Source: Bryobacteraceae bacterium (GTDB lineage Bacteria > Acidobacteriota > Terriglobia > Bryobacterales > Bryobacteraceae). Taken from it: DNA of 64,000 nucleotides. Position 1 is the first letter of the stretch. Every line of letters begins with the position of its first letter. The stretch spans positions 236,832 to 300,831 of the forward strand of contig DATASJ010000106.1 in NCBI GenBank assembly GCA_036269275.1. Reading direction: 5' to 3'. A program made the position numbers and the translations under genes. The notes beneath the pieces are model-generated. The model saw only the letters and a list, made by a program, of their open reading frames with translations, did no database searches and was not told where the DNA came from. Of this stretch, positions 1 to 64,000 are shown piece after piece.

Positions 1-1
1 C

Positions 2-358
2 GAGTGTCTGCATGAGTTGAAGCTGATTGTCGATTTGATCTATGAAGGCGGTCTGAGCTATATGCGCTATTCGATCTCCGATACGGCGGAGTATGGCGAC
101 TACACACGCGGGCCACGGATCGTGAACGAAGAGACTCGCGCGGAGATGCAGAAGATTTTGGCTGAGATCCAGTCGGGTGAGTTCGCGCGGAAATGGCTGG
201 ACGAGAATCGCACCGGCCGCAAGAACTTTCTTGCCCTGCGCGAGGCGGCGAAAGATCAGCCGATTGAGCGGGTGGGCGCGGAGCTGCGCTCCATGATGAC
301 GTTTTTGAAGAAGCGCAAAGAGGCAGGTGTTCCGGAAGAAGCGGCGGTGGGCGCCTAG
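2..358 (+). CDS. ilvC: Ketol-acid reductoisomerase, C-terminal fragment (the gene starts upstream of the window)
   Basis: The frame is open from the window edge. The translation [58 protein letters not shown] matches the conserved C-terminal domain of class I IlvC. The TAG stop is at 356-358. Confidence 0.9.
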
Positions 359-930
359 ACGGACGCCAAGTCGACTTTTTCGTAGAGGTCGGCGACGCGA
401 AGCTCGACGTCGATGGAGGAGAGCGCAATGACTGCCTGGGGATCTGTGAATTCTGATAGCGACCAAGGTTCGTTTGGTTGCCGCGTATGTCGCTCGATGT
501 GCACTTTGTCTTGGGCGACGGTCAGATACTCCATTAGCGACGGAATGGAGCGATAGCTGGCGAACTTTTCGCCGCGATCGTAGTCGTGGGTGGATTTGGA
601 GAGCACTTCGATAAGAACGACGGGGTTGAGGACGATGTCGCGGCGGTCGTCCGCCAACGCAGGCTGGCCGCAGATCACCATCACGTCGGGGTACGTGAAC
701 ACGTTGGCTGCGCGGACTGCTAGCCGCAGGTCGGTTGTAAAAAGGCCGCAGGAGCGGTTTCCGAGGCCGATGCGAATGCGGAAATGCAAATTGCTGACGA
801 TTTGAGCGTGAGCAAAACTCGCGCCCGCCATAGCCACGATTTCGCCATTACGGTATTCACTTCTGGTTTCGGCCTGGCGTTCGCGCTCAAGGTATTCTTC
901 CGGAGTGACGCGAGTGGCGGTGGACGGCAT
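355..930 (-). CDS. Uma2 family endonuclease (DUF820, restriction-endonuclease-like fold), paralog 1
   Basis: 191 aa. It carries the typical Uma2 pattern: [26 protein letters not shown], then TTDLRL, YPDVMV and [22 protein letters not shown]. Its stop codon shares the CTAG at 355-358 with the ilvC stop. Confidence 0.85.
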
Positions 931-934
931 CGAT

Positions 935-1504
935 CTAGTCTAAAGCGACCTTGCTATAGATTTCTGCTAGGGAAAGCTCAATGCCGATGGAGCGGAGCGT
1001 AATAAGCGCGTCGGGTTCATGGAATTGCTCAGCTAACCACTGCTCGTCCGGTTGGCGCGACCAATGCTCAACGTGGATTTTATACTGATCGACCGTGAGG
1101 TATTCCCGCAGCGTGGGAATGTTGCGATAGCTGGCGAACTTTTCGCCGCGGTCGTAATTTCGCGTGGGCTTGGAGAGCACTTCGATGAGAACGACGGGAT
1201 TGAGGACGATGTCATCGTGCTCATCCGCTATTTGGAGTTCGCCGCAGGTGACCATCACGTCGGGGTAGGCGTACAGGTTAGCGGCGCCGACACCCAATCG
1301 AAGATCGGTTGAGAACACCTCGCAGGATCCACCTCCCAATTTGGAACCAATATCGATAACCAAATTCCTGACGATGCGGGCATGGGCAGGGCTCGAACCC
1401 GCCATGGCCACGATTTCCCCATTGCGATATTCGCTCCTGGTCTCGGCTTGGCGTTCGCGCTCGAGATATTCTTCCGGAGTGACACGCGTGGCGGTGGACG
1501 GCAT
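935..1504 (-). CDS. Uma2 family endonuclease (DUF820), paralog 2
   Basis: 189 aa with the same motifs as the neighbouring gene. The first 36 residues are identical to paralog 1. It lies 4 nt from paralog 1 on the same strand. Confidence 0.85.
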   Translation of the reverse strand: MPSTATRVTPEEYLERERQAETRSEYRNGEIVAMAGSSPAHARIVRNLVIDIGSKLGGGSCEVFSTDLRLGVGAANLYAYPDVMVTCGELQIADEHDDIVLNPVVLIEVLSKPTRNYDRGEKFASYRNIPTLREYLTVDQYKIHVEHWSRQPDEQWLAEQFHEPDALITLRSIGIELSLAEIYSKVALD

Positions 1505-1533
1505 GGCAGTTTCATCCTAGCAGCAAAAAACGT

Positions 1534-1848
1534 TCACATGTTGATACGTTTTTGCTTGTTGCGATTGAGGTACCAGCACGGACTATCGCCGAAATGCGGG
1601 AACAGGGAGTTGACGCAGGTCTGGTCTTGCGGATCATCAAACATGAACTCGGTTCGGTGGTCCTTCCGAGGCACGGCATAGTACGGTTGCACGGTCACGG
1701 TGCCGTAGGGGCTGCGGTTGGCGGCCACTCGATAGCGAAGCAGCAAGTAATCGGCGATGTAAAGGACCGCAAGGGCCAGAACGATAGAAACGATAATTCG
1801 TGGGAGCTGCCGTACGCGAAAGTTCCGACCTGCGGCCGCCTCAGCCAT
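1534..1848 (-). CDS. Hypothetical small membrane protein (one TM segment plus a Cys-containing extracytoplasmic tail)
   Basis: 104 aa with the hydrophobic segment IIVSIVLALAVLYIADYLLL. Its start overlaps the stop of the upstream response regulator by 8 nt, which suggests co-transcription. I recognise no family. Confidence 0.45.
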   Translation of the reverse strand: MAEAAAGRNFRVRQLPRIIVSIVLALAVLYIADYLLLRYRVAANRSPYGTVTVQPYYAVPRKDHRTEFMFDDPQDQTCVNSLFPHFGDSPCWYLNRNKQKRINM

Positions 1849-2506
1849 TCGGAATCGAAGCGGCGAGATCCGGCGAGTGGAGATGGATGATACCGCGGCG
1901 TAGAGCGAGGGTCACGGCATGGGTGCGATCCTTGGCGCCTAATTTGGAAAGGATGCTTTGCACGTGGGCCTTCACAGTGCCCGGAGCCGTGCCCAGCACG
2001 TCGCCGACTTCTTTATTTCCGAAACCGCGGGCAACCAGACTGAGAACCTCGACTTCCCGCGGAGTCAGAGCGACTTCGGGGAAATAGCCGCTGAGCTGCT
2101 GCGTAACTTCCTGGGGGATGAATCGCTTTCCGGCGTGGACGATGCGAATAGCGCGGACGATCTCGGTATGGACCATTTCTTTGAGCAGGTAGCCGCGGAC
2201 ACCCGCCTCGAGGGCGCGGTAGATGTCCTGGTCGCCGTCGTAGGAAGTCAAGGCGATGACCTTGGCGGTGGGCGTTTCCGCGCGGATCTCGCGCGTCGTC
2301 TCGATGCCGCTCTTGTCTGGCAGGCGCAGGTCCATCAGCGTAACGTCCGGCCGGTATTTACGGTGCAAACTGACGGCATCTGCTCCGGTGTTCGCTTCTC
2401 CCACCAGACGCAGATCGGGTTCGGTGGACAAAATTGCGGCGATACCTTTGCGCACAAGGTCATGATCGTCGACCGTCAGGATGCTAATTGGCGCAGAGGT
2501 GTCCAC
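1841..2506 (-). CDS. Two-component response regulator, NarL/LuxR family (REC domain plus LuxR-type HTH)
   Basis: The receiver domain shows ILTVDDH and DVTLMDLRLPDKSG. The C-terminal part shows LTPREVEVLSLVARGFGNKEVGDVLGTAPGTVKAHVQSILSKLG. Confidence 0.92.
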   Translation of the reverse strand: MDTSAPISILTVDDHDLVRKGIAAILSTEPDLRLVGEANTGADAVSLHRKYRPDVTLMDLRLPDKSGIETTREIRAETPTAKVIALTSYDGDQDIYRALEAGVRGYLLKEMVHTEIVRAIRIVHAGKRFIPQEVTQQLSGYFPEVALTPREVEVLSLVARGFGNKEVGDVLGTAPGTVKAHVQSILSKLGAKDRTHAVTLALRRGIIHLHSPDLAASIPNG

Positions 2507-2511
2507 TGGAT

Positions 2512-5500
2512 CTAACTTATCTGATGTTCAAAGGGGGTATCTGCGTTACTCACCGAAGTGCGCGAGGAAAGCGGGAATTCCACCAGCACGCAAGTTCCGG
2601 TACTGGGGGAGCTGACGATGCTCAGCCTGGCGCCGATTTCGGCGGCCCGCTCACGCATACCAACTAGACCATAATGCCCGAAACCGCCCGGGCTTGAGGT
2701 CGCAAAGCCGGCCCCGTCATCCTGCACACAGAGTTGAAGCACTCCTTCCTGAAGCCGCAGGCTTACCTGGAGGGTTTGCGCACTCGAATGTGTCAACGAG
2801 TTCGAGATAGCCTCTTGCGCGATACGCAGGAGCTGATATTCAGTCTCGGGCATGCTATCGAGCGAAACCGGGTCGCCGCTGAATTCCAGCGCCACAGGCG
2901 TGCGATCGACCGCTTCTCTGGCGAGAGCCTCGAGTTTGCCGCAGAACGGTATGGCTGTTGATCCTGCCCTTCTCAGGCCCCACAGGGACTGCCGTGCTTC
3001 CGTCGAGCAACGGCCGGCGTCTTTAATGACTTCGCCGAGGAACTGCTTTTCCTTCGACACGGGTAAGCGCGTCCAGAGCGCTTGCAACTGCATCGTCACG
3101 CCCGAAAGGCCCTGGAGCAGCGTGTCGTGCAGCTCGCGCGCAATGCGGGTGCGCTCGGCCAGTACCAGGTTGAAGCGCTGATTGAGCTGCCGGATTCGTA
3201 CGCGATAAGCTGCGACACCGGCGAGGGCCAAGGCGAGGGCGAGGAGGGGGAAGAACCACGCGCGCTGATAGAGCCGCGGCTCAATGGTGAAAGGGAGCAC
3301 GGCGGGGCGGCTGCTCCAGATTCCATCGGCGTTTCGCGCTATGACTTCGAACCGGAAAGTACCCGGGGGCAGGTTCGTGAAGAAGGCTTCGCGCCGGGCT
3401 CCCGCGTCGGTCCAGGTTTTGTCGTAGCCTTCCAGCAGGTAGCGGAAAGTAACCTTTTCCGGGGATACGAAGCTGAGGCCCGCATACCGGATCTCCACGT
3501 TGTTCTCAAACGGCTTCAATTCGAGCTTGCCGGCGGCGGCAGCGCGCTGGCCGTTGACAAGAATTGCCGTCACGCCCACAGGCGGCCGGACGGTGTCGCT
3601 CACCAGGTGATTCGGGTCCACGACCACCAGGCCGCTGGTGGTCGAGAACCACAGACGGCCATCGCGGGTGCGGCAAGCAGCCGGCTGCACGCCCGATTGA
3701 CACTCGAAGCGAAGCTGTCCGGTGCTGAAAGGAATGCTGGTGATATTGCGAATCTTGCCATCGGCGAACTGCTCCAGCTCCTTTTGGCTCACGCGGAAAA
3801 TGCCCTTGCTCGAAGCCATCCAGAAATTCGCCTGGTCGTCGCGCAAGATGCCGTAGATGCGGTTGTCATAAAGCCCATCTTTCACGCGAACGTGGGTGAG
3901 CTTTCCGTTTTCCCAACGCAAGAGGCCCGAACCGAGAGTGCCCATCCAGGCGGCGTGGCGAACGTGATCGAGGTAATAGCAATCGACCGAGTGAATGACA
4001 TCGAGAGGATAGTGACCCGAGGAGCCGGCAGCGATGTAATAGAGATCCGGGGGATCGGTACTGACAAACAGCCTGGCTGCGTGAGCACCGGAGAGCGCAA
4101 TCACCTGCTTGCCGCGCGTGACACCATCCATGTCGGCGCGCACGAAATGGCCGCCCGCGAAACGGTTCAGGCCCTGGTTGGTGCCGACCCATAAGGTCCC
4201 CTGAACATCGACGAATATCGCGCGCACTTCCGGCCCGGAGAGACCTTCCCGCTGGGTATAGCTGCCGATGACCTTGGCGTCGCGAAGCCGGTTCAAACCT
4301 TTGCTGGTACCGACCCACAGATCACCTTGGGGCGCCACCTCAAGGCTGAGGACGGTGTTGCTGGCCAAACCGTCGCGCGTGGTTAAGCGGTGAAAACGGC
4401 GGCCGTCGAAGAAAGCGAGCCCGCTGGCCAGTGTGCCGATCCACAAGCGGTTCGCAGAGTCCTCGAGCACCGGACCGGCGTCGTTGCTCGGCATGCCATC
4501 TTCGGTTGTGTAAGGCGTCACCTTGCCGTCGGTGAACTGATCGAGGCCGTCCTTGGTGCCGGCCCAAAGGCTGCCTTCACGGTCGATAAAGAGGGAAAGA
4601 ACCAAGCTGTGTGAAAGGCCGTCGCGGGTGCGATAGGTACTGAATTCGCCGCTGCGGTAGCGGCTAATTCCATCATTGGCACCGATCCAGATGCTTCCGT
4701 CGGGCGACTCGGCGAGTGCGGAAACCGCGTTGTCGGGGAGACCATCCTGAGCAGTAAACGAACGCGACCCAGACTCGCGAAGCTGGGTGAGCCCCGAGGC
4801 GCTTCCAATCCACACGCTGCCGTCGCGCGCACAATCCAAGGCGGTGATGTTGTCGCGCGGCGAAACCCGCGAATCCGAATAGGTAGCGAACCGCGAGCCG
4901 TTCCAGCGGCTCAGCCCGAAGTCTAAGCCGGCCACCCAGCGCGTGCCGTCGCTCGCCTCGCAGGTCGCTCGGATGCCGTTCGAGGGCAGGCCATCGGCGG
5001 TGGTAAATACTCGAAAGCGGCCATTCTGAAAGCGGGCCAGACCTTGGTTGGTGCAAATCCAGACCGCGCCGCGCGAATCGGAGGCCAGGCAAAAAACCGA
5101 ATCGCCCGGCAAGCCTTGCGCGGTGGTATAGCGGGTAATGGCGCCGCCCGGCGCAATTTTTGCGACGCCTCCGCCAAGAGAGCCTACCCACAAATTCCCT
5201 GCCCGGTCTTCGAGCAGCGCGTGAATCAGGCTGTGATGAAAAGCCGCGGCATCGGGGCCGTCGAATTCGCGAAAGCGCATGCCGTCGAAGCGGATCAGGC
5301 TGTCCTGCGTGCCCAGCCATAGGAACCCATCGCTGGTCTGCAAAATGGAGTAGATGGTCGGCTGGAAGAGGCCCTCTTCCTGACCCCAGATGCGATGCGC
5401 GTATTGCGTCAGCGTCTTGGCCGGATCGAGAGCGCGAACGGGAAGAGCGGCGATGGCGGTCAGGACAAGGAGGGCCGCGAGATGCGCGCAAGCCTGGGGA

Positions 5501-5595
5501 GCTTTAGCGAGGGGGCGTGGCAGTCGCAGGCGGGGGAACGCTTTGAGACGACGAAGCGGCGGGAGGAGGTGCGGAACTCTCGGCAGAACCGGCAT
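2512..5595 (-). CDS. Sensor histidine kinase with a large periplasmic beta-propeller-repeat / Y_Y_Y sensor, a TM segment, HisKA_3 and HATPase_c
   Basis: 1027 aa. It has many repeats of the type G.LW.GT..GL.R. (two-component regulator propeller), a TM segment (WFFPLLALALALAGVAAY), the H-box ELHDTLLQGLSG and a C-terminal ATPase region (DDGAGF, GLVGMRERA). ATG 5595 is the only canonical start upstream of the signal-like segment. Confidence 0.88.
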   Translation of the reverse strand: MPVLPRVPHLLPPLRRLKAFPRLRLPRPLAKAPQACAHLAALLVLTAIAALPVRALDPAKTLTQYAHRIWGQEEGLFQPTIYSILQTSDGFLWLGTQDSLIRFDGMRFREFDGPDAAAFHHSLIHALLEDRAGNLWVGSLGGGVAKIAPGGAITRYTTAQGLPGDSVFCLASDSRGAVWICTNQGLARFQNGRFRVFTTADGLPSNGIRATCEASDGTRWVAGLDFGLSRWNGSRFATYSDSRVSPRDNITALDCARDGSVWIGSASGLTQLRESGSRSFTAQDGLPDNAVSALAESPDGSIWIGANDGISRYRSGEFSTYRTRDGLSHSLVLSLFIDREGSLWAGTKDGLDQFTDGKVTPYTTEDGMPSNDAGPVLEDSANRLWIGTLASGLAFFDGRRFHRLTTRDGLASNTVLSLEVAPQGDLWVGTSKGLNRLRDAKVIGSYTQREGLSGPEVRAIFVDVQGTLWVGTNQGLNRFAGGHFVRADMDGVTRGKQVIALSGAHAARLFVSTDPPDLYYIAAGSSGHYPLDVIHSVDCYYLDHVRHAAWMGTLGSGLLRWENGKLTHVRVKDGLYDNRIYGILRDDQANFWMASSKGIFRVSQKELEQFADGKIRNITSIPFSTGQLRFECQSGVQPAACRTRDGRLWFSTTSGLVVVDPNHLVSDTVRPPVGVTAILVNGQRAAAAGKLELKPFENNVEIRYAGLSFVSPEKVTFRYLLEGYDKTWTDAGARREAFFTNLPPGTFRFEVIARNADGIWSSRPAVLPFTIEPRLYQRAWFFPLLALALALAGVAAYRVRIRQLNQRFNLVLAERTRIARELHDTLLQGLSGVTMQLQALWTRLPVSKEKQFLGEVIKDAGRCSTEARQSLWGLRRAGSTAIPFCGKLEALAREAVDRTPVALEFSGDPVSLDSMPETEYQLLRIAQEAISNSLTHSSAQTLQVSLRLQEGVLQLCVQDDGAGFATSSPGGFGHYGLVGMRERAAEIGARLSIVSSPSTGTCVLVEFPLSSRTSVSNADTPFEHQIS

Positions 5596-6082
5596 GCGGA
5601 GTGGCTGCTGAGTCAGACGAAGGTGGCATGACGGGAGTTACAGAGCCGGTTGCGGAACCAGTTACAGAACCGGTTACAGAGCCACCGGCATGTTTAGGGC
5701 CAAGTCCTAGGCCGGTGAGCGTGAGCGCGCTAATCTTGCCATCGTCCTCGAGTTTTTGATCGGCCTGGAAGCGCTTCAGGGCGTCCATCGAATCGTCTCC
5801 CCATTGGCCATTTACCTGGCCTTTGAAATAACCGCGCTCGGCAAGCGCCTGCTGGATTTGCTGATAGCGCTCGGGATCGGGATGAAGTTGGTAGCTAGGG
5901 CGCGGAGCTGCGCGCCTGGAAGAGCGAGCGGCAACTTTGTGGCGAGCGGCGCCGGGTTTGGCAGGTGAACTTTTAGACTGCTTGGTTTGCGAAGCCTTCA
6001 CGGATTGGGCATGAGCCGGCGGGACGGCGTTTAGCGGAAGTAGCGCGATCCCGAGCAGCGCGACCGCCAATGCGCGATTCAT
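5504..6082 (-). CDS. Secreted peptidoglycan-binding-domain (PG_binding_1-like) protein with a low-complexity Ser/Pro/Ala tail
   Basis: The signal peptide [25 protein letters not shown] begins at the internal Met (6082). The core [39 protein letters not shown] matches the PG-binding repeat. The 3' 92 nt overlap the start of the kinase gene. Confidence 0.65.
5637..5684 (-). repeat. Coding tandem repeat of 4 x 12 bp, encoding (GSVT/GSAT)x4
   Basis: The plus strand reads GTTACAGAGCCG GTTGCGGAACCA GTTACAGAACCG GTTACAGAGCCA. It lies inside the tail of the PG-binding protein. Confidence 0.85.
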
Positions 6083-6138
6083 GTGGGAAAACTTCAGGTT
6101 ATCACCCGGCGGTGGGTGTTGCACAGCATTCGCGGTTC

Positions 6139-7194
6139 ATGGAGAGAATGGAAGAAATGATCATCTCGATAAAACTGCATGCGACGCGCGCCGAGATAGA
6201 CGCGGTTTGCGATCGGATACGCGAGTTCGGCTACAAGGTGCATTCGATCGAGGGAGAAGAGCGGGTGGTGATCGGGGCGGTCGGAGTGGGCGACGTGACG
6301 GCCTGCCTGGAATCGCTGGAGGCGATGCCGCAGGTGGAGAAAGCGGTGCGCATTTCCGCGCCGTATAAGTTTGTCAGCCGCGAATTTCGACCCGGCAAGT
6401 CACAGATACGCGCGCACGGTGTAGAGATTGGCGGCGATGAATTCGTTGTGATGGCCGGACCGTGCTCGGTGGAAAGCGAGCGACAGATTCTGGAGACTGC
6501 CGAGGCCGTAGCGCAGCAGGGCGCCAAGTTTCTGCGCGGAGGCGCATTTAAGCCGCGGACTTCTCCTTACGATTTCCAAGGTATGGAGCTGGAAGGGCTG
6601 AAACTGCTGCGGCGGGCGAAGCAAGAGACCGGGCTGGGGATCATTACAGAAGTCATGAGCGACGGGGATGTCGAGCTGGTAGCCGAGTATGCCGACATCC
6701 TGCAGATCGGGGCGCGCAACATGCAGAACTTCGCGTTGCTCAAAGCGCTGGGGAAAACGGACCGGCCGGTGATGTTGAAACGCGGCCTAAGCTCCACCAT
6801 AAAAGAGCTGCTGATGTCGGCCGAATATGTGGTTGCTCACGGGAACCAGAACGTCATTTTGTGCGAGCGAGGAATTCGCACGTTCGAAACTGCGACCCGC
6901 AACACGTGCGACATTACGGCGATCGCAGTGTTGAATGAACTTTCGCACTTGCCTGTCCTTTTGGACCCGAGTCACGCGACGGGGAAGCGCAGCCTGGTGC
7001 CGCCCTTGGCGAGAGCGGGGGTTGCGATCGGGGCAGACGGGTTAATCGTCGAAGTGCATCCGCAGCCTGAGAAGGCGCTGAGCGATGGAGCACAGTCGTT
7101 GAACCCGGAGCAGTTTGCCTGGATGATGCGCGACCTAAAGCCATATTTCGAGCTATGGTCGAGGGCGCGAGTGGCCGAATTGGCAGCGGTGTAG
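6139..7194 (+). CDS. aroF: 3-deoxy-7-phosphoheptulonate (DAHP) synthase, type I-beta, with an N-terminal ferredoxin/ACT-like regulatory domain
   Basis: The N-terminal part reads [33 protein letters not shown]. The catalytic core reads [37 protein letters not shown] and LLDPSHATG. Candidate starts are ATG 6139, 6148 and 6157; GGAGAG at 6141-6146 favours 6157. The ORF-track start at 6070 would overlap the divergent gene. Confidence 0.88.
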
Positions 7195-8126
7195 ATCGGA
7201 ATTCATTGCGCGCCCGATCGAAGCCTTGGCTGGTTTTCGCCGTGCTCGCGGCGTCGGTTGCGGCGCTGCTGTGGGGCGTCGACCGGTACCGCCATCGTTT
7301 CGTAGGAGCGGATCGAGATCTGTTTCGATTTCTGCCGCAGAGCGACGCCACGATTTTCTATGTGAACGTTGCGGGGCTGCGCCGAGCAGGGATGCTGCAG
7401 GTATTCGCAGGGACGACAGCGGCCGAAGAAGCGGACTATCGGTCTTTCGTGCGCGAAACGCGATTCGATTACCGCAAAGACATTGACGCGATCGCCGGAG
7501 CCGCCGATAGCCAGCAAATTTTCTTTGTGGTACGAGGCCGGTTCGATTGGAACAAGCTGCGCGAATATGCAGCAGCGCATGGCGGCAGTTGCATGGGCGA
7601 ACTGTGCGACGCACCCACGAGCAAGGCGGGCCGGTGGGCGTCGTTTGTTGCTATTCAACCGGACGTGCTGGCGCTGGCGCTGAGCGCGAACCGCGTGGCG
7701 GCTGAAGCAGCTCGACCGCCGGGACATGCGGTGGCCGAGGAAATTCCGGAGCGCCCGGTATGGGCGCGCGTAGCGCAGAGCGTACTGAAGGATCCGGCCC
7801 GTTTGCCGGTTGCGGTGCGGATCTTCGCGATTTCGCTGCAGTTTGCGAATCCGGTGGTACTTTCGGCCAGACCGGCCGACGCGCATAGCGAGGAATTCAC
7901 ACTGGAATTAGATGCGCAGTGCGCAAGCGCTGCCATGGCGGAGGGAATTCGCAACCAGCTCGATATCGATACGAAGATGTTGAAGCTGGAGTTGGCGCGC
8001 GAGCACGCGCAGGCGAATGCAGCCGACCTGACCGGATTGCTGACGAGCGGGAGTTTTCAGGCGGCGGGCAAGAGAGTCGTCGCCACGTGGCCGATACGTG
8101 AAGAGCTGTTGAGGTCGCTGCGATGA
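7155..8126 (+). CDS. Hypothetical membrane-anchored protein
   Basis: 323-aa ORF with an N-terminal anchor ([20 protein letters not shown]). An in-frame TTG at 7206 would avoid the overlap with aroF. I recognise no family. Confidence 0.5.
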
Positions 8127-8138
8127 CGCACCCGCTCC

Positions 8139-8201
8139 GCTGATCTAAATTTAACGATCAGCTTTCGCTGATCTAGTTTTAACGATCAGCTTCCGCTGAT
8201 C
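8139..8201 (+). repeat. 28-bp-period array of five alternating 7-nt arms (GCTGATC / GATCAGC) in the relA/spoT leader
   Basis: GCTGATC occurs at 8139, 8167 and 8195. GATCAGC occurs at 8156 and 8184. The unit CGCTGATCTA..TTTAACGATCAGCTT is repeated 2.2 times and ends 20 nt before ATG 8222. Confidence 0.85.
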
Positions 8202-8221
8202 TAACCTAGTAGATAGACTGA

Positions 8222-10435
8222 ATGTCGACTGGCGTTTTGGAACTGCCGCCGCAAGTGGAAGAGCTGTACCGCACCTTAGAAGACAAGGTGCGGGTGCTGT
8301 GGCCGAAAGAAGACCTGACGGGACTGGAGCGCGCGTACCGGTTCGCGGCCGAACACCACAAACAGCAAAAGCGCAAATCGGGCGAGCCTTATATCGCACA
8401 CCCTCTGGCGGTGGCCCACATTTTGGCCGACATGCAGATGGACCTGGTGTGCTTGCAGACCGGATTACTGCACGACGTGGTGGAAGACACGAGCGCCCGG
8501 CTGGACGAAGTCAAGGAACAGTTTGGCGAAAATGTGGCGCGCTGCGTGGACGGCGTTACGAAGCTGAGCAAGATCAGCCTGGCAAATCGCGAGGACCGTC
8601 AAGCCGAGAGCCTGCGCAAGATGCTATTGGCAATGACGGGCGATATCCGGGTGATCATTGTGAAGCTGGCGGACCGGCTGCACAATATGCGAACCATCGA
8701 ATCGCTGGCGCGCGAACGGCAGGAGGCGATCGCCCAAGAGACGCTGGATATCTACGCGCCTATCGCGCACCGGCTCGGCATGGGAAAGATCCGCGGCGAG
8801 TTGGAAGACCTGGCGTTCGAGACGCTGCATCCGGAAGAATCCGCGGAGTTGATGCGGGAGATCGAATCCAAGCGGCATGAACACGAGGACTGGCTGCGGC
8901 AGTTGCAAACGCAGATCGAGCAGAAACTCTCGCGCGAGGACATTCCGGCGCGCGTCGAAGGGCGAGTGAAGCGGGCCTACTCGGTCTATCAGAAGCTGAA
9001 GCGGCAAAAGATCACGCTGGACCAGGTGTATGACGTTCTGGCGGTGCGCATCATCACCGACTCGGTGAAGAACTGCTACGCGGCGCTGGGAGTGATCCAT
9101 AACGACTGGCACCCGATTCCCGGCCGGATCAAAGATTTCATTGCCATGCCGCGCCCGAATTTATATCAATCGCTGCACACCTCCGTGATCGGGCCGGGCG
9201 GCATGACCTTCGAAGTGCAGATCAGAACGGCCGAGATGCACCGGATCGCAGAAGAAGGAATCGCAGCGCATTGGAAGTACAAGGAAGGGAGCAAGGGTCC
9301 GGGCGGCGACGATCAGCGGATTGCATGGATGCGGCAATTAGTCGAGTGGCAGAGCGAGATGAGGGACTCGGGCGATTTTTTGTCGACGCTCAAGGTGGAC
9401 TTGTATTCGGAAGAGGTTTACACGTTTACTCCGCGGGGACGGGTGATGGTGTTGCCGCGCGACGCCACACCGATCGATTTCGCTTACGCAATTCACAGCG
9501 ACGTAGGGAACACCTGCGTGGGGGCGCGCGTGAATGGATCGATCAAGCCACTGAGATACGTGCTGCGCAACGGGGACGTGGTGGAGATCTTGACTCAGCC
9601 GGGGCATCAGCCGAGCAGAGACTGGCTAGGGTTGGTCAAAACTTCCCGCGCGCGCAATAAGATCAAGCACCTGATTAACGCCGTAGAACGGGCCAAGGCG
9701 GTTGAGATCGGGCAGAAATCGCTGGAGAAAGAGGCGCGCCGCATGGGCGTGAGCCTGGGGAGAATTTCGAGCGGCGATCTGGAGTCGGTGGCGAGCGAAT
9801 ACGGGGTCAGCAAGACTGAGGATCTGTATGCCGCGCTGGGATTCGGCAAGTTTTCGGCGCGGCAGGTGCTGCAGAAAGTGGCTCCCGAAGACGTTCCGCC
9901 GGCGGAGGTTGCCGCTCCTGCGCCTTCGATTTCGCGTCTGCAGCCAGAGCCGGGCGGGCCCATCGGCGACGGGGATCTGGCCATTCACGTGAAGGGCGCC
10001 GACGATGTGATGGTGTATCGGGCGAAGTGCTGCAATCCGATCCGGGGCGAGCAGATCGTCGGCTACATCACCCGGGGTAAAGGAGTTGCGGTGCACTCGG
10101 CGCAGTGCCCGAACGTGCAAAACCTGATGTACGAGGCTGAGCGCAAGATCGGTGTGGAATGGGCGCGGAGCGCCAGCGATCCGCTTCCGGTAAAGGTGGT
10201 TATCTACACCGACGACCGGCCGGGGATCTTGCATCAGCTCACGTCGATTTTGAACACCGAATCCACGAACATTCGGACTTTGGAAGCGCGCGGGGATACG
10301 TCGCGCACGGATGAGAGCGCGATTGTCGACATTACGATGGATGTGCGCGATAAGAAACAACTGGAGCGCGTGATCACGGCATTCCGGCGGATTCCCGGCG
10401 TGAGAGATATCGAGCGCGTGCCCACGGCTCAATAG
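8222..10435 (+). CDS. rel: Bifunctional (p)ppGpp synthetase/hydrolase, RelA/SpoT homolog (HD, RelA_SpoT, TGS and ACT domains)
   Basis: 737 aa. The HD region reads HPLAVAHILADMQMD..LLHDVVEDT. The synthetase region reads RVKRAYSVYQKLKR and DVLAVRII. The TGS region reads VYTFTPRGRVMVLPRDATPIDFAYAIHSDVG. An ACT domain is at the C-terminus. Confidence 0.95.
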   Translation: MSTGVLELPPQVEELYRTLEDKVRVLWPKEDLTGLERAYRFAAEHHKQQKRKSGEPYIAHPLAVAHILADMQMDLVCLQTGLLHDVVEDTSARLDEVKEQFGENVARCVDGVTKLSKISLANREDRQAESLRKMLLAMTGDIRVIIVKLADRLHNMRTIESLARERQEAIAQETLDIYAPIAHRLGMGKIRGELEDLAFETLHPEESAELMREIESKRHEHEDWLRQLQTQIEQKLSREDIPARVEGRVKRAYSVYQKLKRQKITLDQVYDVLAVRIITDSVKNCYAALGVIHNDWHPIPGRIKDFIAMPRPNLYQSLHTSVIGPGGMTFEVQIRTAEMHRIAEEGIAAHWKYKEGSKGPGGDDQRIAWMRQLVEWQSEMRDSGDFLSTLKVDLYSEEVYTFTPRGRVMVLPRDATPIDFAYAIHSDVGNTCVGARVNGSIKPLRYVLRNGDVVEILTQPGHQPSRDWLGLVKTSRARNKIKHLINAVERAKAVEIGQKSLEKEARRMGVSLGRISSGDLESVASEYGVSKTEDLYAALGFGKFSARQVLQKVAPEDVPPAEVAAPAPSISRLQPEPGGPIGDGDLAIHVKGADDVMVYRAKCCNPIRGEQIVGYITRGKGVAVHSAQCPNVQNLMYEAERKIGVEWARSASDPLPVKVVIYTDDRPGILHQLTSILNTESTNIRTLEARGDTSRTDESAIVDITMDVRDKKQLERVITAFRRIPGVRDIERVPTAQ

Positions 10436-10438
10436 CAG

Positions 10439-10819
10439 ATGCGAGAAGAATTGCAAGCACACGCGATTGCGGACCCGGAGCATATCGCGATATCGAAATC
10501 AACCGGGATCAAGATCGATTGGCGGGGCGGCCACCACAGCGACTACTCGCTGGCGTATCTGCGCGACGAATGCCCTTGCGCGACCTGTACCGGGGCGCAC
10601 GGGACGGAGCCGCAGAAAGCAAGCTACTCCAAACCCGAGCTGTTTCCGATGTACAAGCCCGCGCTGCGCATGAATTCAGTGGAGCCGGTGGGGCAATACG
10701 CAGTCCGGATCTATTGGAGCGACGGGCACAGCACGGGCATTTATTCGTTCGATCATTTGCGGAAGATTTGTCCTTGCCGCGAGTGCGAGGCTCAGCGCGA
10801 GAATGGCGCATTCAGATAA
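10439..10819 (+). CDS. DUF971 domain protein (gamma-butyrobetaine hydroxylase-like N-terminal fold)
   Basis: 126 aa with IDWRGGHHSDYSLAYLRDECPCATC and YAVRIYWSDGHSTGIYSFDHLRKICPC, which is typical of DUF971. Confidence 0.75.
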   Translation: MREELQAHAIADPEHIAISKSTGIKIDWRGGHHSDYSLAYLRDECPCATCTGAHGTEPQKASYSKPELFPMYKPALRMNSVEPVGQYAVRIYWSDGHSTGIYSFDHLRKICPCRECEAQRENGAFR

Positions 10820-11970
10820 TTGCCGTAGCCGATGATCACGGTGGAGCCGAGCAGCGTAGCGAGACCAACGACGAGCAATCGTATCGCGGTTCGGCCGGCG
10901 CCTTTCCATTCGTGAAGACCGACGCCCCATAGCGTGCTGAAGATCACGATGCTGGCCATATGGAGAGTCCAGCTCGAGAAGGTATAAGCTCCCATCTTGG
11001 TCTCACCCATAGTGTAGAAGAAAAATTGCATGTACCAGGTAACGCCGGCGAGCGCGCAGAGCAGGTAATTGCGGAGAAGCGGCACGCGAACGGTCTGGCG
11101 CAGAGTATCCGCCGGCGCATGCGTGAGCACGCTGGTGGTGGGACCGGCGAGGGCAGTTTCTTCGATCGGCTGCGGGCGCTGAACGTTGTCGAAAGGGACG
11201 GGTAATTCGGCAGCCAAATATTCATGGCCGGTCTTGTTGCGGATGTTCAGAAACACAGTCCAGAGGAAGTTGGTTGTAAATCCGCCGATGAGGACGATCA
11301 CTAAAACGGGCAATCCTCGCCACAGGCCGGGTGTTCCGGCCGCGACCGTAAGGGTCTTGATGGGATCGCCGGCCGCGAGCCCATAGGCAAAGCACGCGCT
11401 CATCACGCCGGAGAGCAGCGCGACGAGGAACCCTCGCCTGAGATTGAATTCCTGAATGGCGGATTTCTGGGCCTCGGGCGACATGGCGCGTTCCTTGTAG
11501 AAGCCCGCGAGTCCGGCGATCGCGATACCGGCGAGACAAACACCGATGCCCAGCAGAATCACGCGCCCGGGGGTTGTGTCGACTACCTGCGACACGAAGG
11601 TACGGTTGAAAATGGGAGGCATGAGCGTGCCGAACGCGGCGCACAGGCCCATCACGATCGCCATTCCAAGCGACAGCCCGAGATACCGCATGGTGAGCCC
11701 GAAGGTCAATCCTCCGATGCCCCACAACAATCCGAAGAAGAAGCACCAGAACAGAGTGCTTCCAGAGGCCGAGGAAAGCACCGCGAGCAGGTGGCGCGTC
11801 AAGAAGAGCGCAAAGATCCAGGGGGCGATGATCCAACTGAAGACTCCGCCGACCAGCCAGTAGGTTTCCCAGGACCAGCTCCTGACACCGCGATAAGGGA
11901 CGTAGAAGCTCCCGGAGGCGAGCCCGCCCAACCAATGGAAGAATACGCCGAGCGCGGGGTTTGGAGTCAT
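10792..11970 (-). CDS. rhaT: L-rhamnose/H+ symporter family transporter
   Basis: The N-terminus GVFFHWLGGLASGSFYVPYRGVRSWSWETYWLVGGVFSWIIAPW parallels E. coli RhaT ([31 protein letters not shown]). The protein is polytopic. Its 3' end overlaps the convergent DUF971 gene by 28 nt. Confidence 0.85.
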   Translation of the reverse strand: MTPNPALGVFFHWLGGLASGSFYVPYRGVRSWSWETYWLVGGVFSWIIAPWIFALFLTRHLLAVLSSASGSTLFWCFFFGLLWGIGGLTFGLTMRYLGLSLGMAIVMGLCAAFGTLMPPIFNRTFVSQVVDTTPGRVILLGIGVCLAGIAIAGLAGFYKERAMSPEAQKSAIQEFNLRRGFLVALLSGVMSACFAYGLAAGDPIKTLTVAAGTPGLWRGLPVLVIVLIGGFTTNFLWTVFLNIRNKTGHEYLAAELPVPFDNVQRPQPIEETALAGPTTSVLTHAPADTLRQTVRVPLLRNYLLCALAGVTWYMQFFFYTMGETKMGAYTFSSWTLHMASIVIFSTLWGVGLHEWKGAGRTAIRLLVVGLATLLGSTVIIGYGNYLNAPFSR

Positions 11971-12030
11971 GAGCTATTCTGTTTATCTTAAATTCACCGA
12001 ACCGCGGGGCGAAGCCGCTAGCATCTTTAT

Positions 12031-12627
12031 ATGCCTCCCGAGCGTGTGTCCGCGGTTCCGAGCGGCCGCGAAAAGACCACTTGGCGCACGCTCCCGAACC
12101 TGCTGACGGCGTTGCGAATCGCGCTGATCGCCCCGTTCGGTTGGTTGTGCCTACGCGGACACGATATGCCGGCGCTGAGCGTGTTTCTGATCGCCGGAGT
12201 GACAGACACGGTGGACGGAACGCTGGCGCGGCGCTTCAATCAAAGGTCGAAGTTCGGGCGGCTGGCCGATCCGTTAGCGGATAAATTGCTAACCACGGTA
12301 GCGTACTTAGTGCTTTGCCTGCGAGCAGGTTTTTCGGCTCTCCCGGTTTGGGTCACGATCGCCGTTATCGCGCGCGATGTACTAATTTTGATTGGCTCGC
12401 TTGTGGTGTACGCCCGGACTCGCAGCACGGCGTTCAAACCCGACGTTATCGGGAAGGCGAACACGTTTATCGAGATTGGGGTGGTGGTTGTGTTCCTGGT
12501 GTCCAGCAGGTTGGTTTTTCTCGAGCGGTTCCTGACGGCGGTGTATCTACTTTTGCTCGTGTCGTTGATTGTCTCTACCATCGATTACCTGGTACAAGGC
12601 TTGCGCATGCTGCGTACGCGAAACTGA
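12031..12627 (+). CDS. CDP-alcohol phosphatidyltransferase family protein (PgsA-like)
   Basis: The signature D(x)2DG(x)2AR(x)8G(x)3D(x)3D is present as DTVDGTLARRFNQRSKFGRLADPLADKL. Several TM segments are present. Confidence 0.85.
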   Translation: MPPERVSAVPSGREKTTWRTLPNLLTALRIALIAPFGWLCLRGHDMPALSVFLIAGVTDTVDGTLARRFNQRSKFGRLADPLADKLLTTVAYLVLCLRAGFSALPVWVTIAVIARDVLILIGSLVVYARTRSTAFKPDVIGKANTFIEIGVVVVFLVSSRLVFLERFLTAVYLLLLVSLIVSTIDYLVQGLRMLRTRN

Positions 12628-12659
12628 AACCTTTGCGGGGCGAGCGGGTCTCGGTTGAC

Positions 12660-13544
12660 ATGCGGCTGTTGTGGACGGTGGCGCCGGGTGTTTTCGTTAT
12701 CGCCTTCGCGTTCACCGAAATTTTTCAAGATCTCTTTCATCCGACGCATAGCGGGTCACTGAGCGATTGGATCGGGCGGACGGTGTTTCGGACGTTCCGG
12801 CGCTGGCCGCGCTCACTTTCGAGCGCCGGGCCTTTGACCATCGTCCTGGTGATCTTCTGCTGGGCGATGTTGCAGGCAGTCGGGTTCGCGCTCATCTATT
12901 CGGCCGGATTCCCAGACAGCTTCCGGCTGATGAACCCGGAGGATACGCACACCGGTCACACCTTCTGGACCATGCTGTATTTTTCTCTTCAGGTGATGAC
13001 GACGCTCGGTTTAGGAGACGTCATTCCCAAAGCGAACTGGCTGCGGATGATTGTCACGCTGCAAGCCTTGATCGGGTTCGCGCTGCTCACGGCGAGCGTA
13101 TCCTCGATTGTGCTGATCTATCCGGCACTGGGGCGCATGAGGTTGCTGGCACGGCGCACGACGATTCTCAGCAAGGCTGCAAGGGAGATGGGTATCGAAA
13201 TCGTTTCCGGCGAGGTGGCGAGTTTGCTCAGCGATCTGGCGACCGCGGTCATTCAGACGCGAGTCGATTTTATTCACTTCCCGATCATTTATTACTTCCA
13301 CTCGGATCATCGAAGGTCTTCGCTCGCATCGGCGCTTCCGAAATTGATCCAGTTCGCCGAGGCGGGTTCGAATGCAGACGCGCCGGATCGGGTGCGGCTT
13401 TATGCGTCTGCGCTGCGCGGCGCGCTGGAGGATTTAGCCGCGGTTCTGGATGAGCGGTTTCTTCACACTCGCTCGCATGACCCGGCGGTGGTGTTTCGCG
13501 CCTATGGGAAAGACCACGTAATCCGGGAAATGCAGCCGGACTGA
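12660..13544 (+). CDS. Ion-channel family protein (2-TM pore) with a non-canonical filter TTLGLGD and a soluble C-terminal domain
   Basis: ATG 12660 (MRLLWTVAPGVF) lies downstream of the pgsA-like stop. The pore helix and filter read FWTMLYFSLQVMTTLGLGDV and are flanked by TM helices. The ORF-track start at 12315 is a frame extension over the previous gene. Confidence 0.75.
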   Translation: MRLLWTVAPGVFVIAFAFTEIFQDLFHPTHSGSLSDWIGRTVFRTFRRWPRSLSSAGPLTIVLVIFCWAMLQAVGFALIYSAGFPDSFRLMNPEDTHTGHTFWTMLYFSLQVMTTLGLGDVIPKANWLRMIVTLQALIGFALLTASVSSIVLIYPALGRMRLLARRTTILSKAAREMGIEIVSGEVASLLSDLATAVIQTRVDFIHFPIIYYFHSDHRRSSLASALPKLIQFAEAGSNADAPDRVRLYASALRGALEDLAAVLDERFLHTRSHDPAVVFRAYGKDHVIREMQPD

Positions 13545-13612
13545 GTACCCGTAATCTTTCAAGCGAAACATTCCACTTGGCTTAGCGTCCAGGGGACGGC
13601 ACTGACGTACTC

Positions 13613-15391
13613 GTGTTCGCTATGCACCGCAAAACACGCAGCCCTGTGGCTGTTTTGGCCTTACTAGTTGTCGCGCCTGCCTGGGCGCAGATCCAGAACC
13701 AGCCCGATGACGGCCAATGGGTGATGCCGGCGAAGAATTACGCCAGCACGCGGTTCAGCACGCTGGACCAGATCAACACGGGCAATGTTCAAAGTTTAAA
13801 GCTGGCCTGGACGTTTTCGACGGGCCTGACGCACGGGCACGAGGCAGCGCCGCTGATCGTGAACAACACGATGTATATCGTCACGCCATATCCGAACTAT
13901 CTCTATGCGCTGGATCTCACGAAACCCGGCGCACCGATGAAATGGGTCTATCAACCCAATCCCGAGCCGTCTTCGCAGGGGACGGCGTGCTGCGATGTGG
14001 TGAATCGCGGAGCCGCTTACTGGAACGGCAAAATCTACTACAACACGCTGGATGTCCATACTGTGGCGGTTGACGCAGCCACCGGCAAAGAGGTCTGGAA
14101 CACGAAGCTGGGCGACATTAATCTTGGCGAGTCGATGACCATGGCGCCGATTGTCGCGAAGGGGAAAGTGATTGACGGGAACAGCGGCGGCGAATTCGGC
14201 GTCCGGGGATGGCTGGCCGGGCTGGATGCCGATACGGGGAAGCTCGCTTGGCGAGCTTACGCGACCGGACCGGATTCCGAAGTGCTGATTGGGCCGAATT
14301 TCAAGCCGTTTTACCAGGATGAGCGCGGCAAGGATTTGGGCATGAAGACGTGGCCCGGCGACGCATGGAAGATCGGCGGCGGCACCGGCTGGACCTGGAT
14401 TTCCTACGATCCGGACCTGGACCTGATCTATTACGGCACTTCGAATCCGGGGCCGTGGAACCCGGAACAGAGGCCTGGAGACAACAAGTGGACGTCTTCG
14501 TTGTTTGCGCGCCGGCCGGAGACGGGGGAAGCGATATGGGCCTATCAGCTTAATCCGCACGACGTGCACGATTACGATGGCGTGAACGAAAATATACTGC
14601 TGGATCTGAATATCAAGGGACAGAATCGCAAAGTGCTGGCGCATCCGGATCGCAATGCGCGCATGTACATCATCGATCGAGCGAGCGGCGAGGTGCTGTC
14701 GGCGGAAACGTTCGCTTACGCGAACACGACCTTCGGCGTGGATCTGAAGACGGGCAAGCTGAAGATCAATCCCGATAAGGTTTCGGGATTCACCACGATT
14801 CGCGATGCCTGTCCGGCGCCTCCGGGCGGCAAGGATTGGCAGCCCTCGGCCTATTCGCCCAAGACGGGGCTGATTTATATTCCGCACAACAACCTCTGCT
14901 ATGAGAACCAGGGCCTGCAAGCGAATTACATTGCCGGCACGCCGTATGTGGGCATGAATGTGCGGATGTATGCGGGTCCGGGCGGCAATCGCGGCGAGTT
15001 TTCGGCGTGGGACCCGGCGCAGGCGAAAACCGTGTGGGCGGTAAAGGAAATGTTCCCGGCCTGGAGCGGCGCCGTGGCCACGGCGGGCGACGTTGTTTTC
15101 TACGGGACGATGGACGGCTGGTTCAAAGCGCTCGATGACCGCAGCGGGAAGCTGCTTTGGCAGTTCAAGGTGGGATCGGGCATCATCTCGCAGCCGGTGA
15201 CGTACAAAGGTCCGGATGGCAAACAATATGTGGCGGTGCTGTCGGGCGTAGGCGGATGGGCGGGCGGCATCGTCGCGGGCGGTTTGAACCCGGTGGACGG
15301 TACCGCGGCTTTGGGCTTCGTGAACGCGATGTCGGATCTGGGCAAGTACACGACGAAAGGTGGCATGCTGTATGTTTTTTCGCTGCCTTAG
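13613..15391 (+). CDS. xoxF: PQQ-dependent methanol/ethanol dehydrogenase, XoxF-like (lanthanide-type signature)
   Basis: The candidate starts are GTG 13613 and ATG 13622. It has a signal peptide (AVLALLVVAPAWA), the vicinal Cys pair GTACCD (13988-13993), W-docking propeller repeats, and HDVHDYDGVNE with Asp at the position that is Ala in Ca-dependent MxaF (DYD at 14570-14578). Confidence 0.88.
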   Translation: MFAMHRKTRSPVAVLALLVVAPAWAQIQNQPDDGQWVMPAKNYASTRFSTLDQINTGNVQSLKLAWTFSTGLTHGHEAAPLIVNNTMYIVTPYPNYLYALDLTKPGAPMKWVYQPNPEPSSQGTACCDVVNRGAAYWNGKIYYNTLDVHTVAVDAATGKEVWNTKLGDINLGESMTMAPIVAKGKVIDGNSGGEFGVRGWLAGLDADTGKLAWRAYATGPDSEVLIGPNFKPFYQDERGKDLGMKTWPGDAWKIGGGTGWTWISYDPDLDLIYYGTSNPGPWNPEQRPGDNKWTSSLFARRPETGEAIWAYQLNPHDVHDYDGVNENILLDLNIKGQNRKVLAHPDRNARMYIIDRASGEVLSAETFAYANTTFGVDLKTGKLKINPDKVSGFTTIRDACPAPPGGKDWQPSAYSPKTGLIYIPHNNLCYENQGLQANYIAGTPYVGMNVRMYAGPGGNRGEFSAWDPAQAKTVWAVKEMFPAWSGAVATAGDVVFYGTMDGWFKALDDRSGKLLWQFKVGSGIISQPVTYKGPDGKQYVAVLSGVGGWAGGIVAGGLNPVDGTAALGFVNAMSDLGKYTTKGGMLYVFSLP

Positions 15392-16148
15392 CCTTACGTT
15401 GCTGGCGACCCTGGTGCTGGGCGCGGAAAACGCACTGCGCGTTTGCGCCGACCCGAACAACCTGCCGTTCTCGAATCAGCGGCAGGAAGGCCTCGAAAAC
15501 AAGCTCGCCGAATTAGTAGCGGAGCAGATGGGAGCGAAACTCGAGTACACGTGGTGGTCCGAGCGCGGCTCGCTGGTCAAGAACACATTGAATGCCGGAC
15601 GCTGCGACGTTCTTATGGGTGTTCCCACTTCGCTCGACGAGGTGACGGCGACCGAGCCGTATTATCGATCGACGTACGTGTTTGTCTCGCGGCGCGATCG
15701 CGCTCTGAGAATCACGTCGCTTGCCGATCCGCGCTTAAGCGACTTGAAAATCGGCATTCACGTGGTGGGCGAGGACTTGGCGCCTCCCGCGTATGCGCTG
15801 GCACGGCGCGGAGTCACCCGCAACGTTGTGGGATTCAGCTTGTTCGGCGCCTATGGCGAGGAAAATCCCCCACGCAAGCTTGTGGACGCGGTCGAGCATG
15901 GGGATGTCGATGTCGCGATCGTGTGGGGTCCGTTTGCCGGCTTCTTCGCGCAGGGCGCGAACTCGCCGCTTGAGATAACACCAGTCGCTCCTCCCCTGTA
16001 TTTCGGCGTTCCCTTTGCATACGATATTTCGATGGGTGTGCGAAAGGGGAATGACGCGCTGAGAGACGAATTGAACGGCGTGCTGAGACACGCATCCGCC
16101 GCGGTCGGGGCGCTGTTGATCGAATACAATGTGCCCGAGGTGCACTGA
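15372..16148 (+). CDS. xoxJ: Quinoprotein-dehydrogenase-associated periplasmic solute-binding-like protein (MoxJ/XoxJ family)
   Basis: LRVCADPNNLPFSNQRQEGLENKLAELVAEQMG..RCDVLMGVP is typical of the MoxJ-type family. ATG 15372 gives the signal peptide MFFRCLSLTLLATLVLGA and overlaps the xoxF stop by 20 nt. The ORF-track start is 15360. Confidence 0.8.
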   Translation: MFFRCLSLTLLATLVLGAENALRVCADPNNLPFSNQRQEGLENKLAELVAEQMGAKLEYTWWSERGSLVKNTLNAGRCDVLMGVPTSLDEVTATEPYYRSTYVFVSRRDRALRITSLADPRLSDLKIGIHVVGEDLAPPAYALARRGVTRNVVGFSLFGAYGEENPPRKLVDAVEHGDVDVAIVWGPFAGFFAQGANSPLEITPVAPPLYFGVPFAYDISMGVRKGNDALRDELNGVLRHASAAVGALLIEYNVPEVH

Positions 16149-16683
16149 GGTGAGCGCGGGTAGCATCTTGACACTGCTGTGCGGCGCCGCTTTTCTGCTG
16201 GCTTCATGCCAAGTTGAGAAGCACGACATTCGACCCTCGCCAACTCGCCTAGCTATCTATGGGAACGCAGCGCGGGAGAGCACGTTGCGGCCCGGCGGCC
16301 CGGTGAATCGCGAACAGGTAGTTACGAATCCGTATAATCACAGCGCTTACGACGTTTCGGAAGGCCAACGGCTTTTCGGCTGGTACAACTGCTCGGGTTG
16401 TCACGCCAACGGCGGCGGCGGAATCGGCCCGCCGCTGATCAAGCAGAACTGGATCTACGGAGGGGAGCCGGCAAATCTGTTCGACACCATCGTGAAGGGC
16501 AGGCCCAACGGGATGCCATCGTGGGGCGGCCGGATTCCCGAATATCAGATCTGGCAGATTGTTGCGTACGTGCGCTCCCTAAACGGTGAGCAGCCCGCAT
16601 CGGCGACAGCCGGGCGCGCCGATACGATCGAGACGAATTCTCAAAACCTGGCGAACCGCACGACCGGGGTCACGCCAAAATGA
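16129..16683 (+). CDS. Mono-heme c-type cytochrome, probable lipoprotein
   Basis: The heme site CSGCH sits in YNCSGCHANGGGGIGPPL and the distal Met region is GMPSWGG. GTG 16150 gives a signal with the lipobox LLASC and lies 1 nt after the xoxJ TGA. Whether it is XoxG-like or oxidase-associated cannot be decided from the sequence alone. Confidence 0.85.
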   Translation: MCPRCTEVSAGSILTLLCGAAFLLASCQVEKHDIRPSPTRLAIYGNAARESTLRPGGPVNREQVVTNPYNHSAYDVSEGQRLFGWYNCSGCHANGGGGIGPPLIKQNWIYGGEPANLFDTIVKGRPNGMPSWGGRIPEYQIWQIVAYVRSLNGEQPASATAGRADTIETNSQNLANRTTGVTPK

Positions 16684-17711
16684 GACGGGCATCGGGGATT
16701 CTCTGCGGCAGCGGCGTACTCGCGCTGACGGCGTGCGCGGGGCATCAGCAATCGGCGGTAGACCCGGCGGGGCCGCAGGCCGGGCACATCGCGAACCTGT
16801 GGTGGTTTTTCTTCGCGGTGCTCGCGGCAATTTTTCTCGCGGTGATGGCATTTGCACTATGGACGCTGACGCGGCGGCATCGCGGCATTGAACAGGAGCC
16901 GCTCGAAGGGAAGCACAAGCCGTCGGAGGCGACAGAATCGCGATTGACTCGAGTTGTTGCCGGATTGACGATTGCCACGGTCCTGATTCTTTTCGTGCTG
17001 CTGGTTTCGAGTATCACTACGGGCAAGAGTATTTCCGAGCTTCGAGACAAGCAGCACGGCTTGATCATCGAGGTGACCGGCAATCAATGGTGGTGGCAGT
17101 TTCGCTACATGAACGACGATTCGAACGAGATCCTGATCACGGCGAACGAGATTCACATTCCCGTGGGACGGCCCGTGATGATCCGGGGCATGTCGCAGGA
17201 TGTGATTCACAGCTTCTGGGCGCCGAACCTCAACGGCAAGCGCGATTTGATTCCGTCACGCATCACGGAAGAATGGATTCAGGCGGATCATGCGGGCGCG
17301 TACCGGGGACAGTGCGCGGAATTTTGCGGATTGCAGCACGCGCACATGGTGTTTTGGGTGGTCGCCGAAGCACCGGACAAATTCAAGCAGTGGTTCGATG
17401 CGCAATTGCAGCCTGCCGCTGCGCCGGGGGACGCCGACACGCTGCGCGGGCAGCAGGTGTTTCTGAATAACGCCTGCATCTTCTGCCACACCATTCGCGG
17501 CACGCCGGCGGCGGCGCAGAACGGACCCGACTTGACGCATTTCGGGAGCCGCAGAAGTATTGCGGCCGGCACATTGCCGAATACGCCGGGCAATTTGGGC
17601 GGCTGGATCGTCGATCCGCAGAGCATCAAGCCGGGGAACCATATGGCAACGATCGCGCTGAACTCGAGTGATCTGCAGCCCTTGATCGACTATCTCGAGA
17701 GCCTGAAATGA
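16680..17711 (+). CDS. coxB: Cytochrome c oxidase subunit II with a fused C-terminal cytochrome c domain (caa3-type)
   Basis: It has the lipobox LALTAC and two TM segments. The CuA site is HSFWAPNLNGKRD and CAEFCGLQHAHM. The C-terminal heme motif is CIFCH. It shares an ATGA overlap with the upstream gene. Confidence 0.93.
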   Translation: MRRASGILCGSGVLALTACAGHQQSAVDPAGPQAGHIANLWWFFFAVLAAIFLAVMAFALWTLTRRHRGIEQEPLEGKHKPSEATESRLTRVVAGLTIATVLILFVLLVSSITTGKSISELRDKQHGLIIEVTGNQWWWQFRYMNDDSNEILITANEIHIPVGRPVMIRGMSQDVIHSFWAPNLNGKRDLIPSRITEEWIQADHAGAYRGQCAEFCGLQHAHMVFWVVAEAPDKFKQWFDAQLQPAAAPGDADTLRGQQVFLNNACIFCHTIRGTPAAAQNGPDLTHFGSRRSIAAGTLPNTPGNLGGWIVDPQSIKPGNHMATIALNSSDLQPLIDYLESLK

Positions 17712-19612
17712 ACAGCAAGGCGCACATAGTCCCTAAAAACGAGGAAGAAGCGCACGAGTTGCGGCTGCTCGAGGAATCCTGGCGGCACCCGCGCGGCATC
17801 TTTGGATGGCTCAGCTACACGACGCACCAGGCGATCGGCATGCGCTATATCGTCACGGCATTTCTGTTCCTGCTGGTGGGCGGGATAGAAGCGCTGCTCA
17901 TGCGGATACAGCTCGCGAAGCCGAACAACACGTTTCTGAGTCCGGACCGCTACAACGAAATCTTTACCACTCACGGCACCACCATGATGTTCCTGTTCGC
18001 GGTGCCGATGATGGAGGGCATGGCGATTTACCTTGTGCCGCTGATGCTCGGCACCAGGAACGTCGCATTTCCGCGCCTGAACGCCTTCGGTTATTGGATG
18101 TACTTGGGCGGCTGCATCTTCCTGTACTGGGGTGTGTTCACGAATGCGGCGCCGGACGCCGGCTGGTTTGCGTATCCGCCGCTCGCCGGGCCGCAATTCG
18201 ATCCGGGAAAACGCGTCGATTTCTGGGCGCAGATGATCACCTTCACCGAAGTGTCGGCCATGTGCGTTGCGGCGGAGCTGATCGCGACCATTTTCAAGAT
18301 GCGCGCGCCCGGCATGACGCTGAACCGCATTCCGCTCTATTGCTGGTCGATGCTGGTGCAGTCTTTCATGGTGATTTTTGCGATGCCCGCGATCATGGTC
18401 GCAAGCTCGTTTCTGCTATCCGACCGCACAATCGGCACGCATTACGTGAATCCGGCGGAGGGCGGCGATCCGCTGCTGTATCAACACGTCTTCTGGTTCT
18501 TCGGGCACCCGGAGGTGTACATCATATTTATTCCAGCGCTCGGATTCGTGTCGCAAATCGTCAGCGCGCATTCGCGGCGCGAGGTGTTTGGATATCCCGC
18601 GATGGTGCTCTCGGTGGTGGCGACCGGGTTCATCGGATTCGGCCTGTGGGTGCACCACATGTTCGCAACCGGCCTGCCGCAGATCGGCGAAGCGTACTTC
18701 ACCGCGTCGAGCATGATGATTGCGATCGCGAGCGGCGTGCAGATTTTCTGCTGGATCGCGACGTTGTGGACCGGAAGGCTGCGGATGACAGCGGCCCTGC
18801 ATTTTGTTTTTGGCTTCGTGGCGATATTCGTGCTGGGCGGGCTTTCGGGAGTGATGCTCGCCTCCGTGCCGCTGGATTTGCAGGTGCACGATACCTATTT
18901 CGTGGTGGCGCACTTTCATTACGTGCTGATCGGCGGCGCGCTGTTCCCGCTCTTTGGCGCGTTCCATCACTGGTTCCCGAAGATGAGCGGCCGGCTATTG
19001 AACGAGACGATTGGGAAACTCACCTTTTGGGTGCTGTTCATCGGTTTCAACCTGACATTCTTTCCGATGCACATTCTTGGTCTGAAAGGCATGACCCGGC
19101 GCATCTATACGTATCCGCCCGAGATGGGTTGGGGTCCGGCGAACCATCTGGCGACCATCGGCGCAGGCATCATCGCGCTCGGCGGCCTCGTGTTCATCGT
19201 GAATGTGCTGATCAGCCGCAAGCGCGGCCAGGTGGCGGGCGACGACCCCTGGGATGCGGACACGCTCGAATGGGCGGCTGCATCGCCACCGGCTAATTAC
19301 AACTTCGAATATCTTCCCGCCGCGACGAGCCGCTCGCCGCTATGGGTTCCACGCGAGGAGCGCGCGGTTGTGACCGGATTGCGCAATGACCGCCGCGAAG
19401 TGCTAGTCACCACGCTGATGGATGCCGAGCCGCATCATCGCTATGTGCTACCGAAGGCCAGCATCTGGCCGCTGTTGACCGCGATCGCCGTCACGGTGGG
19501 CTTCGCGGGATCGGTCTTCAACGGCTGGTACATTTTTTGGGGCGCGGGGATTACGGGTATTGGCTTGATCGGGTGGTTCTGGCCGCGGCGGCCGCTGGAG
19601 CTGAAGCCGTGA
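17708..19612 (+). CDS. ctaD: Cytochrome c oxidase subunit I (634 aa, with a two-helix C-terminal extension)
   Basis: Heme-copper oxidase motifs are present: FFGHPEVYI, WVHHMF and HFHYVL. It shares an ATGA overlap with coxB. Confidence 0.95.
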   Translation: MNSKAHIVPKNEEEAHELRLLEESWRHPRGIFGWLSYTTHQAIGMRYIVTAFLFLLVGGIEALLMRIQLAKPNNTFLSPDRYNEIFTTHGTTMMFLFAVPMMEGMAIYLVPLMLGTRNVAFPRLNAFGYWMYLGGCIFLYWGVFTNAAPDAGWFAYPPLAGPQFDPGKRVDFWAQMITFTEVSAMCVAAELIATIFKMRAPGMTLNRIPLYCWSMLVQSFMVIFAMPAIMVASSFLLSDRTIGTHYVNPAEGGDPLLYQHVFWFFGHPEVYIIFIPALGFVSQIVSAHSRREVFGYPAMVLSVVATGFIGFGLWVHHMFATGLPQIGEAYFTASSMMIAIASGVQIFCWIATLWTGRLRMTAALHFVFGFVAIFVLGGLSGVMLASVPLDLQVHDTYFVVAHFHYVLIGGALFPLFGAFHHWFPKMSGRLLNETIGKLTFWVLFIGFNLTFFPMHILGLKGMTRRIYTYPPEMGWGPANHLATIGAGIIALGGLVFIVNVLISRKRGQVAGDDPWDADTLEWAAASPPANYNFEYLPAATSRSPLWVPREERAVVTGLRNDRREVLVTTLMDAEPHHRYVLPKASIWPLLTAIAVTVGFAGSVFNGWYIFWGAGITGIGLIGWFWPRRPLELKP

Positions 19613-20223
19613 CAGCAGCTAAAACGCTCGACGTATCGCAGCTTCCGCCTTTCGATATCTCCAGCCAGGCGCCGCTCTGGTGGGGACAAGTGTGTCTCGC
19701 CATCATCGAAGGCACGATGTTCTCCATCTTGGTGGCGTGCTATTTCTATGCCCGTTTGCGCATGGACGTGTGGCCGCCGCCTGGCGATCAGCTGCCGCAT
19801 CTTCTGATTCCGACGCTTGGGCTCATCCCGCTGCTTCTGAGCGTGCCGCCGGCCTACTTCGCGAGTCAGGCAGCCAAGAAAAACGATCGGGTCGGCATGA
19901 TTCTCCACATGGCGCTGAACCTGCTCTTCGGACTCATCTTCTTCGTCATGCGCTTATTCGAGTGGCATTCGTTGAATTTCAACTGGAAGGCGGATGCGCA
20001 GGGTTCATATGTGTGGGCGTTTCTGGGGCTGCACACGTTCGACTACGTAGGCGACTTGGGATTTACGCTGGTGTTGCTGGTCCTGGTGCTGACCGGCCGG
20101 TATGGCGAGAGGGAGCGGCTGGGAGTGCACGTGGATACCGTGGTCTGGTATTTCCTGGTGGCGATCTGGATTCCGATCTACGTGGTCATCTATTGGGGGC
20201 CGCGCATCGTAGGGACGCCGTGA
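19609..20223 (+). CDS. ctaE: Cytochrome c oxidase subunit III
   Basis: GTG 19609 overlaps the ctaD TGA (GTGA). The protein is polytopic, with LWWGQVCLAIIEGTMF and HTFDYVGD. Its size and position fit subunit III. Confidence 0.8.
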   Translation: MTAAKTLDVSQLPPFDISSQAPLWWGQVCLAIIEGTMFSILVACYFYARLRMDVWPPPGDQLPHLLIPTLGLIPLLLSVPPAYFASQAAKKNDRVGMILHMALNLLFGLIFFVMRLFEWHSLNFNWKADAQGSYVWAFLGLHTFDYVGDLGFTLVLLVLVLTGRYGERERLGVHVDTVVWYFLVAIWIPIYVVIYWGPRIVGTP

Positions 20224-20570
20224 TGAGCCGAACACGCAACCTGGCGCTGTGGACCGGAGTTCTGGCCGGGCCGTTTGTCTGGCTGCTCAGCTTTCAGGCG
20301 AACTTTACGCTTGCGCCGTGGGCATGCGAATTCAATACGAAGATTGCGCTGTTCCTGGTTACCTTGGTTGCGCTCGTCCTGGTGGCGGGTTCGGGTTGGC
20401 TTGCCTGGCGCGAATGGACGGAATTGGGTAAAGCATTGCCGGATAACGCGGCGGGCGCGCTAGGCCGTAGCCGCATCATGGCGCTGGGCGGCGTGCTGCT
20501 AAGCGCGATGTTCTTCGTGGTGATCCTGGCGCAAGCCATGCCGGAGCTGATACTAGGAGCCTGCGAGTGA
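20223..20570 (+). CDS. Small 3-TM membrane protein embedded in the oxidase operon (function unknown)
   Basis: 115 aa (MSRTRNLALWTGVLAGPFVWLLSF...). It has a TGATG overlap with ctaE and a GTGA overlap with ctaG. Confidence 0.6.
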   Translation: MSRTRNLALWTGVLAGPFVWLLSFQANFTLAPWACEFNTKIALFLVTLVALVLVAGSGWLAWREWTELGKALPDNAAGALGRSRIMALGGVLLSAMFFVVILAQAMPELILGACE

Positions 20571-21376
20571 AATCCCTCTGGACCGCCTGGGAGTTCGATC
20601 CGGGCGTGGTGATTCCACTCGCGATCTCGGCGGTTTTGTACGCGCGCGGATCGCGGCGCGAACGCACGCTCACTTTGCGCCAGAAGACTTGTTTCTGGAC
20701 GGGATGGGCGATGCTTGCTCTCGCGCTGGTCTCGCCGCTGCACCCGCTGGGCGAAGAATTGTTTTCCGCGCACATGATCCAGCACGAGATTTTGATGCTG
20801 GCGGCAGCTCCGCTGCTGGTGCTCTCGCGCCCGCTGGTGACATTTCTTTGGGGCATGCCGATTGCATGGCGGCGCGCAACCGGCGCTTGGGCAAAGGCAG
20901 CGTATGTTCGAAAATCGTGGACTTTCTTGACAGATCCGTTGACGGCCTGGTCAATTCATGCCGCGGCTATCTGGCTGTGGCACGTTCCGTTCCTCTTTCA
21001 ATTGACGCTCAAGAGCGAGCTTGCGCACACGGCCCAGCACTTGAGTTTCTTCCTTTCGGCGCTGCTGTTCTGGTGGGCGCTGTTCTACGCGCACGGGCGG
21101 CTGGCGTATGGGGCCGCCGTGTTCTACGTCTTCACTACGGCCGTGCACACCAGCATACTGGGCGCATTGCTTACGTTTTCTCCGCATCTTTGGTATCCGC
21201 TTTACAGCACGACCACGCAGGCATGGGGCTTAACGCCGTTGCAGGATCAGCAACTGGGCGGGCTGGTGATGTGGGTGCCCGCCGGGCTGGTCTATCTGGC
21301 GGCCGGCCTGTGGCTGTTTGCCGCGTGGCTGAAAGAAAGCGATGCGCTGTTGGGAAGGACGCGCGGTGCGAAGTAG
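20567..21376 (+). CDS. ctaG: Cytochrome c oxidase assembly factor, Caa3_CtaG family
   Basis: 269 aa and polytopic, with WEFDPGVVIPLAISAVLY, SAHMIQHEILMLAAAPLLVL and LQDQQLGGLVMW, which is typical of the Bacillus-type CtaG family. Confidence 0.8.
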   Translation: MKSLWTAWEFDPGVVIPLAISAVLYARGSRRERTLTLRQKTCFWTGWAMLALALVSPLHPLGEELFSAHMIQHEILMLAAAPLLVLSRPLVTFLWGMPIAWRRATGAWAKAAYVRKSWTFLTDPLTAWSIHAAAIWLWHVPFLFQLTLKSELAHTAQHLSFFLSALLFWWALFYAHGRLAYGAAVFYVFTTAVHTSILGALLTFSPHLWYPLYSTTTQAWGLTPLQDQQLGGLVMWVPAGLVYLAAGLWLFAAWLKESDALLGRTRGAK

Positions 21377-21746
21377 CATCTTGTTGGCAGCGATGCTGGC
21401 TGCCACGGCTCTGTTCGTCTGCTCGTGCGGCAACAGCGCCGAGCACACTGCGGAGGTAACCACCGGAGGCGACGCGCGCCGGGGAGCCGCAGCCATCAGC
21501 CGCTACGGATGCGGCGCGTGCCACGTCATTCCGGGTGTTTCGGGCGCGCAAGGTTTAGCCGGCCCACCGCTTTCCGGGATCGCGAGCCGGACCTATATTG
21601 CAGGCGTATTGCAGAACACGCCGGAGAACATGATGCGCTGGATCGAGAATCCTCCGGCCGTCGATGAACATACCGTGATGCCGAACCTGCACGTCACCGC
21701 GAAAGATGCAGCCGATATCGCGGGATATCTGTACACGTTGAAGTAG
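21366..21746 (+). CDS. Mono-heme c-type cytochrome
   Basis: The heme motif is CGACH and the Met ligand region is TVMPN. GTG 21366 gives the signal VRSSILLAAMLAATALFVCSC and overlaps the ctaG stop. The ORF-track start is 21342. Confidence 0.8.
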   Translation: MRSSILLAAMLAATALFVCSCGNSAEHTAEVTTGGDARRGAAAISRYGCGACHVIPGVSGAQGLAGPPLSGIASRTYIAGVLQNTPENMMRWIENPPAVDEHTVMPNLHVTAKDAADIAGYLYTLK

Positions 21747-21796
21747 ATGGCTAGTCTAATCCCTGCAGCAAACAAAAATATTGAGGAGAGAACCAG

Positions 21797-22192
21797 ATGA
21801 TTACACTCGCGGACGCACGGCGAATCATCGCCGCGGCTGAACAGAAAGCGCAAGAGATCGGCCAGCCGATGAACATTGCGGTTGTGGATCAAGGTGGAAA
21901 CCTGATTGCGCACGTGCGCATGGACAATGCCTGGATCGGCAGCGTCGATATTTCGATCAAGAAGGCCTGGACCGCGCGCGCCTTCGACATTTCGACGAAA
22001 GATCTGGCCGAGAACAGTCAATCCGGCGATCAATTCTTCGGCATTCACGTTTCGAACGACTGCCGCGTGATGATATTCGCGGGCGGCATTCCGCTGAAAA
22101 AGGGCGGACAGGTGGTAGGCGGTATCGGCGTCAGCGGCGGGGTCGGCAAACAAGACCAGGCAGTTGCGGAGGCGGGCGCGGAGGCGTTCTGA
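21797..22192 (+). CDS. GlcG/HbpS-like heme-binding protein (DUF336)
   Basis: MITLADARRIIAAAEQKAQEIGQPMNIAVVDQGGNLIAHVRMDNAWIGSVDISIKKAWTA and GGIPL..GGQVVGGIGVSGG are typical of DUF336. Confidence 0.85.
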   Translation: MITLADARRIIAAAEQKAQEIGQPMNIAVVDQGGNLIAHVRMDNAWIGSVDISIKKAWTARAFDISTKDLAENSQSGDQFFGIHVSNDCRVMIFAGGIPLKKGGQVVGGIGVSGGVGKQDQAVAEAGAEAF

Positions 22193-22207
22193 GGCTTAGC
22201 GGCGCGG

Positions 22208-22888
22208 TCAAATAATTCCGTGCTCGATGGCGTAGCGCGTCAGCTCGGCTGTGGTATGCAAGCCGAGCTGATCCATCAGCTTGGCTTTGTGAAACTCCAC
22301 CGTCTTGACCGAGATTTGCAGGATATCGGCGATCTCCTTGCCGGATTTCCCTTCGCCCACCAATTGCAGGACTTCGCGCTGGCGCGGCGTGAGCTGGCCG
22401 GCAAACCACTCGAGCGGATTGCCGCCGCCGTTCAGAAGACCGGCGATTTCTTTCGGGACCACCAAGCGCGTGACATAAAACCGGCCGGCCAATACTTCGC
22501 GCAGCGCGGTCAACAATTCCGTGGGAGCGGACTGTTTGACGACGTAGCCTCTGGCCCCGGCCTGCAATGCCGCCTGCACATACTCTTTTCCCGTTTGTTG
22601 CGTGAGTACGACGATCCTCGCTTTGGGAGCCGCTTTGCAGATCTGGCGGGTCGCCTCAATGCCGTTCAGCAGCGGCATGGATATGTCGATGAGAATTGCA
22701 TCGGGCCGGAGTTCGGCGGCGAGATCTACCAGTTCGCGCCCGTTGCTTGCCACACCGGCGATTTCAAAATCCTTTTCCAACAGCTTGGAAAGCCCGGCCA
22801 CCACCAGGCTGTGATCGTCGGCGAGCAAGATCCTAGGTTTTGCGGCCGATGCCCCCGAGACTTTTGGGGGCTCTGGAGTATTCATCAC
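22208..22888 (-). CDS. Two-component response regulator, NarL/LuxR family
   Basis: The REC domain shows ILLADDH and DAILIDISMPLLNG. The HTH region reads LTPRQREVLQLVGEGKSGKEIADILQISVKTVEFHKAKLM. Confidence 0.92.
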   Translation of the reverse strand: MMNTPEPPKVSGASAAKPRILLADDHSLVVAGLSKLLEKDFEIAGVASNGRELVDLAAELRPDAILIDISMPLLNGIEATRQICKAAPKARIVVLTQQTGKEYVQAALQAGARGYVVKQSAPTELLTALREVLAGRFYVTRLVVPKEIAGLLNGGGNPLEWFAGQLTPRQREVLQLVGEGKSGKEIADILQISVKTVEFHKAKLMDQLGLHTTAELTRYAIEHGII

Positions 22889-22943
22889 GTGAGCTAAAGT
22901 TTATCTCAATTTAGATTAAAACAAGAATTGCCGGGGAGTGCTC

Positions 22944-25900
22944 TTACCGCTCTTCCGTGTCGAGGGGCACCTCTACCGCAACGGTCGTGCCCTTCCCCAG
23001 GGCGGAGTGGATCGAAAGTTTTCCATTCACCAGGTTCGCGCGTTCCGCCATGCTGATCAAGCCGAGCCCCTGGCGCGTGGATTCCATATCGAAACCTTCC
23101 CCGAAATCCGCAATTTCAAGCCGAAGCTTCTGGTCCAGTGCTTCGAGCGTAATCTTCACGTGCGTGCGTCCGGCGTGCTTGGCCACGTTGCGCAGCGCTT
23201 CCTGCGTAATGCGATAGAGAGCGGCGGCGGCATTCTGGGGGATGTGTTCCGGAACGTTCTGGCGCTGCAGCGTGACCATCATGTTCTCGCGCTCGCTAAA
23301 TTCGTCGCCCAGCGCCTTGAGCGCATAGGATAGCCCCAGGTCATCGAGCATCGAGGGGTGCAGCCCGTGCGAAATTTTGCGCACATCATCGGCGAGCGCG
23401 CCTGTCCGGGCGGCCACCGCATCAATCATCTTGTGAGTGTCGGAATCGCGCGGCACGGAAGCGCTCAAGTGCTGCAAGTCCATTCCCAGGACGGCGAGCC
23501 TTTGGCTGATATCGTCATGCAGCTCGCGGGCGACCCGCCGCCGCTCTTCCTCCTGGGCCTGGAACAAACTGGCCGAGAGAGCCCGCAGTTCCTCTTGCGT
23601 TCGATCCAAAGCCTGCACGGTAGAGCGCACCGTGCCTTCGAGCTGCTCCTTCTCGCGCTGGATGATTTTTTCGGCGCGTTTCCGCCCAGTGATGTTCTCG
23701 ACGGTGAGTAAAATGACCTGCTCGCCCTCGATCTGAACCACCCTTCCTTGCACTTGGAGCACCCGGTATTCCGGCGTTCCAATCTCATGGTCCAATTCAA
23801 AGCCCGGGGCGCTGGGTCCCTGGTCGCGAAGCCGCTCCAGCATGGGCCGGATTGGCCCCATGTTCCAAAGCAACTGCACCAGGTCAGGAAATGAATCGGA
23901 AACCAACTCTTCCGCCGTCCGCCCGGCGAGTTCGCGGAACGCGCTGTTGGTGTCCCGAATGCGGAGATCCATGTTCAGAACCACCAGCGGGATATTGACA
24001 CTGTCTACGACCGCGAGGGCGAAATCGTGGGCGTCCTTCAACTGTTGCTGGCTTTTCCGGAGTTGGTCAATGTCCACCAGCACCAGCACCAACCCCTCGA
24101 TCTTGTTGTCGCTGGTCCGGTAAGGCCGCACGCGCAGTAAATGCCAACGGCCATGGCGATCCTGGACCTCCAACTCGTGGGTTGCCAAGGTATCCAGCAC
24201 GTCCTGCAGAATGGGCTCGAGATTTTCCACGCTCAGGTTGAGGCGAATATCCGTGATGGGCCGGCCCAGATCCGCTGCCCGGATGTTCATCAGCTTCTGC
24301 GAAGGCGGTGTGAAATGCCGGATCTGCAGCTCGTTATTCAGCATCAACACGGGAATATTGACGTTTGTCAGAAGGTTGTTCAAATCGTTGGTGGCCTGCG
24401 TCAGCGTGGCGTTACGAAGCTGCAGCTCTTCATTTGTGGTCTGCAGCTCTTCGTTCGAGCTCTGCAGCTCCTCCTTGGTCGTCTCCAGCTCTTCGTTCGT
24501 GCTTTGCAGCTCTTCGTTGGCGGACTGAATCTCCTCATTCGCCGAAATCAGCTCCTGATTACGGGCGTCGCGCTCTTCGATCAGCGATTGCAGATAGACT
24601 TTGGTAGTGCTCAGATCGTGCCTTAGCTGCACGATCGATTCCGCGATCAATCCCTGTTCCCGTTGCGACGCGGCGGCTGGCCATGGGAGCGTCCGGGCAA
24701 GTATTTCCGGCTGGTCGCTCTTCGAAACGGGCGCGAAGAGAATCACGTAGCAGCGTGGCCGGGCAGGCACACTCGGAACCGGCAAGACCTCTAGATTCGT
24801 ACGCTCGGTTTCCGTTCCGTTCCGTAGCTCGAGATCTTCCACCCGCACCGGCATATCCCGTTCCACTGCATAGCGAACCGCGTCGCGCACTCGCGAAGCG
24901 ATATTTTCTTTCAACATATGCAGCAACTGAAAACTGGCCGGGCCCGGCGTCACATCCACGAACGGGCTTGTAGTTCCCCGGAACTGGAGCACCTCCAACG
25001 ACTCATTAATAACCAAGCCGGGCGGCCCGTAACGGGCAAGCACCAGACGGTCCACCGTGCGCTGCAACTCCAGGTCTGTCCACCTCTCCAGGTGAGCTGG
25101 GCCTGTTGCAGTCAACTCGGACCGGCCCGCCGCTTCCAGAGAAGGCGGCAGGCGATGGGGCAGATCGAAGTGCACGGGAGTGGTGGCGGCCGTTTTGGCG
25201 TAGAACTTGGCCTTGCGATCTACCAGCGTGAACAGTCCCGTAAATTCCCGGATCGTCTCGGTGGCGCCAAGCAGCAGATATCCATTCGGGCGGAGCGCAT
25301 AATTGAAGGTTTGAATGAGCCGCCGTTGCAGAGTATGGCCGAAATAGATCAAAACGTTGCGGCAACTGACAAGGTCCAGTTTCGAAAACGGCGGATCGTT
25401 GCACAGGTTCTGACAGGCGAAGATGCACAGGTCGCGAACCCGCTTCGAGACCTGGTATCCGCTATCCACCCGCGTGAAAAACCGGCGCAGGCGGTCCGCG
25501 GAAACGTCCGTGACGATGCTTTCCGTATACGTGCCGAGCCGCGCTTTCTCAATGGAGGCGCTGCTGGCGTCGGTACCGAAGATCTGAATGGCCGGCTCGA
25601 ACGGATGCCCCGCGACGAACTCCAGAAGACAGATTGCGAACGAATAGGCTTCTTCGCCGGATGAGCAGCCCGGCACCCAGATTCGCACCTGCTGATCGGG
25701 AGACCGCTCGGCGAAGATGGTGGGCAGGATCTCGCTCTTGAAGGCCTGGAACACATCGGGCTCGCGAAAGAAGTGAGTGACGTTGATGAGCGCATCCTCA
25801 TGCAGTTGGCGAACTTCTTCGGGATGCCCCTGAAGATATTCAACGTATTCCTGCATGGTGTCGATTTTCTTCACGATCAATCGGCGAGCTACGCGCCGCC

Positions 25901-26720
25901 GTATGGTTCCGGGCTTATATAATCGAAAATCGACGCCGGAGACGCCGCGCAAGATCGTCAGAACGCGCGCGAATTGGCTCTCATCGAAGGCGGCAATGCC
26001 CTCCCTGAGCTGCATTAGCTGCGGGTTCGCGAAGCGTTCGGCGAGTCGCCCGAGTTGAATACCGATCTCCGGGGGATCTATGACCAGGTCCACATGATCG
26101 GCGGCAATGCTGCTGCGCGGCATGCCGGGAAAGCGCGCCGTCTCAGGAGTCTGAACGATCGCGATGCCGCCCTCGCCTTTGATGGTCTTCAGGCCGATCG
26201 CGCCGTCGGAAGCGGTTCCCGACAAAATCACGCCGATAGCGCGGGTTTTTTGATGCGCCGCCAGGGAGCGGAAGAAGCGATCGATGGACATGGGCGCCCG
26301 GTTCTCCTCTAGCCGGGCGTGAAGCGTCAGCACGCCATCCTCGATGATCACGAAGGATTTCGGAGGCAGAATATAGACGTGATTAGGCTCGGGGCGGGTG
26401 TGATTCGCGATTTCCGTCACCGGCATGGTGGTCTTGCGCGCCAGGATCTCCGTCAGGTGGCTCTTTTGATCGCGGGCGAGATGCGGGACCACGACGAAAG
26501 CCATCCCGGTATAAACCGGCAAGTTCGCAAACAGATCCATCAGCGGTTCCAGGCCACCCGCCGACGCCCCGATTCCGACCACCGGAAGCGGTAATGCGCT
26601 GGCGGCCCCGTCCATCTCCGCGGGACTGATTACAATGTCCGGAGCACTCGGTCCCTCCGAGCCATCCGGTGGCAAGTCGCGCGCTTCCGGTTGTTGCGGT
26701 GTATCGGCCAAATCACTCAA
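22944..26720 (-). CDS. Multidomain sensor: CheB-like methylesterase, CheR-like methyltransferase, coiled coil, PAS domains, HisKA_3 and HATPase_c
   Basis: 1258 aa. The CheB part reads VVGIGASAGGLEPL. The CheR SAM-binding part reads VRIWVPGCSSGEEAYSFAICL. The NEELQS/T heptad array reads ANEEIQSANEELQSTNEELETTKEELQSSNEELQTTNEELQ. PAS regions follow, then the H-box ELHDDISQRLAVL and the ATPase region DFGEGF. Confidence 0.9.
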   Translation of the reverse strand: MSDLADTPQQPEARDLPPDGSEGPSAPDIVISPAEMDGAASALPLPVVGIGASAGGLEPLMDLFANLPVYTGMAFVVVPHLARDQKSHLTEILARKTTMPVTEIANHTRPEPNHVYILPPKSFVIIEDGVLTLHARLEENRAPMSIDRFFRSLAAHQKTRAIGVILSGTASDGAIGLKTIKGEGGIAIVQTPETARFPGMPRSSIAADHVDLVIDPPEIGIQLGRLAERFANPQLMQLREGIAAFDESQFARVLTILRGVSGVDFRLYKPGTIRRRVARRLIVKKIDTMQEYVEYLQGHPEEVRQLHEDALINVTHFFREPDVFQAFKSEILPTIFAERSPDQQVRIWVPGCSSGEEAYSFAICLLEFVAGHPFEPAIQIFGTDASSASIEKARLGTYTESIVTDVSADRLRRFFTRVDSGYQVSKRVRDLCIFACQNLCNDPPFSKLDLVSCRNVLIYFGHTLQRRLIQTFNYALRPNGYLLLGATETIREFTGLFTLVDRKAKFYAKTAATTPVHFDLPHRLPPSLEAAGRSELTATGPAHLERWTDLELQRTVDRLVLARYGPPGLVINESLEVLQFRGTTSPFVDVTPGPASFQLLHMLKENIASRVRDAVRYAVERDMPVRVEDLELRNGTETERTNLEVLPVPSVPARPRCYVILFAPVSKSDQPEILARTLPWPAAASQREQGLIAESIVQLRHDLSTTKVYLQSLIEERDARNQELISANEEIQSANEELQSTNEELETTKEELQSSNEELQTTNEELQLRNATLTQATNDLNNLLTNVNIPVLMLNNELQIRHFTPPSQKLMNIRAADLGRPITDIRLNLSVENLEPILQDVLDTLATHELEVQDRHGRWHLLRVRPYRTSDNKIEGLVLVLVDIDQLRKSQQQLKDAHDFALAVVDSVNIPLVVLNMDLRIRDTNSAFRELAGRTAEELVSDSFPDLVQLLWNMGPIRPMLERLRDQGPSAPGFELDHEIGTPEYRVLQVQGRVVQIEGEQVILLTVENITGRKRAEKIIQREKEQLEGTVRSTVQALDRTQEELRALSASLFQAQEEERRRVARELHDDISQRLAVLGMDLQHLSASVPRDSDTHKMIDAVAARTGALADDVRKISHGLHPSMLDDLGLSYALKALGDEFSERENMMVTLQRQNVPEHIPQNAAAALYRITQEALRNVAKHAGRTHVKITLEALDQKLRLEIADFGEGFDMESTRQGLGLISMAERANLVNGKLSIHSALGKGTTVAVEVPLDTEER

Positions 26721-26774
26721 GACGCGTACCTCCGCCTCACTGAATTGACTATACGCCCCCGGAGGGCGAAGGTA

Positions 26775-27173
26775 TCACGAAGGTGGGGAGAGTTGTGGTG
26801 ACAGAAACGTATGTCCGGCACTCACCTCGCGAATGGCGAGCAGCAGATCGGCCACCACATTGCGCTTCAGCACATAGCCCGAGGCCCCGACGTGCAAAGC
26901 CTTGTCGATGTATGCCGGCTCGGAGTGCTGGGTCACAAAGATGATCTTGATCGCCGGCCAACTGTGGTGTATCTGCTCGGCCAACGAGAAGCCGCCCATG
27001 GCAGGCATGGATATGTCCAGCAGGACCAGCTCCGGACAGAGCCGGTCGATGCTGCTCAGCACGGACTCGCAATTTTCGTAGTCTGCAAGCACTTCGTGCT
27101 CACCAGCCACGAGGTCTTTGATGCGCTCGCGCACCCCGAAATGGTCGTCGGCCAAGACTAATCGCACGCTCAT
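26775..27173 (-). CDS. Stand-alone receiver (CheY-like) response regulator
   Basis: 132 aa with VRLVLADDH and ELVLLDISMPAMGG..K. There is no output domain. Confidence 0.88.
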   Translation of the reverse strand: MSVRLVLADDHFGVRERIKDLVAGEHEVLADYENCESVLSSIDRLCPELVLLDISMPAMGGFSLAEQIHHSWPAIKIIFVTQHSEPAYIDKALHVGASGYVLKRNVVADLLLAIREVSAGHTFLSPQLSPPS

Positions 27174-27286
27174 TCCCGCATTGACGAGAAGCGAAGCCCC
27201 AGCGTCGCCCTCTGTTGATTCGGACGCACTCGGGGTTCAAATGATCTCCACCCCTTCTATCCGTAAAATTTCTATTTACTGGCCAC

Positions 27287-27562
27287 TTAGAAGGACTCGC
27301 CCAGCATTCGGAGCTCACCCTTTAGCCTGCCCATTTTCGCCGACAGACCCTCGGCTTCCGCAGCGGTCAGCGAAACACGGCCAACGAACCGCAGAACCGT
27401 ATCGTAGGCAAGTCTTGCATGCGCTTGGTTGCGAGCAGTCTTTTCGAACTCGTCCGATCCCATGGCAATGTTGGCGAACAGGAGACCGGTATCCGCTTCC
27501 GTGTGTAGAAAGTCGACACTCGCGGCGTTCACGTCTACTCGAGTTTGCGCCCACCCTTGCAT
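27287..27562 (-). CDS. Hypothetical small helical protein
   Basis: A 91-aa ORF upstream of the receiver gene and on the same strand. I recognise no motif. The coding call rests only on ORF length and position. Confidence 0.35.
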   Translation of the reverse strand: MQGWAQTRVDVNAASVDFLHTEADTGLLFANIAMGSDEFEKTARNQAHARLAYDTVLRFVGRVSLTAAEAEGLSAKMGRLKGELRMLGESF

Positions 27563-27587
27563 TAAGGTGAGAGTAACACTTTTGAGG

Positions 27588-28640
27588 ATGAATGTCCTGA
27601 GCGTCGGTTATCCTCTTTTTCCCGTGAGCGCCGATTCCGCCGGCGGGGCGGAACAAATATTGTTCCTGTTAGAGCGCGGTTTGGTGAAAGCCGGGCATCG
27701 GTCGCTTGTCATCGCCGCGCGGGGCTCGCGCGTAAGCGGCGAGTTAGTGGAAACACCGCCGGCCTCTGGTGAAATTACGGATGCCGTTCGCGAGCAAGCG
27801 CAGCAAGCGCACGCGGCGTGCATACAGCAGGTGCTGGAACAATTCCCAGTGGACCTGGTCCACTTCCACGGCCTCGATTTCTCCAATTACCTGCCGGCTG
27901 GACCCGTTGCAACGATCGCGACTTTGCATTTACCGCTCGCCTGGTATCCGCCATCGGTGTTTAGCCGGCAAAAGATCGGGGGCAAGCCCGCAATATCGCT
28001 GTGCTGCGTCTCCGAGAGCCAGGCGCGCACGGCGCCGGACGGATTGAGACTGCCGGTCGTGCCGAACGGGATCGAAGTGGAGCGATACCGGGCGGATGCG
28101 CCGCGCCGCCCTTATCTGCTATGGCTCGGCCGTGTTTGCGAGGAGAAAGGCACAGACATCGCGCTGCGGGCCGCACACCGGCTGGGTTTGCCGCTGATGG
28201 TGGCCGGTCCCGTACATCCGTTTCCTTACCATCAAACTTACTTTTCCGAGCGCGTCGCGCCGCTGCTCGATGAGAAACGCCGCTATGTGGGCGCAGTTGC
28301 GCTGGAACAAAAGATCGAGCTGTTGGCGGAAGCGCGCTGCGTATTAATTCCGAGCCTCGCGGCGGAGACCGGGTCGCTGGTAGCCATGGAGGCGATCAGT
28401 TCGGGCGCGCCGGTCATCGCCTTCGACTCGGGTGCGCTGCCGGAGATGGTCGAGCATGGCGTTACGGGGCTGATCGTCTCTTCGGAAGAGGAAATGGCTG
28501 AGGCGGTGAAACGCACGGGCGAGATTTCGCCGGCGCGCTGCCGCGAGGAAGCTCTTCGGCGCTTCGATGCTGCGCGCATGGTGGAAGGCTACATCAACTT
28601 ATATCGCCAGTTATATCGCCACGGCCGCGCGTCAGGATGA
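27588..28640 (+). CDS. Glycosyltransferase, GT4-like (GT-B fold)
   Basis: ATG 27588 (MNVLSVGYPLFPVSADSAGGAEQILFLLERGL). The C-terminal part shows the E(x)7E-type region PSLAAETGSLVAMEAISSGAPVIA. The ORF-track start at 27429 is a frame extension. Confidence 0.85.
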   Translation: MNVLSVGYPLFPVSADSAGGAEQILFLLERGLVKAGHRSLVIAARGSRVSGELVETPPASGEITDAVREQAQQAHAACIQQVLEQFPVDLVHFHGLDFSNYLPAGPVATIATLHLPLAWYPPSVFSRQKIGGKPAISLCCVSESQARTAPDGLRLPVVPNGIEVERYRADAPRRPYLLWLGRVCEEKGTDIALRAAHRLGLPLMVAGPVHPFPYHQTYFSERVAPLLDEKRRYVGAVALEQKIELLAEARCVLIPSLAAETGSLVAMEAISSGAPVIAFDSGALPEMVEHGVTGLIVSSEEEMAEAVKRTGEISPARCREEALRRFDAARMVEGYINLYRQLYRHGRASG

Positions 28641-29580
28641 GTCTCGACTTCGCAATCGCCTGCGCGCCGAAAGAGAACTTATACGGCTCGTCGCCCCGGC
28701 AGAAGTTCCAGGCGATGTAGTGCTGCCCGTAAGCATGCCGCAACGACTCGTACAATAGTGTTCGGCCGAAGCCTAATATTTCGTATTGCGGATCGAACGC
28801 GCTGAGATAAGAGTAAATGGTGTTCCGATACAAAAATCCCACACTGAGCGCAACGATTTCGCCTTTGAATCGCAGGCTGAAAAAACGCAAGCTCTGCAAG
28901 CGTTCGAATTCGCGCGCGACGTCACGCAAGAACTCCGCGGAGCTATTCGCGGCCACCATTCCGGGCTGCCCCTGACGCTCCCATCGGTCGCCGTGCAGCC
29001 GAATCAACTCATTCATCAGCCCCGTTCCGCATGTTACTGCGAATTCGAGAGGCCCGTCTTGTTCCGCGCGAGAACGATAACGGCGCAGGTTGCGGCGCAG
29101 ATCCTTCGAGCGGCGCGCCCAATATTCCTCGAAGCCGCCGTTGAGCCTTATTTCCGAACACGGAGTATCGCCTTGAACGCGCGCGAGTGCTGCCAGCGGA
29201 GAATCGGCCGCCAGGTCCTGCCAATCGCAGATATCCCAATCGCAGTCATTTAGTAAGTGACCGCGCAGCTTGAGAATTACTTCTTCCTCGCGCCCTGGGG
29301 CAATCGCCGGGTCGAGGTAATCCGATATTCCGGAGCCGACTAACGTAAGCTGAGCGCGGCCCTGCCATTTGTGCCGAAACAGCGGGACGACTCCTACCGT
29401 AGAGCCTTTCTCGCTAAGAACGAGTACTTGCAGACGACCGCTGCCGAAATGTCGCCACCAGGTCAGCAGCCACGCGGGTAACTGAAACGGCGTGAGGCGG
29501 TCGACGGTTTCGACGAATGAGCGCCATTCGTGCCGGAACTCTTCGAGACGCCCTAAACTATCGATGACTTCCAGGCGCAT
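28594..29580 (-). CDS. GNAT-fold acyltransferase of the CelD/BioF2-like (Acetyltransf_6, FemAB-related) type
   Basis: 328 aa. The N-terminus LEEFRHEWRSFVETVDRLTPFQLPAWLLTWWRHFG and the C-terminal LSAFDPQYEILGFGRTLLYESLRHA pattern are typical of this family. The 3' end overlaps the convergent GT4 gene by 47 nt. Confidence 0.75.
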   Translation of the reverse strand: MRLEVIDSLGRLEEFRHEWRSFVETVDRLTPFQLPAWLLTWWRHFGSGRLQVLVLSEKGSTVGVVPLFRHKWQGRAQLTLVGSGISDYLDPAIAPGREEEVILKLRGHLLNDCDWDICDWQDLAADSPLAALARVQGDTPCSEIRLNGGFEEYWARRSKDLRRNLRRYRSRAEQDGPLEFAVTCGTGLMNELIRLHGDRWERQGQPGMVAANSSAEFLRDVAREFERLQSLRFFSLRFKGEIVALSVGFLYRNTIYSYLSAFDPQYEILGFGRTLLYESLRHAYGQHYIAWNFCRGDEPYKFSFGAQAIAKSRLILTRGRGDITGDIS

Positions 29581-30310
29581 CGAGCAGCCGCAGCGCTTCG
29601 CGGTAACCGTTTAGCGTGCCCACATCGACGTAAGATTCGCCGATTTTAAATCCGGACGCGCGGCCGCCACGGGCGAGGTACTCATTGATCAGCGTGCCCA
29701 GATACTCGTCATGCCGCTCGCGCCAAATCTGGTGCAGCTCCGCCAGCACGGACCCCGGCATTTTCAGCGCACCCCAAACCCAATTTGCCTTCGCATCCGG
29801 GCGCTTGACCTGCACCTCCAACACTTCCCCGCTGGGACTAGTCACCACCGCATCGAAGTGCTCAGGATGCTCGACTGGAAACAGCAGGAGCGAAAGCATG
29901 CCGTCCGGAATCTGAGCGAGCGCGTTCTCGGGAAACCAAATGGTGTCGGGAAGGCCGATGCACACCTCCTCACCGGGCGGAATCAAAGGTAGCGCGCGGA
30001 AGATGGCATCGCATAATCCGGCCGGCTGCGGCTGCACGGCGTAAAAAACGGTAGCGGAAAGCACGTGTCCGCCGAAGTAATTGACGATGTCCGATTTCCC
30101 GGGCGAAATGACAAAGCAAAGCTTGTCCACGCCACCGCGGATCATCCGATCGATCAGATACTCGCTCACCGCACGCGGCCGTTCGCTGCCATTGCTTACA
30201 TAGCTGCCCACCGGTAACAGCTCTTTCGAGAAGGCGAGCGGCTGAATTCGCGTTCCCATGCCGGCTGCTGGAATAATGCCCCACATGGCTAAGCTCCTTG
30301 CGAAAGGCAA
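29558..30310 (-). CDS. Sugar-phosphate nucleotidyltransferase (NTP_transferase family)
   Basis: The G-rich loop is GIIPAAGMGTRIQPLAFSKELLPV. An alternative start, ATG 30286, lies 2 nt after the upstream stop. Confidence 0.85.
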   Translation of the reverse strand: MPFARSLAMWGIIPAAGMGTRIQPLAFSKELLPVGSYVSNGSERPRAVSEYLIDRMIRGGVDKLCFVISPGKSDIVNYFGGHVLSATVFYAVQPQPAGLCDAIFRALPLIPPGEEVCIGLPDTIWFPENALAQIPDGMLSLLLFPVEHPEHFDAVVTSPSGEVLEVQVKRPDAKANWVWGALKMPGSVLAELHQIWRERHDEYLGTLINEYLARGGRASGFKIGESYVDVGTLNGYREALRLLDAPGSHR

Positions 30311-31401
30311 CGGTGCGCGCGCGCAAACCCCGCTTCGTCTCTGGGCTCTTCGACTAAGTCAATGAACCGCCGGGCGCGAATCTCCGCCGTATGGCAATCG
30401 AGCGTACGCTGCTTCGCCCGAGCGCCGATCCTCCACAGAGCCCCGCGGTCTCTTGTGATGGCCGCAGTTGCTTCGGCCGTTGACGCCGCGATCAGGATTT
30501 CTTCGCCGGGCTCAAAAAAAGTGTCAAGCCCCTCCCACCAGTCGCTGAGCACGGCCGTTCCGGCAGCCGCGGCCTCGAAGAATCTTCCGGAAGGGCAGTA
30601 ACCCATTGCGGCCATAGAGGCCCGAGTAACGTTCAGTGTGAGCGGCGAAGACGAGTAGAACGCGCAATGTTCCGGCGGTCCCACGTGATGATAGTGCCGA
30701 ATGTTACTCGGCCACCTCTCCGGATTGGGATACATAGCTCCGCCAATCACGAATTTACAATCGGGCAAGCGGCGCGCCGGAGTAAAGAACATCTCCTCCA
30801 GCGCAGCTTGTCTGTCTTCGGAATAAGTTCCCAGGTAGGAGAGATCCGCCTCATACCAATGCGATGCTTCCACGCGATGATGAATCGCAGGATCCACCCA
30901 GCCGTAGAGCGTCGCGACACACTGGGCCTTGAGTCGCTTCCGCAGCAATTCGAGCGCTTGACCGCCCGTGTAACTGAGCACTAAGTCAAATCCGCCCAGG
31001 CCGCATTCCGGAATGTATTCAACCGGCTCGCCGCGCTCCAAGCGGCTGAGCGTCACGGGCGTGTCCATGTCGTAAAAAACGGTGCGGCTCAACTTTGAAT
31101 TCAGAACTAAATCGCAGGCCGGCACGCCGTCCGGACAATAGGAGGTCACCACTCCCACCTCGGCCTCCTCGAGTGCCGTTCTCGCCTGAGGCAGGATTTC
31201 GTCCCAGGCCGAATACAGATGCAAATGGGCATAAGGCAAGGACGTCACGTCGCGCCAGCGCGCGTAATAAGGCGTGTCGCGCTCAAAAAAATGAATCTCG
31301 TGACCCTGCTGGTGCAAAGCGCGAAGCAATCCTCGCCATAAGGTGGCATGGCCGTTGCCCCACGAGGAACTGACCGACAGACCAAAGATCGCGATTTTCA
31401 T
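30289..31401 (-). CDS. CgeB-like glycosyltransferase family protein (Glyco_trans_1_2 type), substrate unknown
   Basis: The N-terminus reads MKIAIFGLSVSSSWGNGHATLWRGLLRALHQQGHEIHFFERD. The C-terminal part reads FFEAAAAGTAVLSDWWEGL. This pattern is characteristic of the conserved CgeB-like family. Confidence 0.7.
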   Translation of the reverse strand: MKIAIFGLSVSSSWGNGHATLWRGLLRALHQQGHEIHFFERDTPYYARWRDVTSLPYAHLHLYSAWDEILPQARTALEEAEVGVVTSYCPDGVPACDLVLNSKLSRTVFYDMDTPVTLSRLERGEPVEYIPECGLGGFDLVLSYTGGQALELLRKRLKAQCVATLYGWVDPAIHHRVEASHWYEADLSYLGTYSEDRQAALEEMFFTPARRLPDCKFVIGGAMYPNPERWPSNIRHYHHVGPPEHCAFYSSSPLTLNVTRASMAAMGYCPSGRFFEAAAAGTAVLSDWWEGLDTFFEPGEEILIAASTAEATAAITRDRGALWRIGARAKQRTLDCHTAEIRARRFIDLVEEPRDEAGFARAHRCLSQGA

Positions 31402-31423
31402 TCGTGCGCAGAGCGCTTCCTGT

Positions 31424-34400
31424 TTATCGAACCTTGAACTTATAAAAGAACTCTATGCTGACATTGCCGTTGAAATCACGCAATCCAACAGCCGAAAACT
31501 TTGGCGTCAGATCCCATTCAACACGCACAATCTCATTGTTCGTCTCAGTTACGTCCGTGATATAAGTGAACGTAATGTTATTGGCAATCTTCTGCTGCAG
31601 CGTCACGCGCGCACTCGGCTGGCCGTTGCTGCCTGAAAATGACGGGTCGATTTTGAATTGACTCAGGCCGAACACTCTTTGCACCCGGCTGGCGAGCGGA
31701 TCCGCTACGGCCTGCCCAAGAACGGCGGATTCCCCCATTTGCGTGAACGATTGTTGCGGCGCGGGTGGCTGCTGCGCGGCGATGTTGGGATCGGCTGGGG
31801 TGGTGTTGGTCGCAAGGAGTTGGACAATCTGCTCGAAGCTGAGCGGCGGGTCAGACCGGTAATTGAGCTGTAAGTTATCCATCGGTCCGGTTACGCCCAG
31901 AGTTACATCCACTCCTTGCGCGAGCGTCTCCAGCGAGAAATTCAAGACGGGCTGAATCGAATTAGGATTATAAAAGTTAATCGTCCCGGTATTCACCGTG
32001 TAGGTGTTGCCGAAAAAGACGAGTTCTCCGTCGGTTACCACTACTCGGCCGAGCACACCTGGGTCGGCAGCCGTCCCGCGCACACGGAGGTCCGTCAAAA
32101 TATCCAGGCTGTTCGCGTAAGTGGTCACCACCTGGAGGTTCGGCGCCGTCGTGATGTGTATATCGAGCCGCATACCCGCCATCAGAGGCGAAGCCGCCGT
32201 GGTGGTGGAGGGAGGCGTAGATGCGAAGCTCGATAAGATCGAGCCTGCATCGCTAGTAGGCGCATACGCGATGCGCTGAATGCTGACATTCCCTCCTAGC
32301 ACCGAGCGGCGCATATTACCGGTCAAAGTAATCCCTGCATTCGAAGTAAGGCTGATACCGGAATAGCGGGTGCGCACGCGATCCGCCGTCGCACGCAGAT
32401 TGAAGGCCAGCGTTTCGCCGCTGTAGCCGATAAATCCGGTCATCGAAATCTTCCCGCCGCCGCTTTGACCAGTCAGCGTTTGGATGGTCGCGCTGGTGCC
32501 GTTCAGCAGAATAACGCCGTTGCCGTTCGCGATGCCGTTAGGCGAGTCTGTGTAATTGACGTTCGCGTTCTTAAGCTCGATGCGCCCGTTGACTAACGGC
32601 TGCGAGAACGTTCCATGAATCGCGGCTGCCAGCGCCACCGAGCCCGATGACGCGAAATCCCGATCTGCATCCTGCAAGATACCGAGATCTGCGTTAGCAT
32701 CCACGTTCAACCTGTACGGCGCCGCGGTGTTTCTGATATCGACGGTGCCCGACGCATTCACGTCGGTGCCCGGCGGCCCTTGCAGATGAAACGCCTCGAC
32801 GTGTAGGACATCGTGGTTGAGCGCAATTTGGATCGGCCCCTGGTTGTGAATCTCGATAATTTTTCCCGGAGGAGCGCCGGTCGGAGATGCTTGCGGCGAA
32901 GTCTGGGCTTCCAGGTGCGTCAGTTCGAGCCGGCCGCTCAAATCCTCGGGCTTCAGAACAGGGCCGTTCACGGAAACCTGGCCTTCCACCAGCGCGTCGA
33001 AACTGGGCTTCACACCGGGTTCCGTCGAAATGTAGGGAGCTATGTTCGCATAACGGATGTTGGCAAACGTCAGGTTCGCATTGACCGGATAATCGCCCGC
33101 TAGCCGCGACTGGCCCGAGCCGTGAATTTTGCTCTGAGCAATATCGGAATCAAACTGGAAATTCAAATTCGAGCCACTCGTGCGCGCGGTGAAGTTCGCT
33201 TCGCCGAGGCTGCGGCTATTCATACGCAAGGCATTCGCCGAAGCGTCGGCATTCAGCTTTGAGATCAGCACGGTGCGGTTGCCGCTTTGGTCGCGCATGG
33301 TTGCCGAAAGATCGGCCGTCAGCCGCAGCGTCCCCGCAAGGTCCGGCCTTTCCTGCTGCACGTGCTCAATCTTGGCGACTTGAATGGGCGTCGTGTTCAC
33401 GTTAAGCTGCAGGAGGCCGGCATTGAAATCGTTCGCGGGATGAGTGAATGAGCCGCTCAACGTCAAGCTGCCCGCCGGCACGTCCAGCACGAGGGACCGA
33501 ATATTTGCCGCGGTATTTGAATAGTGAACCGACCCTTGCAACCGATTAATGGGCTCCTGGTAGAGGTTCGCGCGCGCCAGCGTAAACGACAGATCGGCGT
33601 TCGGCGCCTCGAGAGTTCCCGCCACATGCGCGTTTGCGGAAAAATTGCCGCGCGCAGGCAGTGAGCCTTCGCCCGCGATGCTCAGGCTTTTCTCTACCGA
33701 GAGATTTTGAATGGAGGCATCGGCGGTGGTCGGGTAATCTTTCGCCAGAGCGGTGCGGCCAGCGATGTTAATATTTGAGCCGGCGAAATTGGACGCGAGA
33801 TTATAATTCACGGTCCCGTTCACGGTGCGCGCACTCGCGGTCAGGTTGCCGGCATCCTGATTTTGAACGCGAAGATTCCGCGCCGAGAGATCGGCGGCTA
33901 TGTTCGAAACCGTCACTTCGCTCTGCTTATTCACCTCGCGCAGGTCGGCCGCGGCTGTGCCTGACAGATTGATCACTCCGCCCGCGCCCACGTTCTGTTT
34001 CTGCAGCATCTTGATATCGGCGAGCTGGATATTAGTCGTCGTGACGCGGAATTGCGCGTGCCCGGTAGTGAAGCTGTCGCGCGGATGCTGAAACGTGCCG
34101 TTCACATCAATGCGCCCCGCCGGAGCCACGAGCGAGAGCGGCGCCAGCGTAATCAACCGGTCGGCGAGATTCACATTCGCATACAACCGATCGAACGCTT
34201 GCTCGTAGGCCGTGCCGTTGACGACCTGCAGAGTCGCACCGCCCAGCGGATCGCCATACGTTCCGTTCACGTGCACGTCCGCGCTCAGCGTTCCGCTCGC
34301 GGGCATGGATGATTCGCCCGCCAGGCTCAACAGATCCGCCACGTCTCCATTGCGCATCGTGAGATTCGCAGCCAGCGGCGAACTGGGGATCGGACTCCAC

Positions 34401-36322
34401 TTACGCAAGCCAATGGAGGCGTCGAATGTAGTCTGCAGCGCGCGGCGAGTTAGCAGGCCATTTTGGATGGTGGCGCCGGAGGGCGATGCCGCGAGATCGA
34501 GCGCAAAGCGATCGAAGCTGCGCTGTTCCACTGCGAACCGGTTCACGGCTACGTGGCTGGTAATATGCGGCGCAGAGAGATCTCCGCTAATCTGCGCCTG
34601 AACGGTTGCGGCGCCACCCTGCAGAGTGACGGGCAAGGAAGCTTGCGGCTTTGTGGCGCCGAAGTTTGCGGCCGGGAGAAAATCATTCAGATTATGTGAG
34701 ACCAGGTTCACGTCGATGCGACGATTGAGCGCACCGGACAAATCCACGCGCGAGTTGGGAAGCGCGACGTAAGAGTGATCGAGATCCACCGTGCCGCTCG
34801 CGCCCGAATAATTCGCATCCAGACGGCCGCTCACCGGAACGCCGCGGTTGCCTGGCAGAATGGCCAATCGGGCTTGCGCCGCATAACCGCTGGCGCCCTT
34901 CGCTTTCAAGTCGCCTTGCGCCTTTAGCGAACCCTCCAAAGTTCCGTCGTAGCCGAGATGCTTCCCTGTAAGCGCGGCCGCGAGCACCGGCAGCGCTAAA
35001 TGGTGCAGCCCCGCTTCGACGCTGAGCTGCTGCATCTTCTCCAGGAAGATCTTCGCCGCGAGTGTGCCGCCGAACGCATTCAACTTCAGGCCATCCATGC
35101 TGACCAGGTAAGGATCCGCGTGAAATGGCGAGTACAGGCTCACATCCGAGAGGCGCGTCGTTCCGCTGCGAACCGAAAGGCCGCGGGAATTGAGCGTGCC
35201 GTCCACGGCGTAATTATGTTGCGCGTCCACCTTCGCGGAGCCGTTCGCCTGCAAATCGCCGCTGGCCGCAACGCTCGATACATTCATCAGCTTCGTCAGT
35301 TCGCCGAGCGCCAGATTCGCATTGAACTGCACCGAACTGTTCTTCGCCGCATCTATGGCGCCAGCGGCCTGGAACGTGGTCTGCCCCAAACCGATGTGCG
35401 CAGTCTGGAGCTGAATGGTGTTGTTCTTCTCATCCATGCTCACGTTCAACTCGGCTGTGAGCGTCTTCGGTGCGCCCGCGGCGTTGGCGTCGATCGGCAA
35501 TTCCACGCTTCGTTGTATCTCCGGCAGCGACAGGCTCGCGTTGAGTTGCGCCGAGATTTGCGGCGCATTCATGTCCCGCATAGACGCGCTCAACGAAATC
35601 TGCGATTGGTCCGTCGTCAGCTTCGCGCCCGCAAGCTGAATCGCATCCTTCTCGATAGTGACCGGCAAATTCACATGCACGTTCATCGGCGGCCGATTCC
35701 CGGTGGCGAGCAGCAGCGGATCGATCCGCAGATTGCCTTGATAGCTGGGGTTCAAAGCGTTGTAATTCAGCAGCACGCGCAGATTCTCGCCGCGCGCGCT
35801 GAAGGGCGTCTTCTGTTGCGAGAATTCGAGCAAACCATTCTGGATGTTGAACTGGCCGACTGCGAGATCGACAACCGTCTCCAGGCCGGACTTGTTGCTC
35901 GGCTTCTGCGGAACCTTCGGCTGCGGGATGTTTGTCTTGCCGTCGGGGAAAACGATCACGTCCACTTCCGGCTGCTGAATACCCAGGTACTGCAGGTCGA
36001 CTGCTTTCTTCAACCCGGCGAACAGCTTCAGACGCAGCTCGAGCACGGGTACGCGCACTAGCGGATCCGCGGTCTTCGGCTCCGTTCCATGCAGAATGAA
36101 ATTCCGGATGCGAACCGTCAGATGGGTCCATTCGAATTGAAACGATCCGATCTCAACCACCCCGCCCGTCGATTCTTCCGCGACCGCGATGATCTTTTCG
36201 CGGACATAACCGGCAAACCACGCGCTCCGCAGGACCAGAATGGACGCGATGACAAGCACCAGGATCAATCCCAGCAAGGAAGCGGCAATGGTGAGCAGAA
36301 TCTTCTTTTTCTTCCGGGTCAT
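31424..36322 (-). CDS. tamB: Translocation and assembly module protein TamB (about 1630 aa, DUF490 C-terminus)
   Basis: It has an N-terminal anchor (MTRKKKKILLTIAASLLGLILVLVIASILVL), a long beta-rich repetitive body and a DUF490-like end (NNITFTYITDVTETNNEIVRVEWDLTPKFS). ATG 36322 forms an ATGA overlap with the upstream stop. The ORF-track start is 36379. Confidence 0.88.
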   Translation of the reverse strand: MTRKKKKILLTIAASLLGLILVLVIASILVLRSAWFAGYVREKIIAVAEESTGGVVEIGSFQFEWTHLTVRIRNFILHGTEPKTADPLVRVPVLELRLKLFAGLKKAVDLQYLGIQQPEVDVIVFPDGKTNIPQPKVPQKPSNKSGLETVVDLAVGQFNIQNGLLEFSQQKTPFSARGENLRVLLNYNALNPSYQGNLRIDPLLLATGNRPPMNVHVNLPVTIEKDAIQLAGAKLTTDQSQISLSASMRDMNAPQISAQLNASLSLPEIQRSVELPIDANAAGAPKTLTAELNVSMDEKNNTIQLQTAHIGLGQTTFQAAGAIDAAKNSSVQFNANLALGELTKLMNVSSVAASGDLQANGSAKVDAQHNYAVDGTLNSRGLSVRSGTTRLSDVSLYSPFHADPYLVSMDGLKLNAFGGTLAAKIFLEKMQQLSVEAGLHHLALPVLAAALTGKHLGYDGTLEGSLKAQGDLKAKGASGYAAQARLAILPGNRGVPVSGRLDANYSGASGTVDLDHSYVALPNSRVDLSGALNRRIDVNLVSHNLNDFLPAANFGATKPQASLPVTLQGGAATVQAQISGDLSAPHITSHVAVNRFAVEQRSFDRFALDLAASPSGATIQNGLLTRRALQTTFDASIGLRKWSPIPSSPLAANLTMRNGDVADLLSLAGESSMPASGTLSADVHVNGTYGDPLGGATLQVVNGTAYEQAFDRLYANVNLADRLITLAPLSLVAPAGRIDVNGTFQHPRDSFTTGHAQFRVTTTNIQLADIKMLQKQNVGAGGVINLSGTAAADLREVNKQSEVTVSNIAADLSARNLRVQNQDAGNLTASARTVNGTVNYNLASNFAGSNINIAGRTALAKDYPTTADASIQNLSVEKSLSIAGEGSLPARGNFSANAHVAGTLEAPNADLSFTLARANLYQEPINRLQGSVHYSNTAANIRSLVLDVPAGSLTLSGSFTHPANDFNAGLLQLNVNTTPIQVAKIEHVQQERPDLAGTLRLTADLSATMRDQSGNRTVLISKLNADASANALRMNSRSLGEANFTARTSGSNLNFQFDSDIAQSKIHGSGQSRLAGDYPVNANLTFANIRYANIAPYISTEPGVKPSFDALVEGQVSVNGPVLKPEDLSGRLELTHLEAQTSPQASPTGAPPGKIIEIHNQGPIQIALNHDVLHVEAFHLQGPPGTDVNASGTVDIRNTAAPYRLNVDANADLGILQDADRDFASSGSVALAAAIHGTFSQPLVNGRIELKNANVNYTDSPNGIANGNGVILLNGTSATIQTLTGQSGGGKISMTGFIGYSGETLAFNLRATADRVRTRYSGISLTSNAGITLTGNMRRSVLGGNVSIQRIAYAPTSDAGSILSSFASTPPSTTTAASPLMAGMRLDIHITTAPNLQVVTTYANSLDILTDLRVRGTAADPGVLGRVVVTDGELVFFGNTYTVNTGTINFYNPNSIQPVLNFSLETLAQGVDVTLGVTGPMDNLQLNYRSDPPLSFEQIVQLLATNTTPADPNIAAQQPPAPQQSFTQMGESAVLGQAVADPLASRVQRVFGLSQFKIDPSFSGSNGQPSARVTLQQKIANNITFTYITDVTETNNEIVRVEWDLTPKFSAVGLRDFNGNVSIEFFYKFKVR

Positions 36323-36960
36323 TGCAGGCTTGCCTCCAGATATTGAATCTTCGCGTCCTTCCGCTGATCGTCCAGCCACTTAAAGAATTCCTGGTTCTCC
36401 TTCTCCCCGGCGATGATGTTGCGAATCTCTTCGCGGAGCTCATCGAGCGTCGATTTGCCGGGATGTTGGCGGCGCAGCGCGGCGGCGTGATCGTTGTAAT
36501 ATTTTTCAATCTCTTCGTCCGTCACCAGCACCGCAGGCTTGAAGCGAATATCGATGAAACTCAGAATCGTGAGCTGCCATTGAAGCTGCGTCCGCAGATC
36601 CAGTTCGGGAATGCCGTATCGCCGCAGCGCTTGCTCGAACGCAGCTTCGGTCTTGAATTTCCGCCGTTTCAATCGATCTAACTGCTCATCCGTTTGTGGG
36701 AGCGTTGCGCTCGGATAGTCGCCTAGCTCGATCTCGCGCCGGATGAACACTTGATCGATGAGGCGGCTGGCCGCTTTCTTTCGCGCTGCATTGCCGACAT
36801 CCAGCGGATCGCCATTCATAAATTCCGTCACGCGAAGGTCCCGGTCAATATCGCTGTCCTTAATGATGGATTTGCCGATTACAATTGCGATCTGGTCGAT
36901 GACAACCGCGCCGGCAAATGAGGCAGCAAGCAGCATAATCGGCAGCAGGAAGCATCGCAT
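36319..36960 (-). CDS. SurA-N-terminal-like periplasmic chaperone without a PPIase domain
   Basis: 213 aa with a signal peptide (MRCFLLPIMLLAASFAGA) and the IAIVIGKSIIKDSDIDR and LIDQVFIRREIE pattern of SurA_N-type chaperones. Its start and stop codons overlap both neighbours. Confidence 0.7.
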   Translation of the reverse strand: MRCFLLPIMLLAASFAGAVVIDQIAIVIGKSIIKDSDIDRDLRVTEFMNGDPLDVGNAARKKAASRLIDQVFIRREIELGDYPSATLPQTDEQLDRLKRRKFKTEAAFEQALRRYGIPELDLRTQLQWQLTILSFIDIRFKPAVLVTDEEIEKYYNDHAAALRRQHPGKSTLDELREEIRNIIAGEKENQEFFKWLDDQRKDAKIQYLEASLQ

Positions 36961-39900
36961 CAGAACGCCTGCCCGATGGAGAAGAAGAACTCGAAATGAC
37001 TAAGGCGCTGCGCGCTGGGAGTGCAATAGGAGGGATTTCCCGCTGCGCCGGGATGGCAATCGAGCAGTTGCTGTATGGTCAGGCTGGTGCCGAAGCCTTC
37101 GTAGGACGGCGGATTCAAGGCGTAGGCCAGATCGACGCGCACCGGCCCAAGCGGCGTCTTGTAGCGAATGCCGAAACCAGGAGCCTGCACCGCGTAATTG
37201 AAGTCTTGGATATTGGGCTGGTGATAGGCAAACGAAAGGCTACTGAAGTTCGAATAAATATTGCCCATGTCGTGGAAAACCACGCCGCTGATATTCGGCC
37301 CCAGCAGCGGAAATCGCAGCTCGAAGGTGTTGAAGAACAGCGCGTTGCCGCCGATTGGGAAACCGCTGGGGCAGTACTGAGACGATCCGGCCGCGCAGTT
37401 GATCGCCGGAATGCTGGCCGTTGGCAATTCGTTCGGAGTGCCGATGTCGCGCGGTCCAGCCTGGTTGTCGCCAAATCCACGCATGGAAACGCTGCCGCCG
37501 CCGAAGAAGCGCTCGGGAAGCGGGATCTCGTCGTTCGCATTAGTGGCCGCCGGGGTATTAAAAGGAAGGATTTCGCCGATCTGCGTCTGCCGCGCGAAGA
37601 CCAGGTTATGGCCGAGCGACGTGTAAGTCGCGTTGCGCGCCAGAACGCGTAAGAAGTTGCGCTGCGATCCAAAGAAGTTACCGGCCACTCCTGCATCCAC
37701 TGTGTTCCAGAAACCGCGGTGGGCATCCGCCGGATTGTCGCGATGATCCTGAATGTAACTGGCGGACAACATGCCGATGCGAACCGGCTGCAGGAATATC
37801 GGGATGATCAGCGCGGGGATAACTACGTTTCCGGTGCTTACTCGAGCATAGGAAAACCGGAGTAGCAACGTAGATGCGCGGTTGAGCCGCTGCGATGTTT
37901 GCACCGACGCTTCCTCGCGCCTCGACGAGAAGGTCTGCACGTCTTGCGTGGTGTCGTACAAGATCGTGAATGTGACGGTGCGGCCCTGAGATCCCAAGAA
38001 CCGCGGCACAGTGTAGTTCAGCGATTCCCGCTGCTCCAAAGTGGAATAGCGAGTTTGCAGCGACAAGGTTTGTCCTCTACCCAAAAAATTGATGCGGCTT
38101 ACGTCGAACGAGACAATGGGTGCGATGCCTTTCGCGCCGCCCGCTTCCGACAGGTTGTTGGTGGTTTGACCGAATTGCCCGACCTCTAATCCAAAGCCGA
38201 CATTGAACGTGTAGCGCGCCGCTTCATCGAAATCGTAAAGGACGTATTTATAGAGATTGCTTCCGTCCGGATCCTGCAGCGCCGTGTTCACGTTCGCGAA
38301 GATGCCCAGGTTGTTCAGCCGCCGGGCATCGTCATTGATCTCGGTCATCGAAATAGGCTCGCCCGCGCGAACCTTGATCTTGCGCGTGACCAAGGACGGC
38401 TCGGTGCGATTCAAACCCGAGATAAGCACCTTCCGGACGAACTCCTGCGGGCCTTCGTTGATGTGATAGGTGAGATCGATGGTTGCCTGATCCGTGCCGG
38501 GTGTCGCGCTGTAAGAGAAGGTAGCCTGGGCGAAGCCGTGATCGTAATAGTATTCAAGAATCCGGTTCCGGTCGGAAGAAACGTTGACGTCCGCATAAGG
38601 CTGTCCCACCGCCGAGTACAACTGATCTCGAATGCTGCTGAGATCGAGCCGCGCCGTTCCGTCGATAGCCAGGTGCGCGACGCGCCACTGTTTCCCTTCG
38701 TCGATACGAAATGTAACGGCGATATCGTCCGGCTTGCCTTTGTAATTCGTCTGTACGGAAGATTTGACTTTCACGTCCCGGAAGCCGTTCGCCGCGTATA
38801 GGTTCTCGATCGCTTCTTCATCTTTCTTTTGGAATGTCTCGCTGTACCGTCCATAGCGAAGAACGATGGACTTACTTTGCAGAAACATCCGCTCGCGAAT
38901 GGTGTCCGACAGAAAGTAGTCGTTGCCTAAGATATCGATGTGCGCGAGTCTCCGCCGCGGGCCTAATGCGATGTAATATGTGATAGTTTGTTGATCATTT
39001 TTAACCGGCTCAGAGCGAAACGTAACATCTACGTCCGGGTAACCTCTGGTTTGGAAGTAATCCTGGAGATTCTTTTTGCCCTCGGTCAGCAAATCGTTGT
39101 CGACCGATCCCTCCACATAAACCGGAACTAAGCCTCGCAGCTTGCCCTTTGAGACTTTCGCTTCCAGCGCTTGGATATTAATCTTCGGACCTGCATCGAT
39201 ATCGAAGTTGGCCTTGGCGCGGCCGGTATGGGTGTTGTAATCGAGCGAAGTTAAGTTGACCGTGGCAGTCAGTCTGTCTTTCTTGGCGTACTTTTTCCGA
39301 ATTCCATCTTGGCCCTTGTCCGTCATAGCGGCTGTAACCTGCCGCCATCGATGAATCAGCGGAATCCGCCAGCCGGTGGCTCGAATGATCGTCTCGTTCG
39401 GAAGCTTGGTGTCGCCCGAGATAGCCGGCCTCTCATACCGCGCGCGTTTCCCCGCATTTACCAGGAACCGGATTGTAACTTCGTGAGTATCGGGATCCTC
39501 GATGGTGGCAACGCCCACATGAGCATCGTAGAGACCGTTCTGATGCATGTCCTCTTCGATGTCTTTGCGCGCCGTTTCCAGGCTTTCTTCATCGAACGGC
39601 GTGCCGAGATTTAGCTGCGCGTCGCTTAATATGACGCCGCGGCTCGGCGGATCGGTGATCTTGCCCTGAGCTCCCACGTGCCCAATGAAGCGCCGCGCCC
39701 GAGTGATGAAGCGCAGCGCCACTCCGTTCCCGCTCGGCTCAGCGTCCACCTGAATGTCATCGTACAGGCCGCTTGCATACAGGCGGTCGATGGTGCCAGC
39801 GACTGAATGTGAGTCTAAGGGCTCGCCAATCTGCACCAGTTGCATGCTCTGCAGGTCGCGCGCATCGATTGGCTGCCGGGCGGGTTCGTAGGTGATCGAC

Positions 39901-40007
39901 GCGACGGTTTTACCACGAAAATCCTGGGCGCGCAATGATACGCACGCCGCTAGTACACAGGTCGCAAGGACAGCTCGCTTGGCAAGGGCGGAAATCCGAA
40001 CGCTCAT
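36960..40007 (-). CDS. bamA: Outer membrane protein assembly factor of the BamA/TamA (Omp85) family, 1015 aa
   Basis: It has a signal peptide, multiple POTRA-like repeats, a C-terminal surface-antigen (D15) barrel and a terminal aromatic signal (FFFSIGQAF). Confidence 0.88.
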   Translation of the reverse strand: MSVRISALAKRAVLATCVLAACVSLRAQDFRGKTVASITYEPARQPIDARDLQSMQLVQIGEPLDSHSVAGTIDRLYASGLYDDIQVDAEPSGNGVALRFITRARRFIGHVGAQGKITDPPSRGVILSDAQLNLGTPFDEESLETARKDIEEDMHQNGLYDAHVGVATIEDPDTHEVTIRFLVNAGKRARYERPAISGDTKLPNETIIRATGWRIPLIHRWRQVTAAMTDKGQDGIRKKYAKKDRLTATVNLTSLDYNTHTGRAKANFDIDAGPKINIQALEAKVSKGKLRGLVPVYVEGSVDNDLLTEGKKNLQDYFQTRGYPDVDVTFRSEPVKNDQQTITYYIALGPRRRLAHIDILGNDYFLSDTIRERMFLQSKSIVLRYGRYSETFQKKDEEAIENLYAANGFRDVKVKSSVQTNYKGKPDDIAVTFRIDEGKQWRVAHLAIDGTARLDLSSIRDQLYSAVGQPYADVNVSSDRNRILEYYYDHGFAQATFSYSATPGTDQATIDLTYHINEGPQEFVRKVLISGLNRTEPSLVTRKIKVRAGEPISMTEINDDARRLNNLGIFANVNTALQDPDGSNLYKYVLYDFDEAARYTFNVGFGLEVGQFGQTTNNLSEAGGAKGIAPIVSFDVSRINFLGRGQTLSLQTRYSTLEQRESLNYTVPRFLGSQGRTVTFTILYDTTQDVQTFSSRREEASVQTSQRLNRASTLLLRFSYARVSTGNVVIPALIIPIFLQPVRIGMLSASYIQDHRDNPADAHRGFWNTVDAGVAGNFFGSQRNFLRVLARNATYTSLGHNLVFARQTQIGEILPFNTPAATNANDEIPLPERFFGGGSVSMRGFGDNQAGPRDIGTPNELPTASIPAINCAAGSSQYCPSGFPIGGNALFFNTFELRFPLLGPNISGVVFHDMGNIYSNFSSLSFAYHQPNIQDFNYAVQAPGFGIRYKTPLGPVRVDLAYALNPPSYEGFGTSLTIQQLLDCHPGAAGNPSYCTPSAQRLSHFEFFFSIGQAF

Positions 40008-40189
40008 TTGCGCCGATTTTGCGATGCAAGAATGCCGAAACTAAACAATAGAATTCCCTCCAGAGGACTACATTCGAACCGAGCCGTCTCAATGCACTTC
40101 CTGGACGCCCGCTCACTGTGCCTCGTTTCATGCGCTCGCCCGTTTGAGGGCGCCGCCTGTGCCACCATAGGGGCAACCAGGGCGGGAGC

Positions 40190-41059
40190 ATGACGGCAAA
40201 GGAGGCGTTTGAATTACTCAAGTCGGCGGGTTCTAAATGGAACTACTACAATGCGCCGCGTTTGGGCGCCGCGCTGGCCTATTACACTCTGCTATCGCTT
40301 GCGCCGTTGCTGATTCTGCTGGTTACAGTTTGCGCTCTGGTGTTTAACCAGGCAGCAGCCGAACGCGATCTGCTTACCGACATACGAGACTTGGTCGGAA
40401 TCCCGGAAGCACAGGCCGTCCAAACGTTCCTTGAAAGCGCTCACCACGCCACAAACGGCACTGTTGCGGCCATCGCCGCCATGCTGACACTGCTGTTTGG
40501 GGCTTCCGGTGTCTTCGTAGAACTACGAGATTCCTTAAACCTTATCTGGGATGCTCCGCAGCCGAAAGCTTCCGCCTGGCGAGAGATGGTTATGCAGCGG
40601 CTGATCTCGTTCGTGATGATCCTTGCGCTCGGCGTCTTGCTCCTCGTTTCGCTGATCGTGAGCGCCGGCGCGGCGATGGTCGAGAAGTCGTTCGCAGGCG
40701 TCGCGCGGCTTCAGGCTGCTCTTCTCGGTCAGATAGGAGCGCACGCCGTATCGCTGGTTGTGCTGGCAGTGCTGTTCAGTTTGATCTTCAAGTTCGTCCC
40801 CACGGTTCGCATCCGCTGGCGCGATGTAGTCGCGGGCGCGGTCCTCACTGCGATCCTCTTCGAGCTTGGCAAAGCGCTATTGGCGTTCTATATCGGCACG
40901 GCCGCGGTCGGATCGGCCTACGGGGCGGCCGGTTCTCTCATCGTGCTGGTGGTGTGGGTGTATTATTCGGCTCAAATCTTCTTCTTCGGCGCAAGCTTCA
41001 CTCGCGTCTATGCCGATACTTATGGATCGCATCGCAAGCGCGCGCGCACAAAAACCTAA
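40190..41059 (+). CDS. YihY/BrkB family membrane protein
   Basis: The N-terminus WNYYNAPRLGAALAYYTLLSLAPLLILL and six TM segments are typical of the YihY family. Confidence 0.85.
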   Translation: MTAKEAFELLKSAGSKWNYYNAPRLGAALAYYTLLSLAPLLILLVTVCALVFNQAAAERDLLTDIRDLVGIPEAQAVQTFLESAHHATNGTVAAIAAMLTLLFGASGVFVELRDSLNLIWDAPQPKASAWREMVMQRLISFVMILALGVLLLVSLIVSAGAAMVEKSFAGVARLQAALLGQIGAHAVSLVVLAVLFSLIFKFVPTVRIRWRDVVAGAVLTAILFELGKALLAFYIGTAAVGSAYGAAGSLIVLVVWVYYSAQIFFFGASFTRVYADTYGSHRKRARTKT

Positions 41060-41096
41060 CTTGCGATAAAATAAGATTTCCCTCCTGTTTTATCCC

Positions 41097-42698
41097 ATGA
41101 TTTCAGTCAGCAACGTCAGCATGCGGTATGGCGGCAAGATCCTGTTTGAGGACGTCACCACGACATTTTTGCCCGGCCGCCGATACGGCTTAACAGGCCC
41201 AAACGGCTCCGGCAAGTCCACCTTCATGAAGCTCCTTTCGGGCGAGCTAGACGCGCAAAAGGGCATCGTGGTGCGTCCGAAAAAGATCGGGATTCTGCGC
41301 CAGGACCAGTTCGCGTTCGATCCGTTCCGGGTAGTCGATACCGTGGTGATGGGCAACCCGGGGCTTTGGAAGGCTCTTGAAGAGCGCGAAACGCTCTATT
41401 CGAAGGCGGAGCTTACCGATGAAGACGGTATGCGCCTGGGCGAGCTGGAAGGCGTGGTCGCGGAGGAAGACGGTTACTCGGCCGAGAGCGACGCGGCCGT
41501 GTTGCTGGACGGTCTGGACATCCCCGAGCCTTTGCATCAGCGCAAAATGGGCGAGCTGCAAGGTGGCCAGAAGGTACGTGTGCTATTGGCGCAGGCCCTG
41601 TTTGGCCGCCCGGAGGCGCTGTTGCTCGATGAGCCGACCAACTATCTTGACCTCGAATCCATCCACTGGCTGCAGAACTTTCTCACGCATTACGGCGGTA
41701 CTCTGATCGTCATTTCGCACGACCGGCATTTTTTGAACAGCGTCTGCACTCACACGGCGGACATCGATTATCAGACCATCATCACGTATCCGGGCGGCTA
41801 CGACGATATGGTGCTGCAGAAGATGCAAATTCGTTCGCGCATTGAATCCGAGAATGCGCAGCGTGAGAAAAAAATCGCGCAGTTGAATGAGTTCATCGCG
41901 CGCTTCTCGGCCGGCACGCGCGCGAGCCAGGTGACTTCGCGCAAAAAGGAAGTGGAGCGGCTGCAGACGACGGAGTTGGCTCGCTCGAATATCCAGCGGC
42001 CGTATATTCGCTTCGAGATGAAGCGGCCCTCGGGCCGGCATGCGCTCGAATGCAAAGGCGTGAACAAGAGCTACGGCGATATCGACGTAGTCAAGAATTT
42101 CACGGTTGCGGTGCAGCGCGGCGAAAAAGTTGCGCTGATGGGACGTAACGGCGCCGGCAAGACAACGCTGTTGAAGGCTCTGCTCGCAAATGCCCCGGGC
42201 GTGGACGATCCGGATACCGGATTAGATTCGGGCGTGGTCAACTGGGGACACGAAGTGCAGGTGGGGTATTTCGCGCAGGACCATCGCGGCAGCATCCGCA
42301 ATGGCACTACGGTAGCCGATTGGCTGCACGATTGGGATCCCCAGGCTTCGAAGGAAGAGATTCGGGGCTTGCTCGGGCAGATGCTGTTCAGCGGCGAGGA
42401 AGGGTTGAAGCCAACCGATGCCCTGTCGGGCGGCGAAGCGGCCCGGCTGATCTTTTGCAAGTTGATGCTGCAAAAACCCAACGTGCTGGTCTTCGACGAG
42501 CCGACCAATCACCTGGATCTTGAATCCATCAACGCGCTCAACGTGGCTTTGCAGAAGTTCGAAGGGACCGTTTTATTGGTCACCCATGACGAGGACCTGG
42601 TGGACGAAGTCGCCACCCGAATCTGGCGCTTTGAAAAGGGCGGGATTGAGGATTTCCTCGGCTCCTACGAAGAGTTTTCGACCGCTGCGGCTAAGTGA
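41097..42698 (+). CDS. ABC-F family ATPase (two ABC domains, no TM domain; YbiT/EttA-like)
   Basis: Walker A is present twice (GPNGSGKST, GRNGAGKTT). The signature motifs are LQGGQKVR and LSGGEAAR. An inter-domain linker is present. Confidence 0.92.
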   Translation: MISVSNVSMRYGGKILFEDVTTTFLPGRRYGLTGPNGSGKSTFMKLLSGELDAQKGIVVRPKKIGILRQDQFAFDPFRVVDTVVMGNPGLWKALEERETLYSKAELTDEDGMRLGELEGVVAEEDGYSAESDAAVLLDGLDIPEPLHQRKMGELQGGQKVRVLLAQALFGRPEALLLDEPTNYLDLESIHWLQNFLTHYGGTLIVISHDRHFLNSVCTHTADIDYQTIITYPGGYDDMVLQKMQIRSRIESENAQREKKIAQLNEFIARFSAGTRASQVTSRKKEVERLQTTELARSNIQRPYIRFEMKRPSGRHALECKGVNKSYGDIDVVKNFTVAVQRGEKVALMGRNGAGKTTLLKALLANAPGVDDPDTGLDSGVVNWGHEVQVGYFAQDHRGSIRNGTTVADWLHDWDPQASKEEIRGLLGQMLFSGEEGLKPTDALSGGEAARLIFCKLMLQKPNVLVFDEPTNHLDLESINALNVALQKFEGTVLLVTHDEDLVDEVATRIWRFEKGGIEDFLGSYEEFSTAAAK

Positions 42699-42712
42699 GG
42701 GGCCGAGCCAGC

Positions 42713-42795
42713 GCACAGGGCGTTCGGCGCCCGTTGTGCGCGGTCGAAACGAGTGCACAGGGCGTTCGGCGCCCGTTGTGCGCGGTCGAAACGAG
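42713..42795. repeat. Tandem duplication (2 x 41 nt with a 42-nt period) of a bulged GC-rich hairpin between convergent genes
   Basis: The unit GCACAGGGCGTTCGGCGCCCGTTGTGCGCGGTCGAAACGAG occurs at 42713-42753 and 42755-42795. In each unit, GCACA-GGGCG / CGCCC-GT-TGTGC forms a 10-bp stem with a 2-nt bulge and a 5-nt loop. Confidence 0.85.
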
Positions 42796-42801
42796 CGGCG
42801 C

Positions 42802-43122
42802 TCACGGAACATGCGCCAAGTACTTCATAGCCGCGTAGAAGATCACCACCAGGCATAAAAACAGCGCCAGCTCCGTAGCGTGACGCCGCATTTTTCCGCG
42901 CTTCTCCGGAACTGGGCGTGGCGTACGCCCTTCCCGCAGGCGTGTCGCGCGACGCATGTTGCTCGCCTGCTCGCCTGGCGACAGTTGGCTATAGAAAGTC
43001 CGGCGGCATTCGCGGCAGCGGTACCGGCGCAATCCGCGCCAGCGCTGTACAAAACCAAAAATCGATCGTCTCCGCGAGCGCCGCACGCTCTGGCTTTCGC
43101 AGCTCGGGCAGGTTAACACCAC
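42802..43122 (-). CDS. Hypothetical zinc-ribbon protein with an Arg-rich linker and a C-terminal TM anchor
   Basis: 106 aa with CPSC...CREC (two CxxC pairs) and a C-terminal hydrophobic segment (LALFLCLVVIFYAAM). Confidence 0.5.
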   Translation of the reverse strand: MVLTCPSCESQSVRRSRRRSIFGFVQRWRGLRRYRCRECRRTFYSQLSPGEQASNMRRATRLREGRTPRPVPEKRGKMRRHATELALFLCLVVIFYAAMKYLAHVP

Positions 43123-43205
43123 GCTCGATCTACCTTTTTGCCCTCTGGTCGGCTATGCATTGTCACGTTGACTGCAATTAGCGATTAGCATACAAGATCG
43201 TGCGA

Positions 43206-44165
43206 TCAGGACACTAACGCACCGGCAGGTTGAAGCTCGGCAATATTCTCCAGGAACCAGGTGTAAGTGGAGCGGATGCCGGCCTCGAGCGAGATAGCAT
43301 GCCGCCAGCCGAGCGCATGGAGCCGGCTCACGTCCAGTAGCTTGCGCGGCGTTCCATCGGGCTTCGAAGTATCGAAGACGAACCGGCCTTCGTACCCGAT
43401 ACTGTGAGCGATGAGTTGTGCTAACTCGGCAATGGTCACGTCTTCGCCCGTGCCCACGTTTACGATTTCGCGTTCGTGGTAGTGCTGCATCAGGAACACG
43501 GCAGCCGTCGCCAGATCGTCCACGTGCAGGAACTCGCGCCTGGCATTGCCGGTGCCCCAAATGGCAACTTCCGGGCGGCCCTGCTCTCGCGCCTCATGGA
43601 TTTTTCGGATCAAAGCCGGAAGCACGTGCGACGTCTCCAGGTTGTAGTTATCCCCGGGCCCGTATAAATTCGTGGGCATGAGCGAGATGGCAGGAAAGCC
43701 ATGCTGGGCCCAATAAGCCTGGCACAACTTGATGCCGGCGATCTTGGCGACCGCGTACCACTCGTTGGTGGGCTCCAAGGGGCCGGTCAACAAGTACTCC
43801 TCTTTGATTGGTTGGAGCGCGTATTTCGGGTAGATACAGGAAGAGCCGAGGAACAGCAGCTTGCGCGCGCCAAAGCGCCACGCGGCATCTACGACGTTCA
43901 ACTGAACCATCAGGTTGTTGTGGATGAAATCGGCCGGGTAGCGGGAATTGGCGAGGATTCCGCCTACTTTCGCAGCCGCCAGGAACACATAGTGCGGACG
44001 CTCGGCGGCGAAGAAGGCGTCCACCTCTGGCTTGGAGATGAGATCGAGTTCGCGCCGCGACCGCAGAAGCAGATGATTAAAGCCTTGTCCGCGAAGACAA
44101 CGCACGAGCGCGGAACCGACCAGCCCGCGATGACCTGCCACGTAAATGCAGCTTGCCTTGTCCAT
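43206..44165 (-). CDS. fcl: GDP-L-fucose synthase (GDP-4-keto-6-deoxymannose 3,5-epimerase/4-reductase)
   Basis: IYVAGHRGLVGSAL, AAKVGGILAN, SSCIYPK and YAVAKIAG (the YxxxK motif) are present. Confidence 0.92.
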   Translation of the reverse strand: MDKASCIYVAGHRGLVGSALVRCLRGQGFNHLLLRSRRELDLISKPEVDAFFAAERPHYVFLAAAKVGGILANSRYPADFIHNNLMVQLNVVDAAWRFGARKLLFLGSSCIYPKYALQPIKEEYLLTGPLEPTNEWYAVAKIAGIKLCQAYWAQHGFPAISLMPTNLYGPGDNYNLETSHVLPALIRKIHEAREQGRPEVAIWGTGNARREFLHVDDLATAAVFLMQHYHEREIVNVGTGEDVTIAELAQLIAHSIGYEGRFVFDTSKPDGTPRKLLDVSRLHALGWRHAISLEAGIRSTYTWFLENIAELQPAGALVS

Positions 44166-44166
44166 C

Positions 44167-45207
44167 TCACGCCAGCGTGAGCACCGGCTCGAACTTCTTT
44201 TCCTGTATCAGGCGCTCGTCCCGAGCAAGCCGGAGATCGGCGTCTACCATCATGTGGACCAATTGGCGGAACGTCGCCCGGGGCTTCCATTGGAGCGCAC
44301 AGTATGCTTTTTGCGCGTCGCCGAGCAAGTAGTCGACTTCCGTGGGGCGGAAATAAGCAGGATCGATCTCGACATGCCGCTCCCATCTCAGGCCTGCATA
44401 GGAAAACGCTTCTTCTAGAAACTCGCGCACCGAGTGCGCCTCGCCGGTCGCAACGACGAAATCCGAGGGCTCGGAATGCTGCAGCATCAGCCACATGGCT
44501 TCGACGTAATCGCCCGCAAAGCCCCAATCCCGGCGGGCCTCGAGATTGCCGAGATATAGCTTTTCCTGCAGGCCGGCTCGAATGCGCCCCACCGCGCGGG
44601 TGATTTTTCGCGTGACGAACGTCTCTCCCCGGCGCGGCGATTCGTGGTTGAACAAGATCCCGTTGGTGATGAAGAGGCCGTACGCTTCGCGGTAGTTGAC
44701 GGAGTACCAGTGCGCCGCCACCTTAGAGACTGCATACGGGCTGCGCGGATAAAAGGGCGTGCTCTCGTTCTGCGGCGGCTTGGCAGCGCCGAACATTTCC
44801 GACGAGCCTGCCTGGTAGAAGCGCACGTGCCGGCCGGTATGCTGCACGTGGTCGCGCATGCAATCGAGCAGGCGGATGGCGCCCATGGCGTCGGCATCCG
44901 CGGTATATTCCGGATTCTCAAACGACACCTTCACGTGCGATTGGGCGCCCAGGTTATAGATCTCGTCGGGCAGCGCGGCTTCGATTACCCGGCGCAGGCC
45001 GGTGGAATCCGTCAGGTCCGCGTAGTGCAGGATCAGCCTGCGGCCGCTCTCATGCGGATCCTCGTAGATATGGTTGATGCGGGAGGTGTTGAAGCTGGAG
45101 CTTCTACGGACAATGCCGTGGACCGTATAACCCTTGGAGAGTAAGAGTTCGCTGAGATAGGACCCGTCCTGGCCTGTGATTCCGGTAATAAGGGCTGATT
45201 TCGACAA
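44167..45207 (-). CDS. gmd: GDP-mannose 4,6-dehydratase
   Basis: [44 protein letters not shown] and [10 protein letters not shown] are present. Confidence 0.95.
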
Positions 45208-45255
45208 ATTCCCTCCGAGAGAACTAGTGGGAATTGCGCGAATATCCTCGCCGCG

Positions 45256-45753
45256 TTACACGATAGTCAACAGGACGATCGCCTGGGCTTCACAAGAAAG
45301 GCCTTGGCCCACCGGCCCCACTCGCTCCGCTGTCTTGAACTTGACACTCACCGAACTAACCGGCAGGCGGGCGGCACGCGCCAGGGCTTCTCGAATCTGC
45401 CCGCGAAACTCCTTCAGCTTCGGGCGTTCCAAGATGATAGTCGAATCGACGTTGACGAGCCGGTAACCTTCTTGGGCAGCCAATGCGAGCGCGTGCTCGA
45501 GAAAAGACGCGCTGGCGGCGTCCTTCCATTCCGGTGCGCTGTCCGGGAAATGCATGCCGATGTCTCCCAGCGAAAGGGCGCCCAGCACCGCATCGGTTAC
45601 GGCGTGAAAGAGCACGTCGGCATCGGAATGCCCTGCGAGGCCGAACTCAGAGGGTATTCGAATGCCGCCGAGGATCAATGCGCGGCCGGACTCGATGCGA
45701 TGCGTGTCCCAGCCCTGTCCGATGCGAAAGGGCGGTGGAAGCTGCTCAGGCAT
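45256..45753 (-). CDS. ispF: 2-C-methyl-D-erythritol 2,4-cyclodiphosphate synthase
   Basis: FRIGQGWDTHRIESGRALILGGIRIPSEFGLAGHSDADVLFHAVTDAVLGA is present. Confidence 0.95.
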   Translation of the reverse strand: MPEQLPPPFRIGQGWDTHRIESGRALILGGIRIPSEFGLAGHSDADVLFHAVTDAVLGALSLGDIGMHFPDSAPEWKDAASASFLEHALALAAQEGYRLVNVDSTIILERPKLKEFRGQIREALARAARLPVSSVSVKFKTAERVGPVGQGLSCEAQAIVLLTIV

Positions 45754-46480
45754 GCTCGCGAAGATTCAGGCCCGATGTTTCGAGCGTAAGGTACAACTGC
45801 GCCAGTTGCATATCGCTCGGCTTGGTGATCTTTATGTTGTGATCGCTACCCAGAACTACGGACACTTCCACTTGCTCCAAGCGCTCGACCAGCGAGGACT
45901 CATCGGTACCGATGAATAGATCCTCGCGCGCCTTTTGAAACGCTTGCCGCAACAGCTCGAGCCGGAACACTTGCGGCGTTTGGGTCAGGATCAGGCGTTC
46001 CCGCGGCAGTGTCGCCCGCACCTTGTTGCGATGCACTTGCTTGACCGTATCGATGGGGACAATGCCGAGAATGGCAGCGCCGGTTTCGGAAGCTTCCTGA
46101 ATCACTTTCTCGATTACTTCTTTTTCGACGAACGGGCGGACGGCGTCATGAACCGCTACTAGAGCCGTGTCATCGCTGATGGACGCGAGCGCATTCTCGA
46201 CCGACTGCTGGCGCGTTTCGCCGCCCGGCACTGCCCGCACCGTTTTGCCGAACTGCTGGCTTGCAAAGAGCTCCTGAGCCCAATCGAGATCTTCGGCGCG
46301 AAGGGCGACGACGATCTCGGTGACGTGTTCCGAGCTGACGAACTTACGGATGGTGTGAATGAGGATGGGCGAGCCGTTCAGCAGCATAAACTGCTTGCGG
46401 CTGGTGCCTTCCTTTTCGGGCGAGCTTCGGCCCATGCGCGTGCCCAACCCGGCCGCGGGAATGATAACGGAAACTTTCAT
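45746..46480 (-). CDS. ispD: 2-C-methyl-D-erythritol 4-phosphate cytidylyltransferase
   Basis: VIIPAAGLGTRMG, KQFMLLNGSPILIHTI and VAVHDAVRPFV are present. It overlaps ispF by 8 nt. Confidence 0.93.
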   Translation of the reverse strand: MKVSVIIPAAGLGTRMGRSSPEKEGTSRKQFMLLNGSPILIHTIRKFVSSEHVTEIVVALRAEDLDWAQELFASQQFGKTVRAVPGGETRQQSVENALASISDDTALVAVHDAVRPFVEKEVIEKVIQEASETGAAILGIVPIDTVKQVHRNKVRATLPRERLILTQTPQVFRLELLRQAFQKAREDLFIGTDESSLVERLEQVEVSVVLGSDHNIKITKPSDMQLAQLYLTLETSGLNLREHA

Positions 46481-46579
46481 GGGTTAGCGGGAGCTAGGCC
46501 TCAGAGCCGTGTTGACCTGAATTTGCATCGAACCTACATCATACCGGCAAAAGACTTTCTGAGTTATCATCGAACGCGA

Positions 46580-47614
46580 ATGTCCAGGATAGAAGAGAAG
46601 ATACAAATTGCGAGCGATGAGGAATTGGGCTCGCTCGGAGTAGCGCATTTAAAGCGCTTCTGGTCGCGGTACGTGTCCAATCGGTGGGCAGCGGCGCCGC
46701 CGGACGGAGGCGGCAATGAATGGGCCGCGGACAATACCGTTTTGTGCGGGTTAGGGCTGAATTTGCACGAGACGCTGCGCTACTTGTATTCCGCAGCGCC
46801 GAGTTTCGAGCAGTTCGAGGAGTGGATTCGGGAGCGAAACGGCGGGGCCATCGATGCAAAGAGGATCGAGCGTATCAATGCGGCCTTCCGAGGCGGCGGG
46901 GACGCGAGCGGGGACAGCACAGCCGCCGCAGATCTCCCGCTGAGCCCGCAAGACCTGGCGTTCTGGCGCGAAAACGGCTACATCGTGGTGCACAATGCGG
47001 CGACGCCGGAGGGCTGTGCGGCGGCGGTAGACGCCATCTGCGAATTTCTACGGATGGATTTGAACGAACCCGATACGTGGTACAACGGGCCGCAAGGGCA
47101 TAGCATCTGGGTTCCACTCTTGCGGCATCCGGCCATCGAGTCGAATCGAAGCTCACCGCGGATCCGGCAGGCGTTCGAGCAGATATGGGGCCGCTCGGAT
47201 CTCTGGATGACGGTCGACCAGTGCGGGATGAATCCTCCGGAGCGGCCGGGCTGGCAGTTCCCAGGACCGCATATGCATTGGGACACCAGCCTGGAGCTGC
47301 CGATTCCTTTCGGTGTGCAGGGATTACTTTACCTGACCGATACAGCCGCTGAGCAGGGCGCCTTTACGTGCGTGCCGGGGTTCCACCTTAAAATCGAGGA
47401 CTGGTTGAAGAGCTTGCCCGAGGGAATCGATGCGCGCGAGCAGAATTTGGCCGCACTCGGAGAAGTTCCGATCGCGGGCCAGGCCGGAGACCTGATCGTT
47501 TGGCATCAAGCATTGCCGCATGGCAGCCGGCGCAATCGGACAACGCGGCCCAGGTTCGTCCAATACATGGCAATGCGGCCCAGCGATTTCGAAACGAACC
47601 CAAATTGGCGCTGA
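46580..47614 (+). CDS. Phytanoyl-CoA dioxygenase (PhyH) family Fe(II)/2-oxoglutarate oxygenase with an unassigned N-terminal extension of about 110 aa
   Basis: ATG 46580 (MSRIEEKIQ). The C-terminal part reads FWRENGYIVV, then HMHWD (HxD) and WHQALPHGS (distal His). The ORF-track start at 46325 is a frame extension over ispD. Confidence 0.7.
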   Translation: MSRIEEKIQIASDEELGSLGVAHLKRFWSRYVSNRWAAAPPDGGGNEWAADNTVLCGLGLNLHETLRYLYSAAPSFEQFEEWIRERNGGAIDAKRIERINAAFRGGGDASGDSTAAADLPLSPQDLAFWRENGYIVVHNAATPEGCAAAVDAICEFLRMDLNEPDTWYNGPQGHSIWVPLLRHPAIESNRSSPRIRQAFEQIWGRSDLWMTVDQCGMNPPERPGWQFPGPHMHWDTSLELPIPFGVQGLLYLTDTAAEQGAFTCVPGFHLKIEDWLKSLPEGIDAREQNLAALGEVPIAGQAGDLIVWHQALPHGSRRNRTTRPRFVQYMAMRPSDFETNPNWR

Positions 47615-47695
47615 CCTCTAAAAAGCCCGGCAACGCCGACGCGGAGGCTTGGCGATTTCCGGCCGGTGTCGACCAAGCACCGCTTGGCTGCCAGG

Positions 47696-48799
47696 CTAAC
47701 CAGTCGAGGAAGAAGCACCGCCCGCGGAAGCGGTGGCGGACAAATGACCGGCCGGCGTCCGATGGTCGCCCTGGGCCCGCTCGTCGTACTTGCCGAAGAT
47801 CATCTTGCCGGCTGTCGTTTGCAGCACGCTGGTGACGGTAATATCCACGGTTTTCGAAATCAGCCGCTTGGCATTATCCACCACCACCATGGTGCCGTCG
47901 TCCAGATAAGCGACGCCCTGGTTGTATTCCTTGCCCTCCTTGAGGATAAAGACGCGCATCGCCTCGCCAGGCAGCACCACCGGTTTGAGGGCGTTTGCCA
48001 GCTCATTGATATTGAGAACCTCTACGCCTTGTACTTGCGCCAGCTTGTTGAGGTTGAAATCGTTGGTCACGATCTTCGCGCCGCGCGACTTCGCGACCTC
48101 AATGAGTTTCAGATCTACTTCGCGGACCCCTGGGAAGTCCTGGCCGGAGATTTCCAAACGAACCCGGGGGATCTTTTGCAGGCGCTGGACGACATCCAAT
48201 CCTCGCCGCCCGCGGTTGCGCTTCGCGGAATCGGAGGAATCGGCCACCTGTTGCAGCTCGTGAAGCACAAATTGCGGCACCAGGACGTCGCCCTCCAGGA
48301 AGCCGGATTCGGCGATCTCGCAGATACGACCATCGATGATCACGCTGGTATCGAGAATTTTGGCGGGGGCCGTGAACATCGCGTCCGCGTTCAGGAAATC
48401 GATGTTCTGTAAATTGACGAGGTGCGCCTTGGCGGCGCCGGCCAGAAGACCGACGAACGCGCAGAGCAAGGGTGTCGCGAGCCGAAAGAATTGCGCCGTG
48501 GCACCACTTACAAGCAGACCCGGACTTAGTACTGAAACCAGTAGTACTCCAATAACTGCCCCGACGAAGGCCCCGGCGCATCCGCTGAGCAGCGAGGGGA
48601 GGCTGGCGCGCTGAATCCGCACCTCCAGCAGATTGATCGCCAGCCCCAGGCACAAGCCCAGCAAGGCAGAGGGCGCGCTAGTGAGTCCGAACGGCCGGTA
48701 CATGGCGGCAAGTACGGCTATTAGGGCGGTAAACGCTATGCGAAAGACAATAATTTCAAAACCGGAACGAGGCAAGGACAACTCTCCCGAATGGAGCAC
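47696..48799 (-). CDS. Membrane-anchored PIN-domain plus TRAM-domain protein (YacL-like)
   Basis: It has four N-terminal TM segments, a PIN region (ILDTSVIIDGRI, TNDFNLNKLAQVQGV) and a TRAM region (GEAMRVFILKEGKEYNQGVAYLDDGTMVVV). Confidence 0.82.
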   Translation of the reverse strand: MLHSGELSLPRSGFEIIVFRIAFTALIAVLAAMYRPFGLTSAPSALLGLCLGLAINLLEVRIQRASLPSLLSGCAGAFVGAVIGVLLVSVLSPGLLVSGATAQFFRLATPLLCAFVGLLAGAAKAHLVNLQNIDFLNADAMFTAPAKILDTSVIIDGRICEIAESGFLEGDVLVPQFVLHELQQVADSSDSAKRNRGRRGLDVVQRLQKIPRVRLEISGQDFPGVREVDLKLIEVAKSRGAKIVTNDFNLNKLAQVQGVEVLNINELANALKPVVLPGEAMRVFILKEGKEYNQGVAYLDDGTMVVVDNAKRLISKTVDITVTSVLQTTAGKMIFGKYDERAQGDHRTPAGHLSATASAGGASSSTG

Positions 48800-48979
48800 T
48801 GCCGATCAGGCAGGAAGTTTGCACACCCTCGCAAACAATGCTGCGGAGTATAACACCTAAACGAAGACTTTTGGGAGTTGGATCGTACTAGAAGGCGGGA
48901 CGGAAACTGCTGCTTTGATGCGCACAAGAGGCACCTACGCGCTTAAGGCGTAGAGGTCCTGTGCGCGAGCGCGCAGAGC

Positions 48980-49402
48980 CTAGAGGGCCTTAGCCAGTTC
49001 TTCGGCAAAGGCGCTTTGTTTGGCGGGTGGGGTGGAAGAGCGCCGGGTGTTGTTCGGCCCCCTTCTGGCTTGCTGAGTCGTAGCGGCAGAGGCTGGACGC
49101 CGATTGCGGTCCGGAGGCGGCGCCGCACTTCTGGCGGGACTCTTGCCGGATTTTGGCGGTTGAGCCGGGTTGGCTCGCAGAAGACGATCTTCGAGAGGTG
49201 CGCGATCAAACCGGCGGATGATCGCGTTCATCTCCTCCTGGTTTGGTGATTCAATGAAGGCGAAGCCCTTGGACTCTTGAGTCTCAGGATTGCGGATAAC
49301 CTTGACCGCGTCGGCGACCAAGTTTTCTGAGGTCAGCCACGATTTGATATCGTCGGCCGTCACCCATGCAGGGAGATTTCCGAGAAAAACGGTAAAGCTC
49401 AT
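48980..49402 (-). CDS. RNA-binding protein with an RRM domain and a basic Pro/Ala-rich tail
   Basis: The RNP2-like motif is VFLGNLP and the RNP1-like motif is KGFAFIES. The protein is 140 aa. Confidence 0.8.
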   Translation of the reverse strand: MSFTVFLGNLPAWVTADDIKSWLTSENLVADAVKVIRNPETQESKGFAFIESPNQEEMNAIIRRFDRAPLEDRLLRANPAQPPKSGKSPARSAAPPPDRNRRPASAATTQQARRGPNNTRRSSTPPAKQSAFAEELAKAL

Positions 49403-49557
49403 TAGTTAGTTTTGTATGCTCCGTGGGGAAGTACGAGGCGCACCTGGCGGGGTTGATCCCCCGCAGGCTATTAGCATCCTAGCACAGGGTGCGCAACCAG
49501 GTAAATACTAAAACCGGGTTCAATTCGTTGGTACGTAAAGGGTAGAACAATTTTTAG

Positions 49558-50745
49558 ATGCACGTGACCGGACTTTTGATGGGCAAAATTTCACCGCCAC
49601 GCGCGGTCGCGTTCGAAGTGCTGCGGGAGGTCGCCGAAGGCGGTTATGCGGCAGATGCGCTGCGAGAACTGAGCCGCGGCTTGGATGCGCGGGATGCCGG
49701 GCTTGCTTCACAAATTGTTTTTGGCTGCCTGCGGTTTCAGGGCCAACTGGATTACCTCATCGTTATGTATTCGGGCCGAAGAATCCAGGATCTGGATGCA
49801 GCCGTGGCCCTGGTGCTGCGGATGGCGATCTTCCAATTGCGCTATCTGGAACGGATTCCGGCGCATGCCGCAGTGAATGAGTCGGTTGAGTTGGTGAAGC
49901 GGCACAAGCGGGCCGCTGCCGGACTCGTGAACGCCGTACTTCGAAAGGTGAACCGGAGGGCGGTAAGCTGGCCGAGCGAGGAGATTGAATTTTCCTGTCC
50001 GGAGTGGCTGCTGGCGCGGTGGCGCGCCCATTTCGGCGCCGTCGCGGCGCGAGCCATCGCGCAAGCCGCACTCTCTGAACCGGCGGCTTACATTAGAGTT
50101 CGGCCGGGAGACGATCTGCCCGAGGGCGTTTTTGCGGAACGAACCCAAATTGAGGGCTGTTGGCGCCTGCTGCCGTCATCCCGACCAGGCATGCGGCTGC
50201 ACGATATCGGCTCGCAGGCCATTTTGCCGTTGCTCGACCTGCGCGCCGGCCAGACGTATCTGGATCTATGCTCGGCGCCGGGGAATAAGACCCTGCAGGC
50301 GCTGGAGACCCCGCTTTCGCGCGCAATCGCTTGTGACGTGAGCGAAAAGCGGCTTCGCGATGTGCCGCCGGTCTGCCCGCGCGTGGTGCTGGATGCGACA
50401 CAAACTCTGCCATTCTCACGTCCGTTCGACCGGATCTTTATCGATGCGCCCTGTTCAGGGACTGGAACACTCGCCAGGAACCCGGAAATCAAGTGGCGCG
50501 TCCGGGCGGAGGATTTTGTAAGATTTCGCGAAAAGCAGGTTCGAATTGTTGCCCAGGGGTTGAAGCTGCTCGCGCCAGGGGGCAGGCTTTTGTATGCCAC
50601 TTGCTCGTTGGAGACGGAAGAAAACGAGGACGTGATTCGGCGGATCGTGGCAGGCGAACCGGGTTTACGAGTCGAGCAAGCGATGTGGCGCCTGCCGGGC
50701 CGGGACGAAGGCGACGGGTTTTATGCCGCGGTGCTGACGACATAG
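49558..50745 (+). CDS. rsmB: 16S rRNA (cytosine-C5)-methyltransferase, RsmB/Sun family
   Basis: It has a NusB-like N-terminal domain. The SAM site is DLCSAPGNKT. The catalytic Cys motifs are DAPCSGTGT and YATCSL. An alternative start is ATG 49576. Confidence 0.88.
   Translation: MHVTGLLMGKISPPRAVAFEVLREVAEGGYAADALRELSRGLDARDAGLASQIVFGCLRFQGQLDYLIVMYSGRRIQDLDAAVALVLRMAIFQLRYLERIPAHAAVNESVELVKRHKRAAAGLVNAVLRKVNRRAVSWPSEEIEFSCPEWLLARWRAHFGAVAARAIAQAALSEPAAYIRVRPGDDLPEGVFAERTQIEGCWRLLPSSRPGMRLHDIGSQAILPLLDLRAGQTYLDLCSAPGNKTLQALETPLSRAIACDVSEKRLRDVPPVCPRVVLDATQTLPFSRPFDRIFIDAPCSGTGTLARNPEIKWRVRAEDFVRFREKQVRIVAQGLKLLAPGGRLLYATCSLETEENEDVIRRIVAGEPGLRVEQAMWRLPGRDEGDGFYAAVLTT
50693..50739 (+). repeat. 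Left copy of a 47-nt direct repeat (the rsmB 3' end) flanking the vapBC cassette
   Basis: TGCCGGGCCGGGACGAAGGCGACGGGTTTTATGCCGCGGTGCTGACG. It is 46/47 identical to 51488-51534, and weaker similarity continues for about 16 nt. Confidence 0.95.
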
Positions 50746-50812
50746 GGTCCGATCGGTAGAAGGGTTTTGGCCGGCGCGAACGGGGCCCGGGAATGGACGG
50801 CGCGCGCGATTT

Positions 50813-50841
50813 TGCCTGCGCGTTTTGCTATCATGCAGGCA
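50813..50841 (+). promoter_or_regulatory. Candidate VapB operator: inverted repeat TGCCTGC-N15-GCAGGCA abutting the vapB start, preceded by the direct repeat GCGCG(A)TTTTGC x2
   Basis: The arms lie at 50813-50819 and 50835-50841. The function is inferred only from the usual autoregulation of type II TA promoters. Confidence 0.3.
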
Positions 50842-51095
50842 TGAAAAAGCAGGCAGACGTTCTGCAGTATACAATTCGGGGCATACCGCGCGACGTCGAC
50901 CGGATACTTCGGCGTAAAGCAGTGCAGCGAAAGCAGAGCCTGAACCAAGTGATCCTGGATGAACTCACGCAGGCTACCATCGGCTCCAAAATGAGAGCGG
51001 ATTTTTTGGATCTGGTGGGCCGATGGACACCTGATGCGGCGTTCGACGAAATTGTGGCAGCGCAGCGGCAGATCGATCGAGATCAATGGAAATGA
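50841..51095 (+). CDS. vapB: Type II antitoxin, FitA/VapB-like ribbon-helix-helix
   Basis: 84 aa starting at ATG 50841. YTIRGIPRDVDRILRRKAVQRKQSLNQVILDEL resembles FitA-like RHH antitoxins. It is followed immediately by a PIN toxin gene. Confidence 0.75.
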   Translation: MKKQADVLQYTIRGIPRDVDRILRRKAVQRKQSLNQVILDELTQATIGSKMRADFLDLVGRWTPDAAFDEIVAAQRQIDRDQWK

Positions 51096-51475
51096 GAGTG
51101 GCGTTAGACACGAACCGGCTCACCGATTTGCTGCGGGGCGATCGGGAATTGGCAAAGCGGCTAGGAACGGCTGAAGAGGTCTGGATTCCGCTGTTTGTTC
51201 TAGGCGAGATGAAGGCAGGATTCTACGGCGGCAGAGAGCGCGTTCGGAATGAAGCGCTATTACAGAAACTGCTCGCGAAAACGACGGTGAATGTGCTGCT
51301 TCCCGGCGCTGAAACGGCGGAACAGTACGGCCGCCTGTTTGTTCAGCTCAAGCGGGCCGGCACCCCCGTCCCGAATAATGACCTCTGGATCGCGGCTCTC
51401 GCGTTGGAGCATAATCTGGTACTGGTGACGCGCGACCACCATTTCGAGCGCATTCCGCAGTTGTTGTGCGCGTAG
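51086..51475 (+). CDS. vapC: Type II toxin VapC (PIN-domain ribonuclease)
   Basis: The acidic residues of a PIN domain are present: ALDTN, VLGEM, NDLWIAA and VTRDHHF. The start is either ATG 51086 or ATG 51092; the latter forms an ATGA overlap with the vapB stop. Confidence 0.85.
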   Translation: MEMRVALDTNRLTDLLRGDRELAKRLGTAEEVWIPLFVLGEMKAGFYGGRERVRNEALLQKLLAKTTVNVLLPGAETAEQYGRLFVQLKRAGTPVPNNDLWIAALALEHNLVLVTRDHHFERIPQLLCA

Positions 51476-51487
51476 GGCTCACTCGCT

Positions 51488-51534
51488 TGCCGGGCCGGGA
51501 CGAAGGCGACGGGTTGTATGCCGCGGTGCTGACG
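51488..51534 (+). repeat. Right copy of the 47-nt direct repeat (a relic of the rsmB 3' end with its own in-frame TAA at 51538-51540)
   Basis: TGCCGGGCCGGGACGAAGGCGACGGGTTGTATGCCGCGGTGCTGACG. It would encode PGRDEGDGLYAAVLTR-stop. It abuts the stop of the convergent GNAT gene. Confidence 0.95.
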
Positions 51535-51536
51535 CG

Positions 51537-52232
51537 CTAAGGTTCGATCGCCGTCAACGCGGAAAGCGACGCCTTCTGCGTTCCCTGCGCAGCGAAATTC
51601 GCGGGGCGCAGCCAGCGTTCGAGCGCGGCTTTCCGCGCGGGCCACTCAGAATCGAGCATCGCGAACCAAGCTGTGTCACGGCTCCGGCCCTTGACGATCA
51701 TGTGCTGGCGAAATATGCCTTCAAACTGGAATCCGAGCCGCAACGCTGCCCGGCGCGACGCATCATTTAACGCATTGCACTTCCATTCGTAACGGCGGTA
51801 ACCCAGAGTCTCGAAAGCATGGCGCGCCATCAGATACATTGCTTCAGTTGCCGCGACGGTCCGCTGCAGAGCCGGCGTATAAAGAATGTTGCCGACCTCG
51901 ATCGAGCGGTGCTCAGGCGTGATGCGCATATATGCCGCGTGGCCGAGAGCACGGCCCGAGCGAGCGTCTAAAAGAGCAAAGAAGAAAGGATCTTCGCTCG
52001 CGCTCTTGGCGCGCAGGTGCGCGTCGAAGGTCTCTCGGTCATAGAATGGGCCGTGAAACATATAGGTCCATAGATGCTCATTGGCTGTGCCGCCCGCGCC
52101 TTGCCACAGCGATTCCGAATCGCGCTCGCAATCGAGAGGAGAAAGCGCGATGTAGCTGCCCGTCAGGAGCGTGCGTTCGGGCCGCTTCGCCGGCGCCGAA
52201 TCGACCAGCGGGCCGAGAGGCTCGCGTGACAT
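51537..52232 (-). CDS. GNAT family N-acetyltransferase (RimJ/RimL-like, Acetyltransf_3)
   Basis: The start is taken at the internal Met (MSREPLGPL, ATG 52232), which forms a TGATG overlap with the upstream stop. The core reads IEVGNILYTPALQRT, YRRYEWKCNALNDASRRAALRLGFQFEG. The ORF-track start is 52379. Confidence 0.8.
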   Translation of the reverse strand: MSREPLGPLVDSAPAKRPERTLLTGSYIALSPLDCERDSESLWQGAGGTANEHLWTYMFHGPFYDRETFDAHLRAKSASEDPFFFALLDARSGRALGHAAYMRITPEHRSIEVGNILYTPALQRTVAATEAMYLMARHAFETLGYRRYEWKCNALNDASRRAALRLGFQFEGIFRQHMIVKGRSRDTAWFAMLDSEWPARKAALERWLRPANFAAQGTQKASLSALTAIEP

Positions 52233-52897
52233 CAAAGCTTTAAGGCCAAGGTGAGGCCGTCCCCAACCGGCAACAGGACCGAGGCCACTCTGCCATCGCC
52301 GTGCAGCTTTTGATTCAGCGCCCGCAGAGCGACGACATCGCGATCGCGCGTGCCGCCATCCAGCACCTCGCCTCGCCACAGCGTGTTGTCGATGGCGATC
52401 AAACCCTGGGAGCGCACCAGTTTTAACGCGAGCTCGTAGTACACGTCGTAGCTCGCTTTGTCCGCATCGATGAAGGCGAAATCGAACGTTCCGGCCGCGC
52501 CTTCGCCCAGCAGAGCCTGCAACGTTTCCGCGGCGGGTCCGAGACGCAAGTCGATTTTACCCTCCACGCCCGCTTCTTTCCAATAGCGCCGCGCCATGCG
52601 GGTGAATTCCTCACTCGAATCGAGCGCGACCACTTGCCCGTCTGGCGGTAACGCCAAGGCCGTCGCGGTGGAGCTGTAGCCGGTGAAGACCCCGATCTCG
52701 AGCGCCTTACGAGCGCCTATGGCGCCCAGCAACACGCGAAACAGTTGACCCTGCTCCGGCGTAATCTGCATTTGGGCGTTGGGGTAGCGGGCCGTTTCTT
52801 CCCTAAGCCGGCGCAGCACCTCCGGCTCATTCACGCCCACGGATCGAACGTACTCGATGATGGCGTCGCCGGCGAGGTAGTTTTTGCTTTGACTCAC
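52232..52897 (-). CDS. Class I SAM-dependent O-methyltransferase (caffeoyl-CoA OMT-like, Methyltransf_3)
   Basis: ALEIGVFTGYSSTATALALPPDGQVVALD, FDFAFIDADKASY and GLIAIDNTLWRGEV are present. Confidence 0.88.
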   Translation of the reverse strand: MSQSKNYLAGDAIIEYVRSVGVNEPEVLRRLREETARYPNAQMQITPEQGQLFRVLLGAIGARKALEIGVFTGYSSTATALALPPDGQVVALDSSEEFTRMARRYWKEAGVEGKIDLRLGPAAETLQALLGEGAAGTFDFAFIDADKASYDVYYELALKLVRSQGLIAIDNTLWRGEVLDGGTRDRDVVALRALNQKLHGDGRVASVLLPVGDGLTLALKL

Positions 52898-52985
52898 GCT
52901 TCTATGACTTTCGCATGGCGCGAGTCGGGCAAATGGGCGATTTCTAAAAATGCCCTAGCTATTTCCCGAGCGATACATTATTTTA

Positions 52986-53807
52986 ATGAATACGGGTCGG
53001 GCGATATCACGCCTGTTTGTGAAATCGGGTTTGGGGCAAAGCTGGATGCAGCGAAATTTCGACGAGAACAGACTGCCTTCTGTCGCCGTACTTTTCTGGT
53101 TGTTGCTGCCCGGCCTTCTTGCTGGGGGCGCCGGCGGCCTCAAGAACATGGGCAACCGGCTTGAAGGCATTCAATTGAGGCTCGAAGAAGCGGCAAACTA
53201 CCAAGTTCGAGGTTTCGTGGTTCCTGTGGATGAGACCGGTCCCTTCAACGCGGCCACATCCCTCCATATCGCCTACTTTAGTCCCGACGACCACCCCCTT
53301 TTTGGGGACGCACAGGAGATATACGACAACAATCACTATCACATGCAGCCGTTGCGATTACGGTCTGTGCCCAATTCATGGGCGGAGTTCTCCGGTTGGC
53401 CGGCGCGCGACTTCTTGTTGCCGCTTAGCATCGCCAGAGATCAACTGACGGTCGTGATTCGCCGCGACACGCGAGATATTGATGCAACTGAATTCATTCC
53501 CGCCATCCTTTTCGAAAATCGTCGTCCGGCCGTGGTCGAGCGCTATTCGCTCTACTGGGCTACGCAGCGAGCACTTACCTCCCTCACTTACGAACTAGTA
53601 GGTCAGAACGGCTTTCACACTCGGACCGAATATAAAGGCCCGGACGGCAGCGGAGCTGTAGAGCAGGATGCCACTCATCTGCTTTCTTTCGATGTTTCGC
53701 ACTTACCTCAGGGTTGGTGCTTCATTCGCCTGTATGGCCGTTACCCCAACAATTTCGACGAGTTACGCGCGGAGTATCGTTTCTATCACAAGCCGGATGT
53801 CAATTGA
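52986..53807 (+). CDS. Hypothetical protein with an N-terminal signal/anchor; no recognised domain
   Basis: 273-aa ORF (alternative Met at 53046) with the hydrophobic segment SVAVLFWLLLPGLLAGGAGG followed by a soluble region of about 220 aa. Its stop overlaps the next start (TGATG at 53805-53809). Confidence 0.5.
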   Translation: MNTGRAISRLFVKSGLGQSWMQRNFDENRLPSVAVLFWLLLPGLLAGGAGGLKNMGNRLEGIQLRLEEAANYQVRGFVVPVDETGPFNAATSLHIAYFSPDDHPLFGDAQEIYDNNHYHMQPLRLRSVPNSWAEFSGWPARDFLLPLSIARDQLTVVIRRDTRDIDATEFIPAILFENRRPAVVERYSLYWATQRALTSLTYELVGQNGFHTRTEYKGPDGSGAVEQDATHLLSFDVSHLPQGWCFIRLYGRYPNNFDELRAEYRFYHKPDVN

Positions 53808-54844
53808 TGCTTGTCGATCGATATAAATATCTTCTCGCCGCGATCGTCATTGCGGTTGCAATTAGCGGTATTTACTTTTTGTCGCAAAGAGGCCCGGCTA
53901 CCGTCGAGAGCGAGGTTGAGACTGGCGCCGTATTTTTCAGCGCTCCGCGCCCAATACACAGCAAGGGTCTATTTGCTTCGCCTGCTCTTGTCGATATCAA
54001 GATCGATTCCTATGGCGAAATTCAGTCAGTCGCTCCAGAAGTCCCCATCCGCATAACGCCGCTGGCGACTCCCATGCTTGACCTTCGGGATGTGGTTCTA
54101 GACTCCGTCGATATGGCCAATCCGCTCGACTACGAATTGCGAGCAAGCGATGGCGCGCTGGTCATGAATCTACATCGCTCTCCCTTACAAGAGGGACCCA
54201 TCTGCGCCATTCGATTGCAAGCAAATAGTAAAATCCAATGCGCTAATTGCCAAGGGCGGAAGGCGGCCCCGGAAATCGCCGCGCTTCTCACTCGCTTGAC
54301 TCCGAAAAGAGGCTCCTCCACCACTCCGATTACTTTGCGCGTCCTGCCTTCCGGCGGCCGCGTCCGCCTCGTACTTCGCCCCGCTGCCAGCCACCCCTCC
54401 GAATCAGTTCACGAGGAGACAATGGTACGTCTCAACGACGGTACATCCGTATCGTTCATGCGCGATTCCGAGTCAGCACTTCGCAACGGCATTCTGCAGG
54501 TTCCACACAAGCAGCGGCTGGATATTCAAGGCGGCGACTCATTAGAACTGGTAAAAATTGAAAATGGCGTGATCGATCGGATTGCGTTCGATTCTTCTCA
54601 GTCTCTGCTCTCGATTCGAGTAACAGCCCGTGCCCGGCAGACTCTTTATGGCCACGGCGGAGATCGTCCGAAGAACATCAATCCCCGCAGATTGCCGCTT
54701 CAATTAAGCACCTCTGTTTCCCTCAGCGCGATATTTGGCGCGCTAGCAACGCTTTGGAAGCTCGCCTCCAGGGCGCGTAAATCGTGGTCCCGGAATGCTT
54801 TTCCCAAGGAGTCCAAGTGGCCTGTTCACAAGTCCGCAGAGTAG
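53807..54844 (+). CDS. Hypothetical bitopic membrane protein (N- and C-terminal TM segments); no recognised domain
   Basis: 345 aa starting at ATG 53807 (MLVDRYKYLLAAIVIAVAISGIYFL). The second hydrophobic segment is VSLSAIFGALATLWKL, followed by a basic tail. The ORF-track start at 53714 is a frame extension. Confidence 0.5.
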   Translation: MLVDRYKYLLAAIVIAVAISGIYFLSQRGPATVESEVETGAVFFSAPRPIHSKGLFASPALVDIKIDSYGEIQSVAPEVPIRITPLATPMLDLRDVVLDSVDMANPLDYELRASDGALVMNLHRSPLQEGPICAIRLQANSKIQCANCQGRKAAPEIAALLTRLTPKRGSSTTPITLRVLPSGGRVRLVLRPAASHPSESVHEETMVRLNDGTSVSFMRDSESALRNGILQVPHKQRLDIQGGDSLELVKIENGVIDRIAFDSSQSLLSIRVTARARQTLYGHGGDRPKNINPRRLPLQLSTSVSLSAIFGALATLWKLASRARKSWSRNAFPKESKWPVHKSAE

Positions 54845-55875
54845 CGCCGGCGCTTCTTTTTCTTGCCTTGCCTGCCATAACCTGGTGCGATCCGGTGAAC
54901 TGGGAAGCAATGAAGAACGGAATCGTGCAAATCAGCGTCAACAATGCCCGGGGAACGGGCGTTCTGTCGCTGGCCGAGTCTGGCAGGATTCAGATCGTTA
55001 CCGCCGCCCACCTTTTGAACGGCGCCCGGACCGCTTACGTCACCTTCTATTGGGATCGCGCCACGCCGGTTGCAGCAACAGTTCTCCCTCGTTTTTTGAA
55101 GGAGCTCGACCTGGCGGTCTTGGAAGTCCGAACCGCCGCGTTACGTCAGGACATTCCATCCTTCGCGATCCGAAAAAACGATAGTCTCGCATTGACAGAG
55201 CGGCTCTACGCCGCCAACTTGGACTGGACTCTTGTGCCAATCAATGTCGTGCGGCTGGATTCGGGCGAGGACCCGTTTGCGCCTGACAATTCGTCGGATT
55301 TTCGCCAGCTCACTTATACACAAGGCGTCACTGGCAATGGTTTTTCGGGCGGTCCCATTTTCGACCAGAACGGCCAGTTGGCAGGCATTCATCGCGGCTC
55401 ATTCGGCAGCGCCGCGAATCGGTTGTCGCTTGGGGTGAAAATCGAATCCGCGAAGCTGTCCTTGCAGGCACTCGGTTTTGAGACACCGCTCTGGGGTATG
55501 TCATCCATTCTGGAAGGCGATTGGACACTTGAAACCTACGATTACCGCAATGATACCTATTTCTTGAGCGGAAGCATGTCGGCTGAGTTTCGCAAAACCT
55601 CCGTCACTATCCTTTTTCCTCAAGGAGCGTTCCGCGGTTCCTTCACGTTTGACGGCCGCGCCATTCACTTAAAACTGACGGAGATGGTCAATCCTTTTAC
55701 TAGGCAGCCGATGGAGGTTCCGGGCGGCCAGAATGCGGGCTTGATGATGCAAGTAACTCAATTGATGGGGCTCGATAAATTCATTCAGGCCCAGGACGGG
55801 TCTTTCTGGACTGACGCCAACTCTACGGGTTCGCGCTTTCACCTCGTTAGGCAGCAACAAGAGTCTCCCCAGTAA
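54817..55875 (+). CDS. Secreted trypsin-like serine peptidase (Trypsin_2-like) with an unassigned C-terminal domain of about 130 aa
   Basis: GTG 54817 is preceded by AAGGAG (54806-54811). It has a signal (RRVAPALLFLALPAITW). The catalytic triad context is TAAHLL (His), DLAVLEV (Asp) and GNGFSGGPIF (Ser). It overlaps the previous gene by 28 nt. Confidence 0.65.
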   Translation: MACSQVRRVAPALLFLALPAITWCDPVNWEAMKNGIVQISVNNARGTGVLSLAESGRIQIVTAAHLLNGARTAYVTFYWDRATPVAATVLPRFLKELDLAVLEVRTAALRQDIPSFAIRKNDSLALTERLYAANLDWTLVPINVVRLDSGEDPFAPDNSSDFRQLTYTQGVTGNGFSGGPIFDQNGQLAGIHRGSFGSAANRLSLGVKIESAKLSLQALGFETPLWGMSSILEGDWTLETYDYRNDTYFLSGSMSAEFRKTSVTILFPQGAFRGSFTFDGRAIHLKLTEMVNPFTRQPMEVPGGQNAGLMMQVTQLMGLDKFIQAQDGSFWTDANSTGSRFHLVRQQQESPQ

Positions 55876-55888
55876 TGACTCGCCGGTA

Positions 55889-56704
55889 TCACTTCCAGAA
55901 AACATGATCTCCGGGGAGAAGCGGTAGCTTCAGTTCGCCGGGATCGTCTGCATTCATCTCCACTGGGGTGAGCCGGCCGGCATAGAGGCGCTGCATTTCG
56001 ATTTTATGCGGGTCTTTAACAACATCCGCGAGGCGACTTCCCCAAAGCACGTTTTGAGATTGGCCGTTCACTACAATCTTCATTTCCACCGACACCGAGC
56101 AAGCCTCGGGGAAAACGGTGCAAGCGCCGGAACTCGGACCACACACCTCCGCGCGCCCGGTAAGCTCGCCCGAAAGGCGATGGAGTGCTTGCACCGTGTC
56201 CGATCCCAGAAGCACGGAGCGATGAGAGTCTTCTCCCTGGAAGAAAATCTCGAAATACAAACGATAGTAACGATGCTTCATCTGAGCATGTGAGATCAGT
56301 TGCTGCACAGGCAGATCGTTCCCCGGCCGATTCTTCATCGATTGGAAGGACAGGAGACTTAGCCCGTGTGCTGTGACCTCATACCTGGCAATTTCGGTTC
56401 CGAGAAACCCTTCCAGCCCTCGTCTGGAGGCGCCGTTCTTGTAATATGCATTCTCGATTCGAATTTCCATTAAGGGCCGAAGCTCCATCCAGCTTCGACC
56501 GGGCTGGTAGCCGTTGTAATAGCGGAGTAGGTCGGGGAACGGAATGGAGCGAGCGTCTGGCGCGCGCAGCACATAATTTGGAGCCTGAGGAATGATACGA
56601 AACGAATGACTGTTGCGGTAAATACAGGACCCTGAGGTTGCATAGAGGCAGATGGGAATTACTACTTCACTTAGCCGGAAAATGTATTTCCTGGAAGAAG
56701 TCAT
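55889..56704 (-). CDS. Hypothetical exported protein with a C-terminal beta-grasp/SLBB-like segment
   Basis: ATG 56704 forms an ATGA overlap with the ADOP permease stop. It has an N-terminal hydrophobic segment (VVIPICLYATSGSC). The C-terminal VEMKIVVNGQSQNVLWGSRLADVV...LLPGDHVFW loosely resembles soluble-ligand-binding beta-grasp domains. The ORF-track start is 56806. Confidence 0.45.
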   Translation of the reverse strand: MTSSRKYIFRLSEVVIPICLYATSGSCIYRNSHSFRIIPQAPNYVLRAPDARSIPFPDLLRYYNGYQPGRSWMELRPLMEIRIENAYYKNGASRRGLEGFLGTEIARYEVTAHGLSLLSFQSMKNRPGNDLPVQQLISHAQMKHRYYRLYFEIFFQGEDSHRSVLLGSDTVQALHRLSGELTGRAEVCGPSSGACTVFPEACSVSVEMKIVVNGQSQNVLWGSRLADVVKDPHKIEMQRLYAGRLTPVEMNADDPGELKLPLLPGDHVFWK

Positions 56705-59169
56705 GCAACCCGTAAGGCTCGCATGGGATCGACATTCGCTGCCCGGCGCGCGGGAAGAAAGCTGGCGGCCATGACCGCGGCGAGAAATAGAAGAACTGTG
56801 GAACAAAAAGCAAGCGGGTCAGTGGCCGCTACACCGGTAAGTAGATTCTTTATCACATGTCTCAGCGCCACTGCACCAAAGACTCCCAACAGAGCGCCAC
56901 ATAAGGCGAGAAGAAACGCCTGCCCAAGTACGATGCGAAAGACATCGCCTTTCTGCGCTCCCAGTGCTCGTCGAATGCCAATCTCCTGAGTTCGCTGTAT
57001 AACCGAATACGCAACGACCCCGTAGATGCCAACGACAGCAAGCAAGAACGCGATTGCGGAAAAGGATGTAACGAGCCACAGGAGTAACCGGCGCTGGCCA
57101 AGGGTTGATTCGAGCACGCTATTCATACTCTGCACATCCGATAATGCTTATTGTGGATCGATAGCCTCCACCTGTTTCCGAACGGCAGCGGCCAGAAGCA
57201 AGGGATCGGTACCCGCTCGCACGACCAGGTAGGGTGTTTGCGGCGAGTGGATCACCCACGGCACATAGAATTCCGGCAGCGGCTCGGACGCGAAACCACC
57301 TTCCCGCACGCCGGCGACAACTCCCACGATCTCCAGCCAACCTGTTTTATCCGCCCCCTCCCGCATGTGCTCACCGACAGGATTTTCTCCGCGCGGGTAC
57401 GCCGGCCAGAAACGACGCGCGAAGCTTTCGTTGATCACTACTACGGGCGGCGCTCCCGGCCGATTGTCAAATTCCGTAAAGTCGCGCCCACGTTCAATCG
57501 GGATTCGAAGAGTTCGAAAATAGCCGGGCGAGACGCTCTGAATCTGGATGGAGGGCCAGTTGCCTGGATTCGGGTCCCAGGGCTTTCCCTGGATCTGCAT
57601 GTTCGTTCGATACCAGGCAGTTGCAGGCAGAGATAACGCCATGGCCGAATTGCGGACTCCCGGAATTGCGTCTAGCCGTTTGAGGAGCTGGCCGGCAAAC
57701 GCGATTCGTTTTGTGCCGGTGTCGTACCGCACGGGCGCGAGCGCGATTTTGGCCGTCAGCAATCCAGATGGTTGAAACCCGGGATTGACCTCCCTCAGGC
57801 GCAGGAAGCTTTTCACCAAAAGCGTTGCTCCTATCAAAAGAACCATCGACATGGCCACCTGCGCTACGACGATGAGTTCGCGCGCGCCGAACCTCAAGAG
57901 CACCGGCCGGGGCGACGCGCGTTGCCGAGCAGTAACACCGCTCTCCCGTAAGCTGCCCATACTTTTGGTGCGTAGCAGTTGCAAAGACGGAAACAGACCG
58001 AAGGCGATACCGGTGGCAACCGACACTAGCAGGGTAAACGCGAAGGCCACGCTGTCGAGGCGAAGCTCGCTGACGCCAGGGAGGTTCAGCACAGCAACAT
58101 GTTTGAGGCCAGCCAGGGCCAGCCTGGCCAGCAGCAAACCCGCTGTCGCGCCAAGTAACGAAAGCAAGACACACTCGGTCAGAAGTTGCCGGATCAATCT
58201 AAGGCGCGCGGCGCCGAGCGACGTCCTGATCGCGAACTCACGTTCTCGAGATTTCATTCGAACCAGCATGAGATTGGCCACGTTTGCGCACGTGATGAGC
58301 AATACGAGGCAGACGACGCCAAAGAGAATCCAGAGCGTCGGACGGATATGTGCGGCGATGTGATCGCTCAACCGGGTGACACGCATGGCAGGGACATATA
58401 ACCCGCTATCGGCTTCGGCTGCCCGGCTGTTCAGCAAGTCGACCTCCGCACGCGCCTTCTGCGAACTCACACCAGGTTTCAAGCGCGCGAATCCTATCTG
58501 GCTCGTAGTAATGTCCCAGAGGCGCGCGGGCAGCGCTGACCACGCCGACGGCTTAGTCAGCCAGACATCGACACCGGGCAACGGGAACGAGAAGCCTTCG
58601 GGTAAGACCCCGACCACCGTGTATGGCATCGCGTTCAGGTCGATGATTTTGCCGAGAACGCGGGTGTCGCCCCGGAATCTGCCGCGCCACAGTGCATTAC
58701 TTACAATCGCTACATCGGGTCCGCCACGCGCCTCTTCTTCAGGAATGAAAGTGCGGCCGAGCGCCGGTTCTACGCCCAGAATGGTTAGGAAATTCGCGGA
58801 GACACGGGCACCCTTCAGCGCATCGGGTTCGCCGTCTCCGGAAAGAGTGAGCGGCTCTGTCGATGGCAGAAACGTTCCCAGCGAAGCAAATGATTGCTGT
58901 TCTGCCTTGAACTTGTCGAACTGATTCTTACTAAAGGTCGTGTCCGCGACGCGCCGCCGAGGATAGTCGGCCGTAATCTGTACCAGCCCGTCGGGGTCAC
59001 GATACTGAAGAGGCTTCAACAAAATCGACCGCACCACCGAAAACGCTGCCGTGTTCCCGCCAATCCCCAAGGCCAGGCTCATTACCACGGTCACGGTAAA
59101 CGCCGGGCTTCGGCGCATCTTTCGGAACGCGAAGACTGCATCTTGGATTAGGGTCTCCGGCAAAGCCAT
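56701..59169 (-). pseudogene. ADOP-family (acidobacterial duplicated orphan permease; MacB_PCD + FtsX, twice) ABC permease interrupted by one in-frame TAA
   Basis: ORFs 57148-59169 and 56701-57135 are in the same frame and separated only by TAA at 57148-57150. The read-through sequence would be ...VEAIDPQ*ALSDVQSMNSVLEST..., which continues straight into the second FtsX domain. Confidence 0.8.
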
Positions 59170-59319
59170 AGCGGTCGTCCCGGCGCGAAGAAATGGCGCG
59201 CGCCTGCAGTACCATTGTTATGTAAACACTCGCGCCGCGAGGTGCTCGCGCGGTTCAAAAAGCTGTAGAGCTTATCGCCACTTCGATCACTCATTCCATT
59301 GATCTCTTCTGTCCCACCG

Positions 59320-60255
59320 ATGAATAGATGCCTCGAGGAGCGGTCACTTGCCGAGCGCCTGGAGCCGCGCATCCAAGTAGAGAAGCGATTTGCGGAAACG
59401 GGCAGGACTTATCGCCGCGGCCGCTGGAACATCTGGTATAAACGGCGGGTCGAGCCGCGTATCCTGAAATTCGGACTGCAAGCGACCGGCGTTTACCAAC
59501 GCGGAGTGCGAAATGCGCTGTCCCCCATCATCCGTACTTTGCAACTGCGATTCCCGGATCTGCCTGCCGCGTTCGACGGCTTTCGAATCCTGCATCTCTC
59601 GGATTTTCACATCGACGGGAATGAAGCTCTCGCCCAGCGCCTCATCTCGCGCCTGAGGGGCCTGCGGCCCGATGTCTGCGTCCTGACGGGCGACTATCGC
59701 TTTGACGTCCGAGGCCCGTGCGCCGGAGTTTACCCGCCGATGGGCAGCATTGTTGCCAGCATCTCCTCCCGGCACGGCATCCTGGGCGTACTCGGCAATC
59801 ACGACGCCGCCGAGATTGCGTTTGAGCTGGAAGGCATGGGCGTGCGGATGCTGGTGAACGAAGCGGTGGAAATTCGTCAAGGCAATGAATCGCTGTGGGT
59901 GGCCGGCATCGACGATCCATTCGATTACCGCTGCGACGATCTGGGGGCGGCATTGGCGAACGTGCCTTCGAAGGCGTTCAAGATCTTGCTCGCTCACACT
60001 CCGGACCGCTACGAACAGGCGGCTGGGGCGGGCGTGCATCTTTATTTATGCGGTCACACGCACGCGGGGCAGATTCGTTTCCCGGTACTCGGCTCGATCA
60101 AGCACAACTCGAAAAGTCCGCGCGAGTATTCGTTCGGACACTGGACGCGTGGGCAGATGCAGGGCTACACCACGGCAGGCGTAGGCTGCTCGGCTTTACG
60201 GGTCCGGTATCATTGCCCGCCGGAACTGGTAATAATTGAGCTGAATCGCGGCTGA
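59320..60255 (+). CDS. Metallophosphoesterase (calcineurin-like, YkuE/YaeI type)
   Basis: The motifs ILHLSDFH, LTGDY, GNHD, LAHTP and CGHTHAG are present. ATG 59320 is chosen; the ORF track begins at TTG 59299. Confidence 0.85.
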   Translation: MNRCLEERSLAERLEPRIQVEKRFAETGRTYRRGRWNIWYKRRVEPRILKFGLQATGVYQRGVRNALSPIIRTLQLRFPDLPAAFDGFRILHLSDFHIDGNEALAQRLISRLRGLRPDVCVLTGDYRFDVRGPCAGVYPPMGSIVASISSRHGILGVLGNHDAAEIAFELEGMGVRMLVNEAVEIRQGNESLWVAGIDDPFDYRCDDLGAALANVPSKAFKILLAHTPDRYEQAAGAGVHLYLCGHTHAGQIRFPVLGSIKHNSKSPREYSFGHWTRGQMQGYTTAGVGCSALRVRYHCPPELVIIELNRG

Positions 60256-60563
60256 ATCGGCGCGAATTTAATTCGACAACCCCGCGAGTTGTTCAATGGC
60301 CGGCAGTTATACATAAATTGTAAAAATTCATTTGACTTTTTTAGTCGAAAAGCATTAAGTACTATACAGCCGTATTGATTTTGAGTGAAAAGCTGACGGA
60401 TTTCAGAACAGCCTCTCTCGTGTTCCCGTCGGGCGACTGACATCTTTGCATCCAAGAGGGGCCGCCGTTCTCAAGAGCCCTTAAACCCCACAAGTCGATA
60501 AGTGTGCCACAACAGCGGGCCGGCCCGCCCGGCGGAAGTGTCTCTGTTGTGCGAAGGAGAGCT

Positions 60564-62045
60564 ATGTCCACGAACGCGAACAGGCGGCAGGTGTTGCGAA
60601 TGCGGCCTATGACGAAGGTTTTGGCAGTGGTGCTGGCCGCATCTGTTGCCTGGTTATTGGAAGCGCAGACCAACATCCCGGCACCGCCGGCCCAGGATTA
60701 TGGAGTGCGTGGCGGGCAGCCCGACGCGGGCGACCCATTTTCGAACCTGTCAACGCCCGAAAATAACGGCTTCAATGACGGACAGAGCCGCTTCAACCCG
60801 CAGAATCTCGAGACGGTGGCGCAAGGGCTAGGCCCCACGTTCAACGGCAGGACCTGCGCAACTTGCCATTCGCAACCCGCAGTCGGCGGCAGTAGCCCAG
60901 CGCAGAACCCGCAAATTGCGCAGGCGCCGCAGGGGTCGACGATTCCGACGTTTCTGACGCAAGACGGACCAGTGGTGGAAGCGCGGTTCCAATACTGGCT
61001 GAATCCGAACACGAACCCTCCGACTGTGACCAATGTTCGGGACGGCAGCGTACACGATCTGTTCACGATCACCGGCTTGAGTGGTGAAGGAACCTGCACC
61101 AATTACTCGCAGCCGCCGTTTGCACTTGAGCAGAGCCTGGGCAATGTGAGCCTGCGCATTCCCACGCCGGTGTTCGGGCTAGGGCTGATCGAGACGATTA
61201 CCGAAGAGATGATCATCAAGAATATGAACGCCAACGGCGGGACCAAGCAACAGCTCGGGATCGCCGGCGTACCGAATCGCAGCGGGAATGACGGCACCAT
61301 CACGCGCTTCGGCTGGAAGGCGCAGAACAAGTCGGGCCAGATCTTCGCGGGCGAGGCATATAACGTCGAGATGGGCGTCACGAACGAGGAGTTCCCGAAC
61401 GAGCGTGGAAACTCGCCGTACCAGAATGAGGCCGGCGACCCGCCGACCACGTGCTTGCTGAACCCGACGCCGGAAGACGCGACGAACTTCGGGCAATCGG
61501 GGCTACAGCTCCTGAGCGATATTGTGGAGTTCTCGAGTTTTATGCGCTTCCTGGACCAGCCGAAGCAGGACCCATACAACATTCCGGGAAATCCCACGCA
61601 GGCGCAGATCAACGACGGCCAGACTCAATTCAACAGAATTGGCTGCAATATGTGCCACACCCCCTCGCTGATGACCGGTCAATCGTCCTATGACGACGGC
61701 GCCAATCAAACTCCGTTTTTGACCGATCAAACGGCCAACCTTTATTCGGATCTGCTGATCCATCATATGGGGGGATTAGCGGACAACATCCAGCAGGGGC
61801 TGGCGCTCGGCGATCAATTCCGGACCGCGCCTTTGTGGGGCGTCGGGCAACGGATCTTTTTCCTGCACGACGGGCGGGCCACGCCGTCGAACGGCGGCCT
61901 GCTGACGGCGATCCAGGATCACAATCTGCCGGTGCCTGGCAACTCGAACTATCCGCCATCGGAAGCGGCGGCGGTAATTGGCGCATTTAACGGCCTAACA
62001 AACGCGCAGCAGCAGGATATTTTGTTCTTTCTCCGCTCGCTGTAG
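60564..62045 (+). CDS. Di-heme cytochrome c peroxidase-like protein, DUF1111 family
   Basis: ATG 60564 is preceded by AAGGAG (60554-60559). It has a signal peptide, two heme motifs (CATCH and CNMCH) and the family hallmark RFGWKAQ. Confidence 0.82.
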   Translation: MSTNANRRQVLRMRPMTKVLAVVLAASVAWLLEAQTNIPAPPAQDYGVRGGQPDAGDPFSNLSTPENNGFNDGQSRFNPQNLETVAQGLGPTFNGRTCATCHSQPAVGGSSPAQNPQIAQAPQGSTIPTFLTQDGPVVEARFQYWLNPNTNPPTVTNVRDGSVHDLFTITGLSGEGTCTNYSQPPFALEQSLGNVSLRIPTPVFGLGLIETITEEMIIKNMNANGGTKQQLGIAGVPNRSGNDGTITRFGWKAQNKSGQIFAGEAYNVEMGVTNEEFPNERGNSPYQNEAGDPPTTCLLNPTPEDATNFGQSGLQLLSDIVEFSSFMRFLDQPKQDPYNIPGNPTQAQINDGQTQFNRIGCNMCHTPSLMTGQSSYDDGANQTPFLTDQTANLYSDLLIHHMGGLADNIQQGLALGDQFRTAPLWGVGQRIFFLHDGRATPSNGGLLTAIQDHNLPVPGNSNYPPSEAAAVIGAFNGLTNAQQQDILFFLRSL

Positions 62046-62229
62046 AGCATTTCAGTCCCGTTCTTCTAGCGCGCACCCGGACATACGCCCAGTTCCTGAG
62101 CAGACTGGGCCGTAACGCTTGGCCCCTGAGTTGCACTAGAAGCCTGTATCGGATTTATCCGATAGGTGGCTGCAACTTGCTTTCATGCAGCCTTCATCTA
62201 ACGGTGAGAAAGCTTAGGGGTGCGAGATC

Positions 62230-62991
62230 TTGAGCAAATTCCTGCGGTTCATAGTTGTGCCGACGGCGATCGTGGTGTTCGCATGCAAGATGTGGGGCAA
62301 TGTAGATACCGGAGACGAAGGATCCGGCCTTTCGACCGGCATCATCAATAAATATCTCGCGGCGGAGGACAGCCATCACGGCGCGCTGGACGGCGCTTCC
62401 ATGGAGGTGGATATCCAAGCTTCGGTCCCGAACCTGAAGCAGACGGGCCGTCTGCACGCGTTGCGGCAAATCTCGAAAGTGGGACGCATCCGGTATCGGG
62501 TACTGGGTTTCCAGGGCGATAACGCAGTCAAGAATCAGGTCATCGCCCGCTATCTGGAAGCCGAGCAGCAGGGGCAGGCCAAGCAAGATCTAGCGATCAA
62601 CCCAGCCAACTATAAGCTGAAATACAAAGGTGAGCGAGCCGTAGAGAGCGACCGGCAGGTTTACGTCTTCGAGCTGGCGCCGCGCAAAAAGAGGGTGGGT
62701 CTCTTCAAAGGTGAGATGTGGCTGGATGCGAGCAGCTACCTGCCTGTGTACGAGAAGGGACGGTTTGTCAAGAACCCCAGTATTTTCTTCAGAAAAGTGG
62801 AGTTTGAGCGAGCCTATGGCATTCAGAACGGCGTGGCGGTGCCCGAGCACATTAGCAGCACGATTCAGACGCGGCTGGTGGGCAAGGTAGAGGTGAACGT
62901 CAGGTATTCAAAGTTCGCCCTGGACACGGCGGGTCCGGAAAACGCCGGAGAAGCCGAATCTGTTGGGCCCGCTACGGGTTTGTTGCCGTAG
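62230..62991 (+). CDS. Hypothetical exported protein, possibly with a LolA-like / outer-membrane lipoprotein-sorting fold
   Basis: It starts at TTG and has an N-terminal hydrophobic segment (FIVVPTAIVVFAC). VYVFELAPRKKRVGLFKGEMWLDASSYLPV resembles LolA-like sorting proteins. The assignment is tentative. Confidence 0.45.
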   Translation: MSKFLRFIVVPTAIVVFACKMWGNVDTGDEGSGLSTGIINKYLAAEDSHHGALDGASMEVDIQASVPNLKQTGRLHALRQISKVGRIRYRVLGFQGDNAVKNQVIARYLEAEQQGQAKQDLAINPANYKLKYKGERAVESDRQVYVFELAPRKKRVGLFKGEMWLDASSYLPVYEKGRFVKNPSIFFRKVEFERAYGIQNGVAVPEHISSTIQTRLVGKVEVNVRYSKFALDTAGPENAGEAESVGPATGLLP

Positions 62992-63097
62992 GACCGCCGT
63001 AGGGAGCTGTTCGGCCTCTTCTATCACCTAATTACCCCTTAGGGTTGAGACCCGGAGCCCAAACCAAGTAACCTAAAGGTTAACGCCTAGAGACTAA

Positions 63098-64000
63098 ATG
63101 CGAACGCTTTTTCTGAATCCTCCTTCTTTCGAGGGGTTTGACGGTGGCGCAAGCTCGCGCTGGCCGGCCGCTCGAGAGATTGAATCGTACTGGTATCCGG
63201 TTTGGCTCTGCTATCCAGCAGGGATGATTCCGGACAGTAAAGTAGTGGACGCCCCGCCGCACAAGATTTCGATTGACCAAACTGTGGCAATGGCTGGCGA
63301 CTTCGAGCTGCTGGTCCTATTCACTTCGACGCCCGGCTTCACGGTAGACGTCAAGATCGCGGAGATGATGAAGGACACGAACCCGAAATTGAAGGTGGCG
63401 TTCGTGGGGCCGCCGGTCACCATCGAGCCGGAAAGGACGCTGCGGGCGTCGAACGCGATCGATTTCGTGGTGAAGCGGGAGTTCGATTATGCGATCCGCG
63501 ATTATGCGACGGGCAAGCCGCTGGACGAGATTCCCGGCGTGGTGTTCCGGAAGAACGGCGGATTTCAGAACAACCCCGAGGCCGGGGTGATCGAAAACCT
63601 GGATGAGCTGCCGTGGGTAACCCAGATCTACCGGCGCGACCTGGATTTCCGGCGCTACAACGTTCCCTTCCTGCTGAACCCGTACATTTCTTTCTACACC
63701 TCGCGGGGTTGTCCGGCGCAATGCACATTCTGCCTGTGGCCGCAGACGCACTCGGGCCACCGCTGGAGATTGCGGTCCTCCGACGACGTGGTGAATGAAT
63801 GCCGGTGGGCGCTGGAGAATTTTCCCGGCCTCAAGGAAATCTTTTTCGATGACGACACCTTCAATTACCAGAAGGCGCGCACGATTGAGTTGTGCAAGAA
63901 ACTCAAGGATGTGAAGTTCACCTGGAGCTGCACCTCGCGCGTGACGACGGACTACGACACGCTGAAGGCGATGAAAGAAGCCGGTTGCCGGCTGCTGATT
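63098..64000 (+). CDS. hpnJ: B12-binding radical SAM protein, hopanoid-biosynthesis-associated HpnJ-like (5' part; continues beyond the window)
   Basis: The frame is open from ATG 63098 to the window end and is absent from the ORF track because there is no stop. The N-terminus reads MRTLFLNPPSFEGFDGGASSRWPAAREIESYWYPVWL. The radical SAM cluster motif is SRGCPAQCTFC. Confidence 0.75.
   Translation, partial: MRTLFLNPPSFEGFDGGASSRWPAAREIESYWYPVWLCYPAGMIPDSKVVDAPPHKISIDQTVAMAGDFELLVLFTSTPGFTVDVKIAEMMKDTNPKLKVAFVGPPVTIEPERTLRASNAIDFVVKREFDYAIRDYATGKPLDEIPGVVFRKNGGFQNNPEAGVIENLDELPWVTQIYRRDLDFRRYNVPFLLNPYISFYTSRGCPAQCTFCLWPQTHSGHRWRLRSSDDVVNECRWALENFPGLKEIFFDDDTFNYQKARTIELCKKLKDVKFTWSCTSRVTTDYDTLKAMKEAGCRLLI

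Follow-up and report, generated by a model that had tools for sequence, protein, structure and literature searches.

A XoxF3-type dehydrogenase gene cluster with linked caa3-type oxidase genes in a Bryobacteraceae bacterium

XoxF3 systems have been described in Acidobacteria, Gemmatimonadetes and Verrucomicrobia by Voutsinos et al. (2024, PMC10875860), with genes for XoxF3, XoxJ, a class I cytochrome c (named 'XoxG' there), CoxII, CoxI, CoxIII, a hypothetical protein of about 110 amino acids (aa), CtaG and CytC. That paper credits a 2014 mini-review by Keltjens et al. for cox and ctaG genes in xoxF3 operons, and in a 2024 review (PMC11845868) the gene-map figure has labels for cox and CtaG and includes Methylocella silvestris BL2 in its list of species. 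PMC10875860 states that no experimental study of XoxF3 systems has been made. The XoxF3 of M. silvestris is barely expressed and shows no lanthanum response (PMC9291206), and XoxF3 was among the XoxF proteins detected in 13C-methanol soil SIP metaproteomes (PMC6908837).

We analyzed a 64-kb stretch of DNA from a soil acidobacterium of the Bryobacteraceae (the window), in which an earlier note had singled out nine same-strand genes at 13613-21746 as its best candidate for an undescribed system. This claim of novelty had to be given up: the gene set, including the protein of about 110 aa, is already reported for acidobacterial XoxF3 systems (PMC10875860), and the window cluster is a member of this previously described system. 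The synteny is therefore an arrangement that has been described there but not functionally characterized.

Layout and conservation of the cluster

All nine open reading frames were present on the plus strand at the coordinates given by the earlier note, and codon reading bore out every junction. The xoxF stop codon (TAG, 15389-15391) overlaps an in-frame xoxJ start at ATG 15372 or GTG 15360, and the xoxJ TGA (16146-16148) is followed by an in-frame cytochrome c GTG at 16150, with ATG 16129 as the alternative start. Overlapping codons then join cytochrome c to coxB (ATGA, 16680-16683), coxB to coxA (ATGA, 17708-17711), coxA to coxC (GTGA, 19609-19612), coxC to the gene of a small membrane protein (TGATG, 20221-20225) and the latter to ctaG (GTGA, 20567-20570); ctaG ends at 21376, and the second cytochrome c gene starts at GTG 21366 or ATG 21342. 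Measured at the corresponding eight junctions of as many as 71 homologous loci, the gaps had medians of, in order, -20, -4, -4, -4, -4, -1, +18 and -15 nt (six junctions with medians of -20 to -1 nt). The tight packing is kept across homologous loci and is not due to chance. Between 12000 and 24000, promoter-like sites (3 versus 3.7 expected from shuffled sequence) and terminator-like sites (12 versus 12.9) showed no excess, and the GC content is uniform across the cluster (0.58-0.62). The operon-like layout that had been claimed is thus supported by the abutting codons and by the conserved gaps, and the nine genes most likely form a single, co-transcribed unit.

The proposed tie between oxidase and dehydrogenase, for which a count of genomes with xoxF beside cox genes had been suggested, holds in both directions and in many lineages. 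Where genome loci extended at least 6.5 kb downstream of xoxF, the genes for cytochrome c, coxB and coxA followed on the same strand in 56 of 59, in Bryobacteraceae, Acidobacteriaceae, Pyrinomonadaceae, Blastocatellia, Thermoanaerobaculia, Gemmatimonadaceae, Ramlibacter and others. Where loci are shorter, as in Methylomirabilota and other additional lineages, the recoverable genes stand in unchanged order, and a matching order is found on plasmids of the cultured hosts Mesorhizobium and Sinorhizobium (S. medicae WSM419). In the reverse direction, 34 metagenome loci were picked by CoxA alone (59-88% identity); xoxF lies upstream in 33 of them, and the remaining locus is rearranged and still linked. 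Only three Phenylobacterium loci among the 59 lack the oxidase genes, and these dehydrogenase relatives were counted against the reading of a dedicated respiratory branch.

Upstream of xoxF lies a plus-strand gene for an ion-channel protein (12315..13544; Pfam Ion_trans_2) whose true start is probably near 12660. Among 80 genome loci, 11 have a homologue as the immediate upstream neighbor of xoxF, facing either way, as have 6 among 80 metagenome loci; the gene thus recurs at this place, and its operon membership is not established. Exactly 50 nt past 21746 begins a plus-strand HbpS-like/GlcG (DUF336) gene (21797..22192; Pfam HbpS-like, 150 bits), present in 22 of the 53 loci with enough flank (81-93% identity) and a frequent tail gene in Terriglobia; a 'heme-binding protein' gene also adjoins the cluster on Methylocella and Mesorhizobium plasmids. 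Convergent to these, on the minus strand, Pfam identified a LuxR-type response regulator (22208-22888) and a CheB-CheR-PAS-HisKA_3 hybrid kinase (22944-26720), which are candidate local regulators; homologues of this pair occur near other clusters only sporadically and are not conserved neighbors. The 64-kb window contains no pqq, heme a synthesis (ctaA/ctaB) or formaldehyde-handling genes.

Gene products and conserved residues

Pfam and NCBIfam confirmed each gene identity proposed earlier, the two small cytochromes also scoring above the Pfam cut-offs, and only the small membrane protein is without a family. The xoxF product (13613..15391, plus strand) is a periplasmic PQQ-dependent dehydrogenase of the methanol/ethanol family and lanthanide type, matching TIGR03075 (NCBIfam) with 640 bits (cut-off, 480); it belongs to the XoxF3-like clade. 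The top solved structure is XoxF2 (4MAE, 660 bits), with which its catalytic, PQQ and lanthanide motifs agree: the CC disulfide, SGGEFG, GTSNPG and DYD (catalytic Asp and lanthanide Asp) are all retained, DYD being found in 74 of 78 relatives. Because a 100% identical database copy (P0001) has 589 aa, the annotated start is probably ATG 13622 rather than GTG 13613. The following gene (15360..16148, plus strand; start likely ATG 15372) encodes a XoxJ-like (MoxJ-like) periplasmic binding protein that scored 287 bits against TIGR03871 (quinoprotein dehydrogenase-associated SBP; cut-off, 212).

The XoxG position is taken by a gene for a monoheme class I cytochrome c (16129..16683, plus strand; Pfam Cytochrome_CBB3 and Cytochrom_C) with the lipoprotein signal LLASC, the heme motif CSGCH and the Met of GMPSW; all 68 homologues have CxxCH. 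CcoP domains were its best PDB matches and the cytochrome cL match was weak; it is a CcoP-domain-like class I cytochrome. Membership in the cytochrome cL/XoxG family was considered and rejected, the NCBIfam MoxG model giving 39 bits (cut-off, 148). The second monoheme cytochrome c (21342..21746, plus strand; Pfam Cytochrom_C), assigned to the oxidase module, is probably also a lipoprotein and retains CxxCH in 35 of 35 homologues; a cytochrome c follows the small protein at the equivalent position in an Acidimicrobiia operon (L171).

The oxidase genes, all on the plus strand, start with coxB (16680..17711; COX2 and Cytochrom_C), whose subunit II has a CuA site and, fused at its C terminus, a cytochrome c domain, the caa3 architecture (TIGR02866, 164 bits; cut-off, 148). 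All 70 homologues have the CuA motif CxExCxxxHxxM, and 67 of the 70 have CxxCH. The coxA product (17708..19612; TIGR02891, 706 bits; cut-off, 671) is a subunit I of the A-family heme-copper oxidases, lengthened at its C terminus by about 100 aa. The six His ligands are all in place, as are E242, Y244 and R438/439 (bovine numbering, as below), and K319 is replaced by Gln, D91 by Asn, N80 by Ile and N163 by Glu. Within a clade of 147 CoxA proteins, Gln takes the place of the K-channel lysine in 142 and Asn that of the D-channel entry Asp in 106, the N80 position is hydrophobic in nearly all, and E242, Y244 and the full ligand set are invariant; two clade-specific glutamates lie in helix IV, at positions 154 and 163. 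An oxidase with Gln for the canonical K-channel lysine and a remodeled D-channel would be new relative to the published description. CoxA is without the canonical K-channel lysine and the D-channel entry residues; neither its activity nor its coupling to proton translocation can be taken for granted. The coxC gene (19609..20223) encodes a subunit III with five predicted hydrophobic segments (Pfam COX3, 36 bits; cut-off, 24; CtaE/CyoC matches weak), and ctaG (20567..21376) a caa3-type oxidase assembly factor (Pfam Caa3_CtaG, 196 bits; cut-off, 28).

The gene between coxC and ctaG encodes a 115-aa membrane protein (20223..20570, plus strand) with no sequence match in Pfam, NCBIfam or PDB. Its AlphaFold2 model has three helices (pLDDT 92) and gave no significant match in a fold search; two cysteines, C35 and C114, are invariant. 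Homologues in xoxF clusters lie between COX1/3 and CtaG, all three divergent homologues examined belong to clusters of the XoxF-oxidase type, and further homologues occur in actinobacterial bc-caa3 operons (hhalign, 97%). The protein is part of the oxidase module, where it is either subunit-IV-like or a factor for assembly. This membership would also be new relative to published work; Acidimicrobiia pair the module with a bc complex.

Proposed electron path and alternative readings

Going beyond what was observed, namely the genes, their ligand motifs, the close coupling and the linkage in both directions, we consider it probable that the cluster, most likely as one transcription unit, encodes a self-contained periplasm-to-oxygen respiratory branch. 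Periplasmic XoxF3, with PQQ and presumably a lanthanide, would oxidize an alcohol, presumably methanol, and pass electrons to the membrane-anchored lipoprotein cytochrome c (16129-16683) as first acceptor. From there they may reach the cytochrome c domain of CoxB and, via CuA and the low-spin heme, the high-spin heme/CuB site of CoxA, where O2 would be reduced. XoxJ would serve as a helper of the dehydrogenase, and CoxC, the 115-aa protein, CtaG and the second cytochrome c would complete the oxidase module. Points counted against this path were the very low, lanthanum-unresponsive expression of M. silvestris XoxF3, the non-cL cytochrome, the CoxA channel losses and the absent pqq, ctaA/ctaB and formaldehyde genes.

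It is possible, although not our favored reading, that XoxF3 is not primarily a methanol dehydrogenase and that another alcohol, an aldehyde or formaldehyde feeds the oxidase in non-methylotrophic hosts. The carriers include Bryobacteraceae, rhizobia and Gemmatimonadaceae, which to our knowledge are not classical methylotrophs, and the window holds no genes for C1 assimilation or formaldehyde oxidation. Moreover, the 592-aa XoxF is only 54% identical to characterized XoxF2 and 50% to XoxF5-type enzymes, and no XoxF3 enzyme has been characterized (PMC10875860). However, PDB scores favor methanol dehydrogenases (520-660 bits) over ethanol dehydrogenases (306-350 bits), and the detection of XoxF3 proteins in 13C-methanol soil SIP also speaks for methanol. 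We regard it as unlikely that the linked oxidase, rather than conserving energy, is a poorly coupled or non-pumping sink for electron or oxygen removal or detoxification, as could be proposed because its proton channels are non-canonical. Mutating these positions cripples or uncouples model A-type oxidases, as known from mutants of R. sphaeroides and E. coli bo3. On the other hand, the strictly retained E242, Y244 and ligands argue against such a sink, the helix IV glutamates could rebuild a proton path, B- and C-family oxidases function without the K-channel lysine (PMC11214002), and the signature is shared by Acidimicrobiia oxidases paired with bc complexes, for which energy conservation is expected.

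A stable alcohol:O2 oxidoreductase supercomplex of XoxF3, the lipoprotein cytochrome c and the caa3 oxidase in fixed stoichiometry seems somewhat doubtful. Both small cytochromes are apparent lipoproteins and CoxB has its own cytochrome c domain, and therefore every carrier would be membrane-tethered. Translational coupling is conserved, Acidimicrobiia place the same oxidase subfamily and a bc complex in one operon, and actinobacterial bcc-aa3 enzymes were solved as supercomplexes (PDB 6ADQ, 6HWH, 8HCR). Nevertheless, gene overlap is no proof of fixed stoichiometry or physical association. XoxF is, moreover, a soluble periplasmic enzyme in all characterized systems. That a general-purpose oxidase came to lie beside xoxF by chance in this lineage is highly improbable. 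In its favor, the 64-kb window shows no second terminal oxidase, but the two-way linkage across several phyla and plasmids, and a locus (L024) with a second, different oxidase just downstream of its cluster, bring this reading close to refutation.

Comparison with known systems

The window cluster is one more instance of the XoxF3 systems (PMC10875860), with the same gene order and host phylum. The window copy ends in the HbpS-like gene and lacks the NRAMP and small-protein extension of some genomes (present in L085), and nothing essential differs; the proton-channel substitutions and the oxidase-module membership of the small protein are unreported there. The canonical xoxF-xoxG-xoxJ clusters of Methylorubrum extorquens (XoxF, 6OC5) and Methylacidiphilum fumariolicum (XoxF2, 4MAE) share the enzyme family, the lanthanide and PQQ residues, the XoxJ partner and a dedicated c-type cytochrome acceptor. 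In contrast, their enzymes are only 50-54% identical to the window XoxF, its cytochrome is not of the cL/XoxG family, and its operon encodes a full terminal oxidase, whereas a typical XoxF5 cluster (L173) continues into pqq genes.

At the level of concept, the rus operon of Acidithiobacillus ferrooxidans (cyc2-cyc1-orf-coxBACD-rus) is similar in that it encodes an oxidant for the substrate, c-type cytochromes of its own and an aa3-type oxidase, together a short substrate-to-O2 chain for which a supercomplex has been reported; unlike here, Fe(II) is oxidized at the outer membrane, rusticyanin takes part and the proteins on the input side are unrelated. Among solved structures, the nearest to CoxA is the aa3-600 quinol oxidase of Bacillus subtilis (6KOB/6KOC, 462 bits). 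The B. subtilis caa3 (ctaCDEF, ctaG) and aa3-600 enzymes have in common with the window cluster a subunit III of five helices, a small protein that follows it and Caa3_CtaG, and the former also the cytochrome c fused to subunit II; QoxB, however, retains the K-channel lysine and the D-channel Asp/Asn in the alignment, and the 115-aa protein has no detectable similarity to any solved chain. The bc-caa3 operons of Acidimicrobiia (L170, L171) show the same oxidase subfamily signature, with Gln in place of the K-channel lysine and Glu at position 163, and they encode COX2-cytochrome c, COX1(+3), a homologous two-cysteine small protein, a cytochrome c and Caa3_CtaG. There, too, the oxidase genes come immediately after those of the electron donor complex, but subunits I and III are fused, and the input, as in actinobacterial bcc-aa3 (6ADQ, 6HWH), is a quinol-oxidizing cytochrome c/Rieske/cytochrome b complex instead of a PQQ dehydrogenase.

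Gene order, dehydrogenase and cytochromes of the cluster

Nine open reading frames (ORFs) on the + strand occupy positions 13613-21746, and a tenth, encoding an HbpS-like/GlcG protein, follows at 21797-22192. The xoxF and xoxJ-like genes overlap by 20 nt (15372-15391), and the first cytochrome c gene has an in-frame GTG at 16150, just after the xoxJ TGA at 16146-16148. Farther along the + strand, ATGA joins the first cytochrome c gene to coxB (at 16680) and coxB to coxA (at 17708), GTGA joins coxA to coxC (at 19609), TGATG joins coxC to the gene for a 115-aa protein (at 20221), and GTGA joins the latter to ctaG (at 20567). The second cytochrome c gene overlaps ctaG by 11 nt, or by 35 nt if it starts at the ATG at 21342, and a spacer of 50 nt separates it from the HbpS-like gene on the same strand. 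Inspection of the window sequence recovered every junction that the earlier note had listed, each at its position. In homologous loci, the median intergene distances were -20, -4, -4, -4, -4, -1, +18, and -15 nt, and hence the tight coupling is itself conserved. A consensus scan for promoter- and terminator-like sites did not yield more sites than the shuffled sequence controls. The overlaps, the conserved spacing, and the lack of any promoter or terminator excess are consistent with a single transcript spanning all junctions. An Rfam scan of the whole window returned no matches. The cluster has an even GC content throughout, and recent horizontal transfer into the host genome was rejected, as the composition shows no break.

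The XoxF protein scored 640.4 bits against TIGR03075 (PQQ methanol/ethanol family; cut-off, 480), which places it within this family, and 209 bits against Pfam PQQ. Its closest solved relative was XoxF2 of Methylacidiphilum fumariolicum (4MAE; 660 bits), and methanol dehydrogenases outscored ethanol dehydrogenases by far in the PDB search. The segment HDVHDYDGVNE aligned with WDSWDYDGVNE of 4MAE, where DYD comprises the catalytic Asp and, two residues on, the lanthanide-coordinating Asp; ACCDVVNRG with its vicinal Cys-Cys, SGGEFGVRG, GTSNPG, and the metal-binding Glu and Asn were also retained. With DYD, the vicinal Cys-Cys, and the Glu/Asn metal ligands in place, XoxF is predicted to be of the lanthanide type, and DYD was found in 74 of 78 relatives. 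The host genome is a Bryobacteraceae MAG. The database copy of the protein (NCBI and JGI, 100% identical) starts three residues after the 592-aa form, and an exact-sequence look-up of the 592-aa form gave no match. In a neighbor-joining (NJ) tree, as well as by identity, the cox-linked dehydrogenases formed one clade, which shared 62-90% identity with the window XoxF and included homologues from Methylocella, Mesorhizobium, Sinorhizobium, and Ramlibacter. The reference sequences in the NJ tree, none of which carried an explicit XoxF3 label, were XoxF2 (4MAE; 54% identity) and XoxF5-type proteins (49-50%), and both fell outside this clade. The genera of the clade agree with those reported as xoxF3 carriers.

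The XoxJ-like protein reached 286.9 bits against TIGR03871 (quinoprotein-dehydrogenase-associated SBP; cut-off, 212) and remained below the cut-off of the MoxJ equivalog TIGR03870 (145 versus 258 bits). The first cytochrome c (16129-16683) is a monohaem class I protein with an LLASC lipobox, CSGCH, and GMPSW. It scored 39.2 bits against the cytochrome c(L) equivalog TIGR03872 (MoxG/XoxG), far from the cut-off of 147.8; its top PDB matches were CcoP domains, and cytochrome cL matched only at an E value of ~1e-6. Judged by these scores, the protein lies outside the XoxG family but may work like XoxG. The CxxCH motif was present in all 68 homologues of the first cytochrome c and in all 35 homologues of the second. 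Curated models likewise matched the second cytochrome c and the HbpS-like protein.

Linkage of the dehydrogenase and the oxidase

The association of the two parts of the cluster was examined in both directions. In the forward test, the ten cluster proteins were located by tblastn in the best 80 genome loci with dehydrogenase relatives. Downstream sequence of 6.5 kb or more was available in 59 loci; in 56 of these, the cytochrome c, coxB, and coxA genes came right after xoxF/xoxJ in the same orientation, and 46 had the full set through ctaG. These linked loci came from Bryobacteraceae, Acidobacteriaceae, Pyrinomonadaceae, Blastocatellia, Thermoanaerobaculia, Gemmatimonadaceae, a Ramlibacter, and a few oddly labelled MAGs, and shorter loci, including one from a Methylomirabilota MAG, showed the same order as far as their sequence goes. 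The oxidase was absent only from three Phenylobacterium loci. In the reverse test, metagenome contigs were picked by CoxA alone, and 34 of them extended at least 4.3 kb upstream; xoxF lay upstream on the same strand in 33, and the single exception (L120) is rearranged and still linked. Linkage in both directions therefore ties this oxidase clade specifically to the dehydrogenase clade, down to ~59% CoxA identity. Divergent homologues of the 115-aa protein (33-45% identity) lay in a PQQ/binding protein/cytochrome c/COX2/COX1/small protein/CtaG cluster in all three cases examined. MAGs labelled Limnocylindrales (82% XoxF identity), Bacillota, and Bacteroidota carried clusters highly identical to the acidobacterial ones (loci L044, L078, and L080), and this reflects either mis-binning or horizontal transfer.

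A tblastn search of plasmids revealed homologues with 62-68% identity in Mesorhizobium, Sinorhizobium, Azospirillum, and Methylocella, and XoxF5-annotated proteins at ~49%. Plasmid pB1-1-8 of Mesorhizobium sp. B1-1-8 (L168) matches the order exactly, with the genes for the small hypothetical protein, the assembly protein, and the trailing cytochrome c in place, and on pSMED03 of S. medicae WSM419 (L169), a plasmid typed as conjugative, the order agrees as far as the assembly protein gene. On plasmid p1 of Methylocella tundrae (L167), the xoxF-xoxJ-cytochrome c-ctaG genes stand beside a divergently oriented oxidase of another type. The location on rhizobial plasmids, together with the conjugative type, suggests that the module can move horizontally. 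Since cultured and genetically tractable rhizobia (Mesorhizobium and S. medicae WSM419) carry the cluster, its mechanism is directly testable.

The HbpS-like/GlcG protein is about the most conserved cluster protein in Terriglobia (81-93% identity; 22 of 53 loci), and on the plasmids from Methylocella and Mesorhizobium (L167:17275-17670 and L168:8090-8812), genes for a "heme-binding protein" flank the cluster. An Ion_trans_2 channel gene (12315-13544, + strand) ends 68 nt upstream of xoxF, and 17 of 160 related loci have a homologue, oriented either way, immediately upstream of xoxF. Genes for a LuxR-type response regulator and a 1258-aa CheB-CheR-PAS-HisKA_3 hybrid kinase (22208-26720, - strand) converge on the cluster; they were rejected as parts of the system because these neighbours are not generally conserved. 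Separate CheR-family and CheB genes are found a few kb upstream of the cluster on pSMED03 (L169:87-2932). In one metagenome locus (L085:8438-11093), an NRAMP transporter gene lies amid small hypothetical genes after ctaG; this extension is absent from the window and matches the NRAMP/small-gene extension reported for some XoxF3 systems (PMC10875860). Elsewhere in the window, two tandem genes for Uma2-family putative endonucleases (355-1504, - strand) are followed by those for a second LuxR-type regulator and a Reg_prop/Y_Y_Y HisKA_3 sensor kinase (1841-5595, - strand), and a gene for a DHOR-family di-haem oxidoreductase, a putative peroxidase, lies at 60504-62045 and has no visible connection to the cluster.

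Oxidase subunits, proton channels and the 115-aa protein

CoxB combines COX2 and C-terminal Cytochrom_C domains with a CuA motif and CIFCH, the fused cytochrome c that marks a caa3-type oxidase, and the CuA motif was present in 70 of 70 homologues. CoxA scored 706 bits against TIGR02891 (cut-off, 671) and keeps H61, H240, H290, H291, H376, H378, E242, and Y244, which are retained in 145-147 of 147 relatives; the arginine pair is also retained, and GHPEVY occurs in 62 of 63 homologues. Residue numbers follow the bovine sequence. On the basis of these residues, CoxA classifies as an A-family haem-copper oxidase subunit I of the A1 type, with the GHPEVY glutamate. CoxC matched subunit III weakly, yet over the threshold. 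CtaG scored 196.5 bits against Pfam PF09678 (Caa3_CtaG; cut-off, 27.7) and only 66 bits against the Bacillus equivalog TIGR02737, whose cut-off is 279.

The proton channels of CoxA depart from the canonical sets. The D-channel positions N80, D91, N98, and N163 (bovine numbering) hold I, N, N, and E, and the K-channel positions T316 and K319 hold S and Q. Relatives of CoxA lie in loci L001-L166. Across the 147 clade members, K319 is replaced by Gln in 142, D91, the D-channel entry Asp, by Asn in 106, and N163 by Glu in 105, and nearly all have a hydrophobic residue at the N80 position; two helix-IV glutamates, at bovine positions 154 and 163, are specific to the subfamily. An independent HMMER alignment with QoxB of B. 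subtilis (6KOC) showed the same channel substitutions, and many other representatives carried the canonical NDNN..TK at the same columns. An exhaustive search of representatives extended the signature to a wider subfamily with ~840-aa subunit I+III fusions (44-55% identity), which come from Acidimicrobiia and Chloroflexi. We found no description of A-family oxidases without the K-channel lysine, in a literature search that omitted most subscription and specialist journals and is weak evidence on this point. The unusual residues bear on proton uptake by A-family oxidases. A second oxidase type lies beside some xoxF3 clusters (L167:13590-17128 on Methylocella tundrae p1, and L024:19459-21321); its GHPWVY motif has Trp where the D-channel glutamate would be, the position of its K-channel lysine holds Ala or Gln, and the D-channel entry Asp and Asn are kept.

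The 115-aa protein (20223-20570), which has two invariant cysteines, gave no match when Pfam and NCBIfam were searched at default thresholds, none in Pfam when E values up to 10 were allowed, and none in a profile search of the PDB; a word-limited profile search collected at least 205 homologues. Its AlphaFold2 model is a confident three-helix bundle, for which Foldseek retrieved generic three-helix bundles only (best E value, 0.66), and the search lent no support to an identity as a CyoD/CtaF-type subunit IV. The small protein of XoxF3 systems is said to resemble "vesicle-mediated transport" (PMC10875860), and we infer that this resemblance is equally uninformative. In Acidimicrobiia, the oxidases with the channel signature come after a cytochrome c/Rieske/cytochrome b complex and are followed by a small protein, and in the actinobacterial locus L171 a cytochrome c and Caa3_CtaG accompany the small protein after the oxidase. 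The actinobacterial small protein (L171:10519-10896 and, in a second such locus, L170:10541-10846) is homologous to the 115-aa protein (hhalign, 97%; E value, 5e-11), and both cysteines are shared. This homology and the gene order in the bc-caa3 operons place the 115-aa protein, together with the second cytochrome c, in the oxidase module and not with the dehydrogenase. Different electron donors have been coupled to the module.

Proposed electron path and comparison with the XoxF3 system

The gene content and the two-way linkage argue for a dedicated branch from XoxF3 to O2, which is the best-supported reading. Periplasmic XoxF3 would reduce the lipoprotein cytochrome c, which would pass electrons to the cytochrome c domain of CoxB and from there to CuA, the haems, and O2. 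No pqq, ctaA/ctaB, or formaldehyde-handling genes were found within the window, and such functions are therefore encoded elsewhere. If true, such a hard-wired dehydrogenase-to-oxidase branch would account for how non-methylotrophic soil bacteria draw energy from trace methanol or other alcohols while bypassing the quinone pool. A joint reading of the channel residues and the linkage, which we consider rather unlikely, is that the XoxF3-linked oxidase represents a distinct A-family kind with rebuilt proton pathways, acting within a dedicated and possibly physically assembled alcohol:O2 oxidoreductase. The pathways may have been rebuilt by Gln at the position of the K-channel lysine, by the two new helix-IV glutamates, and by loss of the D-channel entry Asp/Asn pair. 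The oxidase would then be partnered by XoxF3 and two lipoprotein cytochromes c, its H+/e- stoichiometry would be unlike that of canonical aa3 oxidases, and the oxidase module would be a plug-in terminal unit, coupled in evolution to a PQQ dehydrogenase here and to a bc complex in Acidimicrobiia.

The earlier note had regarded the xoxF-cox cluster as an undescribed system. Its gene identities and its tie between dehydrogenase and oxidase, the latter through the two-way linkage, held up, whereas the undescribed status did not, since the same arrangement had already been published as the XoxF3 system by Voutsinos et al. (PMC10875860); a claim of a new system was thereby averted. The same paper, which describes XoxF3 systems as lacking experimental study, credits the 2014 mini-review of Keltjens et al. 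with having noted cox and ctaG genes in xoxF3 operons. A 2024 review in ISME J (PMC11845868) has a gene-organisation figure whose labels include cox and CtaG and whose species include M. silvestris BL2. In Methylocella silvestris, XoxF3 is barely expressed and shows no lanthanum response (PMC9291206). Our literature search, which omitted most subscription journals and is weak evidence in this respect, found no transcriptional, biochemical, or genetic work on the xoxF3-cox unit.

The new points are the unusual proton-channel residues of the attached oxidase and the membership of the small protein in the oxidase module. As for the arrangement itself, Voutsinos et al. (PMC10875860) define the XoxF3 system by XoxJ, a class I cytochrome c, CoxII, CoxI, CoxIII, a ~110-aa hypothetical protein, CtaG, and CytC, and they report a conserved protein of ~110-130 aa between CoxIII and CtaG in most such systems. 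The window has all of these components in the same order, and its cluster is another member of this published system, whose arrangement was already known.
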